A program made the position numbers and the translations under genes. A stretch of 64,000 nucleotides of DNA from an uncultured delta proteobacterium (lineage in GTDB: Bacteria > Desulfobacterota > BSN033 > UBA1163), in assembly GCA_963827685.1 (NCBI GenBank), contig CAWHBU010000001.1, positions 1 to 64,000 of the forward strand. Direction: 5' to 3'. Under the pieces are notes generated by a model that was not told the origin of the DNA, did no database searches, and was given only the letters and a program-made list of their open reading frames with translations. Below, piece after piece: positions 1 to 64,000 of this stretch. How positions within the stretch are numbered: the stretch's first letter is position 1; each line of letters starts with the position of its first letter.

Positions 1-567
1 CGGAAGGCCTATCATCTCGAAAGCTACATCAAGCCAATTCACTTTAACAATATCGGCATCTTTCTGATGGCCATGACTCTCCTGTGGTTCTATTTCACCT
101 TCGCAGAGAATATCACTATCGTTTATGGGAATGACCCAGTTCACATGGCCATCTTCTGGTCGAAGATATCCGGAAAGTTTGCACCTCTTTTCTGGCTTCA
201 CTTCACCTTGTGTTTCGTCATTCCTTTACCAATTCTTGCCATCAGGAAATACCGAACCATCCGAGGAACGGTCATTGCCTCGATCTCGATCGTTTTGGGA
301 ATGTGGTTGGAACGGTTTGTCATCATCGTTCCCACGTTGACAAGACAGAGAATGCCCATCCAGGGAGCCTATTACATTCCAACCTGGGTAGAGTGGTCCA
401 TTCTCGCAGGCTGCATTTCTCTCTTCATGCTCCTTTATGTCCTCTTCACAAAGGTTTTTCCAATCGTTCCTGTATGGGAGGTCAGAGAAGGTAGAGAGAA
501 GGCCGCCGCCACTGTGGCAGCCAGGATCACAAGTTACATGCCAGAGACTGGAGTTCCCAAAGAATAA
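1..567 (+). CDS. NrfD/polysulfide-reductase family (ActC-like) membrane subunit, 5' truncated
   Basis: Frame open from base 1; hydrophobic; GMWLERFVIIVP and YIPTWVEW...FTKVFPIVPVWE motifs. Confidence 0.8.
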   Translation, partial: RKAYHLESYIKPIHFNNIGIFLMAMTLLWFYFTFAENITIVYGNDPVHMAIFWSKISGKFAPLFWLHFTLCFVIPLPILAIRKYRTIRGTVIASISIVLGMWLERFVIIVPTLTRQRMPIQGAYYIPTWVEWSILAGCISLFMLLYVLFTKVFPIVPVWEVREGREKAAATVAARITSYMPETGVPKE

Positions 568-602
568 TCTCACCAGGTTTCTTAGATGCTCTGGGGAATT
601 CA

Positions 603-1352
603 TTGAAAGTTGGAAAAGTTTACCTCGTCGGAGCAGGCCCCGGAGATCCGGGCTTGATAACTGTCAAAGGGTTGGCCTGTCTCAAGCAGGCGGATGTCGT
701 GGTCTATGACCGGCTTGTGGATGAGAGCATCCTCAACGAAGCCCGTCCTGAGGCAGAAAAGATATACGTGGGAAAGGCGGACAGGTTACATATTCTTGAA
801 CAGGACTCCATCAACCAATTGCTCTTGGAAAAGGCTCGGGAAGGCAAGGTCGTCGTGAGACTAAAGGGTGGTGATCCTTTTGTGCTGGGACGGGGTGGTG
901 AAGAAGCTGGGATTCTGACCAGGCACGGAATTCCGTTTGAAGTCGTGCCCGGAGTGACTTCGGCGTCTGCCGTTCCTGCCTACGCCGGTATTCCCGTCAC
1001 GCATCGTGGGGTTGCTTCTTCCTTTGCTGTCATCACCGGGCACAAGGCTTCTGACAGGGGCGAACCCAGGATCTCCTGGGACAAACTCGCCACCGGAGCG
1101 GACACGCTCGTCATCCTCATGGGGATGCGGAATCTGGCCAAAATTGTTGACCAGCTAATCAAGCACGGCCGATCTCCTTCCACTCCCGTTGCAGTGATTA
1201 CTCATGGAACCACCAACTGTCAACGTTGTGTGATGGGCACGCTCAAAGATATCGTAGCGAAAGTAAAATCAGAAAATCTCCAGCCGCCTTCCGTCGTGGT
1301 CGTGGGTGACGTGGTTCAACTCCGAAAATATTTGCGTTGGTTTGATAAGTGA
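603..1352 (+). CDS. cobA: Uroporphyrinogen-III C-methyltransferase
   Basis: VYLVGAGPGDPGLITVKG, VRLKGGDPFVLGRGGEE; TTG start. Confidence 0.95.
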   Translation: MKVGKVYLVGAGPGDPGLITVKGLACLKQADVVVYDRLVDESILNEARPEAEKIYVGKADRLHILEQDSINQLLLEKAREGKVVVRLKGGDPFVLGRGGEEAGILTRHGIPFEVVPGVTSASAVPAYAGIPVTHRGVASSFAVITGHKASDRGEPRISWDKLATGADTLVILMGMRNLAKIVDQLIKHGRSPSTPVAVITHGTTNCQRCVMGTLKDIVAKVKSENLQPPSVVVVGDVVQLRKYLRWFDK

Positions 1353-1400
1353 AAGTGAATGATCCTGGGTGTAGAAGGGAAGTTTTATAAGGTTCACCCT

Positions 1401-2066
1401 ATGAATAAGAAAAACTCAAAGGCCGTTGTCTACTACCCGATTTTCATCAAGATCAAAGGTAAAAGATGTATTGTCCTCGGAGGAGGTGAGGTAGCTCTTC
1501 GAAAGGTCAAAATGCTTTTAGAGTGTGAGGCAGATGTTACCACGATCAGTCCAGAGTTTCATCGAGAAATATCCAGGTTATCCAAAGAGAAAGAGATTCA
1601 CTTAATCCAGCGGGAGTATAAACCAGGAGACCTAAAGGATGCGATGATTGCCATTGTATGTACGGATGTGAAAAAGGTCAATCGAAAAGTAGTTGACGAA
1701 GCAAAAAAGGCGGGGGTTTTGGTCAATGTGGCAGACGATCCAGAATTATCGGACTTTATAATCCCTTCTTTTTTCCGGCGAGGGAACTTAACAGTTGCTG
1801 TTTCCACAGCCGGGGTAAGTCCAGCCCTTGCTAAAAAAATCCGGACAAAACTAGAAAAAGACTTCGGGGAGGAATATGCCTCGTTATTATCTCTCATTGG
1901 AGAAGTCCGATCAAGAATGAAGAGGAAAGGATATATTGTGGATGGAGAGACCTGGCAGGATGCACTTGATTTAGGTCCCCTGATGAGACTTGTGAAAGCA
2001 GGTAAGTGGGAGAAGGCAAAAACTTTCTTGGTTAATAAATTAAGAGTCAATCAGGGGGAGCAATAA
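1401..2066 (+). CDS. Precorrin-2 dehydrogenase/sirohydrochlorin ferrochelatase (CysG N-terminal/SirC type)
   Basis: YPIF...VLGGGEVALRK, VNVADDPELSDF, AVSTAGVSPALA; start 1401 or 1359. Confidence 0.9.
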   Translation: MNKKNSKAVVYYPIFIKIKGKRCIVLGGGEVALRKVKMLLECEADVTTISPEFHREISRLSKEKEIHLIQREYKPGDLKDAMIAIVCTDVKKVNRKVVDEAKKAGVLVNVADDPELSDFIIPSFFRRGNLTVAVSTAGVSPALAKKIRTKLEKDFGEEYASLLSLIGEVRSRMKRKGYIVDGETWQDALDLGPLMRLVKAGKWEKAKTFLVNKLRVNQGEQ

Positions 2067-2296
2067 ATCCAAGAGTCAACTTCTCGTAACCCAGAGGATC
2101 AAGAAGCTATTTTGAATTGAGTTGTTCTGCGGAATTGGATTTCTATTTTGAGCTCGTTTGAAACTATCTATGATTTCAGATAGTTATGTAAAGATGGTAA
2201 ACCATTTTTACTTTCATCTGCTTTTAGAAATCCTGCTTTATATGTAAAACTTCTATTTCTTTCCCGCCCTTTTACGGAAGTTTATTATTTTTACTC

Positions 2297-2358
2297 AAAA
2301 ACAACAAAAAGACAACAAAAAAAGACAACAAAAGACAACACAAAAGACAACAAAAATG
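2297..2358. repeat. Degenerate tandem (A)AAAGACAAC repeats, about 5 units
   Basis: acaacaaaaa gacaacaaaa aaagacaaca aaagacaaca caaaagacaa caaaaatg. Confidence 0.85.
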
Positions 2359-3897
2359 TGTTTAAGCGAAGTCAATATGTCCCCTTAACTGCAACGTGAA
2401 AATGTCCCCTCCAAGGGTTTTGATCTTGACCCTTGAGTGAGTGGATGAACTTCAATTTGAGTTTCTTTTTTTTAAGTGAGCTCTCATAAGAGATCCCTAT
2501 TAATGGGCAACAAGCGAAATGTGAATCGCCAGGTTGCGCTACAATCAACGATGTTCGATGAGCAGGGGGTAAGGGTCACCTTCCCTGGAGGGTGCTGAAG
2601 CGAGATAGACCCAGTGGTAATCTTTAACTCCTTTTGCATGGTGTTTCTTTCGGGGAAGAGCTCTCACCGGTTCCCGGAGGGAAGTAGGAGGATGTTTCGC
2701 AATCAACTGATCTTGAGCGTAGATTCTCCAAGATCCGTTGAGAAGCTGCCGAGCTTCCACCTTGAGCTTCGCATAGGATCTTCTTTGAGGGCCAGGGGGA
2801 ATATCGAGAACCAATCCTCCCAGCCGAGCCGTATTATCGTTGCCGACCGTAGCCGTATAGCGAAAGCTGATGATTCGATCCAGGTCCAGATGGTTTGGGA
2901 CTTCTCTCCAGGCTTTTTGGGATTCTCTGGGTCTGACGGCAAAGCGACGGTTAAAGTCTTTTAAAAAGGTTGATTGTAAAAAGCGATTGGCCTCTTCCAT
3001 CGTTACAATTTCTTTTAAACGGAGTTCTGCTCCCAGACGATCCTGCAGGGTGGCAAAGAGTTTTTCTATCCTTCCTTTGGCCTGAGGAGAAAGAGCCGAG
3101 ATCGGCTCAATCCCCAAGGCTTCGAGAGCTAATCCGACTTGAGTCGGTTCCTGTCGGCCAGCGAGTTGCTCTTCCAAGCTCCAGTGAGGGTCATTCCGAT
3201 GCAACGACCCGTGGCGATCCTGATAGATCATCATTGGGATTCCATATTTTTTAATCATCTCTTTAAGAAGCCAGAAATAGCCTGCGGAACCTTCAAAGGG
3301 AAAGAAACGGGCGGCCAGCAGTTTCCCGGTCGCATCATCGATGGCAGCCATCAGACAGCAAGGTGGAAGGTCTCGGCCAAACCAGGGGTGGGGACTCCCA
3401 TCCCAGAGGACCATCCATCCTTCTTGAGCCATTCGCTCCCGTCGCTTTCGATGCTTAGGTCCCCGACGCCTGCGCTTGGGTGCCATCCCCGCCTCCCGCC
3501 GTAACTTCCTCACCGTCTCTCGATTCAAATCGATCCCTTCGCACTCCCGAAGTTTCTCCGTAAAATGGGTATCGTTAAAGTCCCAGTAAACCTCTTCCGA
3601 CAGCTTTAATACCCTTTCTCGTAAGGACTCCTTGAGCCGGTGGTTCGAAGGTCGTCCCCTGTTACCATGCACCAAGGCTTTGATCCCTCTCTCCCGGATC
3701 GCTTGCCCAATCCGCTTCGCCTGACGGTAGGACACACCTATCCTCTCTCCAGCCTCCCTCAAGGTGATCTTCCCTACCTTTACGATCTCCATCAGATGCC
3801 ACCTCTTTAACTCCCTCTGCCCCATGAGTATCTTCTCCTGTTCCATGGGGACATTTTAACTTAAGCAGTTAATGGGGACATTTCTACTTTGCTAACA
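2359..3897 (-). mobile_element. IS1202-family (ISNCY/IS481-like) insertion sequence with 18-bp target-site duplication
   Basis: TGT...ACA termini; imperfect IRs each with two ATGTCCCC boxes; CAAAAGACAACAAAAATG at 2341-2358 and 3898-3915. Confidence 0.88.
2545..3846 (-). CDS. DDE transposase (IS1202/ISNCY type)
   Basis: HGNRGR, WDGSPHPW, IDDATG, YQDRH, SPQAKGRIEKLFATLQDRL. Confidence 0.93.
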   Translation of the reverse strand: MEQEKILMGQRELKRWHLMEIVKVGKITLREAGERIGVSYRQAKRIGQAIRERGIKALVHGNRGRPSNHRLKESLRERVLKLSEEVYWDFNDTHFTEKLRECEGIDLNRETVRKLRREAGMAPKRRRRGPKHRKRRERMAQEGWMVLWDGSPHPWFGRDLPPCCLMAAIDDATGKLLAARFFPFEGSAGYFWLLKEMIKKYGIPMMIYQDRHGSLHRNDPHWSLEEQLAGRQEPTQVGLALEALGIEPISALSPQAKGRIEKLFATLQDRLGAELRLKEIVTMEEANRFLQSTFLKDFNRRFAVRPRESQKAWREVPNHLDLDRIISFRYTATVGNDNTARLGGLVLDIPPGPQRRSYAKLKVEARQLLNGSWRIYAQDQLIAKHPPTSLREPVRALPRKKHHAKGVKDYHWVYLASAPSREGDPYPLLIEHR

Positions 3898-3915
3898 CAA
3901 AAGACAACAAAAATG

Positions 3916-3948
3916 TTGACAAATAGAAAAAAATCTGATAAATATATT
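3916..3948 (+). promoter_or_regulatory. Probable sigma70 promoter of the str operon
   Basis: Perfect TTGACA at 3916-3921 followed by an AT-rich, imperfect -10 region, about 110 bp upstream of rpsL. Confidence 0.5.
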
Positions 3949-4032
3949 AAGTTTTTTGCTTAAATTTCTCCATGAATTTTTTTAACTTTTAACCTATTGA
4001 AATGATTAATTTTTGGTTAAACGAGGTAAGTA

Positions 4033-4404
4033 ATGCCTACAATTAGTCAACTGGTTCGAGAAGGGAGGAAAGGCGTCAAAAGTAAGACTTCTGCCCCCGC
4101 TCTTACGGGATCCCCTCAAAAAAGGGGGGTTTGTATTCGAGTCTATACAACCACTCCCAAGAAACCTAATTCCGCTCTTCGAAAAGTTGCTCGAGTGAGA
4201 TTGACCAATGGAATCGAGGTGACCACTTATATTCCAGGGATTGGCCATAACCTCCAGGAACACTCCGTTGTTCTCATTCGAGGAGGTAGGGTGAAAGACC
4301 TTCCAGGAGTTCGGTATCATATCATTCGTGGCACCTTAGACTCCGTAGGCGTCCAGGACCGTAAACAGAGCCGCTCCAAATACGGAGCCAAAAAACCCAA
4401 ATAA
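4033..4404 (+). CDS. rpsL: 30S ribosomal protein S12
   Basis: [31 protein letters not shown]. Confidence 0.99.
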
Positions 4405-4452
4405 TCCAACTTCTCTTCCAAAACCGTTGATGAAAAGGAAGAAGGAGTCTTT

Positions 4453-4923
4453 ATGCCCAGAAAAAGAGAAGTCAAGAAAAGGGAAATATTGCCTGACCCA
4501 AAATATCACGATACGATGACCGCCAAATTCATAAACGGGGTCATGCGTCGTGGAAAGAAGAGTTCGGCAGAGGGGATTTTTTATAGCGCCCTTGATATCA
4601 TCAAAGATAAAACTCATTCAGACCCGGTTAAAATTTTTAATCAGGCGATGAATAATGTGAAACCCCTTATTGAGGTGAGACCGAGGAGAGTCGGAGGGGC
4701 CACTTATCAAGTTCCGGTAGAAGTGAGACCGGAAAGGAAAGTCGCTTTGGCCATTCGTTGGATCATTGGTTTTGCGAAACAGCGGTCCGAAAAGACGATG
4801 GAAGAAAAGCTTTCAGCGGAACTGATCGATGCAGCCAATAACCGGGGAGCTGCCATCAAAAAGAAAGAAGATACACATAAAATGGCCGAGGCCAACAAAG
4901 CCTTCGCCCATTACCGTTGGTAA
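4453..4923 (+). CDS. rpsG: 30S ribosomal protein S7
   Basis: [24 protein letters not shown]. Confidence 0.99.
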
Positions 4924-4940
4924 AAGAAAGAGGTCTTTTT

Positions 4941-7022
4941 GTGTCAAACATAGTAGCAAAGGAAAGAACACGTAACATTGGCATCATGGCTCACATTGAC
5001 GCCGGGAAGACGACGACGACAGAGCGGATTCTCTATTATACGGGTGTCACCCACAGGATCGGAGAGGTGGATGAAGGTTCTGCCACCATGGACTGGATGG
5101 AGCAAGAAAAGGAGAGAGGGATTACCATCACCTCTGCAGCCACCACCTGCTTCTGGAAAGATCACCGGATCAATATCATCGATACTCCTGGCCACGTCGA
5201 TTTCACGATAGAGGTCGAACGATCCCTTCGGGTTCTCGATGGAGCGGTTGCGGTCTTCTGTTCCGTCGGAGGGGTAGAACCTCAATCTGAAACGGTGTGG
5301 AGGCAGGCGGATAAGTATCAGATCCCAAGGATTGCCTTTATCAATAAAATGGACCGAACGGGTGCAGACTTTGAGAGATGCCTCAAGATGATGGGGGATC
5401 GCTTAAAAACCGTTCCTATCCCGATTCAACTCCCCATTGGAAAGGAAGAGGATTTTCAGGGTGTTATTGATCTCATCACCATGAAGGCCATTGTGTATGA
5501 CCCCCACAGCCTCGGTGCTCATTTCGAAATCTTGGATGTCCCAGGTCCTTATTTAAAGGAAGCCTCTAAACAACGGGGAGCCTTGATCGAGCGATTGGCC
5601 GAGTGGGATGAATCCTTGATGGAAAAATTTGTCGAAGGTAAGGAAGTTTCGGAATTGGAATTGAAAAGGGCGGTCAGAGAAGTGACCCTCCAATTAAAAG
5701 GAACTCCTGTGCTTTGTGGTGCCGCCTTCCGAAATAAAGGAGTTCAACCACTTCTCGATGCCATCATTGACTATCTCCCCTCCCCCTTAGATATCCCGCC
5801 TGTGAAAGGGGTAGACCTTAAAGGCCAAGAACTCACATTCTCTGCCAACAATGGGCACCCCCTTTCAGCATTAGCCTTCAAGATTATGAATGATCCTTAC
5901 ACAGGGCAACTGACATTCTTCCGGATCTATTCTGGATCGCTCAAGTCCGGGGATTCCGTCTTCAATCCCACCAAGGGAAAACGAGAACGCATTGGACGCC
6001 TGGTCAAAATGCATGCTAACAAACGGGAGGAGATTCATGAAGTCTCGGCGGGTGATATCTTTGCTGCCGTTGGCCTCAAATATACGAGAACAGGGGACAC
6101 AATTTGCAGTGAAAAGCAACCGATCATTCTTGAATCGATAAATTTTCCAGAGCCGGTGATCTCCATCGCGATTGAACCGAAGACGAAGGGAGATCTTGAA
6201 AAGCTGGGGGCCTCCCTCCAAAAATTAATTTTGGAGGATCCTTCATTCAAAGTGAAGACCGATGAAGAAACAGGACAAACGATACTTTCTGGCATGGGTG
6301 AACTTCATCTGGAGATCATTGTCGATCGACTCTTAAGGGAGTTCAATGTGGAGGCCAACGTGGGAGAACCCCAAGTGGCCTACCGGGAAACCATTATCAA
6401 AACGATCAAATCTGAAGGGCGATTCGTTCGTCAGTCAGGCGGAAGGGGACAGTATGGTCATGTCTGGTTGACCCTCGAACCCCAGGTGTCAGGCAAAGGC
6501 TTTGAATTTGTCAATCGGATCGTGGGAGGTGCCATCCCTCGAGAATATATTCCTGCTGTCGAAAAGGGTGTAACGGAAGCCATGGAGAGAGGAGTGCTTG
6601 CAGGCTACCCCATGGTGGATATCAAAGTGACCTTAATCGATGGCTCGTACCATGAAGTTGACTCCTCTGAAATGGCTTTTAAGATTGCCGGTTCTTTGGG
6701 TTTCAAGGAAGGGGCGCGTCAAGCCAACCCCATTCTTCTCGAACCATTGATGGCCATCGAGATTATTACTCCAGAGGAGTTTATGGGCCAGGTCGTCAGT
6801 AACCTGACCGCCAGGAGAGGAAAAACAACAAAAGTGGAATATCGTGGGGGAACCAATGTGATTGTTGGGGAAGCTCCCCTGGCTAATATGTTCGGATATG
6901 CAACCGACCTTCGGTCCCTCACTCAGGGAAGGGCAACATTTACCCTGCAATTTTCTCATTATAGTCCGGTGCCATCCTCTGTGAGTGAGGAGATCCTTTC
7001 TCAATTAAAAAGGGCCGTTTAA
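4941..7022 (+). CDS. fusA: Elongation factor G
   Basis: [21 protein letters not shown]; probable GTG start at 4941. Confidence 0.98.
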
Positions 7023-7055
7023 GTGTACCCTTAAACCTAAAGGAGGGTTTGAGCC

Positions 7056-8255
7056 ATGTCGAAGCCGAAATTTGAGAGGACGAAGCCGCATGTCAATGTG
7101 GGGACGATCGGTCATGTGGATCATGGGAAGACGACGTTGACCTCAGCGATCACGAAGGTATTGGCGACGAAGCATTTGGCCTCCTATATGGCGTTTGATC
7201 AGATTGATAAGGCGCCGGAGGAGAAGGAGCGTGGGTTGACGATAGCGATTGCGCATGTGGAGTATGAGACGGCGAAGCGTCATTATGCGCACATTGATTG
7301 TCCGGGGCATGCGGATTATATCAAGAATATGATCACGGGGGCGGCGCAGATGGATGGGACGATCTTGGTGGTGTCGGCGGCGGATGGGCCGATGCCGCAG
7401 ACGCGGGAGCATGTGTTGTTGGCCAAGCAGGTGCGAGTGCCTTACATCGTGGTGTTTTTGAACAAGGTGGACATGGTGGAAGATCCGGAGTTATTGGATT
7501 TGGTGGAGTTGGAGGTGAGGGAGTTACTATCGGGGTATGATTTTCCTGGGGAGTCGACGCCGGTGATACGGGGCAGTGCCTTGAAGGCTCTGGAGTGTGG
7601 TTGTGGGAAGCCGGATTGTCAGTGGTGTAGTGGGATTTGGAAGCTGATGGATGCAGTGGACACGTATATCCCGGAGCCGGTTCGGGATATTGACAAGCCG
7701 TTTTTGATGCCGATAGAGGATGTGTTTAGCATCTCGGGTCGGGGGACGGTGGTGACGGGGAGGGTAGAGCGAGGGGTGATCAAGGTGGGTGATGAGGTGG
7801 AGGTGGTAGGGATACGGCCGACGATGAAGACGGTGTGTACGGGGGTGGAGATGTTTCGTAAGACGTTGGATCAGGGTCAGGCGGGGGATAACATCGGGGC
7901 GTTGCTTCGAGGGGTGAAGCGTGAGGAGGTGGAGCGAGGTCAGGTGGTGGCCAAGCCTGGGTCGATCACACCGCATCGGAAGTTTAAGGCGGAGGCGTAT
8001 ATCTTGACGAAGGAGGAGGGGGGTCGGCATACGCCGTTTTTTAATGGATATCGGCCGCAGTTTTATTTTCGGACGACGGATGTGACGGGGGTGGCGGCAT
8101 TGCCGGAGGGGGTGGAGATGGTGATGCCAGGGGACAATGTGGCGTTGACGGTGGAGTTGATCACGCCGATCGCGATGGAGAAGGAGTTGCGGTTTGCGAT
8201 TCGGGAGGGGGGTCGTACCGTGGGGGCAGGCGTCATCAGTGATGTCCTCGAATAA
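7056..8255 (+). CDS. tuf: Elongation factor Tu
   Basis: [30 protein letters not shown]. Confidence 0.99.
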
Positions 8256-8271
8256 CGGAGAGGGGCTCGAC

Positions 8272-8580
8272 ATGACAACTCAGAAGATCAGAGTCTGTTT
8301 AAAATCTTATGACCATAGACTTCTGGACAAATCGACTGCCGAGATCGTCGATACGGTTCGTCGAACAGGAGCCAGTATAGCAGGGCCTATCCCTCTTCCA
8401 ACAAGGATCAATAAATATTGCGTACTGAGATCTCCCCATGTGGATAAGAAATCGAGAGAGCAGTTCGAAATTCGAACCCATAAGCGGGTACTGGATATTT
8501 TAGAGCCAACGCAACAAACGGTCGATGCACTGATGAAACTGGATCTTGCAGCCGGAATCGACGTAGAGATCAAGCTATAA
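8272..8580 (+). CDS. rpsJ: 30S ribosomal protein S10
   Basis: GPIPLPT...[14 protein letters not shown]. Confidence 0.98.
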
Positions 8581-8615
8581 TCCCCCACCCTCCTTTAAAT
8601 AAAGGGGACGGGGGA
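8581..8615. repeat. C-run/G-run REP-like hairpin
   Basis: tcccccaccctcctttaaataaaggggacggggga; related to 30331-30372. Confidence 0.6.
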
Positions 8616-8631
8616 TCGGGGACAGTGAAGG

Positions 8632-9294
8632 ATGAAAAGAACCTTAGGAATCATTGGGAGAAAACTGGGGATGACTCAAGTTTTTCTCGAAGACGGCTCG
8701 ATGGTACCCGTCACTGTTGTCGAGGTCGGCCCTTGCTCAGTGATTCAGAAGAAGACAAAAGAAAAGGATGGCTATAACGCCCTCCAACTCGGTTTCCTTC
8801 CAAAGAATAGCCAGAGGGTAAATAAACCGCTCTCCGGGCATTTTAAGAAAGCAGGAACTGGGGCTTTTTATGCTATCAAAGAATTCCGTGTAGAGGATTT
8901 AGGAAGGTACGAGTTAGGTCAGGAAGTAAACGTGAATCTTTTTAAGGCTGGAGACGTGGTGGATGTCACTGGCCTCAGCAAGGGGAAAGGATTTGCAGGG
9001 GTAATCAAACGCCATGGATTTCACGGGTCCCCCGGGTCTCACGGAACTCATGAGTATTTTCGTCACGGAGGCTCCGTCGGTTCTGCCACTTTTCCTCATC
9101 ATACCTTTAAGGGTATGAAGATGCCCGGGCAACATGGGAATCGGAAGGTGACTCTTCAAAATATCAAAGTTGTGGATGTCAAAGAGGATCGGAACCTCCT
9201 CCTTCTTAAAGGAGGAATTCCAGGAAGCCCAACGGGATGGGTCCTTATTCGAAGTGCTACCAAAACGAAAGGTTCTGCTGCCCCATCGGTTTAA
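8632..9294 (+). CDS. rplC: 50S ribosomal protein L3
   Basis: GRKLGMTQVF, SKGKGFAGVIKRH. Confidence 0.98.
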   Translation: MKRTLGIIGRKLGMTQVFLEDGSMVPVTVVEVGPCSVIQKKTKEKDGYNALQLGFLPKNSQRVNKPLSGHFKKAGTGAFYAIKEFRVEDLGRYELGQEVNVNLFKAGDVVDVTGLSKGKGFAGVIKRHGFHGSPGSHGTHEYFRHGGSVGSATFPHHTFKGMKMPGQHGNRKVTLQNIKVVDVKEDRNLLLLKGGIPGSPTGWVLIRSATKTKGSAAPSV

Positions 9295-9307
9295 GAAAGG
9301 GAACGCG

Positions 9308-9931
9308 ATGACCACGTCAGCCGTCTATGATACTGGAAATCAGAAAGTGAGCGATATCGAATTGGATGACCGAATCTTCGGCGCCAAGATCAATCCTACG
9401 CTTTTCTACGATGTCGTCCGAAGGGATATGGCTTCCCAGAGAAAGGGAACGGCCTCCACAAAAAATACGGCCCTGGTCCGAGGAGGGGGCGCAAAGCCCT
9501 GGAGACAAAAAGGGACCGGAAGGGCCCGAGCGGGATCCCGGAGATCTCCTCTTTGGAGAGGCGGAGGGACTATCTTCGGTCCCATGCCAAGAGATTATTC
9601 CTTCTCTCTTCCCAAAAAAGTAAAGAGAGCCTCTCTCAGGGCCGCGCTCAGCCTAAAGTGTCAGGAGGGAAAACTGATCCTTCTGAACGATTTTCCACTG
9701 GAAGGATTTAAGACCCGCCGGGTTCTTGAAGTACTGAGAAGATTTCAGGTTGAGGACGCCCTCATTGTCACGGATGAGAAACACCTTCATTTAGAAAGAT
9801 CCGCTCGAAATATCCCTGGGATTGAGGTCCTCCGTTGCGAAAGCTTAAATGTCTACGACATCTTAAATCATGAACATCTGATTTTACTCCGTCCAACGGT
9901 TGAAAAGATTGAAGGGGCACTCGCATCATGA
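9308..9931 (+). CDS. rplD: 50S ribosomal protein L4
   Basis: KPWRQKGTGRARAGSRRSPLWRGGG. Confidence 0.98.
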   Translation: MTTSAVYDTGNQKVSDIELDDRIFGAKINPTLFYDVVRRDMASQRKGTASTKNTALVRGGGAKPWRQKGTGRARAGSRRSPLWRGGGTIFGPMPRDYSFSLPKKVKRASLRAALSLKCQEGKLILLNDFPLEGFKTRRVLEVLRRFQVEDALIVTDEKHLHLERSARNIPGIEVLRCESLNVYDILNHEHLILLRPTVEKIEGALAS

Positions 9932-10218
9932 AGGACACGCAGAGAGTCATCCGAAGACCTATGGTGACTGAAAAAAGCACCCGGCAAAAAGAGGAAAGCC
10001 GACAATACGTTTTCGAAGTTCACCGGGATGCCAATAAGATTGAGATCCAGTCAGCCGTTGAACGCCTCTTTAAGGTAAAGGTCCTCCAGGTAAGAACCTC
10101 CAACGTACTGGGCAAGGTAAAACGTCTGGGAAAAAGATACGGCAAGAGACCTGACTGGAAAAAGGCAATCGTCACCCTAAGAGAAGGGGATCGTATCGAT
10201 TTCTTCGAAGGAGCGTAA
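9928..10218 (+). CDS. rplW: 50S ribosomal protein L23
   Basis: [15 protein letters not shown]; operon position. Confidence 0.98.
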
Positions 10219-10224
10219 TTTGGA

Positions 10225-10359
10225 AATTCGAAATCCCAAGCACCAAATTCCAAACAAGTACCAACGTTCAAAATACAAAATCTCCAAACGAAAAAGTTTT
10301 GAATTTGCATATTGGAATTTGGAAATTATTTGGGATTTGGGATTTGGATATTGGGATTT
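10225..10359 (+). repeat. Heptamer-periodic imperfect inverted repeat (CCAAATT/ATTTGGG family), copy 1
   Basis: C/A-rich left arm aaatcccaagcaccaaattccaaa; G/T-rich right arm atttgggatttgggatttggatattgggattt. Confidence 0.85.
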
Positions 10360-10373
10360 ATAGGAGTGAAGTG

Positions 10374-11189
10374 ATGGCTATTAAGAAATTCAGACCCACC
10401 TCTCCTGGAAAGCGGTTTCAGACCATCTCCGAGTTTGAGGAGATCACCTCGATGACACCGGAAAGAAGTCTTCTTCGTCCTTTGAAAAAGACGGGGGGAA
10501 GAAACTGTTATGGAAGGATTACCGCCTGGCACCGAGGAGGAAGGCATAAACGAAAATATCGAGCGATTGACTTCAAACGTGACAAACGGGAGATCCCGGC
10601 GAAAGTCGCCTCCATCGAATACGATCCAAATCGATCGGCTCGGATTGCCTTGCTTCATTATACCGACGGGGAGAAACGATATATCCTTGCTCCTTCCCAA
10701 CTGAGGGTTGGAGAGCAGGTGATCGCAAGCACGACAGCAGATATTAAACCTGGGAACGCCTTGCCCCTTAGAAACATCCCAACAGGCACACTGATTCACA
10801 ATATCGAGTTGAAAGTGGGAAAAGGAGGTCAGATCATTCGAAGCGCCGGAGGCTCGGGCCAATTGATGGCGAAGGAAGGAAAGTATGCCCATGTCAAACT
10901 CCCCTCGGGCGAAGTCCGGTTGATCCTTCAGAACTGTTATGCCACCATTGGCCAGGTGAGCAACCTCGAACATGAAAACATCTCCTTGGGAAAAGCGGGT
11001 AGAAATCGCTGGATGGGGTGGAGGCCGACTGTCCGCGGAGTGGCGATGAATCCCATTGACCATCCTTTAGGCGGCGGTGAGGGAAAGAGTTCCGGAGGCC
11101 GGCATCCCTGTACGCCATGGGGAGTGCCGGAGAAGAAGACTCGAAAGAACAAAACGACTGATAAATATATTTTGAAGAGGAGAGATTGA
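10374..11189 (+). CDS. rplB: 50S ribosomal protein L2
   Basis: [32 protein letters not shown]. Confidence 0.98.
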
Positions 11190-11482
11190 TGGCCCGTTCA
11201 ATCAAAAAGGGGCCTTTTGTCGATTCCCATTTGATGAAAAAGGTGGAGGAGGCCCGAAGGACAAAGGAAGCGAGAGTGATCAAGACCTGGACGAGGCGAT
11301 CCACAGTTGTCCCTGAAATGGTTGGGTTGACCTTTGCTGTCCATAACGGGAAAAAGTTTATCCCAGTCTTCGTGACCGAGGAAATGGTCGGACACAAGTT
11401 GGGGGAATTCTCCCCGACCCGAACCTTCCACGGCCATTCCGGAGACCGGAAAACCAAAATTAAAGGGAAGGTTACTCCATAG
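11189..11482 (+). CDS. rpsS: 30S ribosomal protein S19
   Basis: [25 protein letters not shown]. Confidence 0.98.
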
Positions 11483-11497
11483 CGGGTGAACGGCGAG

Positions 11498-11836
11498 ATG
11501 GAAGTGAAAGCAAAATTAAGATTTGTTCGGGTTGGGCCCAGAAAGGCGCAATTGGTAGCCGATCTGATCCGGGGCAAGAGGTCAGAAGAGGCTTTGAACA
11601 TCCTGACTTTTACAAAGAAGGCAGCGGCTAAGATCGTCATCAAATTATTGAAATCGGCCATTGCCAATGCCACCCAAAAGAAGAACATCGATGTGGATCG
11701 CCTTTACGTTAAAAAGATTACGGTGGATCAGGGGCCAACACAGAAACGTTATCAGCCCAGGGCCTTGGGCCGTGCCACCACGATCCGAAAGAGAAGCAGC
11801 CATATTTCCATCGTCTTGGACGAAGGACGAAGCTAG
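11498..11836 (+). CDS. rplV: 50S ribosomal protein L22
   Basis: [21 protein letters not shown]. Confidence 0.98.
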
Positions 11837-11852
11837 GACAGGAGGACGAACC

Positions 11853-12515
11853 TTGGGACAGAAAGTACATCCAATAAGTTTTCGACTGGGAATAATTAAG
11901 TCCTGGGATTCCCGATGGTATGCAGAGAAAGATTATCCTCAACTCCTCATCGAAGATATTCGAATCCGTGACTATCTGAAGAAGAAACTCTACCATGCCG
12001 GGGTCTCCAAGATCGAGATTGAACGGGCTGCCAGCAAGGCGAAAAAGGCCAAGGTCTCCATCTACACCGCCCGGCCCGGCATCATCATCGGGAAAAAGGG
12101 AGCAGAGGTGGAGAACCTGAAAAAGGAACTCCAGAAGATGACCGGCAAAGAAATTTTTATCAATATCCAGGAGGTCAAGAGGGCGGAGATCGATGCCCAA
12201 TTGGTGGCTGAGAATGTGGCCCTCCAGTTGGTTAGACGGGTTGGATTTCGAAGGGCAATGAAGAAGGCCGTGACTTCCGCACTCAAACTGGGCGCGAAGG
12301 GGATCCGGATCGCTTGCGCGGGAAGATTGGGAGGGGCAGAAATGGCCCGCAGAGAATGGTATCGGGAGGGTCGAGTCCCCCTTCATACCCTCAGGGCGGA
12401 TATCGATTTTGGCCTCGCCGAGGCGAAAACCACTTATGGGATCATTGGTGTGAAGGTTTGGATCTTCAGGGGAGAGGTTTTCCCAACAAGAGAAGGAGAA
12501 GAAAAAGTCGCATAA
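11853..12515 (+). CDS. rpsC: 30S ribosomal protein S3
   Basis: TTG start [12 protein letters not shown]; [13 protein letters not shown]. Confidence 0.98.
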
Positions 12516-12518
12516 AGC

Positions 12519-12587
12519 AGGTTGAGGTCAAGGCTAAGGTTTAGGATTTAGCCAATTTTTCCTCAACCTTAATCTCAGCCTTAGCCT
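12519..12587 (+). repeat. Hexamer-periodic imperfect inverted repeat
   Basis: aggttg aggtca aggcta aggttt ... cctcaa ccttaa tctcag ccttag cct. Confidence 0.8.
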
Positions 12588-12602
12588 TTTAGGTAACTCA
12601 TT

Positions 12603-13019
12603 ATGTTGATGCCAAAGAAAACAAAATATCGAAAGCAACAAAAGGGAAAGAGAAGAGGGGTTGCTTCTCGTGGAAATACCCTTAACTTTGGTGACTTCGG
12701 ACTCCAGGCGGCAGAATGTGGTTGGTTGACTGCCCGTCAGATTGAAGCCGCACGAATTGCCATGACACGATTCATCAAGCGGACCGGCCGAATCTGGATC
12801 CGCATCTTTCCAGACAAACCGATTACCAAAAAACCTGCAGAAACCCGGATGGGAAAAGGAAAAGGTCCCCCTGAAGACTGGGTGGCCGTCATCCGTCCTG
12901 GCCGAATTCTTTATGAGATGGAAGGGGTTCCTGAAGAAAGGGCCAGGGAGGCATTCCTTTTGGCTTCCCATAAATTGCCGATTCATACAAAGTTCATCAT
13001 GAGGGGGGGCCATCTATGA
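12603..13019 (+). CDS. rplP: 50S ribosomal protein L16
   Basis: [18 protein letters not shown]. Confidence 0.98.
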
Positions 13020-13216
13020 AGGCAAAGGAGCTTCGCCAACTGAGCGAAGGGGAGTTGCTCGTAAAGGAAAAGGAACTCCATGAGGAGCTCTTCAATCTTC
13101 GCTTTCAGCATGCCACGGGACAGTTGGAGAATGTCATGCGAATCCCTTACGTCAAACGGGATATCGCTCGGGTGAAGACGATCCTGAAGGAGAAGGCTCC
13201 GGACAAAGGAAAATAA
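13016..13216 (+). CDS. rpmC: 50S ribosomal protein L29
   Basis: [16 protein letters not shown]. Confidence 0.97.
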
Positions 13217-13221
13217 AGCCA

Positions 13222-13479
13222 ATGGGAGAGAGAGGCAAGCGAAAAACGTTAACGGGCGTGGTATCAAGCGATAAAATGGATAAGACCGTCGTCGTCATGG
13301 TCAATCGTCTCGTCCTTCACCCTGTCTATAAGAAATATATCCGGAAGAGGACGAAGATAAAGGCCCACGACGAAAAGAATGCATGCCATATTGGAGATAA
13401 GGTTCTATTGATCGAAACCCGTCCGCTTAGCAAAGATAAAAGGTGGCGTGTCAAGGAGGTCCTTGAACGGGCCGCTTGA
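13222..13479 (+). CDS. rpsQ: 30S ribosomal protein S17
   Basis: [25 protein letters not shown]. Confidence 0.98.
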
Positions 13480-13485
13480 TGAATT

Positions 13486-13558
13486 GGGAGGTTGAGAGTG
13501 GAAGGTGGAAGGTAGAAAAAAGATTTAACCACTTTCCGCATACTACCCTCCACTTTCC
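13486..13558 (+). repeat. Heptamer-periodic imperfect inverted repeat (GTGGAAG/CTTCCAC type)
   Basis: gagagtggaaggtggaaggtag ... ccactttccgcatactaccctccactttcc. Confidence 0.75.
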
Positions 13559-13573
13559 GGCAGGGAGTGGATC

Positions 13574-13942
13574 ATGATTCAGATGCGGAGTATTCTCGAA
13601 GTCGCCGATAATTCGGGAGCTAAAAAACTGGGGTGCATTAAAGTCCTTGGCGGCACCCGTCGGAAGTATGCCACCTTGGGAGATATCATTGTTGTTTCCG
13701 TCAAAGATGCCCTTCCCAACTCCAAGATTAAAAAAGGGGATGTGGCTCGTGCTGTCATTGTTCGGACGAGGAAAGAAGTGAAACGTCCTGATGGTTCTTA
13801 CATCAAATTTGATGATAACTCGGCTGTCCTCATTAATCCGCAGGGGGATCCTGTTGGGACCCGAATTTTCGGTCCGGTTGCCCGGGAACTTCGGGCCAAA
13901 CGATTTATGAAGATCATCTCCTTGGCTCCGGAGGTCCTCTAA
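13574..13942 (+). CDS. rplN: 50S ribosomal protein L14
   Basis: [21 protein letters not shown]. Confidence 0.99.
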
Positions 13943-14000
13943 AGGCAGCATCCCTGCACTGCCTGCCGTTAAGCAGGCGTTGGGTGAAAAGGAATTTAAA

Positions 14001-14330
14001 ATGATCGGCCCAAAATATCACATCAAAAAGAATGACCTGGTCATGGTCATCAACGGAAAGGAGAAGGGCAAGAGTGGTCGAGTTCTGAGAGTCCTCCCGG
14101 AGAAGGAGAAGGTGCTGGTTGAAAAGATCAATTTCGTCAAGAGGCATTCTCGCCCCCACGGAACACAGAGACAGGGAGGAATCTTGGAAAAGGAATCACC
14201 TCTCCATCTCTCTAATGTGATGCTCCTCTGTGAAAAATGCAATAAACCCATTCGGATCGGACATCGCGTCATGGAAGATGGAAAGAAGGCGCGGTTCTGT
14301 CGAAAATGTGGTGAATTTTTGGATAAGTAG
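14001..14330 (+). CDS. rplX: 50S ribosomal protein L24
   Basis: [19 protein letters not shown]; C-terminal Cys pairs. Confidence 0.97.
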
Positions 14331-14338
14331 GTGATCGA

Positions 14339-14878
14339 ATGGCCAAGTTTAAAGAGGGTTACGAGAAAAAAGCAGTGCCTGCGTTGATGAAGCGGTTCAA
14401 CTACAAAAATCGGATGGAAGTCCCTAAGCTGGAGAAGATTGTAATCAATATGGGATTGGGAGAGGCCATCCAGAATATAAAAATTCTCGACTCCGCGGTT
14501 CAAGAACTCAGTCAGATCACCGGGCAGAAGCCCGTCATTACGAAGGCGAAAAAATCGATTGCCCAATTCAAATTGAGAACGGGGATGCCCATTGGATGCA
14601 TGGTTACTCTTCGGAAAGAGAGGATGTACGAATTTTTCAACCGCTTGGTCAATGTCACTCTCCCGAGGGTGAGAGACTTCAAGGGGCTCTCTGGAAAGTC
14701 TTTCGATGGAAGGGGGAATTATGCTCTCGGAATTCGTGAACAACTGATCTTCCCAGAAATTCATTACGATAAAATTGACAAGGTAAAAGGGATGAATATT
14801 GTCATTGTGACTACAGCCAAAACCGATGAAGAAGGAAAGGAACTGCTGAAGTTACTGGGGATGCCCTTTAGAAATTAA
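14339..14878 (+). CDS. rplE: 50S ribosomal protein L5
   Basis: [19 protein letters not shown]. Confidence 0.99.
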
Positions 14879-14914
14879 AAAACGCTAAGCGCATAGCGGT
14901 ACCAGGAGGAAAAA

Positions 14915-15100
14915 TTGGCGAAACTTTCGTTGATGAATAAGGCGAAAAGGCCACAGAAATTCAAGGTACGCGAATACCATCGATGTCCTCTCTGCGGAAG
15001 GCCGAGGGCTTACTATCGAAAATTTAACATGTGCCGGCTCTGTTTAAGAAAATATGCCTCCCGAGGTGAGATCCCTGGGATGATCAAATCCAGCTGGTGA
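14915..15100 (+). CDS. rpsN: 30S ribosomal protein S14, zinc-binding type Z
   Basis: [21 protein letters not shown]; TTG start. Confidence 0.97.
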
Positions 15101-15117
15101 CAGATACGGGGGTTTGT

Positions 15118-15516
15118 ATGTCCATGACCGATCCGATAGCCGATATGTTTACACGAATTCGCAATGGATCTAAAGCGAAATTCGAGAAGGTGGATGTCCC
15201 CTCCTCCAAAATGAAACGAGAGATCGCAAAGATTTTAAAGGAGGAAGGCTTTATTAAGAACTTTAAAGTTGTCACGGATGATCAGCACCATGAGATGATC
15301 CGAATCTTTCTCAAATATGATGCCACCCGAAAGGAGGTCATTCATCTCCGACGGATCAGCAAACCTGGACGGAGGGTTTATGTGGGAAGAGATGGCATTC
15401 CCTCTGTCATGAGTGGATTAGGATTCTCAATCCTCTCCACCTCAAAAGGAATCTTGACGGATAAATCTGCCCGAAAGGCCGATGTGGGGGGAGAAGTCCT
15501 GTGTTATGTCTGGTAA
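15118..15516 (+). CDS. rpsH: 30S ribosomal protein S8
   Basis: [23 protein letters not shown]. Confidence 0.98.
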
Positions 15517-15564
15517 CGTTAAAGTATATTTAAACTTGCAACTTGAATTATAATCGTTGCGGAT

Positions 15565-15699
15565 AAGCACCAAATGACAAGCACCAAATACCAAACAAAT
15601 TCCAATGACCGAAATTCGAAATATCAAACTAATTCTTTTGGTCATTTGGATTTGGCGTTTGGGATTTATTTGAGATTTGGAGTTTGGGATTTGGAATTT
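15565..15699 (+). repeat. Heptamer-periodic inverted repeat, copy 2
   Basis: aagcaccaaatgacaagcaccaaataccaaa ... atttggagtttgggatttggaattt. Confidence 0.85.
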
Positions 15700-15709
15700 G
15701 AGGTATAGG

Positions 15710-16246
15710 ATGTCTCGTATCGGAAAGATGCCCATTACAATACCGAAGGAAGTGAAGGTCGCCTGTGATCCGTCAAAGGTGGAGGTGACAGGACCCAAAG
15801 GTCTTCTCACCCACCCTCTCCCGCAAGGGATTTCGGCTTCCGTGGACGGAGGAAAGATTTTCGTTCACCGCGCCGATGACCAACGAACCTCCAGAGCGCT
15901 TCAAGGTTTGATGCGAAGTCTTATCGCCAATATGGTCACTGGAATCACCAAAGGATTTGAAAAAAAACTTGAGATCGTGGGAGTCGGTTTCCGGGCAGAG
16001 CTTCAGGGCAACGCCCTCAAGCTCGCCCTGGGATATTCTCACCCCATTCTCTATCCCGTTCCTAAGGGAATCAAAGTGGAGATAGAAAAACAAACTCTCC
16101 TCACGGTGAAAGGGATGGACAGGCAACAGGTGGGAATTGTTGCCGCCCAACTTCGTTCGATCAAACCACCCGAACCCTACAAGGGAAAAGGAATAAGATA
16201 CCTCGGTGAACGCATCCGTAAGAAGGTCGGGAAGACCAAAGCCTAA
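15710..16246 (+). CDS. rplF: 50S ribosomal protein L6
   Basis: [17 protein letters not shown]. Confidence 0.98.
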
Positions 16247-16254
16247 TAAATAAA

Positions 16255-16316
16255 CCTGTCCCGCAAAGCGGGACAGGCCTGCCTACCCTGCCTACCGGCA
16301 GGCAGGCGCAGGCAGG
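16255..16316. repeat. Cluster of CCTG...CAGG micro-palindromes, one nested in another
   Basis: cctgtcccgcaaagcgggacagg then cctgcctac[cctgcctaccggcaggcagg]cgcaggcagg. Confidence 0.8.
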
Positions 16317-16326
16317 AAGGAGTACC

Positions 16327-16686
16327 TTGAAAGACAGAAAGAAGTTAGCCAGATTAAAGAGGAAGAAGAGAGTGAGGAGCCATGTCATTGGAACCTCTGA
16401 GCGTCCTCGCCTCAATGTCTTCCGAAGTCTGAAGCATATTTATGCCCAAGCTATTGAAGATACGACAGGGAAGACCCTGGCGAGCGCCTCCACAAAGAGC
16501 CCTGAACTGAAAGGTCTTCGTTATCCTGGAAACGTGGAAGCAGCAAAGAAAGTTGGAGAACTAATTGCCAAGAAGTGCCTTGAAAAGGGAATTCAAAAAG
16601 TGGTCTTTGATCGAAGTGGATATCTTTATCATGGCAGGATTAAGGCATTAGCCGAAGCTGCCAGAGCAACTGGTTTGATCTTTTAA
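16327..16686 (+). CDS. rplR: 50S ribosomal protein L18
   Basis: [28 protein letters not shown]. Confidence 0.98.
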
Positions 16687-16710
16687 GAGATTTCTGAAGA
16701 AGTCAGAAAT

Positions 16711-16810
16711 CTCTGATTACACCGATTATAAAACGATTACACAGATGAGAAACAAATTCAAAATAAAGAAAAATCCGTGTAATCATTTTTTGAAATCTGA
16801 GTAATCAGAG
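16711..16810 (+). repeat. GATTACACAGAT/ATCTGTGTAATC hairpin element without an ORF
   Basis: Perfect 10-bp terminal IR ctctgattac/gtaatcagag; two motif copies per arm; same motif follows the GxxExxY gene. Confidence 0.8.
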
Positions 16811-16859
16811 GGCTCTGACAAAAGGGTTTTCAGAGACCTCTTTAATGGAGGGAAAGACA

Positions 16860-17354
16860 TTGCCGAAAATTGATCCAAGTGCGTTGGAATTAACCGATCG
16901 GGTGGTTCATATCAACCGGGTAGCCAAAGTGGTGAAGGGAGGGAGACGATTCAGCTTCAGCGCCTTGGTAGTGGTCGGAGATGGAAACGGCCATGTGGGA
17001 AGCGGGTTGGGGAAAGCCAATGAGGTCCCAGAGGCCATCCGAAAAGGGATTGAACATGCGAAACGGAACTTGACCAAGGTTCCCATCATTAATAAAACGA
17101 TCCCCTATGAGGTAATGGGAAAATTTGGGGCAGCTAAAGTGCTGCTCAAACCGGCCTCCGAGGGAACGGGCGTCATTGCCGGTGCATCCGTCAGGGCTAT
17201 TGCTGAGTCTGCAGGGATCCAAAACATTTTGACAAAATCTCTCGGATCGAACAACCCTTACAATCTGATCAAAGCGACCCTGCAAGCCATCAGCCAATTG
17301 AAGGCTCCTGAAGAGGTGGTTGATAAGCGGCGTGAAACGGCAACGGAAAACTAA
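16860..17354 (+). CDS. rpsE: 30S ribosomal protein S5
   Basis: [15 protein letters not shown]; start TTG 16860 or ATG 16845. Confidence 0.98.
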
Positions 17355-17364
17355 GGAATCCAAT

Positions 17365-17544
17365 ATGGATAAAACGATTACCGTCAAATGGGTCAGGAGT
17401 GTCATTGGGCGAATCGACGACCAGAAGAAGACCATTCGGGGCCTTGGGTTTAAACGACTCCATCAAACCCTTACGTTGCCGGACCGACCCGAGATCCGGG
17501 GAATGATTAATCGCGTCCTTCATTTGGTAGAAGTGAAGGAGTAA
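17365..17544 (+). CDS. rpmD: 50S ribosomal protein L30
   Basis: RSVIGR...[12 protein letters not shown]. Confidence 0.96.
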
Positions 17545-17561
17545 TGTCGAGGGGAGCGCGG

Positions 17562-18005
17562 ATGAGATTAGATGAGTTGAAACCTCCGAAAGGATCGAGA
17601 AAGAAGGAAAAACGGGTGGGGAGAGGCATTGGATCCGGCCATGGCAAAACTGCCTGCAAAGGATCGAAGGGTCAGAATTCCCGCTCCGGAAGAGGAACCA
17701 AAGCGGGTTTTGAGGGAGGCCAGATGCCCCTCCAGCGACGCCTTCCCAAGAAGGGGTTTCGTTCCCCTTTTAAAAAACGCTTCGCCATCATCCATGTGGG
17801 AGACCTCAATCGTTTCCCGAAAGATACGGTGGTGGAACCCGTTCTCTTGGTTCAATCCGGCCTTCTAAAAAAAGAAGAATCGGTAAAGCTCCTCTCAGAT
17901 GGAGAGCTTCAGCATCCTTTGACCATCCGTGTCCATCAGGCGAGCAAGGCAGCCCTTAAAAAAGTTCAAAGTGTTTTAGGAAAGGTGGAGGTCATTGGCT
18001 CATGA
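17562..18005 (+). CDS. rplO: 50S ribosomal protein L15
   Basis: [28 protein letters not shown]. Confidence 0.98.
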
Positions 18006-19330
18006 TTTCAGGGGCCCAGAACATCTTCAAAATACCAGAACTCAAAAGAAGGATACTGTGGAGCCTCGCCTTCTTGGCGATCTATCGTATTGGTGTCCAC
18101 ATTCCCACGCCTGGAATTAACGGAGATGCTTTGGCCTCTTTCTTTGCCCAGCAAAAGGGAACGATCTTTGGCCTCATTGATATGTTCTCAGGAGGGGCCT
18201 TGGAGAGGCTCTCCGTCTTTGCCCTGGGCATTATGCCTTATATCAGCGCTTCGATCATCCTTCAGCTTCTTACCGTGGTCATTCCCTATCTCGCCCAGCT
18301 TCAAAAAGAGGGGGAGATCGGCCGAAAAAAGATCGTCCAATATACTCGTTACGGAACGGTTGTTCTCAGCATGATCCAGGGATTTGGGATCGCCGTCGGC
18401 TTGGAGAAGATGACGGGGGCGGCAGGCGAGATGGTCGTCATGGTTCCTGGATGGTCCTTCCGAATCCTGACCGTCATCACCTTGACCGCTGGCACTGCCT
18501 TCATCATGTGGCTGGGCGAACAAATTACGGAAAGAGGAATTGGCAACGGCATCTCCCTGATCATCTTTGCGGGGATTGTCGCCAGAATGCCCAATGCCGT
18601 GGCCAGCACGTATGAATACTTCAGATTGGGGCAGATGAACATCATCACCGTCCTTTTCTTGATTATCCTAATGGTATTTGTGGTGGCAGTGATTATCTTT
18701 GTTGAAACCGGTCAACGGAGGCTGCCTGTCCAATACGCAAAACGGATTGTGGGAAGAAGGGTCTATGGCGGCCAGAGCACGCATCTTCCACTCAAATTGA
18801 ACACCGCGGGCGTCATCCCTCCTATCTTTGCCTCCTCGATCCTGTTGTTTCCGGCGACGATTGCCGGCTTTGCGCCAAAGCATTGGTTAGAAATCCATCC
18901 TTGGGTTAATGCGATCTTAGAAAACTTGAGTCGTGGTGGGTATATCTACAATCTCCTCTATGTGGGATTCATTTTCTTCTTCTGCTATTTTTATACGGCC
19001 GTCACCTTCAACCCGAATGATGTTGCCGATAATATGAAAAAATTTGGCGGTTATATCCCCGGCATCCGTCCCGGGCAGAAGACCGCTGAATATATTGATA
19101 AGGTGCTTACGCGGATCACCCTTGGAGGAGCGATTTATGTCTCGGCCATCTGTGTCCTGCCAACAATCCTCTATAGCAGATTTAATGTCTCCTTTTATTT
19201 TGGAGGGACATCCCTCCTAATCGTGGTCGGCGTAGCCCTGGACACCGTTCAGCAGATTGAAGCCCATATGCTCTCAAGGCACTACGAAGGGTTGATGAAA
19301 AAAGGACGATTGAAGGGGAGAAGGGGGTAA
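18002..19330 (+). CDS. secY: Preprotein translocase subunit SecY
   Basis: [32 protein letters not shown]. Confidence 0.99.
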
Positions 19331-19337
19331 TCAAAAC

Positions 19338-19430
19338 ATTGCAAAATGTAAATTTTAAATTGCAAACTGCAAAGTTTTCGTCTTTTTTCTTTAATTCGCA
19401 TTTTTCATTTTGCAATTTTCAATTCGCAAT
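19338..19430 (+). repeat. Heptamer-periodic imperfect inverted repeat (TGCAAAA/TTTTGCA type)
   Basis: attgcaaaatgtaaattttaaattgcaaactgcaaa ... ttcgcatttttcattttgcaattttcaattcgcaatg. Confidence 0.8.
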
Positions 19431-19440
19431 GAGGGGTTAA

Positions 19441-20094
19441 ATGAATCTTATTCTATTAGGCCCTCCTGGGGCAGGAAAAGGGACTCAGGCCCAAAGGATG
19501 GTGGAACGGTATCACGTCCCACAGATCTCCACCGGAGATATTCTGAGGGCAGCGGTGAAGGAGAGCACCCCTTTGGGAATGAAGGCGAAGGGATTTATGG
19601 ATCGAGGGCAACTCGTTCCAGATGAAATCGTCATCGGAACCATTGAGGAGCGTCTGAAAGCAAAAGATTGTCACCCAGGCTTTATCCTCGATGGTTTTCC
19701 AAGGACGATTCCTCAAGCCGAGGCGCTTCATCCGATCCTCACCAAAATCGGAAAGAAGATTGACTACGTCATCAACATTGAAGTGGAATCCGAAGAATTG
19801 GTGCGCCGGCTGACCGGAAGGAGAACCTGCAAAAACTGCGGGGTGATGTTTCACCTCCTTTTCCAGCCACCGAAAAAAGAAGGGATTTGCGATCGGTGTG
19901 GGGGGCCGCTTTACCAACGTGCAGACGACAATGAAGAAACCATCCGAACACGGTTGAAGGAATATGAGAAGCAGACCGCCCCTCTTATCCAGTATTATCG
20001 GGGTAAAAAAGCTCTTCGCTCAATTCAAGGAATGGGTGGACCCGATCAAATTTTTGATCAAATCGTGCGTCTATTAGACGCCACACCCGTTTAA
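19441..20094 (+). CDS. adk: Adenylate kinase with zinc lid
   Basis: [22 protein letters not shown]...CDRC. Confidence 0.98.
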
Positions 20095-20113
20095 GGGTGC
20101 GGATGGAGAGGTT

Positions 20114-20332
<219 letters not shown>

Positions 20333-20335
20333 ACT

Positions 20336-20449
20336 GTGAAAGTCCGGGCATCGGTCAAGAAAATCTGCGACAAGTGTAAAATTGTAAAACGAAAAGGGGT
20401 GATCCGGGTGATCTGTGAAAACCCCAAGCACAAACAAAGACAGGGATAA
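20336..20449 (+). CDS. rpmJ: 50S ribosomal protein L36 (absent from ORF track)
   Basis: Manual translation from GTG: [37 protein letters not shown]. Confidence 0.97.
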
Positions 20450-20454
20450 TAAGG

Positions 20455-20615
20455 AATAACCTAATTCTAAGCCCTACACCTAAATAGGGTGCAGGGCAAG
20501 CACCAATATCCAAATAATGACCAAAATTTCTTGGTTTGATTTATTTGATGATTTGAACATTGCATAATTGGAAATTATTTGGGATTTGGGATTTGTGATT
20601 TGGATATTGGAATTT
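20455..20615 (+). repeat. Heptamer-periodic inverted repeat, copy 3, with a palindrome inserted at 20471-20497
   Basis: caagcaccaatatccaaataa ... aattatttgggatttgggatttgtgatttggatattggaattt. Confidence 0.8.
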
Positions 20616-20631
20616 AGCAAAGGGGTATACT

Positions 20632-21027
20632 ATGGCACGTATTGCAGGAGTCGATCTTCCAAAGGATAAACGGGTGGAGATTGCCCTCACGTATATCTAT
20701 GGAATTGCAAGACCCTCATCCAATAAAATTCTCGAAAAAGCGAACATCCATAAGGATACCAAAGTGAACAAGCTCACTGAGGCAGAGGTGGTTCGCATCC
20801 GAGATATTATTGATCAGGAATACAAGGTGGAGGGAGATCTCCGACGGGATGTTGCCACCAACATCAAACGATTAATGGATATTGGTTCCTACAGAGGGCT
20901 TCGCCATCGAAAATCTCTGCCCCTTCGCGGTCAAAGGACTCACACCAACGCCAGGACTCGAAAAGGACCACGCCGGGCCATCATTGGAAAGAAAAAAGAG
21001 AAGGAATCGTCGAGTAAACCCCGTTAG
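20632..21027 (+). CDS. rpsM: 30S ribosomal protein S13
   Basis: [24 protein letters not shown]. Confidence 0.99.
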
Positions 21028-21123
21028 AAAATTTGAACGGGGCTTTGACCTGGAATAGACATTTTATGAAGTTCATACGGTTTAAATGACATGGCTTATC
21101 TCTAACAGGGTAAAGGAGGAGTT

Positions 21124-21513
21124 ATGCCCAAGGGGCAGGGAATAAAGAAAAAGAAGGTTAAGAAAAATATTCAGACTGGAGTTGCTCACATCCAGGCGAC
21201 ATTCAACAACACCATCATCACCATTACCGATCCAGAGGGAAATGTGATCACCTGGTCCAGCGCCGGCACACAAGGTTTCAAGGGCTCCCGCAAAAGTACC
21301 CCCTTTGCCGCGCAAATGGCAGCAGAGGATGCGGCCAAAAAGGCCATGGAGCATGGGGTTCGATCCATTGATGTCTATGTAAAGGGTCCAGGCGCTGGAA
21401 GGGAATCGGCACTGCGGTCGCTTCAGGCAGCTGGCTTGAGAGTTCACCTCATTAAGGACGTCACGCCTATTCCCCACAATGGATGTCGCCCTCCTAAGCG
21501 GAGGCGCGTCTAA
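21124..21513 (+). CDS. rpsK: 30S ribosomal protein S11
   Basis: [30 protein letters not shown]. Confidence 0.99.
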
Positions 21514-21535
21514 GACCGCGTCTGATTGAGAGTGG

Positions 21536-21904
21536 ATGGAAGTAATTCATTCAATTACGGAGAGTATAATCGGATGTTGCTTTGAAATTCACCGAGAAAT
21601 AGGACCCGGATTCAATGAAAAGATTTACCATAATGCGTTTAAGTTATTATTTGAGCAGAAGGGTCTCCGATACGAAACAGAAAGGGAATTTGAAGTCTTT
21701 TACCTTGACAAAAAGGTCGGTAGCTTTAGGGCAGATTTAGTAGTCGAAAACCAAGTCATTGTGGAAATAAAATCTTTGGCGGGAAATATTCCCACTATTT
21801 TTGAACATCAACTTATTTCATATTTAAAGGCGTCAGGGCTCCATGTGGGTTTATTGATTAATTTTGGCAATAAAAGCTGTCAAGTAAAACGAGTGGTGTT
21901 CTGA
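21536..21904 (+). CDS. GxxExxY protein (PD-(D/E)xK-like)
   Basis: GPGFNEKIY, RADLVVENQVIVEIK, QLISYLK, GLLINFG. Confidence 0.93.
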   Translation: MEVIHSITESIIGCCFEIHREIGPGFNEKIYHNAFKLLFEQKGLRYETEREFEVFYLDKKVGSFRADLVVENQVIVEIKSLAGNIPTIFEHQLISYLKASGLHVGLLINFGNKSCQVKRVVF

Positions 21905-21940
21905 TCTGTGTAATCTGGAAGTATTAATCTGTGTAATCAG
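21904..21940 (+). repeat. Two ATCTGTGTAATC motifs downstream of the GxxExxY gene
   Basis: Identical 12-mers at 21904-21915 and 21927-21938. Confidence 0.85.
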
Positions 21941-21961
21941 CCTTAGGGCAGGAGGTTAGCG

Positions 21962-22588
21962 TTGGCAAGATATACGAAAACGAATTGTCGGCTTTGTCGA
22001 AGAGAAAATCTCAAGCTCTTCCTCAAAGGGGAGAGGTGCTATACGGAGAAGTGTGCCTACGACCGGAGGAATTACCCTCCTGGACAGCATGGTCAGGATC
22101 GGAAAAAGTTCTCAGCTTACGGAACTCAGCTTCGGGAAAAACAGAAAGTGAAAAGGATGTATGGGATTTTGGAAAACCAATTCCGTAACATTTTTAAAGA
22201 AGCGGATCGGCAAAAGGGGATTACCGGAGAAACCCTCCTTGCTCTTTTGGAAAGGAGATTAGACAACATCGTCTACCGACTCGGTTTTGCCAATTCAAGA
22301 GACGAAGCACGTCAGCTCGTTCGACATAACCATTTCTTGGTCAACCAGTCCAAAGTAAACATTCCTTCCTATCTCGTGAAGCCCGGGGATGTCATCGAGC
22401 TCAGGGAGAAGAGCAAGAAAGTGGTACGTATCTTGGAGGCTTTGGAAGGGGTGGCTCGGCGAGGTGTGCCTCAATGGTTGGAATTGGATAAAGATCAGAT
22501 GAAGGGGAGTGTGAAAGGTCTGCCCACCCGCGACGACATCACCATCCCCATCCAAGAGAAGTTGATCGTCGAGTTGTACTCAAAGTAA
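21962..22588 (+). CDS. rpsD: 30S ribosomal protein S4
   Basis: [24 protein letters not shown]; TTG start. Confidence 0.98.
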
Positions 22589-22600
22589 TTTGGAGGCGAT

Positions 22601-23620
22601 ATGCAAAAAAGTTGGAAAGACCTGATTCGACCCAAACGGTTGGAAGTAGAAAAAGAAACACTCACACCCTTTTATGGAAAATTCACGGCGGAGCCCTTTG
22701 AAAGAGGTTTCGGCATTACGATTGGAAATTCTCTTCGACGAATCCTCCTCTCTTCCTTGCAAGGGGCGGCAATTACCTCGGTTAAAATTGACGGCGTGCT
22801 CCACGAATTTTCGACCATCCCCGGGACCAAAGAGGATAGCACCGAGATCATCCTCAACCTCAAAGAGGTAAGGTTAAAGCTTCATACCGAAGGTTCGAAA
22901 ACCATCCGGGTGAAGGCGGAAGGTCCCAAAGTGCTTAAGGCAGGGGATATCCTGACAGGCGATGCGGTGGAAATCCTTAACCCAGACCATTACATTGCCA
23001 CGCTTTCTCGAGATGGCAAACTTTCCATGGAGATAGTGGTGAAGGTGGGGAGGGGTTATGTTCCAGCAGAGCGAAACAAGGAGGAGAGCCAACCCATCGG
23101 CACCATTCCTATGGATGCCATCTTTTCTCCGATCAAGAAGGTGAATTACACCGTGACCAATGCCCGGGTGGGACAGATCACCGATTATGATAAGTTGACC
23201 ATGGAGGTCTGGACCGACGGAAGTTTGAATCCAGAAGAAGCCGTCGCTCACGCGGCAAAGATTTTGAAAGATCAACTCTCCATCTTCATCACCTTTGAAG
23301 AAGAGGAAGAGGCAGAGATGTCCTATCCTGAAAATGAGGAGGAAAAGGAAGCCCTTAATGAAAATCTCCTCCGAAGCGTGGATGAATTAGAACTCTCCGT
23401 CCGATCCGCCAACTGTCTGAAGCATGCGAACATCAAGCTGATCGGAGATCTGGTTCAAAAAACTGAGGCAGAAATCTTGGCCACCAAGAACTTTGGCCGA
23501 AAATCCCTCAACGAAATCAAGGACATTTTGACCGAAATGGGGCTTAGTTTGGGAATGAAATTAGATAATTGGCCCCCCAAGAAATCTGAAGAGGAAATGG
23601 AATTAGGAGCAATTGGATAG
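22601..23620 (+). CDS. rpoA: RNA polymerase subunit alpha
   Basis: [33 protein letters not shown]. Confidence 0.99.
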
Positions 23621-23629
23621 GAGTCAGGA

Positions 23630-24202
23630 ATGAGGCATCGTGTTGCAGGGAGAAAACTAAGTCGCCACACTCAGCATCGGGAGCTGATGTTTCGTAATAT
23701 GGTGGTCTCGTTGCTTCAACATGAACGGATCAAAACCACTTTAGCCAAAGGAAAAGAGCTTCGAGGTTGGGCGGATAGGATCATCAGCTTAGGGAAACAG
23801 GGAACGCTTCATGCCAGAAGAAGAGCTTTTGCCCTTCTTCGCAACGAAGGAATCGTTAAAAAACTATTTGACGAAATTGCACCCAAACTTAAAGACCGGG
23901 AGGGAGGTTACACTCGAGTTTTTAAATTGGGATGGCGGCACGGAGACGCAGCTCCTCTTTCCCTCGTTGAACTGGTCACCTATGCACCCCCCGAAGAGAA
24001 AAAGAAATCGACCATAACAAAAGCCAAACAAGTTCTTGAAAAGGTGACTCCCAAAAAGAAGGAAAGGGTAGAAAAGAAAGAGAAAGAGAAGGAAAAGGGC
24101 AAAGAGAAAAAAGAGAAGAAAGTCAAGAAAGAAGAAAAAGAAACTCCCAAGGCAAAGAAGGAGAAACCGAAGAAAAAGTCCACAGCAGAAAAGAGTAAAT
24201 GA
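23630..24202 (+). CDS. rplQ: 50S ribosomal protein L17 with Lys/Glu-rich C-terminal extension
   Basis: MRHR...GRKLSR, GGYTRV. Confidence 0.98.
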
Positions 24203-24233
24203 AATTTTTTCTCTACTCCTTACGACCCTTCTT

Positions 24234-24264
24234 AGGGGTCGCAGTTTCTGTGACCCCTTTTTTT
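24234..24264 (+). terminator. Intrinsic terminator after rplQ
   Basis: Stem AGGGGTCGCAG/CTGTGACCCCT followed by a T-run. Confidence 0.8.
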
Positions 24265-24483
24265 ATTGATTTTTTATTGATCTGTTAAATTTCCTCCTGA
24301 ACTTATTGCTTTACCGGGCAGTCTGGGTTTAGACATCAGGCTCTCGCAGTATCCTATATCTGACGAATGGAACAGTAAACGATTCACTCCGGCGGACGTT
24401 GAAATATTGCTCTTTTTGGTTTATCAATAGTCTCATCACTCACTGATATACCTTAATTTTAACCAGACACACGGGAGGATGAT

Positions 24484-24768
24484 ATGATTACACTTATTGC
24501 GACGGTGAAAGTAAAGCAGGGGAAAATGGATGAGGCCGTTAAAGTTTTAAAGGAAATTGTTCCAAAGATCAAAGAGGCAGAACCGGGTTGTCTTGCCTAT
24601 GTTCCCCATACCATTCGTGGTGAAGACAATACCATTGTCCTTTACGAAAAATACCGGGATAAGGAAGCATTAAAAGTGCATTCCAGCAATCTTCAGAAAT
24701 CTCTAGAGAAACTTCTTCCCCTGCTGGAACCGGGCATGGATGTAAAGACCTGTTACGAGATCGTATAG
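24484..24768 (+). CDS. ABM/putative quinol monooxygenase family protein
   Basis: EPGCLAY...LYEKYRDKEALKVH; GGAGG RBS. Confidence 0.8.
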   Translation: MITLIATVKVKQGKMDEAVKVLKEIVPKIKEAEPGCLAYVPHTIRGEDNTIVLYEKYRDKEALKVHSSNLQKSLEKLLPLLEPGMDVKTCYEIV

Positions 24769-24837
24769 AGATAAGGTTTCTGTATCTAAGATTCACTAAA
24801 GTTTGGAAGACCGGCGAACCACCGGTACCTATCAGCC

Positions 24838-25041
24838 TCAAGAAAATCTTGTCGAACCGCCTGCAGGACCACAAGAAGACGATGAGTCTGATCCCTTGGA
24901 AGAAGAAAAACCAGAAAGAATCTTCTCAGGCTTTTTTGCTCCACAGGCCGGGCAGGTCAAAGACTCCCCACCCTCATTGACCTTCTGGAATCTCTCAAAA
25001 ACGACCTCACACTTACGACATCGATATTCATAGATAGGCAT
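24838..25041 (-). CDS. FmdB-family zinc-ribbon protein, possibly extended by Sec-Gly to 24832
   Basis: MPIYEYRCRKC...CPACG. Confidence 0.9.
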   Translation of the reverse strand: MPIYEYRCRKCEVVFERFQKVNEGGESLTCPACGAKKPEKILSGFSSSKGSDSSSSCGPAGGSTRFS

Positions 25042-25055
25042 GTTTTCTCCTTTAA

Positions 25056-25139
25056 TTGTAGCGTCGGCATTCCTGCCTGCCGGTAGGCAGGTATTGCCGA
25101 CGATCTCTTTGTCGCCCCCAGTAAATGGGGGCGCTACAA
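25056..25139. repeat. REP-like GTAGCG...CGCTAC double hairpin with nested 20-bp palindrome
   Basis: ttgtagcgtcggcatt[cctgcctgccggtaggcagg]tattgccgacg ... gcccccagtaaatgggggcgctacaa. Confidence 0.75.
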
Positions 25140-25144
25140 ATATT

Positions 25145-25273
25145 AAGATCCCAAATCACAAATTTCAAATTCCAAATAAGCTCCAAATTCCAATTTCAAA
25201 TGGCCAAATAGATTTTTTTCGACTTTGGGTAATTGGAATTTATTTGAAATTTGGTGCTTGGGAATTGGTGCTT
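25145..25273 (-). repeat. Heptamer-periodic inverted repeat, copy 4, minus orientation
   Basis: Reverse complement begins aagcaccaattcccaagcaccaaatttcaaa, matching copy 2. Confidence 0.85.
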
Positions 25274-25281
25274 CAATGCAG

Positions 25282-25494
25282 CTATGCACCCTGCGAGATG
25301 ACCTCGTACCCTGCATCGCTAATGGCTTTCTCAATTCGGTTCGAAGCTACCTCTTTCGTATTGCCAAAACGAACTTCTCCTTTGGCAAGGTCCACCTGAA
25401 CGTTCTTAATCCCATCTAGTTGACCCAGCGCCTTTGTCACAGACATCACACAGTGTTGACAACTCATTCCTTTGACTTTCAAAGTGGTAGCCAT
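25282..25494 (-). CDS. copZ: Copper chaperone CopZ-like HMA domain protein
   Basis: VKGMSCQHCV. Confidence 0.85.
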   Translation of the reverse strand: MATTLKVKGMSCQHCVMSVTKALGQLDGIKNVQVDLAKGEVRFGNTKEVASNRIEKAISDAGYEVISQGA

Positions 25495-25512
25495 GCTCTC
25501 TTTCTCCTTTCT

Positions 25513-25788
25513 TCATGCCCAATCAATATATCTTGAGACAGCTTTTTGAAAATCTTTGAAGGTCTCCGCCCGTTTGACACCGGACACTTTTTGAGTCTTA
25601 TCCAGGCATTCTTCCATATAAGTTTTAACGACGACCGTACCCACCTTTTTGATGGCGGCGGTGACCGCAGCCACCTGAGTCAGAATATCCGCACAGGCAG
25701 CCCCTTCTTCCACCATCCTCTGGAGTCCACGGATCTGTCCTTCAATTCTTCGTAATCTCAACAACACATCTTTCTTCTCGGGTTCCAT
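25513..25788 (-). CDS. CsoR/RcnR-family metal-sensitive repressor
   Basis: RLRRIEGQIRGLQRM...CADILTQ. Confidence 0.9.
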   Translation of the reverse strand: MEPEKKDVLLRLRRIEGQIRGLQRMVEEGAACADILTQVAAVTAAIKKVGTVVVKTYMEECLDKTQKVSGVKRAETFKDFQKAVSRYIDWA

Positions 25789-25790
25789 AC

Positions 25791-25844
25791 TATACCTTCC
25801 TATGGTATAGGCTTCATAATAATCCATCTTACCCATTTTGTCAA
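25791..25844 (-). promoter_or_regulatory. Promoter and CsoR-type operator
   Basis: Minus-strand TTGACA-N17-TATTAT; palindrome TATACC-N7-GGTATA (25791-25809) overlapping the RBS. Confidence 0.7.
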
Positions 25845-25887
25845 GAAAGAAATAGGACCCAAAGATAGACATTGACTCAATTTAGTT

Positions 25888-26016
25888 CCCCCTCTCCCTT
25901 GATGCCTGCCTGCGCGAAGCCGCTTCGGCGAAGGCAGGGGAGAGGGCTGGGGTGAGGGTGCGTTATCACCTTCTTTACCCCCCTCCCCTTAATCCCCTCC
26001 CGCCAGGAGAGGGGAG
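25888..26016. repeat. REP-like CCCTCTCCC...GGGAGAGGG hairpin pair with nested CCTG...CAGG insert
   Basis: cccctctcccttgat[...aaggcagg]ggagagggctggggtgaggg and ccctccccttaatcccctcccgccaggagagggga. Confidence 0.7.
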
Positions 26017-26077
26017 TTTTGGGGGTTTGTCTTTTTCAAGCCTATTTTTTGGTAGGAGGTCTTTACAAGAGGACCTC

Positions 26078-26106
26078 TTGACACTGAGGTTTCCTCCATC
26101 TACGAT
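26078..26106 (+). promoter_or_regulatory. Sigma70 promoter of the MFS gene
   Basis: TTGACA-N17-TACGAT. Confidence 0.6.
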
Positions 26107-26138
26107 GTCATCAATTTACCGAAAATACGGCAACGACT

Positions 26139-27275
26139 ATGAGCCAATACCGTTGGATCATGATTTCTTTCTCCTTCATCATTGCATTCCTTTTGCATCT
26201 GTTGCTCTTTACCACAGCACCCATGGTTACTCAGATCATGAAGGAGGTGAATTTGTCGTACGCGGACTTCGGCCTTGTCTTCTCGGCAGCGATGATCAGC
26301 CTTCTTCTTTTCAGGATCCCCTGGGGGTTCATCGGCGATAGAATTGGATACTTGAATGTCTTCAGGATTGCCTTACCGATCACAGCCGCCTCTGCCATGC
26401 TTAGGGGATTCTCCTCAAGCTATTCAACACTTCTCATCAGCCAATTCTTTCTTGGATTAGGCCTGGCCGCAGTTCTCCCCTGCCTGCCTCTCGTCATCAA
26501 GGAATGGGCCTCTGAAAAGGCGGTCGGTTTTGCAACCGGTATCTATGTCTCAGGTTTTGCATTGGGCAATTTCACAGCGCTTGGGTTGATCCCTCAACTC
26601 CTCACAGTCATGAGCTGGAGGGAGATTCTTCTTATTGACGGCGGTGTGGCCGCAGGGGTGGCTGGACTTTGGTGGGGTTTAGCAAAAAGTGTTCTGAAGG
26701 AGGAATCTGAGTTCAGACTGAAAGATTTCACTCTTGTTCTGAAGGGAAAATATGTCTGGGTATTGCTACTCTTTATGATCGTCTCTATGGGAAGTTACGA
26801 TACCCTCGCTACCTGGATGCCAAAAGTCCTGGAGATGAAGGAACTGAATAAAGCCTTTGCCTCCTTGCTTCCTCTGGGATTCTTGTTGGCTGGACCTGTC
26901 GTCGGTTTCTTATCAGATCGGCTATGGAATAAAAGAAAAATATTAGCGGTACTGGGTGCTGTTTCCTGTGCATCGGTTATAGGAATAAATTATGTCCCTT
27001 TCCCTTTTTTGCTCTTCTGTATCTTTCTTGCGGGATTCACGATTACCGGAGTTTTCACCATTGCTCTCTCTTCGCCTGCGGAACATCCTCACCTCTCTTC
27101 TTCGATCGGTGGTGTGGTGGGTCTCATCTCTTCTCTCGGAAACATTGGACCCCTTTTCATGCCAGTGGTTTTTGGCTACCTCATCGATGTCACGGGCACG
27201 TTTAATGCGTCCATGTTCGCCGTCGCGGCTGTCTCCTGTGTCACATTGATCTTGAGTTCAAGTGTTGATAAATAA
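26139..27275 (+). CDS. MFS transporter (CynX/NimT-like)
   Basis: Many hydrophobic segments; GFIGDRIG and GFLSDRL motif A. Confidence 0.88.
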   Translation: MSQYRWIMISFSFIIAFLLHLLLFTTAPMVTQIMKEVNLSYADFGLVFSAAMISLLLFRIPWGFIGDRIGYLNVFRIALPITAASAMLRGFSSSYSTLLISQFFLGLGLAAVLPCLPLVIKEWASEKAVGFATGIYVSGFALGNFTALGLIPQLLTVMSWREILLIDGGVAAGVAGLWWGLAKSVLKEESEFRLKDFTLVLKGKYVWVLLLFMIVSMGSYDTLATWMPKVLEMKELNKAFASLLPLGFLLAGPVVGFLSDRLWNKRKILAVLGAVSCASVIGINYVPFPFLLFCIFLAGFTITGVFTIALSSPAEHPHLSSSIGGVVGLISSLGNIGPLFMPVVFGYLIDVTGTFNASMFAVAAVSCVTLILSSSVDK

Positions 27276-27437
27276 CTGCTTCATCGGTACATTCTGATCA
27301 ACTCATCTGTGACATCGTTATTTAATCCTTTAATCAGAGAGGTTTTAGATTATTTCGGAGCTCTCTCAATTTCCGTTGACAAGCGGTCACCGTTCCTTTA
27401 ACCTGGACAAAGATGTTGGAAAAAAAGGAGAGAATCA

Positions 27438-28226
27438 ATGCGAATTAAAGCGAATGACATTCACATCAATTATGAGCTTTCTGGAAAAAAGGGCGCTCAG
27501 GTGGTAGTTTTAAGCCATTCCCTCAGCTCCAGTCTCCTGATGTGGAATCCTCAGATGGATGCCTTGAATCCTTATTTTCAGGTACTCCGATACGATACCC
27601 GTGGCCACGGCGATAGCGATGCTCCACCAGGAACATACACCTTGGAACTTTTGGGGGAGGATGTCGTTAAATTATTGGACGCCCTGGGTATTGATCGAGT
27701 GCACTTTGTTGGACTCTCGATGGGTGGAATGATCGGCCAGTGTCTTGCTTTAAATTACTCCCATCGCCTCAAGAGCCTCGCCCTGTGCGATACGGCTGCC
27801 GTCGTCCCTGCGGAAGCCCAACCATTATGGCAAGAGCGTATGGATAAGGCGCGCAAGAAAGGGATGGAGGCACTATCAGAAGAAACCATGGAGCGCTGGT
27901 TTACTCCACCTTTTCTTACACAAAACTCAGCGATGCTGGCGCTCATTCAAGAACAGCTCCTGGCCACACCCGTATCTGGTTATGTTGGCTGCGCTGAAGC
28001 AATTCAGAAGCTCAATTATTTGGGCCGACTCTCCGAGATCAAGATGCCAACGCTGATCATTGTCGGGGAAGACGATCCTGGGACACCGGCCTCTGCCTCA
28101 GAGGCCATGCACGAGCGCATATCCAATTCAAAGCTGGTGATATTGCCGTTTGCCCGTCACCTTTCCAATGTGGAGCAAACCAATGCTTTTAATTCCGCCC
28201 TGTTGAATTTCTTGAGGAATCTTTGA
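27438..28226 (+). CDS. pcaD: 3-oxoadipate enol-lactonase-like alpha/beta hydrolase
   Basis: RYDTRGHG, GLSMGG, HLSNVEQ. Confidence 0.75.
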   Translation: MRIKANDIHINYELSGKKGAQVVVLSHSLSSSLLMWNPQMDALNPYFQVLRYDTRGHGDSDAPPGTYTLELLGEDVVKLLDALGIDRVHFVGLSMGGMIGQCLALNYSHRLKSLALCDTAAVVPAEAQPLWQERMDKARKKGMEALSEETMERWFTPPFLTQNSAMLALIQEQLLATPVSGYVGCAEAIQKLNYLGRLSEIKMPTLIIVGEDDPGTPASASEAMHERISNSKLVILPFARHLSNVEQTNAFNSALLNFLRNL

Positions 28227-28253
28227 ACCGTGCAATGGATAGGTTGGTCTACT

Positions 28254-28457
28254 TCAAGTGGAGATGGTCTTCAGTGCCTTCTCCAAGTGTTGATTGGATT
28301 GAGAGAGTTTCCCTACGGCTTCTTCAATTTCGGCCTTTACTGAATCTAATCCCAACTCACCAGCCGTTTGAGCCCATTTTTTATACTCGCCCATATGACT
28401 CTCATTATGCTCGATCCAGTGTTCAATGACGACTGATAGTTTTTTCTTCTGATCCAT
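28254..28457 (-). CDS. Small His-containing helical protein (HWxxHNxxH)
   Basis: EHWIEHNESHMGEYKKWA; GGAGG RBS. Confidence 0.7.
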   Translation of the reverse strand: MDQKKKLSVVIEHWIEHNESHMGEYKKWAQTAGELGLDSVKAEIEEAVGKLSQSNQHLEKALKTIST

Positions 28458-28632
28458 CCTTGTATCCTCCGCCTATGCAGGTTTTTGTCAACACAAAGCC
28501 CAGGGGCTCAGGCCATCCATCAAAAAGCTGGGGCTCCTCCTTTTCGACCTTCATCACTCAAAGCTTATCACCCGTTTCGGTACGGGTCAAATGATGCGAC
28601 CAAAAATGATCCTGCCACCCTGCCCCATTATC

Positions 28633-28860
28633 TCATCGCCCATGACCGGGGCCATAGTCTGATCCACGATGATAGTCGTCCAGGTCACGATGGGGAGATC
28701 CATAACCATAGTGATAGGGGCCGTAGCCATGAGGATAGCCATAATATCCGTAGCTATAATCATAGCCATAACCATAACCGTAGCCACCAACCGTGACGCA
28801 GCCCGCCAACGTCAGGCCAACCAAAAGTAGAATTCCAAGGAACACCAGTTTTTTATTCAT
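28633..28860 (-). CDS. Small Gly/Tyr/His-rich lipoprotein
   Basis: Signal peptide with LAGC lipobox; GYGYGY repeats. Confidence 0.7.
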   Translation of the reverse strand: MNKKLVFLGILLLVGLTLAGCVTVGGYGYGYGYDYSYGYYGYPHGYGPYHYGYGSPHRDLDDYHRGSDYGPGHGR

Positions 28861-28995
28861 ACCATCACTCCCTTTCTTTCGTCTTTATCTATTTGGACGG
28901 GCTCCAGGCCATTTTATTCAAATTCATAAGAGGTACGGATCATTCCTGAGGAAAGATTTTGGGAAGGATAAAAGATTAGTTTAAAAGTAGGCTCA

Positions 28996-30240
28996 TTACA
29001 CTTGAAAGATTTCTTGTGAAGCTGGGGTAAGGATTTCGCAGCCGTCTCGAGTGACAATGACCGTATTCTCAAGTCCCACAGAACCCTCTCCAGGAAAAAC
29101 GATTTTGGGTTCTACAGCAAAAGTCATCCCTTCCTCCAGAGGATAAGATTGACCCTGGGCGAGGAAGGGTAATTCGTTCAGTTCCAGGCCAATGCCATGA
29201 GCAATGAAACGGGTCTGAAGTCCCGGAGGGCCTAGGTAACTGTTCTTATAACCCAGTTTCTCTGCCAGCTGAAGAGTCTTCATAAAAATGGCCTCGCAAT
29301 CTGCTCCTGGTCGGGTCTCTTTCAAGACGGCATCGTGAATTTCTCTACAGGCTTTATAAGCATCAATAAATTTCTGCTTCATCTTTCCAATGGAAAACAT
29401 GCGGGTTTCATCTGCTTGGTAACCATGATAGCAAGTCCCAAAGTCCACCAGAATTGGCTCATGGGCTCTCATTTTCTTAAGGCTGGCTCCAACCGGAAAG
29501 GCTGGCGAAAGGCCCAGTCCGCCCATGGGAGAATCCGACTGGCTTACAATTCCTCCCGTGATACCACTCAGTACATGCCATGTGTAAGCTTCGTAGTTAA
29601 GGGACCTCACCCTGAGAAGACCTTCGTGGCCATACTTCTTTGCCACTGCTTCCAGGAGACCACCAAACTCAATCTCAGTCATTCCTTCTTTGAGAATCTT
29701 CTTAGCCTCATGATAAGCTTTCTTTCCTATTTTTCCTGCCGTTCTCATTAGATCGATCTCAAAAGAAGATTTTATCTTCCTTGTTTCTCGCAAGATTGAA
29801 GAGGCGTCCATCAATTTGGTGCCAGCAAAAAGTTCCTGGAACATGAAGTAATCTTTCACGGGGAGGATGTCCAGCTCCAGCCCCAGGCTCAGGGGGAGCT
29901 TGCCACAATGGGATTGAATCAGCGAGGGTATCTCGCGAATCGATCTTAATGCGACGATGTCTTTAATCGGTGATTCCACTTTTGCCCGCTCTAATTCCCT
30001 CTTGATCATGAGTAACGGCTTTCCTTCCAGGGGGGTGATAAAGAAGCCATCCTGAGTCGTCCCAGAAAGATAGTAAAAATTCATCTTCTGAACCACGAGC
30101 AATGCTTCGATCTCCTGCTTCTTCATCCTTCTCCTGATCCTGGCAAGGCGGTCTTTTATCTCCTCATCCGGCGTATAGTGGAAACCTAAAGATTTGCTCA
30201 ACTCCCGTAATTCCTGCCGTATCCATTCTTCGTAATTCAT
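28996..30240 (-). CDS. Xaa-Pro peptidase (M24 family)
   Basis: DFG...GYQADETR, HGIGLE, EPK, GLEN. Confidence 0.92.
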   Translation of the reverse strand: MNYEEWIRQELRELSKSLGFHYTPDEEIKDRLARIRRRMKKQEIEALLVVQKMNFYYLSGTTQDGFFITPLEGKPLLMIKRELERAKVESPIKDIVALRSIREIPSLIQSHCGKLPLSLGLELDILPVKDYFMFQELFAGTKLMDASSILRETRKIKSSFEIDLMRTAGKIGKKAYHEAKKILKEGMTEIEFGGLLEAVAKKYGHEGLLRVRSLNYEAYTWHVLSGITGGIVSQSDSPMGGLGLSPAFPVGASLKKMRAHEPILVDFGTCYHGYQADETRMFSIGKMKQKFIDAYKACREIHDAVLKETRPGADCEAIFMKTLQLAEKLGYKNSYLGPPGLQTRFIAHGIGLELNELPFLAQGQSYPLEEGMTFAVEPKIVFPGEGSVGLENTVIVTRDGCEILTPASQEIFQV

Positions 30241-30330
30241 CCTCTCTCCTTTCTCAATCGGCCTAAGCTCCAAAGTATTATAACTTTTTTACAAAATTCT
30301 TTTGAAATTGTAAAATAGAAACTGGTAATC

Positions 30331-30372
30331 TTCCCCTTATCCCCCTTTAGAAAAGGGGGGATGGGGGGATTT
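30331..30372. repeat. C-run/G-run REP-like hairpin
   Basis: ttccccttatccccctttagaaaaggggggatggggggattt. Confidence 0.7.
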
Positions 30373-30409
30373 GAAAGTTAGTTATATAAGATTAACAAGA
30401 GGTATAAAG

Positions 30410-31102
30410 ATGAAAAATTTGGAAGAGCGGATTAAGAAATTAGCACAATGGATGTTCGAGGCCAAATATCTCGTCGTTTTCACCGGCGCGGGCATCAGCA
30501 CCGAATCAGGGCTGCCCGATTTTCGAGGGCCGGATGGCGTCTGGACAAGGCAAGAAAAAGGGTTTCCTCCAAAAACAAGACCCTTCACTTCGGTCGAGCC
30601 GAATGCTGGTCATCGAGCCATTGTCGAGCTTCAGAATTTAGGTAAATTAAAATTCCTCATCTCCCAGAATGTGGACAACCTCCATCTGCGTTCAGGCATA
30701 CGGCCTGAATTGTTGGCTGAATTGCATGGAAACGTCGCAAAGCTCAGATGTCAACGCTGCCAGACTCAGGTGGACAAATCTCTGAGGATAGATACCTGTA
30801 AGTGCGGAGGCAGGTTGGTTTCGAGTGTGGTGAACTTTGGCGATCCCCTTCCTCAAAAGGATCTGGAGGATTCTTTCCAGCATTCAAGTTATTCTGATCT
30901 TTTTATTGTGGTGGGATCAAGTCTTGTGGTGAGCCCTGCCAATGATATGCCCAGAGTAGCTCTTAGAATAGGAGCCCGCCTGGTCATTATCAATCAGGGA
31001 GAGACTCCTATGGATAGGAGTTGTCATCTACGTTTTGATGAAAACATCGGCGCAGTGCTCCCTCCAGCCGTAGACAAATTAAAGGAACTGATGAAAACTT
31101 AA
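30410..31102 (+). CDS. Sir2-family NAD-dependent protein deacylase
   Basis: TGAGISTESGLPDFRG, SQNVDNLH, ELHGN, VGSSLVV. Confidence 0.95.
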   Translation: MKNLEERIKKLAQWMFEAKYLVVFTGAGISTESGLPDFRGPDGVWTRQEKGFPPKTRPFTSVEPNAGHRAIVELQNLGKLKFLISQNVDNLHLRSGIRPELLAELHGNVAKLRCQRCQTQVDKSLRIDTCKCGGRLVSSVVNFGDPLPQKDLEDSFQHSSYSDLFIVVGSSLVVSPANDMPRVALRIGARLVIINQGETPMDRSCHLRFDENIGAVLPPAVDKLKELMKT

Positions 31103-31457
31103 GGCTCGCCATAGAGAGTCTGCAGAGATTTCAGAGAGGACAAGGACCTGCTGACCAGCACTCAATATTTCAGTAAATGATAGAAGAATGGGTCAAAGAA
31201 AAAATGGGTGACTGCTGCGAAGCAGGAATTTATAAATTTATGGACATGTCTTTCATTACACTTTGCTTCTGGCGAGATTCCAGAATTAGGAGAGAATGGT
31301 TAAGTTGCATCTGAACCTACGTCCCGCAGATGTGATTGAAGATTACAGATCAAAAGCCTCAGAGGCATTGGTAAGCCGGTTGACTTCGTCATCGGTTACT
31401 TAATGGTTCGCGTTTGTAGTGGTAGGGCATAAGTTTTGAGGTTTATTTTCGAAAAAT

Positions 31458-32108
31458 CTACCCTGAAAGGTTCAATTCCAGAGTCTCAAGGTTTTTAGCG
31501 AGATCCAAATCAATTTTTAATATAACTTCCTTTAAGTGCCTTGAACATAAGGAAGACGAATAAGCTGCCAACTCTATATCAGCTTTTAAAAATTTTTTTC
31601 TAAACTCAGTATTAAAGAGGTCAAAGAACTCACCCAAACGCGTCAACTCCCATGGGTAGTGATAACGAAAATACTCTTTCCCTGAGCATAAGCGACAAAG
31701 ATAACGTCCAAGTATATGATGACCCCAGTATTCTGGATTTTGGATGGTATTAAATATTGACTCCTTCCTCTCTTTTGAAGCACGACACCCAAGTAAAAAT
31801 TTTGCTTTATCCGTGATATAAACTTGGGATTGGGTTGGACACAATTGCTTATTTATTTTGCACTTCCAAAGGTCTATTGGCAGCTCTACAAAGCCTTCAG
31901 GACAAATGACGATTTCACTATTTCCTTTTAAACCGGAGAGGTATTTTTTGCCTTCGGTTTCAAGAAATAAAACCAATTGCCCTCGGAGGTCTTTGATCGC
32001 TTCTTGGCGCAGAGAATATGGGGCGGATGTTCTTGGGACCGCTGGACATTTAGCAATCCATGACCGTTGATTCTGCGAAGCTACTTGAATTAGAAATTTT
32101 ACCTTCAT
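31458..32108 (-). CDS. Hypothetical protein with HicB-like N-terminus and Cys-rich C-terminus
   Basis: WIAKCPAVP...RQEAIKDL...LFLE resembles the HicB fold; AT-rich. Confidence 0.5.
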   Translation of the reverse strand: MKVKFLIQVASQNQRSWIAKCPAVPRTSAPYSLRQEAIKDLRGQLVLFLETEGKKYLSGLKGNSEIVICPEGFVELPIDLWKCKINKQLCPTQSQVYITDKAKFLLGCRASKERKESIFNTIQNPEYWGHHILGRYLCRLCSGKEYFRYHYPWELTRLGEFFDLFNTEFRKKFLKADIELAAYSSSLCSRHLKEVILKIDLDLAKNLETLELNLSG

Positions 32109-32249
32109 GTATCTGTGACTTGGAGTAAGCTTGAAATAATCCAATCCAGTTCTCTGTCGTCTATTATACAAAGAAGCGACAAGGTGTCGCAAATTTTCTA
32201 TCCGCGATGTTGGAAAATAGAGTGCTGGTTAAGGGGGAGAGAATAAAAA

Positions 32250-32276
32250 TGTCGCCATTTTACGTAGAAGGCGACA
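32250..32276. repeat. 27-bp palindromic site, copy 1
   Basis: TGTCGCCATTT TACGT AGAAGGCGACA. Confidence 0.85.
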
Positions 32277-32290
32277 GCGGTAAGAGGGGG

Positions 32291-32674
32291 TCACGGTGGG
32301 AAGAGACGATCAACCAGCGTCTGTGAGATCCGGTAAGGAGCAAGATCTGTCCGATGAAAAGTACCATTTTCAATAAACTCTCGACCGATGAGGTAGACCT
32401 CTGATTTGTCGAGTGACAATATGTTGTCATGGCCATCCAAACGAACTAAAGCAAGAACATGATACAGCCTATCTCTGGGTACTTGCCATTTTTTATCAGT
32501 TTTTCTGGTCGCCTTGACTTGGATTGCTTTGAGTGTAAAACCCCTCACGGCAATCAGGTCGTTCCCGGAGTCTTCCAGCGGTGGCGCGGCCTGCACACCA
32601 TACTGAAGAAGCCGTAGCTGGACGAGTAACTCTCCCGTCGTTCCTGTGATCAGATCTTCGGTAAGTGGATTCAT
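32291..32674 (-). CDS. Small PD-(D/E)xK-superfamily nuclease
   Basis: GE...GNDLIA...IQVKAT pattern. Confidence 0.7.
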   Translation of the reverse strand: MNPLTEDLITGTTGELLVQLRLLQYGVQAAPPLEDSGNDLIAVRGFTLKAIQVKATRKTDKKWQVPRDRLYHVLALVRLDGHDNILSLDKSEVYLIGREFIENGTFHRTDLAPYRISQTLVDRLFPP

Positions 32675-32760
32675 TATTCCGTCTCCATGGAGATGACTGC
32701 TAAATTGTCAACTGAGTACATACGCGCTAAAGCCCCCGGATTTTGCCGGCAGAAAGAACT

Positions 32761-32787
32761 TGTCGCCTTTTTACGCAGAAGGCGACA
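32761..32787. repeat. 27-bp palindromic site, copy 2
   Basis: TGTCGCCTTTT TACGC AGAAGGCGACA. Confidence 0.88.
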
Positions 32788-32837
32788 AATTGTGGACTTT
32801 CTAATAGTAGGGCTTTCATGACCAGCACTCCGTCTGG

Positions 32838-34409
32838 TCAATCCGATGGTTCTATGATTCCCTTGCCCATTGTCTTGTGCAGCAGAATGTCATCCATCGT
32901 AGTGATTACCCGCAGTATTTCGTTTGGTGAAACAAGCCCCGAGTAAACCAACCGGAACAGTGATGAGCGAAGATTGAGCACGATTCCGTTAGAGAACTTC
33001 GCTTTGACGCCGTACGCCTTTGGGTTCTCCAGCATTGGGCCGGAGGCCTTGGTGCGTTTGCCTTCTTCGGCCTCTTTTCCCGTGATCAGGGTAAGTTCAA
33101 GGCCGGCCTTGCCAGCGAGTTTGAAGAAAGCTTCTAGATCGAACTGTGCATAAATTCTGACCCGATCCATTACGACGTCGAGTACGAGGTCTTTCGGATA
33201 CCAGATGAGCGGTGAGCGGCTCACTCCATAAGTCATGTTGTGCACGACAAGATTAATTAGCGGAGCTTCTCTTTTAAGCGCTTCAATCTCTCTAAGCTCT
33301 TCAATCTCTCCTATCTGACATGTTAGCTCAGGATGCTTGAAATGAAACAAAATGTGATGGAGATTTCTAACATCTCCTAAATCAGCAATTCCTTTTTCTG
33401 AGAGGGCCACTAGGTAGAGACAACCGTCGACTTCCAGAATGCTTGTACCGCGCGCTTTCGCATCAGCCACGAGATCGGGCAGTAGTGGGAGATATAAAGC
33501 CATACCCGGGGGTTTTGCCCTGGTGAGCGCCTCCAAGAGTTCATCGTTTAGCGGAGCAATTTCGTCTCCATGGGCCTGCCGAATAGAAAGGAGTTCCTCT
33601 TTGATCGGCCGCGATTCAGGCTGTAAAATCGGTACCAACTGTTGGAACCTCTCTCGCTGGTGAATCATCCTTAACGCCTGTGTCCTTGCATCAGGTCCTA
33701 ATTTGACTTGGACTTCCTCCAGGTCCGCCTCTGACAAGGTCCCTCCGCGGGAATCGATAAAATCGTCCAGTATATCATTTATTCGGCCATGCTTAATCTC
33801 TTGGAAGCGTAAGTATATACCCTTCTCGTCCCAGCGAATTCTTATTATATCTCCAATCTGAACGATAGTGGTGAGGTCTGAAACTAGATTTATTTCTCTC
33901 TTTGCCCCTTGGTTGAGTTCGCGGGCTATTGACAACATTTTCATTAATTCGTCTGGATCGGGTTGTGGGGCATGACTCTGGATTGCAAGGTGGTTAGCTA
34001 TCCATGTTTCGGGTAGTAGAACCCAGAGCATTCCATCTATTAACCGTCTTAGGATGGTTTGGCGATTTTGGATTGCCTGAAGTTGAGTGCGAGTGTCTTG
34101 CTGTGCCGGGTTTCGATCGATGCGTAGGCGTTTAAGTTGTTCCGATACCTCTCGGCGTTTTTTCTCAAGGTCAATGAAAAGTATCCCAACCGCCCATTGA
34201 GTTTGGGCGAAGGCAGAGAAAAGGCCGTTTTGGAAGCATTCACGAGCATCGTCGTTTACCAGATCATCGCCTAACTTATATCCGGCCGCTTCGAGCGATC
34301 GGATCCCGCCGTCGAATGCAAATTCCAAGAACTTTTTGAGTTGAGGCTCGAATGGCTGTAAGAGGGGGTGCTCAATGACTGGTCTGGCTGGAAGTTTCTT
34401 TCCTTTCAT
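32838..34409 (-). CDS. Hypothetical 523-aa protein, possible degenerate PD-(D/E)xK core
   Basis: Long ORF; SDLTT...GDII...QEIKHG. Confidence 0.65.
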   Translation of the reverse strand: MKGKKLPARPVIEHPLLQPFEPQLKKFLEFAFDGGIRSLEAAGYKLGDDLVNDDARECFQNGLFSAFAQTQWAVGILFIDLEKKRREVSEQLKRLRIDRNPAQQDTRTQLQAIQNRQTILRRLIDGMLWVLLPETWIANHLAIQSHAPQPDPDELMKMLSIARELNQGAKREINLVSDLTTIVQIGDIIRIRWDEKGIYLRFQEIKHGRINDILDDFIDSRGGTLSEADLEEVQVKLGPDARTQALRMIHQRERFQQLVPILQPESRPIKEELLSIRQAHGDEIAPLNDELLEALTRAKPPGMALYLPLLPDLVADAKARGTSILEVDGCLYLVALSEKGIADLGDVRNLHHILFHFKHPELTCQIGEIEELREIEALKREAPLINLVVHNMTYGVSRSPLIWYPKDLVLDVVMDRVRIYAQFDLEAFFKLAGKAGLELTLITGKEAEEGKRTKASGPMLENPKAYGVKAKFSNGIVLNLRSSLFRLVYSGLVSPNEILRVITTMDDILLHKTMGKGIIEPSD

Positions 34410-34583
34410 TTCGTGGGCATTCCGATGGTTAAAACGGATAGATCAGGACCGCGACCAGGCTTAGCTGCAAATAGCTGATGGACTTCAACACATTGTTTCG
34501 GTCCAGGTTGAAATATAAACCATTCTAAAAAATAAAAAAAGCAATGGTTGCAAGGAAGAAAGTGGTAGCCTGTTAGGAGAAAA

Positions 34584-34610
34584 TGTCGCCTTTTTACACA
34601 AAAGACGACA
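34584..34610. repeat. 27-bp palindromic site, copy 3
   Basis: TGTCGCCTTTT TACAC AAAAGACGACA. Confidence 0.8.
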
Positions 34611-34728
34611 ACAAATCGGTCACAAAAATAACCTTTTATATACTCTTTCATTATTGAAACAGGTTCAGATAAGCCTCTTATGGATTACCATTTGAAGGTT
34701 ACACATTTTGGTGAAACCTGTCAACAAG

Positions 34729-34914
34729 GACTTCAGGAAGAAATTTTGTAAAAGGCGCGCGGGCAGATGCCAGCCATTAACCTCACCGGAGGCAGCAGAG
34801 AAATGCCTCGGTCACCACGAGATATTTAAGAGAGAAAAGAAATGAAGGTGGCCTGAACGATACTTAATCTGGCAAATCCCGTCGAACTAACTCCTGATTG
34901 ATAAATACTCCTAC
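34729..34914. repeat. Dispersed intergenic repeat, copy 1
   Basis: aggcgcgcgggcag...ctcaccggaggcagcagagaaatgcctcggtcacc...atttaagagag...tgaacgatacttaa...tcccgtcgaactaactcctgattga. Confidence 0.9.
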
Positions 34915-35154
34915 AAAGTGTGTAGATTAGCCGAGGCTCAGAGTTAAAGATTACCGATGAAAGGGAGCATAAAGGTGATGGTGAGCGGAACCGTTATTTG
35001 ATCGGATCCACTCACTGTTCTCTATAAGCGTCAGCTATGGATTGTGTTGTGATATTCGAGACGACTGGGGTATAATCACCCAACTGTTGCAGGCTAGATC
35101 AACATCAAGCCCTGTGCAAGCTGCTCACCAGATTGTAGTAAACAGGGGCAAACA

Positions 35155-36738
35155 ATGAAATCAGACACTGCTTTATCCGATGTCCAGTTGCAAAAATCTT
35201 ATGACCGCCGTGTCATTTCCTGGGCATGGTATGATTGGGCGAACCACGCCTACATCACCACTACCGCTTCAACCTTCTTTCCTCCTTATTTCATCGCCAT
35301 CGCTACCACATCTTTCATGACAATTGGCGCCTCCGTTAGTGACGAAGCGGCGAAAGCAGTCGCCAGAGATATTGCTTCCAACGTATTTGCCCTGATGATA
35401 TCATTCGCCTTGTTGGTGTCAGCAGTTCTCGCACCGATTGTGGGCGCATACGCCGATATCACCGGGATGCGCAAGCGCCTGTTGATCATTACAACCATTG
35501 CGGCAAGCCTGGTCTCCTCGCTGATGTTCATCCTGGTGACCGGCATGTGGCAGTTGGCATTAGTCCTGTATTTCGTATCCCAGGTCGGCATGAACATTAC
35601 TCTGGGCTTTTCCAGTAGTCTGCTGCCACATGTAGCGTCCCAGAAAGATATGAACCGAGTTTCCAGCCTGGGCTATGCCATGGGCTATGTGGGCGGCGGA
35701 CTGCTGCTCGCCCTGAACACTGTCCTCTACCTGTTTTCGGACAAAATAGGCATCGACAGCACTCTGGCGGTGCGCATCGCTTTTCTCTCCGTAGGGGTAT
35801 GGTGGATCGTCTTCACAATTCCGCTTATCCTCAATGTCAACGAGCCACCCGCCACGCCGCTGGCGCACGGAAGCCGGGGCAGTGGCATCCTCGATTCGCT
35901 CACCCGGCTTACCAATACTGTGCGGGATGCGGCCCGCTACCGTGAAATGTTCAAGATGCTCATCGCTTTCTGGTTTTACATGGAAGGCATCGGAGCAATC
36001 ATCCTCCTGGCAACATCATATGGCGCGGCGTTGGGGCTGAATACGGCCGTGCTGATCAGCACGTTGCTGATGACACAGTTTGTGGCTTTTCCCTATGCGC
36101 TCATCTACGGTCGTATCCCCATCCCGAGCAACCGCTGGCGCAGCGTTTTTGTCTCCATGCTCATCTGGACCGCGGTCACCTTTCCACTGATGGGACTGTA
36201 CGCCAACCTGAACCGAGGGGTGAGTCTCTCTCTTACCTTCGGCATGATCCTGGGAGACCAGGTGCTTGGCGTGTTTTTCTCTTTGCTGTTGGGACGCCGC
36301 TTGTTTTCTGGTCTGGTGCAAAAGCTGGACACCAAACGAGCAGTCATCCTCGGTTTGGTCATTTACACCATCATCCCGGTCTGGGGCTTTCTCCTCAAGA
36401 GTCAGGCAGAGTTCTTCATGATCGGCTGGTTGGTGGGAACAGTGCAGGGGGGTACCCAAGCGCTCAGCCGATCGATTTACGCCTCGATGACCCCGCGGGC
36501 CAAATCGGGCGAGTTCTTTGGACTGTACGGCTTGAGCGAAAAATTTGCAGGAATCCTCGGTCCATTCCTTTATGGCATCGTCGGCACGCTGACCCACAAC
36601 CCGCGTGCCAGCATCCTCTCTATCTCCGTATTCTTCATCACCGGTATCTACATTCTGGTGCGGGTGAATGAAAAGAGAGGCGCTGAAATCGCCGCTGCCG
36701 AAGAAGCCCAGATTGAGGTTCTCAAGGCTGCGGACTGA
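35155..36738 (+). CDS. MFS transporter, UMF1/Atg22-like
   Basis: SWAWYDWANHAY, GGTQALSRS, GEFFGLY. Confidence 0.88.
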   Translation: MKSDTALSDVQLQKSYDRRVISWAWYDWANHAYITTTASTFFPPYFIAIATTSFMTIGASVSDEAAKAVARDIASNVFALMISFALLVSAVLAPIVGAYADITGMRKRLLIITTIAASLVSSLMFILVTGMWQLALVLYFVSQVGMNITLGFSSSLLPHVASQKDMNRVSSLGYAMGYVGGGLLLALNTVLYLFSDKIGIDSTLAVRIAFLSVGVWWIVFTIPLILNVNEPPATPLAHGSRGSGILDSLTRLTNTVRDAARYREMFKMLIAFWFYMEGIGAIILLATSYGAALGLNTAVLISTLLMTQFVAFPYALIYGRIPIPSNRWRSVFVSMLIWTAVTFPLMGLYANLNRGVSLSLTFGMILGDQVLGVFFSLLLGRRLFSGLVQKLDTKRAVILGLVIYTIIPVWGFLLKSQAEFFMIGWLVGTVQGGTQALSRSIYASMTPRAKSGEFFGLYGLSEKFAGILGPFLYGIVGTLTHNPRASILSISVFFITGIYILVRVNEKRGAEIAAAEEAQIEVLKAAD

Positions 36739-36843
36739 ATGAAAGGCTATGGCCTGTTGCTTGTAAATAGGTTCTCGGTTGGATTATAGAGGGAGCCAGA
36801 ATAGCCTAGGAATAGCCGGATATTGTAGGAGAAAATCCACATT

Positions 36844-37051
36844 TCACCTTTCACTCTTCACTTTAAGGGACTACTGAAAGATGAAGATTACAGGTTGCTA
36901 TATTGCATCGGCGGGAGAAATTAAAAAATCACGATTTCAGGAAGAAGCTTTGTAAAAGGCGCGCGGGCAGATAGCAGCCAAAAACCTCACCGGAGGCAGC
37001 AGAGAAATGCCTCGGTCACCACAAGACATTTAAGAGAGAAGAGAAATGAAG
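36844..37051. repeat. Dispersed intergenic repeat, copy 2
   Basis: Near-identical core to 34729-34850 plus a 5' segment shared with 51661-51758. Confidence 0.88.
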
Positions 37052-37191
37052 CCTCTGACGTCAGATTTGATTTTTAACTATAGAAAATTGTGGATCTTGA
37101 AACCCATCGTAAGCTTACACAACGGTTTTTTTATGCCAGATAGAGCTGCTCCTTTTTCCACGAGTGCAGGTCTGAATTCAAGTGAGAGTTG

Positions 37192-38067
37192 TCATTTAAC
37201 CCGCCTTTTAAAGAGCCTTCGGAACAGCTTGGGTAAAAACCAGATGCCTGGGATGATCAGGACCAACCAAGGGACGACCGCTACGATGAAGGTAAGGACC
37301 GCTGCGATGCTGTTTGCGAATACATGTCCCATTCCATGCCAGGTGGATATAATCGGTGCCAAGGCCCCCGTCTCCGCAATGGACGGCTTCGGTCGGAAAT
37401 CAATGGCCACAGCAACTTTCTCCGTCTCATTGGCAAGTGCTTTCCGACTTGCTACCAGGCTATCCAACTCTGATTGTGCTTTGGACAATTCCCGCTCAAC
37501 CTCTACCACATCTTTCAAACTGCCTGTGCGGGTGGTCAATATCGTACGCAGCCGATTCCGCAATTCAGTGAGATTTTTGATCTTGGCTTCGACATCGATA
37601 ACCGTGCTGGTCTTATCTTCGCTTTCCGTGTTTTGGGTTACAACATTACCCACTTTGTTAATATGTTCCAGAAGGGGTTTTAGATGCTGGGGAAGAACCC
37701 GCAAAACGAGATTGCCGGAGGGCGGTGAGTATGGAGTCTTTTTATTTATGGTGGATTCCAAAATATCGCAATGGATGCTCCGGCAGAACTCATTCACCGA
37801 TTCCCATGCCTTTTCCAAATCAGACTCTGAAGTCTCCACAACAAAATGATGCCTCATGGCGATATAGCGTTTGGATTCGACATCAGGATCATTCTTGAAT
37901 TTTTCTTTATCCTGTCTAACTCTTTCTTCATATTGTCTAACTTTGGCCAGATTAGGAACCGCAGCAGATTTGAGGTATCTTGAAGCTTGCTGATATTCCT
38001 CTGCTTTGCCGCAACCACCCATCAGCAATAGACCGATCATGCCAAGTAATATGAGTCTTCTAATCAT
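37192..38067 (-). CDS. DUF4349-type lipoprotein
   Basis: MGGC lipobox; SEDKT...IDVEAKIKNL...VERELSK; C-terminal TM. Confidence 0.8.
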   Translation of the reverse strand: MIRRLILLGMIGLLLMGGCGKAEEYQQASRYLKSAAVPNLAKVRQYEERVRQDKEKFKNDPDVESKRYIAMRHHFVVETSESDLEKAWESVNEFCRSIHCDILESTINKKTPYSPPSGNLVLRVLPQHLKPLLEHINKVGNVVTQNTESEDKTSTVIDVEAKIKNLTELRNRLRTILTTRTGSLKDVVEVERELSKAQSELDSLVASRKALANETEKVAVAIDFRPKPSIAETGALAPIISTWHGMGHVFANSIAAVLTFIVAVVPWLVLIIPGIWFLPKLFRRLFKRRVK

Positions 38068-38140
38068 AGAACCATTCTCCCTTTTATAGATATTTCTTAG
38101 GGGCCCCCTTTTACTGATACAAACCTATTCATTAATTCTA

Positions 38141-38188
38141 CCCCCCCACCCTCCCCTCCCCCTCAAGGGGGGAGGGTTAGGGAGGGGG
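38141..38188. repeat. REP-like C-run/G-run hairpin
   Basis: C-run arm ending cccctcaagggggg followed by agggttagggaggggg. Confidence 0.7.
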
Positions 38189-38239
38189 TAAGAGTCTTGG
38201 AAGCTATTCTATACTTTCTTATCTCATTTGACAACTCAG

Positions 38240-39052
38240 TTATCCCTTGAAGTCCTTTGGGATCGGAGCAAATTCCAAATCATCAGGCCAGAATCTGTTT
38301 TTCGGACCGCATGAGATGATTCCTTTCCGGCAAAGCTCTGATCGCCACTCGTATTTTAGAACGATTTTTTCCGCGATGGTATGCTCAGGATCAAATTGGA
38401 CCATGGTGACAGGAGAGTAGGTTGTTTCTCCAAAGCCGGTGCCAGGCTGCTCGCTCTCTTTCAGTATATTTTTGCCGGCGGCACGACTCTCACTTGACGC
38501 TGAAGGTGCCCCTGCCGCAGGCGCTTCCTTCTTTCGAAATGACATATCGAAGTATGGGGCGATTTCGGCTATCTTTTCTTTATAGACAGCAAGCGCGATG
38601 GTCCCCAAGGCCGAAGCATCGGCAAATACTTTTTCGGCATAGGAATCGAACTGCTCGGTAAAATAGAACCTGTTGGTCCTGTCCATGCCTGTTCGCCAGC
38701 CTTCAAAGGTATTGGTATCATAAGGCCCGATGATATACATCCTTTCATTCCTGAGGAGATCTGATTTTTTGCCGTCAATGATATTTCTTCCATCCACTGC
38801 GATGACGACGCCAATACGCCTGTCCGATTTATTTGTAACCTGAATAGAGTATCTCTGTCCCTTGACTGCTTCCATATAGTAATACTCCCCTTCCTGATGG
38901 CCACGCAGAAAGGTTTTGTATTTCGGAAACACCCCCCCCTTATCCGAGACAATCCGCACATCGACAACATCGGTCTTCCCAAAATGCGCACATCCCAGTG
39001 TCGGAGTGACCAAACTGATAAACAATACCGCAATGAAAGCAATTCGTCTCAT
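38240..39052 (-). CDS. Conserved-looking secreted hypothetical protein
   Basis: Signal peptide; VVIAVDGRNIIDG, FEGWR, GTGFGE motifs; AGGAGG RBS. Confidence 0.75.
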   Translation of the reverse strand: MRRIAFIAVLFISLVTPTLGCAHFGKTDVVDVRIVSDKGGVFPKYKTFLRGHQEGEYYYMEAVKGQRYSIQVTNKSDRRIGVVIAVDGRNIIDGKKSDLLRNERMYIIGPYDTNTFEGWRTGMDRTNRFYFTEQFDSYAEKVFADASALGTIALAVYKEKIAEIAPYFDMSFRKKEAPAAGAPSASSESRAAGKNILKESEQPGTGFGETTYSPVTMVQFDPEHTIAEKIVLKYEWRSELCRKGIISCGPKNRFWPDDLEFAPIPKDFKG

Positions 39053-39086
39053 AACGTTACCTCCTTTTTGAGTGTCTTTTGATTTA

Positions 39087-39114
39087 ATAGACAACCGGAA
39101 CAGAAAAAAGTTCC
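39087..39114 (-). promoter_or_regulatory. Putative ECF (sigmaE/AlgU-type) promoter
   Basis: Minus strand GGAACTT-N16-TCTAT upstream of the 39052 start. Confidence 0.45.
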
Positions 39115-39150
39115 CTGTTTAGGAAAAGTTTTTCAGTTAGATGGGGGAAT

Positions 39151-39262
39151 TGATACGTTCGACAGCGCCAAACCCGAATTCTTGAATAGGGCTTAAAAGC
39201 GCGGCTAAGTATCAACCCTGAGCATACCCCGGGTTTCAGACCGGGGAGTCGAATGGGTTGAT
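39151..39262. repeat. Degenerate TTCGAC...CCCTGAGC...GTCGAA REP-like element with nested hairpins
   Basis: ttcgacag...atcaaccctgagcata[ccccgggtttcagaccgggg]agtcgaatgggttgat. Confidence 0.55.
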
Positions 39263-39393
39263 TTCAGTGGCAAGAAGATTGATGAGTGAAGAAAAAACAG
39301 AAAGGCAGGTTCTTTAAGCTCCTGGGGACTTGATCATTGACTGCAGAAAATCCTGGACCCTGATTCAAATGCAACTTAGGCATACCTCCTCAT

Positions 39394-39531
39394 GAACCTC
39401 ACTGGAGGCAGCAGAGAAATGCCTCGGTCACCACGAGACATTTAAGAGAGAAGGAGAAACGAATGCGCCTTGAACGATACTTAATCTTACAAATCCCGTC
39501 GAACTAACTCCTGATTGACAAGTATACCTAC
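39394..39531. repeat. Dispersed intergenic repeat, copy 3
   Basis: gaacctcactggaggcagcagagaaatgcctcggtcacc...cccgtcgaactaactcctgattgac. Confidence 0.9.
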
Positions 39532-39679
39532 GACTGTCCACTCCGAGCTAACCTTCAAGGTTAGCGATTACGATTAGAAAGCAAGCATAAGTAAGGCTTT
39601 AAAAAAAGGTAGGGCCTTATCCGACAATGCCTTTGCTCCTTTGTCCCCAATCAAGCTGTTGCGAAACCCCAATTTCAGT

Positions 39680-40717
39680 TTAGAACTTGTAGAGGATCGT
39701 TAACCAACTATTTATCCCCTGAGGCCTATTTCTCGCTTCAATTTCGTAATCAACGCGGGCTTCCGCGATCCAATGTTTGTAAGTCCACCACACACCAGGA
39801 CCAACGGCAAAGACCTCACCCAAATTGTTCTTTACCCTTCCTGCAGTCGTCTCATCGTCTGTGGTTTGTTTATAAAAATATCCAGTGGCTCCAGCCCTAA
39901 ATTGATGTGCAGCACCGGTCTTGCTGAGGGCATACGCAATGGCGTAATCAAAGTGAAAATCTTGTCCGGGCGTAAGGTTAGTTCGTACACCAACTAAATT
40001 CTTATTTCCTATTTTTGCAGCCGTGGGAGCATTAATAATGTAATTGTCGTTTCTCGAGTTGAAACTATAATCCATTTTTATATCCAATTCGAGATCTGGG
40101 TGCCACGGTAAAAAAAGTGTGGCTGCAATAACAGGCGACACGGACCAAACATTATTCCCAATATTGACTAAACGCTTTGGACCCCATTGACCGGTTGGAG
40201 AAGTTATATCCACGGCAGTAATAAAATGAAATAAACCACTTTTGGTGTGCCATCCTATGCCAGGACCAAGGGTAATATCACCTACTCCAGTGTGGTGGTC
40301 AGACTGGTCTGTGGGTAGGTCCAGTTTGATACGAGAACTTACCACGGGGATAATTGCGTGTCCTATCAGATATCCATCTAATCCCGCAACAGAAAGCTTT
40401 AGTGGGGAGATATAAATGAATCGTGTGGAGGAGACTACGACTTGGAGTTTATCTAATGCATACCCCTCGGTCTTAAGGCTTACAGTATGATTGAGTCCGT
40501 AACCGTGATTAGTCTCTAGCTTTTTGGCAGTATAATAGTCAATGTACTCCTTAATAACAAAAGCTTCGCCCGGAGGGGTGACCCCCGACAAGAAGGATTC
40601 AGCCCCCAGGGGCTCAGGAGTCAGTCCTCCAGCAAAAGCAAGAAGAGGAGAAAATAAAGTGACTGGAATAACCAATGTAGCCATAAACCATGGCATTAAT
40701 CTCCCCTTACGTTCCAT
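39680..40717 (-). CDS. SphA/phenol meta-pathway family outer-membrane transporter
   Basis: GVGDI, PTG...NIGNN, GYFYKQTTDD, FAVGPG, terminal Phe. Confidence 0.75.
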   Translation of the reverse strand: MERKGRLMPWFMATLVIPVTLFSPLLAFAGGLTPEPLGAESFLSGVTPPGEAFVIKEYIDYYTAKKLETNHGYGLNHTVSLKTEGYALDKLQVVVSSTRFIYISPLKLSVAGLDGYLIGHAIIPVVSSRIKLDLPTDQSDHHTGVGDITLGPGIGWHTKSGLFHFITAVDITSPTGQWGPKRLVNIGNNVWSVSPVIAATLFLPWHPDLELDIKMDYSFNSRNDNYIINAPTAAKIGNKNLVGVRTNLTPGQDFHFDYAIAYALSKTGAAHQFRAGATGYFYKQTTDDETTAGRVKNNLGEVFAVGPGVWWTYKHWIAEARVDYEIEARNRPQGINSWLTILYKF

Positions 40718-40739
40718 AATCGTCCCTCCTTCTTCAAAT

Positions 40740-41635
40740 TTAATCACTGTGGTCATTCGTCATGGAACTCCGGTAGATAGCATTGGATTGGTGGATAGCA
40801 CTGGATTGAAAGGTAAAGTACAACTCAGCCTTAACCCCACCTTTCATAGGGGAAATGCCAAAACCGTATGTTTTATCTTTAGGGAGGTTTAAGAACGAAT
40901 CATGGACAGTTGCACTGAGGAAATTCCCTAGGGCAGCACCGGCCAGAACGTCCGATGGGTAATGCGCTTGAGCTTCCACTCGCCCCCAGGCAACAGTCGA
41001 ACCAAGTAGAATGTTTACGACTTTCAGTGGGATTCTTACCTCCTGAGGTAATTCAATAGAATCGAGATTTCGATTACTGAGGGCCACTGATGAGAAGGCA
41101 GCGAGGCTTCTCCGGAAGGAAAACTTTTATTGCTACTCCCGTTTGGTCGAGTACGACCAGTGGTATCCTTTAACAAGCTTGTCGCTCCAGCCGTCAACAG
41201 CTCAGCAGCTCCCTCCACTGCAATACCCTTCAGCTTCGAATATACCCAGTCCTTGGAATCACCACCACTCGGAGTAGCAAGCGCAGTGATAAACACCTCT
41301 GTATACAGAGGAATCTCCAAGTACAAGTTGTAATTTGCCGCATTTTGGGTAGATCCGAAAATGGGTGTATGTCCAGTAGCCCAATGCGAAACTTTCTTGT
41401 CCCATTTACTCAACCCGAAGACGAGCGCTCCTGCCACAGGGATGAAAGTCTGTGGATCTACCAGAGCATTAAATGCAGCACGAGGGATCTTCTTAAGCTC
41501 TACCGGGTAGATCGCGTCCTGGCCCCAACCCCGGCCATTATTTAACGTCCCGCACCCTGTCATGGCAAAAATGATGAATGCCACTGCTAACAGAACCATC
41601 AGATTGGAACGTTTCAGGCCATAGTAAATCGGCAT
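40740..41635 (-). pseudogene. PAP2-family lipoprotein split by a frameshift near 41103
   Basis: K...R.RP...SFPSG in one frame; RVEAQAHYPSDV in the next. Confidence 0.75.
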
Positions 41636-41852
41636 GCCCACCACCTCCTTTTTCCCCAATACGATGAACTCCCGAAGCTAAGGGGAATTAACCGTACGAT
41701 GTCCCATCGGAAACAACGACGGTTTCCAGCGTTTTCTCACCCTGTTAGAATAATTATTTTGGGGGACTATGCCCTAAGGGGCATCTGCCTTTTCAGCAAT
41801 GAGGGTTTAAAAAATGGAAAAAGAATTAACGAGGAATACCAACCCAGGTTTC

Positions 41853-42188
41853 TTAACAACGGAGGACGAGGCTTTTTTGATCGAGGGAAGAAGATTGGGA
41901 AGAGAAGACAGAAAGCTGCTCGAAAACACTGGTTTCAGGAAAGAACACGTGGAACAAAGCATTTGATCCGATTGATCCGAGGAGGTTCAAGTGGTTCTGA
42001 CAATCGGGTAACAGGTACTCGTCATCTAGATCCGGATTCTCAAACTTTGGCTCAGGAGAAACAGGAGAAAAGAGATCATCGTCTGCTAAACCGCAGTAAA
42101 GGAGGTAACCCGAAAGGACAGGAACGGAAAGAGACATTATTAAAGCGAAAAGAATCCGAAATTTTTTCAATCCACTAAGCATATCCAC
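41853..42188 (-). CDS. Small membrane-anchored hypothetical protein
   Basis: N-terminal hydrophobic helix, acidic tail ending VLRC. Confidence 0.55.
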   Translation of the reverse strand: MDMLSGLKKFRILFALIMSLSVPVLSGYLLYCGLADDDLFSPVSPEPKFENPDLDDEYLLPDCQNHLNLLGSIGSNALFHVFFPETSVFEQLSVFSSQSSSLDQKSLVLRC

Positions 42189-42290
42189 CTTCTGGGTTGA
42201 AGATTGTAAGAATAATACTTGCTTACGGCGTTATATTACGAATTTCTTATGATAAAGTTAAGAAAAAGACGTCGGTTCTTCAGTAAAAAA

Positions 42291-42971
42291 TTAGCCCCGA
42301 TCTTCCATGACATAACCCACCCCTTTCACGGTGTGGAGAAGTTTGGGTTCGAATTCCTTATCGATCTTATTCCGTAAATGAAAAACATGGACATCCACCA
42401 CATTGGTAGAGGGGTCAAAGTGGCAATCAAAGATCTTCTCAGAAATCATGGTTCGAGTAATGATCTCGCCAGGGTGTCTCATGAAGAACTCAAGGAGAGC
42501 ATATTCCTTCGGGGTGAGCTCGATCTTGACTTTTTCCCGAAAAACCCGATGCCCATCGGATTCTAAAATGAGGTTAGCCACTTGCAATCTTGAAGTGGAG
42601 ATATTTGTCTTGCCTCTTCTCAGGATAGCCCGAATCCTGGCAAGCAATTCATTAAAAGAGAAAGGTTTGGTTAGGTAATCATCCGCTCCTAAATTTAACC
42701 CTCTAACAATATCACTGTCCGAATCCTTTGCCGTTAAGAGGATCACAGCGGTTTGAATATCCATGGATCGGATCTTTTTCAGAACCTCCCTCCCATCCAT
42801 TTTCGGAAGCATGATGTCAAGGACGATCAGATCGTCGTATTTCATATGAGACGCAAGCTGCAACCCCTCTTCTCCATTCGAAGCCACATCCACAGAAAAG
42901 GCTTTTTCTACCAGTCCTTTCTTAACGAATTGGACAATGCCTTTGTCGTCTTCGACCAATAAAATTCTCAT
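42291..42971 (-). CDS. OmpR-family response regulator (CusR/CzcR-like), no adjacent kinase
   Basis: MRILLVEDD, LDIMLP, GADDYLTKPF, LHTVKGVGY. Confidence 0.92.
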   Translation of the reverse strand: MRILLVEDDKGIVQFVKKGLVEKAFSVDVASNGEEGLQLASHMKYDDLIVLDIMLPKMDGREVLKKIRSMDIQTAVILLTAKDSDSDIVRGLNLGADDYLTKPFSFNELLARIRAILRRGKTNISTSRLQVANLILESDGHRVFREKVKIELTPKEYALLEFFMRHPGEIITRTMISEKIFDCHFDPSTNVVDVHVFHLRNKIDKEFEPKLLHTVKGVGYVMEDRG

Positions 42972-43313
42972 CGGTTTTTATTCTAACAACTCCTTTTTTT
43001 ATGCCACTCTGTTGCACCTGTGTATTGTGAAATTCCAAAAAGCCATTGCCACAGCGACGGGCACTTGGCGGTCATATTCGAAAGGGATGGCAGGAACAAA
43101 CCTAGCCCCACGCGGATATGTCACTGAGTCGTCGTTAAGGATTCCTTTGACCTCCTTTCCCGTCCTCCCTCTTCTTCCAAATCTTAAACAAACTAAGATT
43201 AAAGAAAGGTTAGAATAAGGTTAAGATTTGTTAATTTTATGGAGTAAGGGCGCTCAAGTTCACTGGGTCTTATCCCTGATCAGGGCAAATCAATTTTTTA
43301 TTAATCAGAGAAA

Positions 43314-43339
43314 TGTCGCCTTTTATGCGAAAGGCGACA
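43314..43339. repeat. Palindromic site, copy 4 (26 bp)
   Basis: TGTCGCCTTTT ATGC GAAAGGCGACA. Confidence 0.8.
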
Positions 43340-43463
43340 CGCAGACCGTGCTCGCAACTCTAAGACCTCTCTCTTCAGGCCTCCCACTTTCCTAAATGAG
43401 ATTGTAAAAATTATCTTTTTAAAGATTTGCACTTGACCTTCCCCTGAAAAAGTGGACACATGA

Positions 43464-44321
43464 TTAAGTTTCATTAAGGAGCTTTTCATACTGCTCTGGG
43501 CTCCTGTACCCTAATGCCGAATGACTCCTCTGACGATTATAAAACACTTCCACGTACTCAAAAATACTAAGCCTCGCCTCCAGCCTTGAACGGTACCGCT
43601 CACCATGGACCAACTCCGTCTTGAGCGTGCCAAAGAAAGACTCCACATAGGCATTATCATAACAATTGCCACTTCTGCTCATACTAGGAGTCATGCCGTA
43701 TTCTCTTAAAAGCTCCTGATAGGCATAGCTTGCATACTGCCTGCCTCGATCAGAATGGTGGATCAACCCTTCAGAGGGGCTTTGCCTGCCCACCGCGTCC
43801 CTGAGCGCAGCAGAAGCTAGCTCCTGAGAGAGCTTATCGCTCATGGACAGCCCAATGATCTTTCTGCTTTTCACATTCATCACTGCTGCCACATAGAGCC
43901 ATCCCTCAGAAGTGGGCACAAACGTAATATCAGATGCCCATACCCCCTCTGTCTGCCTCTGGTCAATCAGTAAGTTTGCAGCCAAGGCATAATGATGCCG
44001 TGAATCGGTAGTCCGCCTGAATCTCTTTTTCTTCACTTCTGCCCATATGGAGTGCTCTTTCATGATCCTGGCTACCCGGTTCTTCCCACATCTAAGACCC
44101 TGCTTATTGAGCTCCGCTGCGATCCGCGGACTCCCATAGAGCCTTCTGCTTTGAGTGTGGATCTCCCGTATGTGCCCCAGCAACTCCTCATCGTCTTTCT
44201 GACGTGTGCTCGGTTGACGCGTCTTCCACGCATAATAACCACTTCTGGATACCTTCAACACTTCACTCATACTCCTTATCTTGTAGGTCTCTCTGTGCTC
44301 TTCTATCAACCGATACTTCAT
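43464..44321 (-). CDS. IS3 transposase OrfB
   Basis: WASDITF, HHSDRGRQY, DNAYVESFFGTLK. Confidence 0.95.
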   Translation of the reverse strand: MKYRLIEEHRETYKIRSMSEVLKVSRSGYYAWKTRQPSTRQKDDEELLGHIREIHTQSRRLYGSPRIAAELNKQGLRCGKNRVARIMKEHSIWAEVKKKRFRRTTDSRHHYALAANLLIDQRQTEGVWASDITFVPTSEGWLYVAAVMNVKSRKIIGLSMSDKLSQELASAALRDAVGRQSPSEGLIHHSDRGRQYASYAYQELLREYGMTPSMSRSGNCYDNAYVESFFGTLKTELVHGERYRSRLEARLSIFEYVEVFYNRQRSHSALGYRSPEQYEKLLNET

Positions 44322-44620
44322 CTGTTTCGTTTGGAGAATACGGCCAAGGCTTTTTTTAAAATGTCCCTCTCTTCCTTCACCTTTTCTAATTCCTTCCGGA
44401 GCCCCTTTATTTCCGCTTCCTCTGGCGTTACACGGCCCTTCCCTACGAAGGCTTTATCCCCTTTAGCTAAGAACCTCCTCCTCCATAGATGAAGAAGATT
44501 GGGATGGATATCAAGCTCTCGGGCCACCTTGCCTACCGGCATCCCTTTCTCTGTGACCAACTGCACTGCATCTCGTTTGAACTCACGGCTGAAATGACGA
44601 TTCTTTTCCCCCATACGCAC
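44318..44620 (-). CDS. IS3 transposase OrfA
   Basis: HTH FSREFKRDAV...ERDILKKA; A7G slippery site at 44350-44357 with open -1 frame into OrfB. Confidence 0.93.
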   Translation of the reverse strand: MRMGEKNRHFSREFKRDAVQLVTEKGMPVGKVARELDIHPNLLHLWRRRFLAKGDKAFVGKGRVTPEEAEIKGLRKELEKVKEERDILKKALAVFSKRNR

Positions 44621-44714
44621 CTCCTGTCCAATGATACAAATTCTCAGGTGTGTCCATCAACTCGGGGGAAGGTCACTTGAAATCTTGAGTGCTTAGATGG
44701 TTTGTTAGAATGAA

Positions 44715-44781
44715 GACTTCAGGAAGAAACTTTGTAAGAGGCGCGCGGGCAGACGCCAGCCAAGAACCTCACCGGAGGCAG
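44715..44781. repeat. Dispersed intergenic repeat, copy 4 (partial)
   Basis: gacttcaggaagaaactttgtaagaggcgcgcgggcag...aacctcaccggaggcag. Confidence 0.85.
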
Positions 44782-44955
44782 GATAAGAAGGTCGAGGAAG
44801 ATGGATGGGCAACAACCACTTTTTCCTGTTGATTGACAGGTTTGGCCCCTTTTGTTATAGCAGGTCTATTGCTGTGATAGTTGCTGCCAAAGTTACGTTT
44901 TCCTCCACGGCCAACGTCGTGATCCCCTGCGTAGGCGGATGAAAGGAGAAAAAAG

Positions 44956-45711
44956 TTGAAGCCAAGTCGTTTTAAGGGTGAGGCGATTCCCTTCCTATTT
45001 ATCATGGCAATACTCCCTATCTTATTCTCATGCGCAACTTACAGCGTGAAAGGAAGTGGTCAGCCGGCCAAGATAAACCGCTTTATCAAAAAATTCATTG
45101 CGCACCATACCGCACAAATAGGGGAATCCGAGCAGTTAATCTTTGCAACCAATAGAGACTCCTCATCGGTTCTCGTCACCATTCATGCCGTAGAGAGAAA
45201 CGACGGTGTCTGGCACCTCGTATTCCCCGCATTTGCCGGATCGATTGGAGAGATGGGGTTTGCTGCGATTGACCATAAGAGAGAGGGAGACGGCAGATCC
45301 CCGAGCGGCATTTTCCCTTTGGGGATAGCTTTCGGATACGATCCTTCGGTTGTGACCAAAATGCCATACAGGCAGGCTACAGACGATGACTTCTGGGTGG
45401 ATGATGTCGATTCAGAAGACTACAACAAATGGGTCAAGGGTGAACCCAACGCAGCGTCTTGGGAAAAGATGAAGAGAGACGATGACCAGTATAAGTATGG
45501 AGTGGTGATCGAATACAATATGCACCCTATTGAAAAGGGAAAGGGGAGTGCGATCTTTTTGCACGTATGGAATGGCGGGGACTCAACCCTTGGCTGCGTC
45601 TCTATGCCTGAGGAGATGATTTTAAAAATTCTTGGGTGGCTTGATCCTGTTAAGAAACCCTTGATCATCATGGGGACAGAATTCGAACTTCGCGCAATGA
45701 TATCTCGCTAA
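44956..45711 (+). CDS. L,D-transpeptidase (YkuD)-like lipoprotein
   Basis: KREGDGRSPSG, GSAIFLHVW...TLGCVS. Confidence 0.85.
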   Translation: MKPSRFKGEAIPFLFIMAILPILFSCATYSVKGSGQPAKINRFIKKFIAHHTAQIGESEQLIFATNRDSSSVLVTIHAVERNDGVWHLVFPAFAGSIGEMGFAAIDHKREGDGRSPSGIFPLGIAFGYDPSVVTKMPYRQATDDDFWVDDVDSEDYNKWVKGEPNAASWEKMKRDDDQYKYGVVIEYNMHPIEKGKGSAIFLHVWNGGDSTLGCVSMPEEMILKILGWLDPVKKPLIIMGTEFELRAMISR

Positions 45712-45780
45712 TCTTGCTTCAGTCGATTTAAGCACCTGTGACTCTATTTTGAATACCATAGAGGAAGATCTTTTGGGAAG

Positions 45781-46554
45781 ATGGGGGTCTATTCAAAGAT
45801 GAACAGGGCCATGCAGATAGTGAAGCTCCCCGCCCTGTGGGCGGGGCTTGCAGGGCACGTTCCGGCCAAGATGACACATGACCGTCACGCGATACGGTCA
45901 CTGGCTATTCTCTTTGTAATCTTCATCATACTCACTGCCGGCATGGCATTCAGAGCATGGGGAGAAACGAAAGGGGAAGCGTCGGCGCACCCGCCTGGAA
46001 AGGTGGTTGATATTAAGGAAGTGAACCCTCGGATTATCGTCGATATGAAATATGCTACAGAGGATAATTTCGCAAAGAAGAGGCTTTACGATTCTAACAC
46101 CTGTTTTTTGAGGAAGTCTACCGCCGTCAAACTGGATGCAGTTCAGAAGGAGCTTGAGGGAATGAATCTCGGTTTAAAGGTATGGGACTGTTACAGGCCA
46201 TTGGCTGTCCAGCGGATCCTTTGGGCGATTCTTCCCGATGAGCGATATGTGGCGAATCCAGAAAAGGGATCCCGTCACAACCGGGCATCCGCCGTGGACG
46301 TGACACTTGTTGATTCCCAGGGAAAGGAACTTCAGATGCCGACTGGGTTCGATGATTTCAGCCCTCGGGCGGATCATCATTATCAAGACCTTCCGGGTCA
46401 AGCGATCAGGAATCGAGAGCTTCTCAAAGGCCTGATGGAAAAAGCGGGATTTATTCCTTTATCCGAGGAGTGGTGGCATTATGATGATGAAAAGTGGATG
46501 GAGTTTGACATAATGGATCTACCCTTTCAGGACCTTTTAAAACATCAAAATTAG
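45781..46554 (+). CDS. D-alanyl-D-alanine dipeptidase (M15D, VanX/DdpX type); start may be 45871
   Basis: WDCYRP, SRHNRASAVD, MPTGFDDF, EWWHY. Confidence 0.9.
   Translation: MGVYSKMNRAMQIVKLPALWAGLAGHVPAKMTHDRHAIRSLAILFVIFIILTAGMAFRAWGETKGEASAHPPGKVVDIKEVNPRIIVDMKYATEDNFAKKRLYDSNTCFLRKSTAVKLDAVQKELEGMNLGLKVWDCYRPLAVQRILWAILPDERYVANPEKGSRHNRASAVDVTLVDSQGKELQMPTGFDDFSPRADHHYQDLPGQAIRNRELLKGLMEKAGFIPLSEEWWHYDDEKWMEFDIMDLPFQDLLKHQN
45821..45869. repeat. Short version of the GTGAAGCT...CCGGCCAA miniature element
   Basis: Both ends match 52734-52891. Confidence 0.6.
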
Positions 46555-46585
46555 GTGGAGGAAGTTCCGCGGTTTTCCCTTCGGA

Positions 46586-47944
46586 TTATTTCGAAGTGGT
46601 GGGGTCGAAGTAGCTGCGCGTGGCCGCAACCACCTGGGGTGCCAGAACGATCAGGGCGATCAGGTTCGGAAAGATCTGGAGACCGTTCATGGTGTCGGCA
46701 TAGTCCCATACGGTCTTCACCTCGGTGATGGCGCCTACGAAGATCAAGCCGCAATAGATCCAGGCGTAGATTTTGAGGACATTAGATCGAAAGATATATC
46801 CGAAGCAGAGCTCGCCATAGTAAGACCATCCTACCAGATTCGAGTAGCCGAACAGGAACGAGCTCACCGCCACCATCCAACCTCCAACGACCGGAATGCT
46901 GGTGTTGAAGGCGGAAGCCACCAGGGCGGTGCTCATGGTCCCGCTCGTCCACTTCCCTGTGATCGTTACCACGAGCGCGGTCATCGTGCAGGTAATGAAG
47001 GTGATGATGAACACGTCGACGGTCGCAATGAGGCCCTGGCGAACCGGGTCCCGGCTCCGGGCCGCTCCGTAGGCCATCCCTGCCGTCCCGAGTCCCGCCT
47101 CATTCGCATAGAGCCCGCGCGCTGCGCCGAGACGAGCAGCGAGAAGGACCGAGGCACCGGTGAATCCCCCGATCATGGCCGTCGGAGTAAAGGCGCTTTT
47201 CAGGATAAGGGCGACGGTCTGTGGCAGCAAGTGAATGTGGGCGAGGATGATGTAGAGTGAGCCGCCGACGTACAGGACCACTTTCAGCGGAACGAGCTTT
47301 TCCGCAAAACGGGCAATGCTCCTGATTCCTCCGATGACGACCAGCCAGGTACCGATGGCGATGCCAGCCCCTGCGAGCCACTTTGGAATGTGAAACTCGG
47401 TGTTAAGCACCAGCGCCATCGAGTTGGTTTGAGCCAAGGGGCCCGTCGTCATGGCCGCCATCCCCGCCAGGAAAGCAAACATCCAGGCGAGCACCGGTGA
47501 TCGGACGCCGTTCCGGAGGTAGTACATCGGGCCGCCAGCTACGCTGCCATCCGGCAGCTGCTCACGGAACTTCAGTCCCAGGACAGCCTCGCTGTATTTG
47601 GTCGCCATGGCGAAGAGGCCGCTGGCCCACATCCAGAAGACGGCGCCCGGCCCGCCTACGGCAATGGCAGTGGCCACGCCGGCGATGTTGCCGTTTCCGA
47701 TGGCTCCGGCAAGCATCGTCATCATCGACTGCCAGGGCGATATGTCTCCTGGAGGTGCAGAGGCTTCGGCCTGGGCTCGTGCCGGGACCGCAGTCCCCTG
47801 TGCGGCAAATCGCCAGCCCAATCTGAACTTGCGGAGGTGCGTAAACTTCAACCTGGAGGAGAGGTAGATACCGGTACCCATCAGTAGGGCAACCGTAACG
47901 GGCCCCCAAACCAGTGCAGCCGCTTGCGCCCAAAACTCGCTCAT
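46586..47944 (-). CDS. Sodium:alanine/glycine symporter (AgcS/AlsT family)
   Basis: GNGNIAGVATAI, GGPMYY, NEAGLG. Confidence 0.93.
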   Translation of the reverse strand: MSEFWAQAAALVWGPVTVALLMGTGIYLSSRLKFTHLRKFRLGWRFAAQGTAVPARAQAEASAPPGDISPWQSMMTMLAGAIGNGNIAGVATAIAVGGPGAVFWMWASGLFAMATKYSEAVLGLKFREQLPDGSVAGGPMYYLRNGVRSPVLAWMFAFLAGMAAMTTGPLAQTNSMALVLNTEFHIPKWLAGAGIAIGTWLVVIGGIRSIARFAEKLVPLKVVLYVGGSLYIILAHIHLLPQTVALILKSAFTPTAMIGGFTGASVLLAARLGAARGLYANEAGLGTAGMAYGAARSRDPVRQGLIATVDVFIITFITCTMTALVVTITGKWTSGTMSTALVASAFNTSIPVVGGWMVAVSSFLFGYSNLVGWSYYGELCFGYIFRSNVLKIYAWIYCGLIFVGAITEVKTVWDYADTMNGLQIFPNLIALIVLAPQVVAATRSYFDPTTSK

Positions 47945-48220
47945 GCGATTTGCCCGGTCCCCTTAATGATGGTCCTCGCTTGAAGCCATAGCCGAATCGG
48001 ATCATTCGCTATTGATTCCATCAGGCGGATCATCATTAAGAATCGAAAGCACAATAATGGAGCCCCACGGGCAAAGCCCGTGGTCTTCTGCATAGGCGGA
48101 TAAAGGATACGAACTCGCTTTTGGATGGGCTGAATTTACGAGAAATGGGGATGCATGTCAAGCGAAAAAGAGACAAGATGTGAAGGTGTCCCTTTATGGG
48201 GCCTTTACACAAAAGCGTCT

Positions 48221-49223
48221 TTATTCCGTAACCATCTTTTCCTTGGGACCTTCCTGGGCCATGACATCGATCTTTGCCCTGAGTTTTTCCAGGTCACCGA
48301 AAAACTCGTCTGAGGAGACCGTCCTTACCCATTTGCGGCCGACCGGTTTCATCACAGAGGAGAAACGGAGCTCGATTCGAAAACTCCTTCCTATAGGCAT
48401 ATTGGGTGAGTAAGACAATGCCAACAATGCCTGCGCTTATCAGGGCTGACGCGAGCATGCGTTTCCGGCCAGATGACTCGGTCATTACGGACAAGTGAGC
48501 GTAAAGCAGGAGTGAAAAAATCACAGTAAATCCGATGGAACCGACAACTTTGGCCGCAAGCGGCGCCGAGAGAAGGAACTCGACATACTCCTCGGCAGTG
48601 AAGAGCATAAGGAAAACGATGGAGGCGATGCCCGATATTCCGAGATGTGTCATAAAACGGAACGAATGTGCGACAAGCCGGTTGAGGAAAGACCAGAAGC
48701 CGGTCCAGAGAGCAAAGACAATCAGGAGAACAAGGGACATTCCGGTCAGGTCGGACCAAATGACCTTCTGGCTTATTCTCTGGGCGGAACTGAATACGTT
48801 GATGCTGAAGCCCGTGACGAACACTGCAGATGCGATCGCGGCATTTTCGATGTATCTGCCGAAGGGCTCGAACAACGTCCGGGATGAGGCCGCAGGCCCG
48901 ACCGCAAAGTCGCTCCCCCGCAACCTAAGAACCGTCTGGCCGATGCGAATAACGGCTTCACCGCCGGCCGGGATTCTGTGTCGTTCGATGCGCTCCCGCG
49001 ACTTCGACAGCCATGTGCCGTTTAGGGTGTTGAGGTCCTCCACGACAATGGCCCCCTCACCGTCCACCGAAAGCCTGAGGTGCTCCGTGTTGACAAGGCG
49101 GTCGTCAACGATCACGGCATTCCCATAGCCGCGACCGACCGTGGCGGGAAAGGAGTCGACCTTGACCCGCTCCCTGACATTGCCTCTCCTGTCGAGGATT
49201 TCCACAAAGGCTATTTTTCCCAT
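48221..49223 (-). pseudogene. FHA-domain membrane protein with a frameshift near 48374
   Basis: VGRG...DLNTLNGT FHA motifs; C-terminus continues in ORF 48221-48427. Confidence 0.7.
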
Positions 49224-50487
49224 GTGATCATTTCCAGATATCCCTTTGTCAGCGCCACCGCCTTCTCGAAGCTCACTCCTGAAATATCGAGTTCCGTTTC
49301 AAGCCCAGAATTCTCAGAACTGAGGACAGCTGCCTTGAAGACAACGTCGTAAAGTCCCTTGAGTTTCCTGTATCCACGTGCGCAGAAGGCAATCTTGAAG
49401 GTTATCTCGCCGCGCTTTACAGTCCCGGACTTGCACTCAAATTTCGTGACCTCCTCTTCGTTGCCAACCATGTAATGCCTCGGACCCTTAAACAACTCCG
49501 AATACAGATTATTGAAACGGAAGTTATTCATCCCCCCGTTCGTGATAGAACGATGGCTGAAACTCATGATCCCTGAAGAGTGTTCGCCTGAAATATAGAT
49601 GTAATCATCTGTGGAGCAGCGGTGGTCGACAGTGTGGTACGGGGACTTCTCCGGATGACTCGAATCCCCCCAGCACTTGAAGAAAGGCGAAAGCTGGCCG
49701 GGCAGCCGATAGTCGCCAATCCGAACCGTCTGGCCGGACCTTATGAGGTCATCCGAGAAAAAAACGTCCTGGTGGGCCAATATCTGGCGACGGATATCTT
49801 CGAGGAAGCTTTGCGAGTCCTTCTTCGCAGCATCGACTGATTTCATGAGCCTTGCCACGGCCTCCGTCGGAACGAGGAAGCTGATTGCCTGGCCTCTTGA
49901 TGACACGTTCACCCCCACCACCTCACCAGAGGCGTTGATCGCCGGGCCCCACTCATCCCCGGGTTGATCGGCGCGGTGAAATGTATCTTTTTGTAAAGGG
50001 CGTGCTTCATAAGGCCATTATAGGTCCCTTCGACAATGCTCAAGCCGATATCCTGCGGAAAACCCATCGAATAAAGGCGCGTCCCCTGCTGCGGCTCTCT
50101 GGCCGCGATCATGAAAAAGGGCACGTCGTTCACTTCAGCTTTGACCAGGGCAAGATCGTTGATGACGTCTACGTCTATTACGGAAAGGGCTCGAATTGTG
50201 CCGGCTGGCTCGACCAACTCGGCGCGGTAGCGGTCAGGATGGAGGATCAGCTTACAGATGACATGGTAATTCGTGACGATGTGGCCGTGTGGGTCGACGA
50301 AAAAACCGGAACCTATCACGGCCTTCGCACCTGAATCCTTTTCAACCACCTGAATCTTCACCACACGGTCAGAATACTTCCCGAAGACCTTCTCGGTCTC
50401 GGGCAGCATCTCCTGTGCGATGGAAAGGACAGAGAGTGAAGATATCGCGATAAGAGAAAAAACGGCGGCACATACTACTCTTTTCAT
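49211..50487 (-). pseudogene. Trypsin-like (S1C) serine protease with a frameshift at the catalytic GMSGGP (about 49948)
   Basis: GSGF, TNYHV, DLAL, NPGMSG|GPAINASG; one G missing from a G-run. Confidence 0.8.
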
Positions 50488-50672
50488 TCTCGTCCCGTTA
50501 GCGTCTTTTAGTTAGAGATTATCCACAGAATAAACCCACCATCCGTCCATGTCAAGAAAACGAACAAAATACAAGAAACTCACCGCAGGCGGGAGAAAGA
50601 TCAACCAAAACTTACTTGTGGGCCTTCTCCTCTGAGTGAAGAAAGGATCAGCTCCTGGGCATAACAATCGCT

Positions 50673-51410
50673 CTATTTCATATTTCGGATCCGGACCTCG
50701 ATCTCTGGAGTTCCCTTAAGCAGGCTTACCACCTTCGATGTATCCGTCTCACCGAAGTGATAGGGATAGAGGATCTTAGGTTTGAAGGCCTTTGCCGCCT
50801 CAGCCACCATCTTGGACGTCATTGTGTAGGGGAGATTCATGGGCAGGAAGGCGATGTCGATGTTCTTCAGGCCTTTCATCTCCGGAACGTTCTCTGTATC
50901 GCCCGCCACATACACCCGCTTGTCCCCGAAGGTAATGATGTAGCCGTTGCCTACCCCCTTTGGGTGGAAAGGCTGACCGGTGTCTCTTTTATGGACGATA
51001 TTGTAGGCGGGCACAGCCTCGATCTTCAATCCTTCCACTGTCTTCACATCGCCGTTCATCATCACAATGCCTCCCTGCACCTGTTTGGCACAGGTCTCGG
51101 TTAACACCACTACCGTTTTTTCTGTCCGCACTGTGTTCAAGGCCTTCAGATCAAGGTGATCCCTGTGCTCATGGGTCAAGAGGATTAAGTCGGCCTTGGG
51201 GAGGATATTATAATCGGCCAAAGCGCTGTAGGGATCCACATGAATCACCTTTCCCCCAAAGTTGAACATTAACGTGCCGTGGCCCACGAAGGTGATCTTC
51301 AAGTCGCCTGCCGATGTCTTAATGACATCCGTCTCGAATCCCTTTTGAGCAAAAGCAGAAAGTACTATGATCAAGGATAGCAGATTGATCAACAATAACA
51401 GGGCCTTCAT
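50673..51410 (-). CDS. Secreted MBL-fold metallo-hydrolase
   Basis: THEHRDH, YVAGDT, YPYH. Confidence 0.9.
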   Translation of the reverse strand: MKALLLLINLLSLIIVLSAFAQKGFETDVIKTSAGDLKITFVGHGTLMFNFGGKVIHVDPYSALADYNILPKADLILLTHEHRDHLDLKALNTVRTEKTVVVLTETCAKQVQGGIVMMNGDVKTVEGLKIEAVPAYNIVHKRDTGQPFHPKGVGNGYIITFGDKRVYVAGDTENVPEMKGLKNIDIAFLPMNLPYTMTSKMVAEAAKAFKPKILYPYHFGETDTSKVVSLLKGTPEIEVRIRNMK

Positions 51411-51521
51411 GTCACACCTCCTCTGGAATCTGGAGATATTCGAACTACCTTTGCTATTATAGCGTTACCACTTGATAAATCAAACCCTGAGGGTATTGCG
51501 AAAGGGGAGGGTTCCTCAATT

Positions 51522-51758
51522 CAAGAACCCACCCCAGAGGCAGGAGAGAGACTACGGTCTCCAGGAGATATTTAAGAGAGAAGAGAAATGAAGGTGTTCT
51601 GAACGATACTTAACCTTACAAATCCCATCGAATTAACTCTCGATTAACAAGTAAACCTACTCACCTTATCTTTGCTTCGCCGTAGGGCATGGGGTTGAAG
51701 ATGACTGGCTGCTATTGAGTTAAAGCAGGGACTCCAAAAATCACACTTTCACGAAGAA
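51522..51758. repeat. Dispersed intergenic repeat, diverged copy with permuted segment order
   Basis: gagatatttaagagagaagagaaatgaagg...tgaacgatacttaa...cctac followed by the segment that precedes the core in copy 2. Confidence 0.75.
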
Positions 51759-51929
51759 TTAAATGGAATTGTCTTCTGCCAATTCTGCAAGATTAGCCAG
51801 TAGAGAATAGAGACCTTTCTTACTCCGGGGCTTTTTAACCTTAAGTCCTGGTTCCTCCTAATTCTGTTAGTTGAATGGCCTTTCCAAAAATGATAGATTG
51901 AGAGTAATGAAGGGGGTTTTCATCCAAAA

Positions 51930-52526
51930 TTGGTAAATCGATTGTTGGTCGTGCCATTCATTTCCCTCTTCGTACTTCCGATAGCGTGGCTGGAGGGCCG
52001 TTTGCTTCCGAAAGCTGATTGGATCGGTTGGGCGGCGATTCTAACCTTAGTCAACGCCCTGCTCCTTTATATCCCTTGGGCTATCGCCATTATTCCTACA
52101 CGCCATTTGATGATTGGACCTGTGGCTGTTCTTGGATTCTTCATGGTCGCTGTTGGACTCTTTCTATTGGCTACAGCCCTGTTTCCTATCATTCGAGTGC
52201 CCGGACAGATGCGGTCCTTACCTGAAAGATTGGTGGTAGAAGGTCCGTATCACTGGGTCCGGCATCCCATCTATCTGAGCCACTTCTTGCTGATTGGTGG
52301 CGCAGCTATTGCCTGTGGAGCACTCAAGGTTTTCCTTGAAACCCCGATCGTACTAGGGATGGCGGCCATTGGCGGAAAGTACGAAGAATCCAGAAGGCTT
52401 CTGCCTCTCTTTGGCAGGACATTTGAACGATACAGAGCTAAAACCCACTTTTTGCTGCCGGCGTGGGGTTGGGTTGCACTTGGATTCATTTACAGTGTGA
52501 TGGCCTTCCACGTATTTCTTCCCTGA
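51930..52526 (+). CDS. Isoprenylcysteine carboxylmethyltransferase/PEMT family membrane protein
   Basis: LVVEGPYHWVRHPIY, EE...L...FG. Confidence 0.85.
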   Translation: MVNRLLVVPFISLFVLPIAWLEGRLLPKADWIGWAAILTLVNALLLYIPWAIAIIPTRHLMIGPVAVLGFFMVAVGLFLLATALFPIIRVPGQMRSLPERLVVEGPYHWVRHPIYLSHFLLIGGAAIACGALKVFLETPIVLGMAAIGGKYEESRRLLPLFGRTFERYRAKTHFLLPAWGWVALGFIYSVMAFHVFLP

Positions 52527-52733
52527 ACAGGTGAAGGTGCCGCTCATCAACGGCCTTCTATCCATTCTGTGGATTCCTGATCGGAATATACCTATGTTAG
52601 AAGAAGAGTCCTGGGGGCAGACTTGATGATTGACGACAGAAAATTCTGGACGTTGGTTCAAAGGCCACTTAAGCAAACCTCCATGTAACCTTTCCAGTCT
52701 CTTTTCCGTCTATATAGGTAAAGATTCATAAAA

Positions 52734-52891
52734 GTGAAGCTTCCCGGCCACAGGCCGGGGCTTCCCGGGCACGTAGTGGCGAGCCGAAAGCGAGCAAAGG
52801 AGATATCGTTTTAATTGTGCCCCTTCCTGCCTGCCGGTAGGCAGGGACCCCGCCTATCGGGCTTTGGCGGCACGGGGCACTTGCCGGCCAA
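52734..52891. mobile_element. Miniature hairpin-ended element (IS200/IS605-like ends) with nested 20-bp palindrome
   Basis: gtgaagcttcccggccacaggccggggctt ... ggggcacttgccggccaa; cctgcctgccggtaggcagg at 52826-52845. Confidence 0.5.
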
Positions 52892-52915
52892 TAATCCATA
52901 AGGAGGAGAAAGACA

Positions 52916-53065
52916 ATGGATAAGGAAAAATTTGAGAAAATGGTTGAAATGATGAAGGGCTTTTGCACAGATGAAAAGGGTATGACCAAATGCCGTGCCA
53001 TGATGAAGAAGATGATGCAGTATGGTGAGGGAAAGGAGGCAGAGAAGAAGAAAAAAGATGCCTGA
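52916..53065 (+). CDS. 49-aa Met/Lys-rich peptide (absent from ORF track)
   Basis: AAGGAGG RBS; MDKEKFEKMVEMMKGFCTDEKGMTKCRAMMKKMMQYGEGKEAEKKKKDA. Confidence 0.65.
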   Translation: MDKEKFEKMVEMMKGFCTDEKGMTKCRAMMKKMMQYGEGKEAEKKKKDA

Positions 53066-53094
53066 AAGACAGAATAGAGAAGCTTAGGCAGAAA

Positions 53095-53772
53095 TTAACG
53101 TGAAGAAGGGGCAACTGACTTCTTGTAGCTGATGGAAATACCTGAACTGCTGGAACGATCGATCGTAGTCTGGTAGTTGGGGAGGCTCCTGATATAATCA
53201 AGAAATTCCTTGACGCCTCCAAAACCATCAATCACATTGTGCGCAGTGAAGCAGCCGCCCACGACCAGTTTAGGCTCCACCTCTTTGAAATACTGGGTAT
53301 ACCATTCCTTGTCGGCGTCGGAAAAGACGAAGTCAAATGGCCCTTTCAACTCCTTGACCAGTTGATGGGCATCGGCCAACCTGGCATCGACAAAGTCTTC
53401 CACTCCGGCCTTCTTGAAATTCTTCAAGGCCGTTCTGTATCGGCTTTCATCGATTTCAATGGTGGTCAGTTTGCCGCCCGTCTTGCTCAGTGCCCAGGCC
53501 ATCCATAGAGCGGAATGGCCTGTCGAGGTACCGATTTCCAATGCCCTTCTATAATTATTTCTAATGATAAGGTTGTATAAGACTCTGCCATCTTCGTAGG
53601 GCACATTCCAGTCCTGCCAGTGCCCCCGGTTTTCGTTCAGAAATTTTTCCACCTTTGCATCCAGTTCTCGGGAGGTCCGGTGGCTTTGCGCAGAGACTGA
53701 GGTCAAGGTACCCACTAATAAGACCGATATGCTCATACCAGTGATGAAACCCTTTAAGGCTGTTTGATTCAT
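53095..53772 (-). CDS. Class I SAM-dependent O-methyltransferase with signal peptide
   Basis: LEIGTSTGHS, FDFVFSDADK, AHN. Confidence 0.9.
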   Translation of the reverse strand: MNQTALKGFITGMSISVLLVGTLTSVSAQSHRTSRELDAKVEKFLNENRGHWQDWNVPYEDGRVLYNLIIRNNYRRALEIGTSTGHSALWMAWALSKTGGKLTTIEIDESRYRTALKNFKKAGVEDFVDARLADAHQLVKELKGPFDFVFSDADKEWYTQYFKEVEPKLVVGGCFTAHNVIDGFGGVKEFLDYIRSLPNYQTTIDRSSSSGISISYKKSVAPSSR

Positions 53773-53962
53773 ATTTCTTCTTTTATTTTACTGTGCCAGG
53801 CAACCCGTCTTCGTCAGGGAGGAAACGAGGGACACATTCCATTTATTTTTTACGGAAGGAGAAAAAGGAATGCGTTGTCCCTATTCAAATTTAGAGTTGC
53901 TGGTGTTGTTCTATGGAGAAAGGCAGGTCCCAGAGAAGGGTTCCCCTGCCAGGCGTGGATCA

Positions 53963-54535
53963 TCAATAATTCTCCGCCAGAACTTCGAAGTAAGCTTTGG
54001 GATGTTTGCAAGCCGGACATCTATCCGGCACTTCCTTCCCTTCAAACACATAACCACAATTTCGACAGTGCCATTTCACAGAAGCATCCTTTTTGAATAC
54101 TCTCCCCTCCTTCACGCTCTTTAACAGACTCAGATACCGGGTTTCGTGGAACTTTTCCACCTTGGCAACCTGGGTGAAGGTTTCATAGACTTCTGCAAAA
54201 CCTTCCTTTTTGGCTATGTTAGCAGAATTCTGATAGAGGGTTGTCCATTCCAAATTTTCTCCCGCGGCTGCCGCTTTCAAATTGTCCATGGTATTTCCAA
54301 CGATTCCGGCAGGGTAAGCAGCAACGATCTCTACTTCTCCTCCTTTGAGCGAATTGAAAAAGAGTTTGGCATGTTCTTTCTCGTTTTCGGCTGTTTCCAG
54401 AAAGATAGCAGAAATCTGCTCGTAGCCCTCTTTCCGGACTGCACTGGCAAAATAGGTGTAGCGATTCCTGGCCTGGGATTCGCCGGCAAAAGCAGCTAAA
54501 AGATTCTTCTCCGTCTTGCTTCCTTTCAATTCCAT
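53963..54535 (-). CDS. rbr: Rubrerythrin
   Basis: AFAGESQARNRY, NEKEHA, WHCRNCGY...CPACKHP. Confidence 0.95.
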   Translation of the reverse strand: MELKGSKTEKNLLAAFAGESQARNRYTYFASAVRKEGYEQISAIFLETAENEKEHAKLFFNSLKGGEVEIVAAYPAGIVGNTMDNLKAAAAGENLEWTTLYQNSANIAKKEGFAEVYETFTQVAKVEKFHETRYLSLLKSVKEGRVFKKDASVKWHCRNCGYVFEGKEVPDRCPACKHPKAYFEVLAENY

Positions 54536-54715
54536 AACTTCTCCTCCTTTCATGAATCAGTACTCAACATCCACCTTTGGCCCTAACAGATAATTTTATC
54601 CTTGAAGTGTGAATTTATCAAATCAAAAATAGTCTCTGATTGAATTCCTATATTGCCAAATCCTCTAAAAAGGCTTAAAGTTTTAGAAGTGACCATCGAT
54701 GGGAAGGAGGATAAA

Positions 54716-55286
54716 ATGAAGGTCTTAGGAATTTTGGGAAGTCCCCAGAGTAGGAGGAAACAGTGACATCCTTTTGGATCAAGCCCTGGCCGGAGCCAGG
54801 GATGCAGGAGGGGAGGTAGAAAAGATCGTCCTGTCCAAGAAGAAGATTTCTGGATGCCTGGATTGCGGAAAATGCAATGAGACAGGCGTCTGCGCTATTC
54901 AGGACGACATGCTGGAGATTCACAAAAAGATCCTGGAGGCGGATGCTATCATCCACAGCGTGCCTGTCTATTTTTGGGCCATGACTGCTCAGATGAAAGC
55001 CTACTTAGACCGCTGGTGCGCTTTTTTTGATGCGGAGTGGCGATGGCACAAGGCCTACCGTCCTAAGATGAAGGGAAAGAGGATCGGCTTGATCACGGTC
55101 TGCGGGGATCAAAATGTCTCAACGGCAGACCCCATTGTTCACAGTTTTAGGAACACATGCCAATTTACTGGGCTCAACTTGCTGGATGTGGTTCAGGCCT
55201 CGGCCTCGACAAAAGGAGAGGTCGCCAAGAATGAGGGAATCAAAATGCAAGCTTACGATTTGGGGAAAAAAAGTGTGACAAAGTGA
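54716..55286 (+). pseudogene. Iron-sulfur flavoprotein/flavodoxin family protein with +1 frameshift at 54743-54746
   Basis: RBS then MKVLGILGSP|RVGGNSDILLDQAL; CLDCGKC...CAIQDDM. Confidence 0.8.
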
Positions 55287-55314
55287 CCTCCCGAACTATT
55301 TTCTTCCTGCAGAG

Positions 55315-55461
55315 TTAACGTTTCCTTCGGAATCGGTTCTCCAGGATGACTTGGTCAATAATCTCCCCACAAGCAATGCATCTCCATCCGAAATAATCTT
55401 CAGCCTGACCGTAGAACTTTTCATAAGCCATCGAATCACCGCAACGACCACATTTCATCAT
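55315..55461 (-). CDS. 48-aa zinc-ribbon-like protein (absent from ORF track)
   Basis: GGAGGT RBS; MMKCGRCGDSMAYEKFYGQAEDYFGWRCIACGEIIDQVILENRFRRKR. Confidence 0.75.
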   Translation of the reverse strand: MMKCGRCGDSMAYEKFYGQAEDYFGWRCIACGEIIDQVILENRFRRKR

Positions 55462-55824
55462 GGTCACCTCCCATAGGTTATATTAATTTATACATCCACC
55501 TTTGAAATTTCAATGTCAATGGGTGAGAAAGGTAGTTCTTAGACTGCTGCCTGAGGATTATTTGAAGCGTATCTAAGAGAAAAATTCCCCCGACAAATAA
55601 TGGGGGGCCATGCTGTCACCCTCTGGCTGCCCCCTCCGAGGTGGTGACTCTTAGCCTCCAGAGAAACTTTTCCAAAATTGTTAGTGGTAGTAGAAGGAGA
55701 CAGATAGCACAACAGAGGCTTACAGGGGTGAGGATAGCACCTACCTATACGTAACATAATCCGTATTTACTATTGATATTATGATGTTGCGTAGTGTTTA
55801 AGTTTTCATAATTTCTTTCTCATG

Positions 55825-56718
55825 TCAAGGATTATTTGGGTTGCCAGCCGTTCGTTGCATGATCACCTCCATGGCTTTGTAGTAATCTCTCTGTACTTTG
55901 AGGTTTGATACCCGGCAGTAGCGTTGGGTCGTCCTGATAGAGTTATGCCCCAAAAGATCCTGGATGGTAGAGAGGTCCGCATCCGCATTCAACATCTGCG
56001 TTGCCATCGTATGGCGAAGATGGTGGCAGGAGATTCTCAAGTTTGTTTTGCGGGCATAATATTCCATCCGTTTCTGGATGCCGCGAATGGATAAAGGTTG
56101 CCCGCTGAGAGGCCCTTTCTCTACAAGAAAAACCTTTCTTACTTTATTTGCGGGTCGCACCCTTAGATATTCCAGGAGAGCATGAAGGGCATCGTTGCTG
56201 AGATAGACAATCCGATCCTTCGCACCCTTGCCATCCTGGATGAGCAGCATTCTGCGTTTCAGATCAATATTGCTGAGGGAAAGGTGAGCCACTTCTTCTA
56301 CCCGTAATCCGCATCGGAGCATGAGCGTGAAGATGGCCTGATCCCTTCGCCCTTTCAGATGCTTGAAGAGGATCTCTATGTGCTCGTCTCTCAGATGTTT
56401 GGGAAGCCCCCTGGGAAGCTTCATGATATTTGGCTTCTTCACAGGGTTGACGATCCGGAGTCCCTCTTCTTCGCAGAGGTAGTGGTAAAACTGACAGATG
56501 CTGTTGAGATAACAGTTGACGGTCTTAGGTTTTAGCCGTTTTCCAAGCAGGTCATCCATATACTCGTCAACCTTTCTGTAGGTGACCTTTTCGATCGGCT
56601 CATCCAGCCAGAGAACAAAGTGCTTCAGACTGTTTAAATAGTGCTTAACGGTATTCGGTGAGACGTTCCTTCTCTTCAAGAAACGCCTGTACCTGATGAT
56701 CGAGTCGGTAAGATCCAT
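55825..56718 (-). CDS. Tyrosine recombinase (XerC/D-like)
   Basis: GLRVEE, GKGAKDR, HHLRHTMAT, LLGH, TQRY. Confidence 0.95.
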   Translation of the reverse strand: MDLTDSIIRYRRFLKRRNVSPNTVKHYLNSLKHFVLWLDEPIEKVTYRKVDEYMDDLLGKRLKPKTVNCYLNSICQFYHYLCEEEGLRIVNPVKKPNIMKLPRGLPKHLRDEHIEILFKHLKGRRDQAIFTLMLRCGLRVEEVAHLSLSNIDLKRRMLLIQDGKGAKDRIVYLSNDALHALLEYLRVRPANKVRKVFLVEKGPLSGQPLSIRGIQKRMEYYARKTNLRISCHHLRHTMATQMLNADADLSTIQDLLGHNSIRTTQRYCRVSNLKVQRDYYKAMEVIMQRTAGNPNNP

Positions 56719-57808
56719 TCAGCTCCCCCCTTTCTATAATCGTCATGGCTCTGAAGTACTCTTGCTCTCTGGTCTTATCCGTGAGCCGCGCATAGCGCCG
56801 CGTCACATCCACAGAGGTATGCCCCATCAGCGGTTGGAGGCATTCGAGGCGCATACCGGCATTTAAAAGCTCACTGGCAAACGTATGTCGTAGGGCATGG
56901 AGGCAATACCCCTTATGGGCAAGACCGGCTTTCGTCAGGTAGCCTTTGAACATGAGGTGTGCGGTCGTATAGGACATGGCGTTCTTGCCCGTCGCATAAA
57001 AGAGATATACTTTATGAGAATCCTTCACCTTGATCCAGGCTTTCAAAGCCTGCATGGCATCTTCACTGAGGTAAACCACTCTTCCGATGCGGTTCTTTTC
57101 CCCCTCGTAGATATCCACTCTTCGATCCTTGAGGTGAAGATCCTGCATCCTGGTACTCAGCAATTCACCGATTCTCATCCCCGTCCGTAAAAGCACCATC
57201 ACCATGGCCCGGTCTCTGGGATTGTTGATAACAGAAAGTAATGCTTTCACATCGTCCGGATCTATGGCCCTCGGTAAGGTCTCGGGCTTCCTCAGACGAA
57301 TCCTTCTTGCCAGAACATTACTACGAATCGCACCTGCTTCAATCAGATAGCCTAAAAAAGCATTGACACAGTGAAGCCTTGTTCGCACCGTCGATATCAT
57401 TAACCCCCGATCCTGCTCATGTTCAATAAAAACCTCCAGATCATCCTTGGTGATCTCCTCCAAACGGGTCTTTCCGGAACCTCTAATAAGAGTGAGAAAA
57501 ATATAGATTGCGGTCAGGTTACTGAAGTACGTTTTTGGCCTGAGACCCCGCCTACACATGTCCCGCAAATAGCCCTCAACGTGCTCTTTTCCCGGCAAGC
57601 CCCAGCCTGCAACCCGATTCAGTGCCCATTGAAACGCTCTTGCCTTCGCCTCGAGCTCAGGACAACACGGCCTCTCTGATTTTCCTCTATGGGCCTTGGA
57701 TAAAAAAATGGATGGGTGAATCCCCTCCCGTCGATCAATACTTCTAAATTCCGTCAGGGATTCATTCGTTGGAATGACGCTGCAATATTCTATAGCCCTC
57801 TGGTCCAT
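56645..57808 (-). CDS. Tyrosine recombinase (XerC/D-like)
   Basis: TGMRIGE, HALRHTFAS, LMGH, TRRY. Confidence 0.95.
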   Translation of the reverse strand: MDQRAIEYCSVIPTNESLTEFRSIDRREGIHPSIFLSKAHRGKSERPCCPELEAKARAFQWALNRVAGWGLPGKEHVEGYLRDMCRRGLRPKTYFSNLTAIYIFLTLIRGSGKTRLEEITKDDLEVFIEHEQDRGLMISTVRTRLHCVNAFLGYLIEAGAIRSNVLARRIRLRKPETLPRAIDPDDVKALLSVINNPRDRAMVMVLLRTGMRIGELLSTRMQDLHLKDRRVDIYEGEKNRIGRVVYLSEDAMQALKAWIKVKDSHKVYLFYATGKNAMSYTTAHLMFKGYLTKAGLAHKGYCLHALRHTFASELLNAGMRLECLQPLMGHTSVDVTRRYARLTDKTREQEYFRAMTIIERGELNGSYRLDHQVQAFLEEKERLTEYR

Positions 57809-57976
57809 CTCTATCTCCTTTCCTTTGAATCAATAGGAAATACAGATAGATGATGAACCTGATAAGCTTAACTTTCAATCACCTTTTTGTTACGTATAGC
57901 ACTACTCTTCACCTTTGATAGGAGCGAGGGACTAACGATTATGGATTGACCTTCCCCTGAAAAAGTGGACACATGA

Positions 57977-58834
57977 TTAAGTTTCATTAAGGAGCTTTTC
58001 ATACTGCTCTGGGCTCCTGTACCCTAATGCCGAATGACTCCTCTGACGATTATAAAACACTTCCACGTACTCAAAAATACTAAGCCTCGCCTCCAGCCTT
58101 GAACGGTACCGCTCACCATGGACCAACTCCGTCTTGAGCGTGCCAAAGAAAGACTCCACATAGGCATTATCATAACAATTGCCACTTCTGCTCATACTAG
58201 GAGTCATGCCGTATTCTCTTAAAAGCTCCTGATAGGCATAGCTTGCATACTGCCTGCCTCGATCAGAATGGTGGATCAACCCTTCAGAGGGGCTTTGCCT
58301 GCCCACCGCGTCCCTGAGCGCAGCAGAAGCTAGCTCCTGAGAGAGCTTATCGCTCATGGACAGCCCAATGATCTTTCTGCTTTTCACATTCATCACTGCT
58401 GCCACATAGAGCCATCCCTCAGAAGTGGGCACAAACGTAATATCAGATGCCCATACCCCCTCTGTCTGCCTCTGGTCAATCAGTAAGTTTGCAGCCAAGG
58501 CATAATGATGCCGTGAATCGGTAGTCCGCCTGAATCTCTTTTTCTTCACTTCTGCCCATATGGAGTGCTCTTTCATGATCCTGGCTACCCGGTTCTTCCC
58601 ACATCTAAGACCCTGCTTATTGAGCTCCGCTGCGATCCGCGGACTCCCATAGAGCCTTCTGCTTTGAGTGTGGATCTCCCGTATGTGCCCCAGCAACTCC
58701 TCATCGTCTTTCTGACGTGTGCTCGGTTGACGCGTCTTCCACGCATAATAACCACTTCTGGATACCTTCAACACTTCACTCATACTCCTTATCTTGTAGG
58801 TCTCTCTGTGCTCTTCTATCAACCGATACTTCAT
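57977..58834 (-). CDS. IS3 transposase OrfB
   Basis: Protein identical to 43464-44321. Confidence 0.95.
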   Translation of the reverse strand: MKYRLIEEHRETYKIRSMSEVLKVSRSGYYAWKTRQPSTRQKDDEELLGHIREIHTQSRRLYGSPRIAAELNKQGLRCGKNRVARIMKEHSIWAEVKKKRFRRTTDSRHHYALAANLLIDQRQTEGVWASDITFVPTSEGWLYVAAVMNVKSRKIIGLSMSDKLSQELASAALRDAVGRQSPSEGLIHHSDRGRQYASYAYQELLREYGMTPSMSRSGNCYDNAYVESFFGTLKTELVHGERYRSRLEARLSIFEYVEVFYNRQRSHSALGYRSPEQYEKLLNET

Positions 58835-59133
58835 CTGTTTCGTTTGGAGAATACGGCCAAGGCTTTTTTTAAAATGTCCCTCTCTTCCTTCACCTTTTCT
58901 AATTCCTTCCGGAGCCCCTTTATTTCCGCTTCCTCTGGCGTTACACGGCCCTTCCCTACGAAGGCTTTATCCCCTTTAGCTAAGAACCTCCTCCTCCATA
59001 GATGAAGAAGATTGGGATGGATATCAAGCTCTCGGGCCACCTTGCCTACCGGCATCCCTTTCTCTGTGACCAACTGCACTGCATCTCGTTTGAACTCACG
59101 GCTGAAATGACGATTCTTTTCCCCCATACGCAC
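58831..59133 (-). CDS. IS3 transposase OrfA
   Basis: Protein identical to 44318-44620. Confidence 0.93.
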   Translation of the reverse strand: MRMGEKNRHFSREFKRDAVQLVTEKGMPVGKVARELDIHPNLLHLWRRRFLAKGDKAFVGKGRVTPEEAEIKGLRKELEKVKEERDILKKALAVFSKRNR

Positions 59134-59552
59134 CTCCTGTCCAATGATACAAATTCTCAGGTGTGTCCATCAACTCGGGGGAAGGTCAGATAGAAATCAT
59201 CAATGACTCCGTGTTATACCTGGTCTCTCAATTTTCTCTTTCCACTCACCACTTGTAGATCCTATTGACTCCTCTAGTCCGATCTAATAAACTTCAATTG
59301 ACTTGGAGTCTTCTGTAATTGGTAGAAGAAGGGAAAATAGGTATCATTTTCTTATATATTTAATTGGTTTAAGAAGCACTGCAAGAATAAATTCCTTCTT
59401 GTGGGGATCGTAGATATTTTATCAAATGATGAGACTGAGTATCGACAGGATAATGAGGTTCCTAATTATTTCCCTCACCCACCTTACTTTTAATGTACTT
59501 ATAAGAACAACAGGGGTGATGAATTGGACTTCGACACAGACAAAAGATTGAT

Positions 59553-60296
59553 ATGAAGTTAAAATCAAAAGTAATTATTGTGATGCCTGCTTACAATGCG
59601 GCGTCCACATTAGAAAAGACAGTTCAGGATATCCCTGAAGACTTCGCCCATGAAATCATTCTTGTCGACGACTCAAGCGAAGACGATACGGTAAAAATAG
59701 CAAAAAGCTTGGGTTTAACGGTTATCGCTCATGATAGAAATGCGGGTTATGGTGCAAATCAAAAGACCTGCTACGATGAGGCACTGAGACGTGATCCAGA
59801 CATCGTTATGATGATTCACCCCGACTATCAATATGACAGTTCCCTTGTTCCTCTCTTTGGCCAACTCATTGAAAAGGGTATTTGTGACATCGTATTAGGC
59901 TCCCGTGTGAGAACCCGCAAAGAATGCCTTGATTCAGGTATGCCCCTTTATAAATATATATCAAATAGATTGCTAACCATATTAGAAAACTTGATTACAG
60001 GGCAGAACCTCTCGGAGTGGCACACGGGTTATCGAGCATATTCAAGAGAGGTACTGGAAAAGATTCCTTTTCATGAAAATTCAAATGATTTCGTTTTTGA
60101 CTCTCAATTTCTGATTCAAGCTGCTTATTTTGGGTTTAAAATCGGGGATTTACCCGTGCCATGTCGTTATATGAGTAAAGCATCGTCGATTGATTTCACT
60201 CGTAGCGTTGTCTATGGGATTGGTACGATTAAGGCGGTATTCCAATTTATTTTACAAAAGCTTCATTTGATGAAATTTAGTCTCTTTGGATCTTAA
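59553..60296 (+). CDS. GT2 glycosyltransferase, DPM1/polyprenol-phosphate-sugar synthase-like
   Basis: [34 protein letters not shown]. Confidence 0.9.
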
Positions 60297-60394
60297 GATG
60301 GAAGAAAGATACAGCCCCTGCCTACCGCAGAGAGGTCTATCACCCCTGTCTGCTGACAGGTAGGCGCGAGCCAGGCGAGACACACTCCAGTCAA

Positions 60395-62712
60395 ATGTCA
60401 AAACGTAAAGCTAAGCACAAGGTCATCACTGAAAAGGTAAGGCAAGGCAAACCACTTCATGCAAAAGGTTGGTCATTCCGCCGCCATGGTTTGGTACTCT
60501 TGCTCGGTCTGTTTCTCATGATACTAACCTTTGCTACCTTTGAGCAAGTAAGAACCTGTGATTTTATAAACTTTGATGACCATGTATACATAACAGATAA
60601 CCGACACGTACAGTCCGGATTGACTCTCGAGGGTGTGACCTGGGCTTTCACGACCACGCATGCAGCCAATTGGCATCCATTGACATGGCTATCCCACATG
60701 CTCGACTGTCAACTTTACGGGTTGAACCCGAGTGGGCATCATTTGACCAATTTGGTTTTTCACATTGCCAGTGCTCTTTTGCTGTTCTTAGTTCTTAAAC
60801 GTATGACAGGGGGCTCTGGAGGAGCGGCTTTGTTGCAGCCTTGTTTGCATTGCATCCCCTCCGTGTGGAGTCGGTGGCATGGGTGGCAGAGCGCAAAGAT
60901 GTTCTGAGCACTTTCTTCTGGATGCTGACGATGTGGACATATATCCGTTACGTTGAACGGCCGAAGCTGAATAGATATCTGCTGGTCCTCCTGTTCTTTA
61001 CCCTGGGCCTTTTGTCGAAGCCGATGCTCGTGACCCTGCCATTTGTGCTTTTTTTGCTTGACTATTGGCCTCTTCGCCGCTTTCAGTTTGGGCAATCGAG
61101 TGGAAATTCCAAATCCCCCACTTCCAAACCAATAAATCCCAGTAATCAAAGGTCCACGGTTCTTCGGTTAGTTCGGGAGAAAGGTCCGTTTTTTATTCTT
61201 TGCGCCATATCCAGCATTTTGACTATCTTTGCACAGCAGAAAGGGGGCGCGGTTATGTCACTGGAGAATTACCCGATTGAGAGTCGAATTGCTAACGCTT
61301 TGGTATCCTACGTCAGTTATATCGAGAAGATGATCTGGCCCCGTCACCTGGCGGTCTTCTATCCACACCAAGAGATGCTGCCCATATGGAAGATAGTGGG
61401 GTCTGGTTTGTTGTTAGTCGGTGTATCTGTTCTGGTGATTCGTGCTGTGCGTAAACATCCCTATCTTGTGGTGGGGTGGTTCTGGTACCTTGGGACTCTT
61501 ATTCCCGTGATTGGGCTGGTGCAGGTGGGATCGCAGGCCATGGCTGACCGGTACACGTATGTGCCCCTGATCGGTCTGTTCATCATGATGGCCTGGGGTG
61601 TTCCGGATATATTGGCGGGGTGGCGTTTCCGTAAAGTTGTCCTTTCCGTATCAACTGGCCTACTGCTTTCACTTTTGATGGTCGTTACAAATTTGCAACT
61701 AAAGCATTGGCAAAATGACATTACGCTCTTTGAACATACCCTTGCTGCGACTTGTAACAACTTTATAATACATTACAACCTTGGAGTTGTTCTTGCCGGG
61801 CAGGGAAAGACCCAGGAGGCCGTTGCCCATTATGCCGAGGCCCTGAGAATCAAGCCAGACTATGCGGAGGCACACAACAACCTTGGAGTTGCTCTTGTCG
61901 GGCAGGGAAAGACCCAGGAGGCCGTTGCCCATTATGCCGAGGCCCTGAGAATCAAGCCAGACTATGCGGAGGCACACTACAACCTGGGAGCTGCTCTTGT
62001 CGGGCAGGGAAAGACCCAGGAGGCCGTTGCCCATTATGCCGAGGCCCGGAGAATCAAGCCAGACTATGCGGAGGCACACAACAACCTTGGAGTTGCTCTT
62101 GCCGGGCAGGGAAAGACCCAGGAGGCCGTTGCCCATTATGCCGAGGCCCTGAGAATCAAGCCAGACTTTGCGGAGGCACACAACAACCTTGGAGTTACTC
62201 TTGCCGGGCAGGGAAAGACCCAGGAGGCCGTTGCCCATTATGCCGAGGCCCTGAGAATCAAGCCAGACTATGCGGAGGCACACAACAACCTTGGACTTGT
62301 TCTTGCCGGGCAGAGAAAGACCCAGGAGGCCATTGCCCATTATGCCGAGGCCCTGAGAATCAAGCCAGACTTTGCGGAGGCATACAACAACCTTGGAGTT
62401 GCTCTTGCCGGGCAGGGAAAGACCCAGGAGGCCGTTGCCCATTATGCCGAGGCCCTGAGAATCAAGCCAGACTTTGCGGAGGCACACAACAACCTTGGAG
62501 GTGCTCTTGCCGGGCAAGGAAAGACCCAGGAGGCCATTGCCCATTATACCGAGGCCCTGAGAATCAAGCCAGACTTTGCGGAGGCACATATTAACTTGGG
62601 CTTGGCTTACTTGATGATTGGGAATAAGAGTTCGGCACTGGGGGAATACAAAATCCTTGAGAAAATCAATCCAGATTTAGCCAATATATTATACCGCAAG
62701 ATTTTTGAATGA
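60395..62712 (+). pseudogene. TMTC-like membrane protein with TPR repeats, frameshifted near 60810
   Basis: NFDD, NWHPLT, LHPLRVESVAWVAERKD, ADRYTY; one base missing in the G-run at 60808-60812. Confidence 0.8.
61771..62586 (+). repeat. Eight near-identical 102-bp tandem repeats encoding TPRs
   Basis: Unit HNNLGVALAGQGKTQEAVAHYAEALRIKPDYAEA; starts at 61771, 61873 ... 62485. Confidence 0.95.
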
Positions 62713-62729
62713 GGCCTGCGGCATCTAAT

Positions 62730-64000
62730 GAGCCTGTAGAAAAAGTCACTTTTTTAAAAACTGCTTCTTCTGCTGGATCAAAAATAGGAAATTATTTTCT
62801 GTCATCAAAAGTTTTTCCGATTCTTGGCGAAATGTTCGTCTTTTCATGATATTTTTCTTACCCCAATACCCTATCACCCAATCCGGCTCCTTCACGCAAA
62901 GTCCAGACCATATCGATGCACTTTAAATAGATTGTGCACCGCACAGTAGAGTAACCACTGGGTGTTCACTTTTCGTTTCCCTCGAAGGGTAAATCGGTTC
63001 AACCCTAAGGTAGAGCAAATATTCCCAAATACAGGTTCTGCCGTTCCGAGTCTCCTGTTGTAGATGAGTCTGCCTTTTATCGAATCTATTTTGCGCTTCA
63101 TCTTCTGGGTAAACGTCTCCGGCTTCGACTCCGCACTCCCCTGAAAGAAGTACACCTGTCTTGCCTCCGTTCTGTCCGGATGTCTCAGGCATCTCTCCCG
63201 TAGTTCGCAGATCCGACAGTCGGTCTTTCTCCCATGAAACTTGATGGCCCGCTGACCGTTGACCACCACATTCCCCCCATTGCGATACAGGCGCTTACCC
63301 CCAGGACAGATGCAATGAGTCTTGTCTTCGCTGATCGTAAAATCCCTGTGTGGCCTGTATAAGTCGGCCACTCCGTAGTACTCAGCCCTCTCCTTTCTGA
63401 ATTGCTCTTTGTATTTGTCAACGTCCGAAAACCGCGGGTCCCGCTTCCGAAACTGCGTGTCTGCAATATAGGCATCGATCCCTTGCCCCATGACCTCCTT
63501 CATATTCGCCTCGGTATGAAACCCACTGTCCGCTGTGAGCTTCGCTTTTCCGAAGATATCCTGTTTAATGCCGACGGCCTCGAAGTTCTCCCTCGTCCCC
63601 TCGAGCATAGGAAGAAGAAGATCATGTTCCTGCGCTGCTCCAAATGCCTCCGCATGTACAACCACCTGGTGCTTTCCGTCTACCACCGCTACCCCATCGT
63701 AGCCCTGGATCACCCCGTGCGAGGTCTTCATCTTGGCGCTCTCATTGTCCGTGATGTTGCTCTTCACGGGCTTACCGCTCTTGCCAGGTTTGTCCTCGTT
63801 TTCTCGTAGCCATGCCTTTATCTTCTTTACCTTCCCCCGAAGGGTCTCCACATACTGCTCTTCTTGCTCCATCACTCCCCGGTCCGCCTCGGTAACATCC
63901 ACCTCCCGATGCCGCTTGACAATCTGCCTGATCACCTTCTCCATCTTCTCTCTTTTCTTCTCCAGTTCTTTCTTCGTCCCGCTCCATTCTTTCGAGGCGT
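62730..64000 (-). mobile_element. IS1182-family element, truncated by the window edge
   Basis: End GAGCCTGTAGAAAAAG; transposase 62892 to beyond 64000. Confidence 0.8.
62892..63998 (-). CDS. IS1182-family transposase, 5' truncated
   Basis: ASKEWSGT, TDNESAKM, ADSG, AEPVFGNI, VHN. Confidence 0.9.
   Translation of the reverse strand, partial: ASKEWSGTKKELEKKREKMEKVIRQIVKRHREVDVTEADRGVMEQEEQYVETLRGKVKKIKAWLRENEDKPGKSGKPVKSNITDNESAKMKTSHGVIQGYDGVAVVDGKHQVVVHAEAFGAAQEHDLLLPMLEGTRENFEAVGIKQDIFGKAKLTADSGFHTEANMKEVMGQGIDAYIADTQFRKRDPRFSDVDKYKEQFRKERAEYYGVADLYRPHRDFTISEDKTHCICPGGKRLYRNGGNVVVNGQRAIKFHGRKTDCRICELRERCLRHPDRTEARQVYFFQGSAESKPETFTQKMKRKIDSIKGRLIYNRRLGTAEPVFGNICSTLGLNRFTLRGKRKVNTQWLLYCAVHNLFKVHRYGLDFA

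Follow-up and report, generated by a model that had tools for sequence, protein, structure and literature searches.

The window, the 64,000-nt stretch of DNA from an uncultured delta proteobacterium analysed here, contains an array of accessory genes whose units are separated by copies of a 27-bp palindrome. Cassette-like arrays of this kind occur throughout one family of Thermodesulfobacteriota, which are sediment bacteria. Quite possibly, if a little short of probably, the palindrome is a conserved boundary element between the units of these arrays. The best reading is that the system is analogous to the integron, yet is not an integron, and that the array in the window is frozen, with no working recombinase. 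The earlier note on this DNA proposed that direct-repeat sites capture and excise single-gene cassettes with a recombinase acting in trans. This interpretation is partly supported.

The array is read on the minus strand (Table 1). The note had placed four palindromes in the window, and all four are found there; 100 dinucleotide-preserving shuffles give a mean of 0 matches. The unit lengths of 511 and 1823 bp and the centre TAC(G/A)(C/T) are correct, and the four sites do share one orientation, as a T-rich run trails each of them on the minus strand. Palindrome 1 reads TGTCGTCTTTTGTGTAAAAAGGCGACA on that strand and is followed by TTTTCT. Palindrome 2 is located 50 bp past the stop codon of g523 and 87 bp ahead of the start of g127. 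Palindrome 3 lies 15 bp past the stop codon of g127 and is followed by TTTTTATTCTCTCC. The arms are complementary to each other (TGTCGCCTT and AAGGCGACA). They are 10–11 bp long and surround an RYRTA centre, which is 5 nt, or 7 nt with 10-bp arms. At stem position 10, a C-A mismatch has been conserved in 26 of 34 distinct copies. A fifth, degenerate palindrome, absent from the earlier note, is seen at 32155–32181, where it overlaps a promoter-like site ahead of g244, the third orphan gene.

Table 1. Palindromes, modules and genes of the array in the window.
Feature	Position	Strand	Description
Palindrome 1	34584..34610	-	Plus-strand letters TGTCGCCTTTTTACACAAAAGACGACA; flagged as terminator-like (11 pairs, 5-nt loop); closes the class B module at its 3' end
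Palindrome 2	32761..32787	-	Plus-strand letters TGTCGCCTTTTTACGCAGAAGGCGACA; solo copy
Palindrome 3	32250..32276	-	Plus-strand letters TGTCGCCATTTTACGTAGAAGGCGACA; first element of the class A module
Variant palindrome (26 bp)	43314..43339	-	Letters TGTCGCCTTTTATGCGAAAGGCGACA; within a third conserved module
Class B module	34584..34743	-	Promoter-like site, leader or small RNA of ~110 nt, palindrome, T-run
g523 (523 aa)	32838..34409	-	Cargo gene; orphan family
g127 (127 aa)	32291..32674	-	Cargo gene; orphan
Class A module (~122 bp)	32155..32276	-	Perfect palindrome, T-run, ~60 bp, promoter, degenerate palindrome
g244	31458..32108	-	Cargo gene; ORF 31458-32192, likely start at Met29 (position 32108); orphan downstream of the class A promoter
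mini-Xer 5' stub	31352..31435	-	Decayed; 4-nt insertion, truncated after ~85 nt

The variant palindrome belongs to a conserved module of ~270 bp (43165–43436), with an IS3 copy 94 bp away, and is part of an insertion (39145–44939) that is absent between g284 and YkuD in five genomes (G010, G009, G012, G004, and G005).

Along the minus strand, the order of the array is class B, site, g523, site, g127, site, class A, g244, and the stub of a recombinase gene, here called mini-Xer. The array is a strain-specific island, flanked by a Sir2 gene on one side and a 190-bp repeat on the other. None of the three cargo genes shows a match in Pfam, NCBIfam, or PADLOC. Their DNA has no match in the 54 other genomes of the family, except for one 48-nt stretch. 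The family of g523, with proteins of ~490 aa, lacks any Pfam domain; metagenomes contain ~50 relatives. As to g127, the PD-(D/E)xK-like nuclease fold that had been assigned to its product is only a lead; the protein is an orphan.

The same layout is seen in metagenomes, where 79 loci with 128 sites were analysed. The 24 site-to-site intervals are 279–1913 bp long and never mix orientations. The longest ORF is on the T-run strand in 22 of them, and most intervals contain one ORF. The palindromes are found 10–143 bp beyond ORF ends; on the gene strand, each copy is a hairpin with a T-run placed after a gene. The three units in the window are likewise co-oriented, with one site at each 3' end, in agreement with the description of the sites as brackets around single genes. 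A typical array opens with class B. Its other end consists of class A, a small gene or a few of them, and the 178-aa mini-Xer.

The cargo is hypervariable. The 264 cargo ORFs of the metagenome loci fall into 231 clusters, and for 79 of 150 there is no match in Pfam. Gene content between sites does differ among genomes. The ORFs with a match include PIN, AbiTii, AbiEi, SocA, MqsA, HNH, GIY-YIG, and DNA methylase. As a rule, a cargo unit is a single gene with the palindrome at its end; such genes are often orphans or of toxin-antitoxin or defence type. Since the neighbouring genes vary to this degree, the sites are not restricted to fixed promoter-proximal positions at conserved genes, the pattern that the earlier note took as refuting.

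Many copies of the palindrome are part of two portable modules, class A (terminator and promoter) and class B (promoter and leader). The earlier note considered the DNA around the sites to be unrelated. This is true among the copies in the window, but comparison with other genomes reveals the flanks at 32155–32276 and 34584–34743 to be conserved modules. Homology of class A with other genomes starts at the first base of the module and stops at its last. Its promoter in the window is TTGCGA-N18-TATAAT (32192–32163), overlaid by TGTCGC/GCGACA half-sites and by the degenerate palindrome. The conserved pattern is TTGCG(A/T)CA-N3-TGTCGC-N7-TATAAT, and the promoter module is kept in 52 of 60 pattern matches having the upstream arm. 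The centres of the perfect and degenerate palindromes are 94–96 bp apart in every copy examined. Class A is found upstream of unrelated genes, and promoter modules recur within arrays. The class B unit, ~165 bp long, recurs in unrelated contexts of other genomes. Its promoter-like site is TTGACA (34724–34719)-N17-TAACCT (34701–34696). The RNA fold has a z of -3.94, and covariation outside the terminal hairpin is weak.

A scan of the genome and its relatives, which had been suggested as a check, finds that the palindrome is not a local oddity and recurs across the genus and the family. Elsewhere in the 5.2-Mb assembly there are few copies, at C2:487296 and about C2:488631, besides decayed class A modules at C2:486283–486405 and C2:12145–12271. 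With up to 3 mismatches allowed, the palindrome is present in 11 of the 15 genomes of the genus, in which a reversed control pattern has 0 matches. At the family level, it is seen in 20 of 41 and in 20 of 55 genomes, representing 13–14 of 21 genera. The copy number per genome is 1–6. In metagenomes, the palindrome is present on at least 124 contigs; none was found in the viral contigs searched. Genera g1 and g6 share 1.6 kb at 99.8% identity, which points to recent transfer between genera.

Homology between loci stops at palindromes about 10 times more often than expected from position: 23 of 182 interior homology ends fall no more than 5 bp from the edge or centre of a palindrome, versus 1.2% of positions. 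In this, the earlier interpretation is supported. Most of the loci were assembled from metagenomes, in which repeats can cause wrong joins; the genome of the window (G000) and G010 are near-complete with long contigs. One unit, L122:1043–2390, corresponds to L171:1453–95 at 91% identity between unrelated flanks. In many pairs, class A homology begins at base 0 (±3) of the palindrome. Three half-sites, in G010, G049, and L132, are cut at the junction of arm and centre. The palindromes are all alike, so homology ends at their outer edges fit RecA-type exchange on short identity equally with site-specific crossover. The 5-nt centre is common to 0 of 32 adjacent site pairs versus 17% of random pairs, a comparison confounded because centre type tracks module class. 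The contigs that served as read data showed neither an excised circle nor an empty site nor a polymorphic junction; their joints are ambiguous, resting on 20–31 nt that are the palindrome itself.

In 14 loci including the window, the array ends in the gene for mini-Xer, an Xer-like recombinase of 178 aa with the catalytic domain only, or in its decayed 5' stub. In 13 of 13 distinct tblastn loci, genes and stubs of at least 60% identity follow the last site at a distance of 0.2–1.4 kb downstream and share its strand. The stub in the window marks the downstream end of the array and adjoins the junction of island and core at ~31333–31349. The R...HxxR...H...Y motifs are retained in mini-Xer, which can be aligned with XerA and XerC-like proteins over their catalytic domain. 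Its RVSEL, HVLRH, LLGH, and EIY align with residues 103–267 of the XerC-like chain 4a8e. The copy in L106 matches Pfam Phage_integrase with E = 2e-31. The XerA model gives 136 bits (cut-off 220), over its C-terminal part only. The alignments begin at position 95 of 263 in this model and at residue 103 of 4a8e, and the N-terminal core-binding (SAM-like) domain is missing.

Of 55 genomes of the family, only 1 has an intact mini-Xer (E ≤ 1e-22). A search of the genome of the window for an intact copy found none, the best relative being 32% identical, and no Phage_integrase gene is present within 10 kb of the sites in the window. The idea of a recombinase acting on the sites is favoured by the physical linkage of the arrays to an Xer-like tyrosine recombinase gene or its remnants, one of them in the window. 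The palindrome is near invariant though intact mini-Xer is rare, and this indicates either a function independent of that enzyme or recent transfer. The recombinases at 55.8–57.8 kb, which had been put forward for testing, are not supported as the enzyme. They belong to a separate element with three identical copies and do not accompany the sites elsewhere.

It can be supposed that units are gained, lost, and swapped through site-specific recombination at the palindromes. Two 10–11-bp arms around a 5–7-bp RYRTA centre are a geometry that suits a tyrosine recombinase. The candidate enzyme would be mini-Xer, or a host Xer where mini-Xer has decayed. Most likely the palindrome would also end or attenuate transcription as an added role, considering the 9–11-bp hairpin and T-run on the cargo strand. 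A bolder version, rather unlikely as a whole, sees in the arrays a hitherto undescribed platform for gene capture that would be an analogue of the integron with an independent origin. Here, each single-gene cassette would carry a 27-bp hairpin as both recombination site and terminator, and the RYRTA centre would be the pairing address. The mini-Xer at the tail would insert and excise cassettes. Expression of the cassettes would come from portable promoter modules that the same site bounds, one of them with an attI-like degenerate site over its -10 box.

The main rival of the boundary-element reading is a terminator or a portable regulatory module. In this alternative, which is somewhat doubtful, the palindrome is an intrinsic terminator or 3'-end RNA hairpin in portable non-coding modules, the genes are reshuffled by homologous recombination on linkers of 27–165 bp, and the recombinase gene is an island integrase. 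The features of an intrinsic terminator are present: a G+C-rich stem of 9–11 pairs and a T-run, downstream of a gene. At least 5 T are seen in the next 8 nt at 88 of 128 sites, the copy at 34584 being flagged as terminator-like, and stem changes favour G-U over A-C (27 versus 13) on the cargo strand. The T-run and the G-U bias indicate an RNA or terminator role. The position of sites just behind ORFs, their conservation in genomes without mini-Xer, the mini-Xer stub at the island/core junction, similar to island integrases, and the conserved compact promoter module of class A are also consistent with this alternative. It does not account so easily for a 27-mer that is near invariant, loop included, over 13–14 genera, unlike ordinary terminators of unrelated genes. 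The conserved C-A mismatch, the half-sites cut at the arm/centre boundary, and adjacent sites that never have the same centre also argue against it. Besides, certain downstream ORFs begin just 22–30 nt past a site, which leaves no space for a promoter of their own. The terminator-like reading of hairpin and T-run was overlooked in the earlier note.

That note named a repressor operator as its alternative, and this has some merit only for the degenerate copy at 32155–32181. The palindrome would then be bound by a dimeric regulator, possibly the recombinase as autorepressor, and perfect and degenerate copies 95 bp apart would loop to silence the cargo. The degenerate copy covers the -10 box and another GCGACA half-site covers the -35 box of the conserved class A promoter; the distance between centres is constant, and the sequence is conserved beyond pairing alone. 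The constant distance may simply reflect common descent of the module. Promoter overlap is not seen in perfect copies or in solo sites; most copies are solo at gene 3' ends with no promoter over them, and no regulator gene is conserved beside the sites. The operator is improbable as a general explanation. Least probable of all is that the modules are small non-autonomous mobile elements (MITE-, Correia-, or REP-like), inserting themselves downstream of genes that are bystanders. The inverted ends (TGTCGCC... ...GCGACA) and sharp boundaries of class A, the 25 Y1-transposase matches in the genome of the window, and IS3 copies 82–190 bp from five sites could be taken in its favour. Against it, there are just 1–6 copies per genome, limited to hypervariable cargo and not scattered in core intergenic regions. 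The class A ends, inspected in the sequence itself, show no target-site duplication, and no orthologous gene pair with and without the module was found. The sites do not match REP/RAYT elements or MITEs in copy number or end duplications, and the Y1 transposases are not beside them.

Bacteria are known to file single genes behind short recombination sites mainly by means of integrons and Acinetobacter dif modules. If the boundary-element reading is true, the arrays would be a third, independent system, and cassette-style gene capture would have evolved more than once. Its hosts would be uncultured Thermodesulfobacteriota of sediments, its recombinase would be minimal, and its site would be half as long as the smallest attC. 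For DNA rearrangement, the 178-aa enzyme together with the 27-bp site would make a very small toolkit. The palindrome would also be a simple sequence tag with which hundreds of orphan, toxin-antitoxin, and defence-type genes could be harvested from metagenomes. Even if the site is only a terminator, the modules clearly illustrate how regulatory DNA moves from one gene to another, unrelated one.

In integrons, attC is an imperfect palindrome of 57–141 bp with R''/L''...L'/R' boxes and the core GTTRRRY, and the IntI-type integrase carries an integron-specific extra domain. The arrays resemble integrons and CALINs (attC clusters without integrase) in their co-oriented, mostly single-gene cassettes, each closing in a hairpin-forming site. 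Their very diverse cargo rich in orphans and toxin-antitoxin genes, the promoter at the platform, and an array-linked tyrosine recombinase that is often decayed or absent are further resemblances. In contrast to attC, the site here is a 27-bp near-perfect palindrome of conserved sequence with a T-run, and GTTRRRY was not seen in or beside the palindromes on inspection of the site sequences. The recombinase closes the array downstream and is encoded on its strand, whereas that of the integron is divergent at the head, and promoter modules recur within arrays. Mini-Xer was rejected as an integron integrase: it has 178 aa with the catalytic domain only, and scores 69 bits on TIGR02249 (cut-off 265). 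The sites are not attC and have no likeness to the dif sequence, as the earlier note judged. General features of integrons are given in PMC8618304 and PMC11641012.

The Acinetobacter pdif sites are similar in having ~11-bp arms around a short centre and in bracketing modules of accessory genes, which shuffle between replicons. According to PMC13141974, pdif recombination requires identical or nearly identical spacers, and this would match the lack of adjacent sites with identical centres. Insertion sequences adjoin the sites in the palindrome arrays as in pdif (PMC10132070). In PMC13141974, pdif sites are described as having a XerC arm and a different XerD arm with a 6-bp spacer between them; their orientation alternates, which gives C and D modules, and they are on Rep_3 plasmids. 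The palindromes differ in their symmetric arms, the 5- or 7-nt centre, the chromosomal context, and the dedicated mini-recombinase gene attached. Every array consists of direct repeats, as judged by T-run, loop, and position-10 asymmetry. A canonical dif, sought for comparison in the genome of the window, was not identified there.

With Rho-independent terminators, the sites share a G+C-rich stem and a T-run straight after ORFs. Class A, as a compact terminator-plus-promoter unit ahead of unrelated genes, is similar to Correia-type elements and "mobile promoters". Unlike terminators and Correia-type repeats, the palindromes are of very low copy number, confined to cassette arrays, conserved in sequence across genera, and linked to a recombinase gene.

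The four palindromes described in the earlier note, three of 27 bp and a 26-bp variant, are found with the positions and sequences reported there, and 100 dinucleotide-preserving shuffles yield 0 matches. A fifth, degenerate palindrome is also present (see the table). On the minus strand, each site has the form TGTCGCCTTCT-N5-AAAAGGCGACA and leads into a T-rich run. In the window, the sites are located 15–50 bp past a stop codon or close a conserved non-coding unit. The minus-strand arms and the T-run, placed after genes, indicate that, in sequence terms, the gene strand carries a hairpin terminator at the site. The earlier interpretation, that direct-repeat sites capture and excise single-gene cassettes, is partly supported; the hairpin-terminator reading was absent from it.

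The window is the initial 64 kb of contig 1 in a 5.2-Mb assembly of 14 contigs. Outside the window, the host genome contains only a handful more palindromes, all on contig 2. The named relatives of the window proteins carry the label Thermodesulfobacteriota MAGs. The three orphan cargo genes, g523, g127, and g244 (named by their length in aa), have no match in Pfam, NCBIfam, or PADLOC. One 48-nt stretch aside, their DNA has no match in 54 other family genomes. The g523 family is an orphan family of ~490 aa with ~50 metagenome relatives. For g127, a protein-atlas lead is PDDEXK_5 (rank 28, score 0.92), and the single-sequence AlphaFold model (mean pLDDT 36.8) is too poor for use. A two-gene system of g523 and g127 was rejected, as the Binataceae g523 locus, the sole genome locus retrieved, is without a neighbouring g127 relative. 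A small ORF in the palindrome, with an internal ATG preceded by a Shine-Dalgarno-like run, was rejected as coding: the ORFs from this ATG range from 4 to 59 codons, are divergent past the palindrome, and in some cases miss the start codon. An Rfam scan of window positions 31–45 kb gave nothing relevant at E ≤ 1. A tRNA as integration target is absent from the window and eight related loci.

Features of the window and loci linked to mini-Xer (window positions unless a contig or locus is named; G, sampled genome; C, contig; L, numbered locus or contig)
Feature	Position	Strand	Remarks
27-bp palindromes	32250; 32761; 34584
26-bp variant palindrome	43314-43339
Degenerate palindrome	32155-32181
g523	32838-34409	minus
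g127	32291-32674	minus
g244	31458-32192	minus	probable start Met29
mini-Xer stub	31435 to ~31352	minus	aligns with the first ~85 nt of the gene
Class A	32155-32276		perfect palindrome, T-run, ~60 bp, promoter; from flank alignments
Class B	34584-34743		TTGACA-N17-TA(A/G)(A/C)CT promoter-like site, ~110 nt, palindrome and T-run
Third conserved module			~270 bp; holds the 43314 palindrome copy
TTTCTTCCTGAAGT motif	34730; 36934; 44716	minus	also L091:12227; L157:460
~190-bp repeat	34731-34916		full copy
~190-bp repeat	36926-37051; 39391-39531; 44717-44781		partial copies
MFS transporter gene	34947-36849		ATG22-like
~115-bp repeat	39150-39264
IS3-family element	43433-44686; 57946-59198
Tyrosine recombinase genes	55825-57808		overlapping, 297 and 387 aa, IS3 on flanks
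mini-Xer loci (part 1)	G043:C24; L106; L157; L104; G011:C165; G024:C17; L172		G011:C165 = L102, identical sequence
mini-Xer loci (part 2)	L116; L162; G042:C5; G015:C7; G008:C63; G043:C33

In the genus, the site is seen in 11 of 15 genomes with 1–5 copies per genome (≤3 mismatches), and the reversed control pattern gives 0 matches in the same scan. In the family, BLAST with the site and its flanks detects it in 20 of 41 sampled genomes and 14 of 21 genera, and a second BLAST query in 20 of 55 genomes and 13 of 21 genera. Exact pattern scans find the site in at least 124 stretches of JGI metagenome contigs and nowhere in the viral contig collection. The 27-mer is near-invariant over the genus, family, and metagenome sets. 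Variation is mostly at positions 6–7 of the 5' arm and at the initial three bases of the loop, nearly always R-Y-R. A full-text literature search limited to the half-site strings gave no relevant paper among the matches listed; no claim is made that the element is unpublished.

The metagenome set comprises 79 loci with 128 sites. Intervals between good sites (n = 24) are 279–1913 bp long, and orientation is never mixed. The longest ORF of the interval is on the strand of the T-run in 22 of 24 cases, and it usually takes up the greater part of the interval. The cargo is diverse: 264 ORFs near sites fall into 231 clusters, and 79 of 150 representatives are without a Pfam match (cut-off 1e-4). 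Among the matched representatives are several PIN domains, AbiTii, AbiEi, SocA, MqsA, HNH, and GIY-YIG, as well as a DNA methylase and domains of NYN, caspase-like, and kinase type, together with flanking housekeeping genes.

Flank alignments reveal three recurring non-coding contexts around the palindrome. The class A promoter is TTGCG(A/T)CA-N3-TGTCGC-TTTTTTG-TATAAT. Its -10 box is inside the degenerate palindrome, and its -35 box overlaps an additional GCGACA half-site. An upstream palindrome arm accompanies 52 of 60 matches to this promoter pattern. In many pairs, class A homology extends from base 1 of the perfect palindrome exactly through the end of the degenerate one. Different loci have different ORFs 3' of class A. 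An invertible promoter was considered as a possible reading of class A; all copies checked aim at the downstream ORF wherever one is callable. Compared with shuffled sequence, the class B RNA has the better fold (z = -3.94), with clear conservation in the terminal hairpin only. The window, G010, and G009 share one arrangement: class B, site, cargo, site, class A. Pairs resembling it are seen in G043, G063, and G015. The IS200/IS605 Y1 transposase family has 25 matches on contigs C1–C9 of the host genome, and 18 of these agree exactly in score and ORF length. In G042, a class A module is broken up by one relative (L096:6509-7006).

The motif TTTCTTCCTGAAGT coincides with the class B start and with the ~190-bp repeat ends, and is also seen 3' of the mini-Xer stop codon at two loci. 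Perhaps it represents a second junction motif or one of att-like type. The ~190-bp repeat, which has no Rfam match, is also present in G010, G003, and G008. In the window, its copies bracket the MFS gene, the DUF4349 and g284 pair, and the insertion at 39.1–44.9 kb. The partial copies beside variable blocks look as if integration had occurred repeatedly at a single target. The MFS transporter gene has counterparts at 95–98% identity in other contexts in G011, G004, and G010, and the neighbouring genes are only 76–87% identical, which suggests recent transfer of the MFS gene block. Several copies of the ~115-bp repeat are seen in many genus genomes (five in G011), with 86–90% identity. The IS3-family element has at least 14 copies in the genome with 98–100% identity. 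In the host genome and G010, five palindromes or class B modules have an IS3 copy 82–190 bp away.

Between-locus matches (≥250 bp, ≥85% identity), mostly from metagenome assemblies, have 182 interior ends, of which 23 fall no more than 5 bp from the edge or centre of a palindrome, versus 1.2% of positions; since the palindromes are all alike, matches reach the outer edge regardless of the real crossover point. Counted by distinct places, 17 of 130 are near a palindrome. A 1.35-kb three-ORF unit is common to two contigs from palindrome to palindrome (91% identity) with unrelated DNA outside, and a third contig has the same upstream boundary. A 597-bp block shared by G009 and G010 (97.5% identity) runs from class B through the site and a 75-aa ORF into the left half of the following site. 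In G010, the block stops four bases into the loop that follows the left arm, and is joined there to a truncated, archease-like sequence on the upstream side of RtcB. G010 has a second, diverged archease-RtcB region, with the archease cut at the half-palindrome junction (L030:8584-10386; also L078 of G011). Most genus genomes carry a conserved ~135-bp element upstream of RtcB. In G049, class A opens with the right arm alone, directly past the stop codon of a 118-aa gene, and contig L132 provides a third half-site, consisting of the loop and right arm. A 1.6-kb stretch common to G009 (genus g1) and G019 (genus g6) is 99.8% identical, showing recent between-genus transfer. None of the 32 adjacent site pairs has an identical 5-nt centre, versus 17% of random pairs from different loci (chance estimated as 0.83^32, ~0.003), a result explained in part by common descent because the centre type follows the module class. 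Contigs from four DNA runs were compared with window 30800–35300. The "joints" from 32276/32787 to 34580 were taken as ambiguous mapping rather than empty sites: their sides measure only 20–31 nt, which corresponds to the palindrome.

A gene for a 178-aa Xer-like tyrosine recombinase, here called mini-Xer, or its 5' part, lies 0.2–1.4 kb downstream of the final site on the same strand in 13 of 13 distinct loci (tblastn, ≥60% identity). A short piece in G042:C10 is outside this count. The mini-Xer alignment to XerA and XerC-like recombinases is confined to their catalytic domain; the protein keeps the catalytic residues and is without the N-terminal core-binding domain. Its score is far under the integron-integrase cut-off. 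Conservation starts ~5 nt upstream of the ATG. Many copies end after ~130 nt, the G011 match is a broken stub, and the L104 copy reaches the contig end. Uninterrupted genes are rare: among 55 family genomes only one, G043 (C24), has such a gene, and L106 (175 aa) is an example from a metagenome contig. The window has a stub with a 4-nt insertion, 23 bp past the g244 stop, which abuts the resumption of homology to other genus genomes at 31332. In the host genome, mini-Xer relatives are seen only at 32% identity, and three unrelated small recombinases are located elsewhere. We read the window as a frozen array without recombinase. The recombinases at 55.8–57.8 kb, put forward in the earlier note as possible partners of the sites, were rejected in this role: the genome has three identical pairs, of which the one in the window is flanked by IS3, and they were never seen close to sites elsewhere. 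The other two pairs are at C2:701.6-702.9 kb and C4:735.4-736.8 kb. Three identical pairs indicate a separate multi-copy mobile element.

A DNA-level cassette system is favoured by the arrays, the hypervariable single-gene cargo, and the breakpoints at sites, and also by half-sites cut at the arm/centre boundary, the non-identical centres of adjacent sites, and the constant linkage to an Xer-like gene. An RNA or terminator role is favoured by retention of the T-run at 88 of 128 sites, by stem changes on the gene strand that prefer G-U over A-C (27 vs 13), and by persistence of the site after loss of the recombinase. Since the cassette and terminator roles are compatible, a dual-function inter-cassette site is the favoured reading. 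A purely transcriptional palindrome ranks second, the explanation as an operator, the alternative in the earlier note, third, and that as a MITE-like repeat last. There is a realistic chance that the element is an independent gene-capture system with putative recombination.

The most fitting classification for the element is a new form of cassette array. Rules for the pdif layout were taken from PMC13141974, and a scan of the host genome with the pdif arms given there produced no outstanding host dif candidate. The layout resembles integrons/CALINs and Acinetobacter dif modules, yet departs from them in the defining tests. Compared with integrons, neither IntI nor attC is present. Compared with dif modules, the element has symmetric arms around a 5-nt centre, and its sites face one way instead of alternating.
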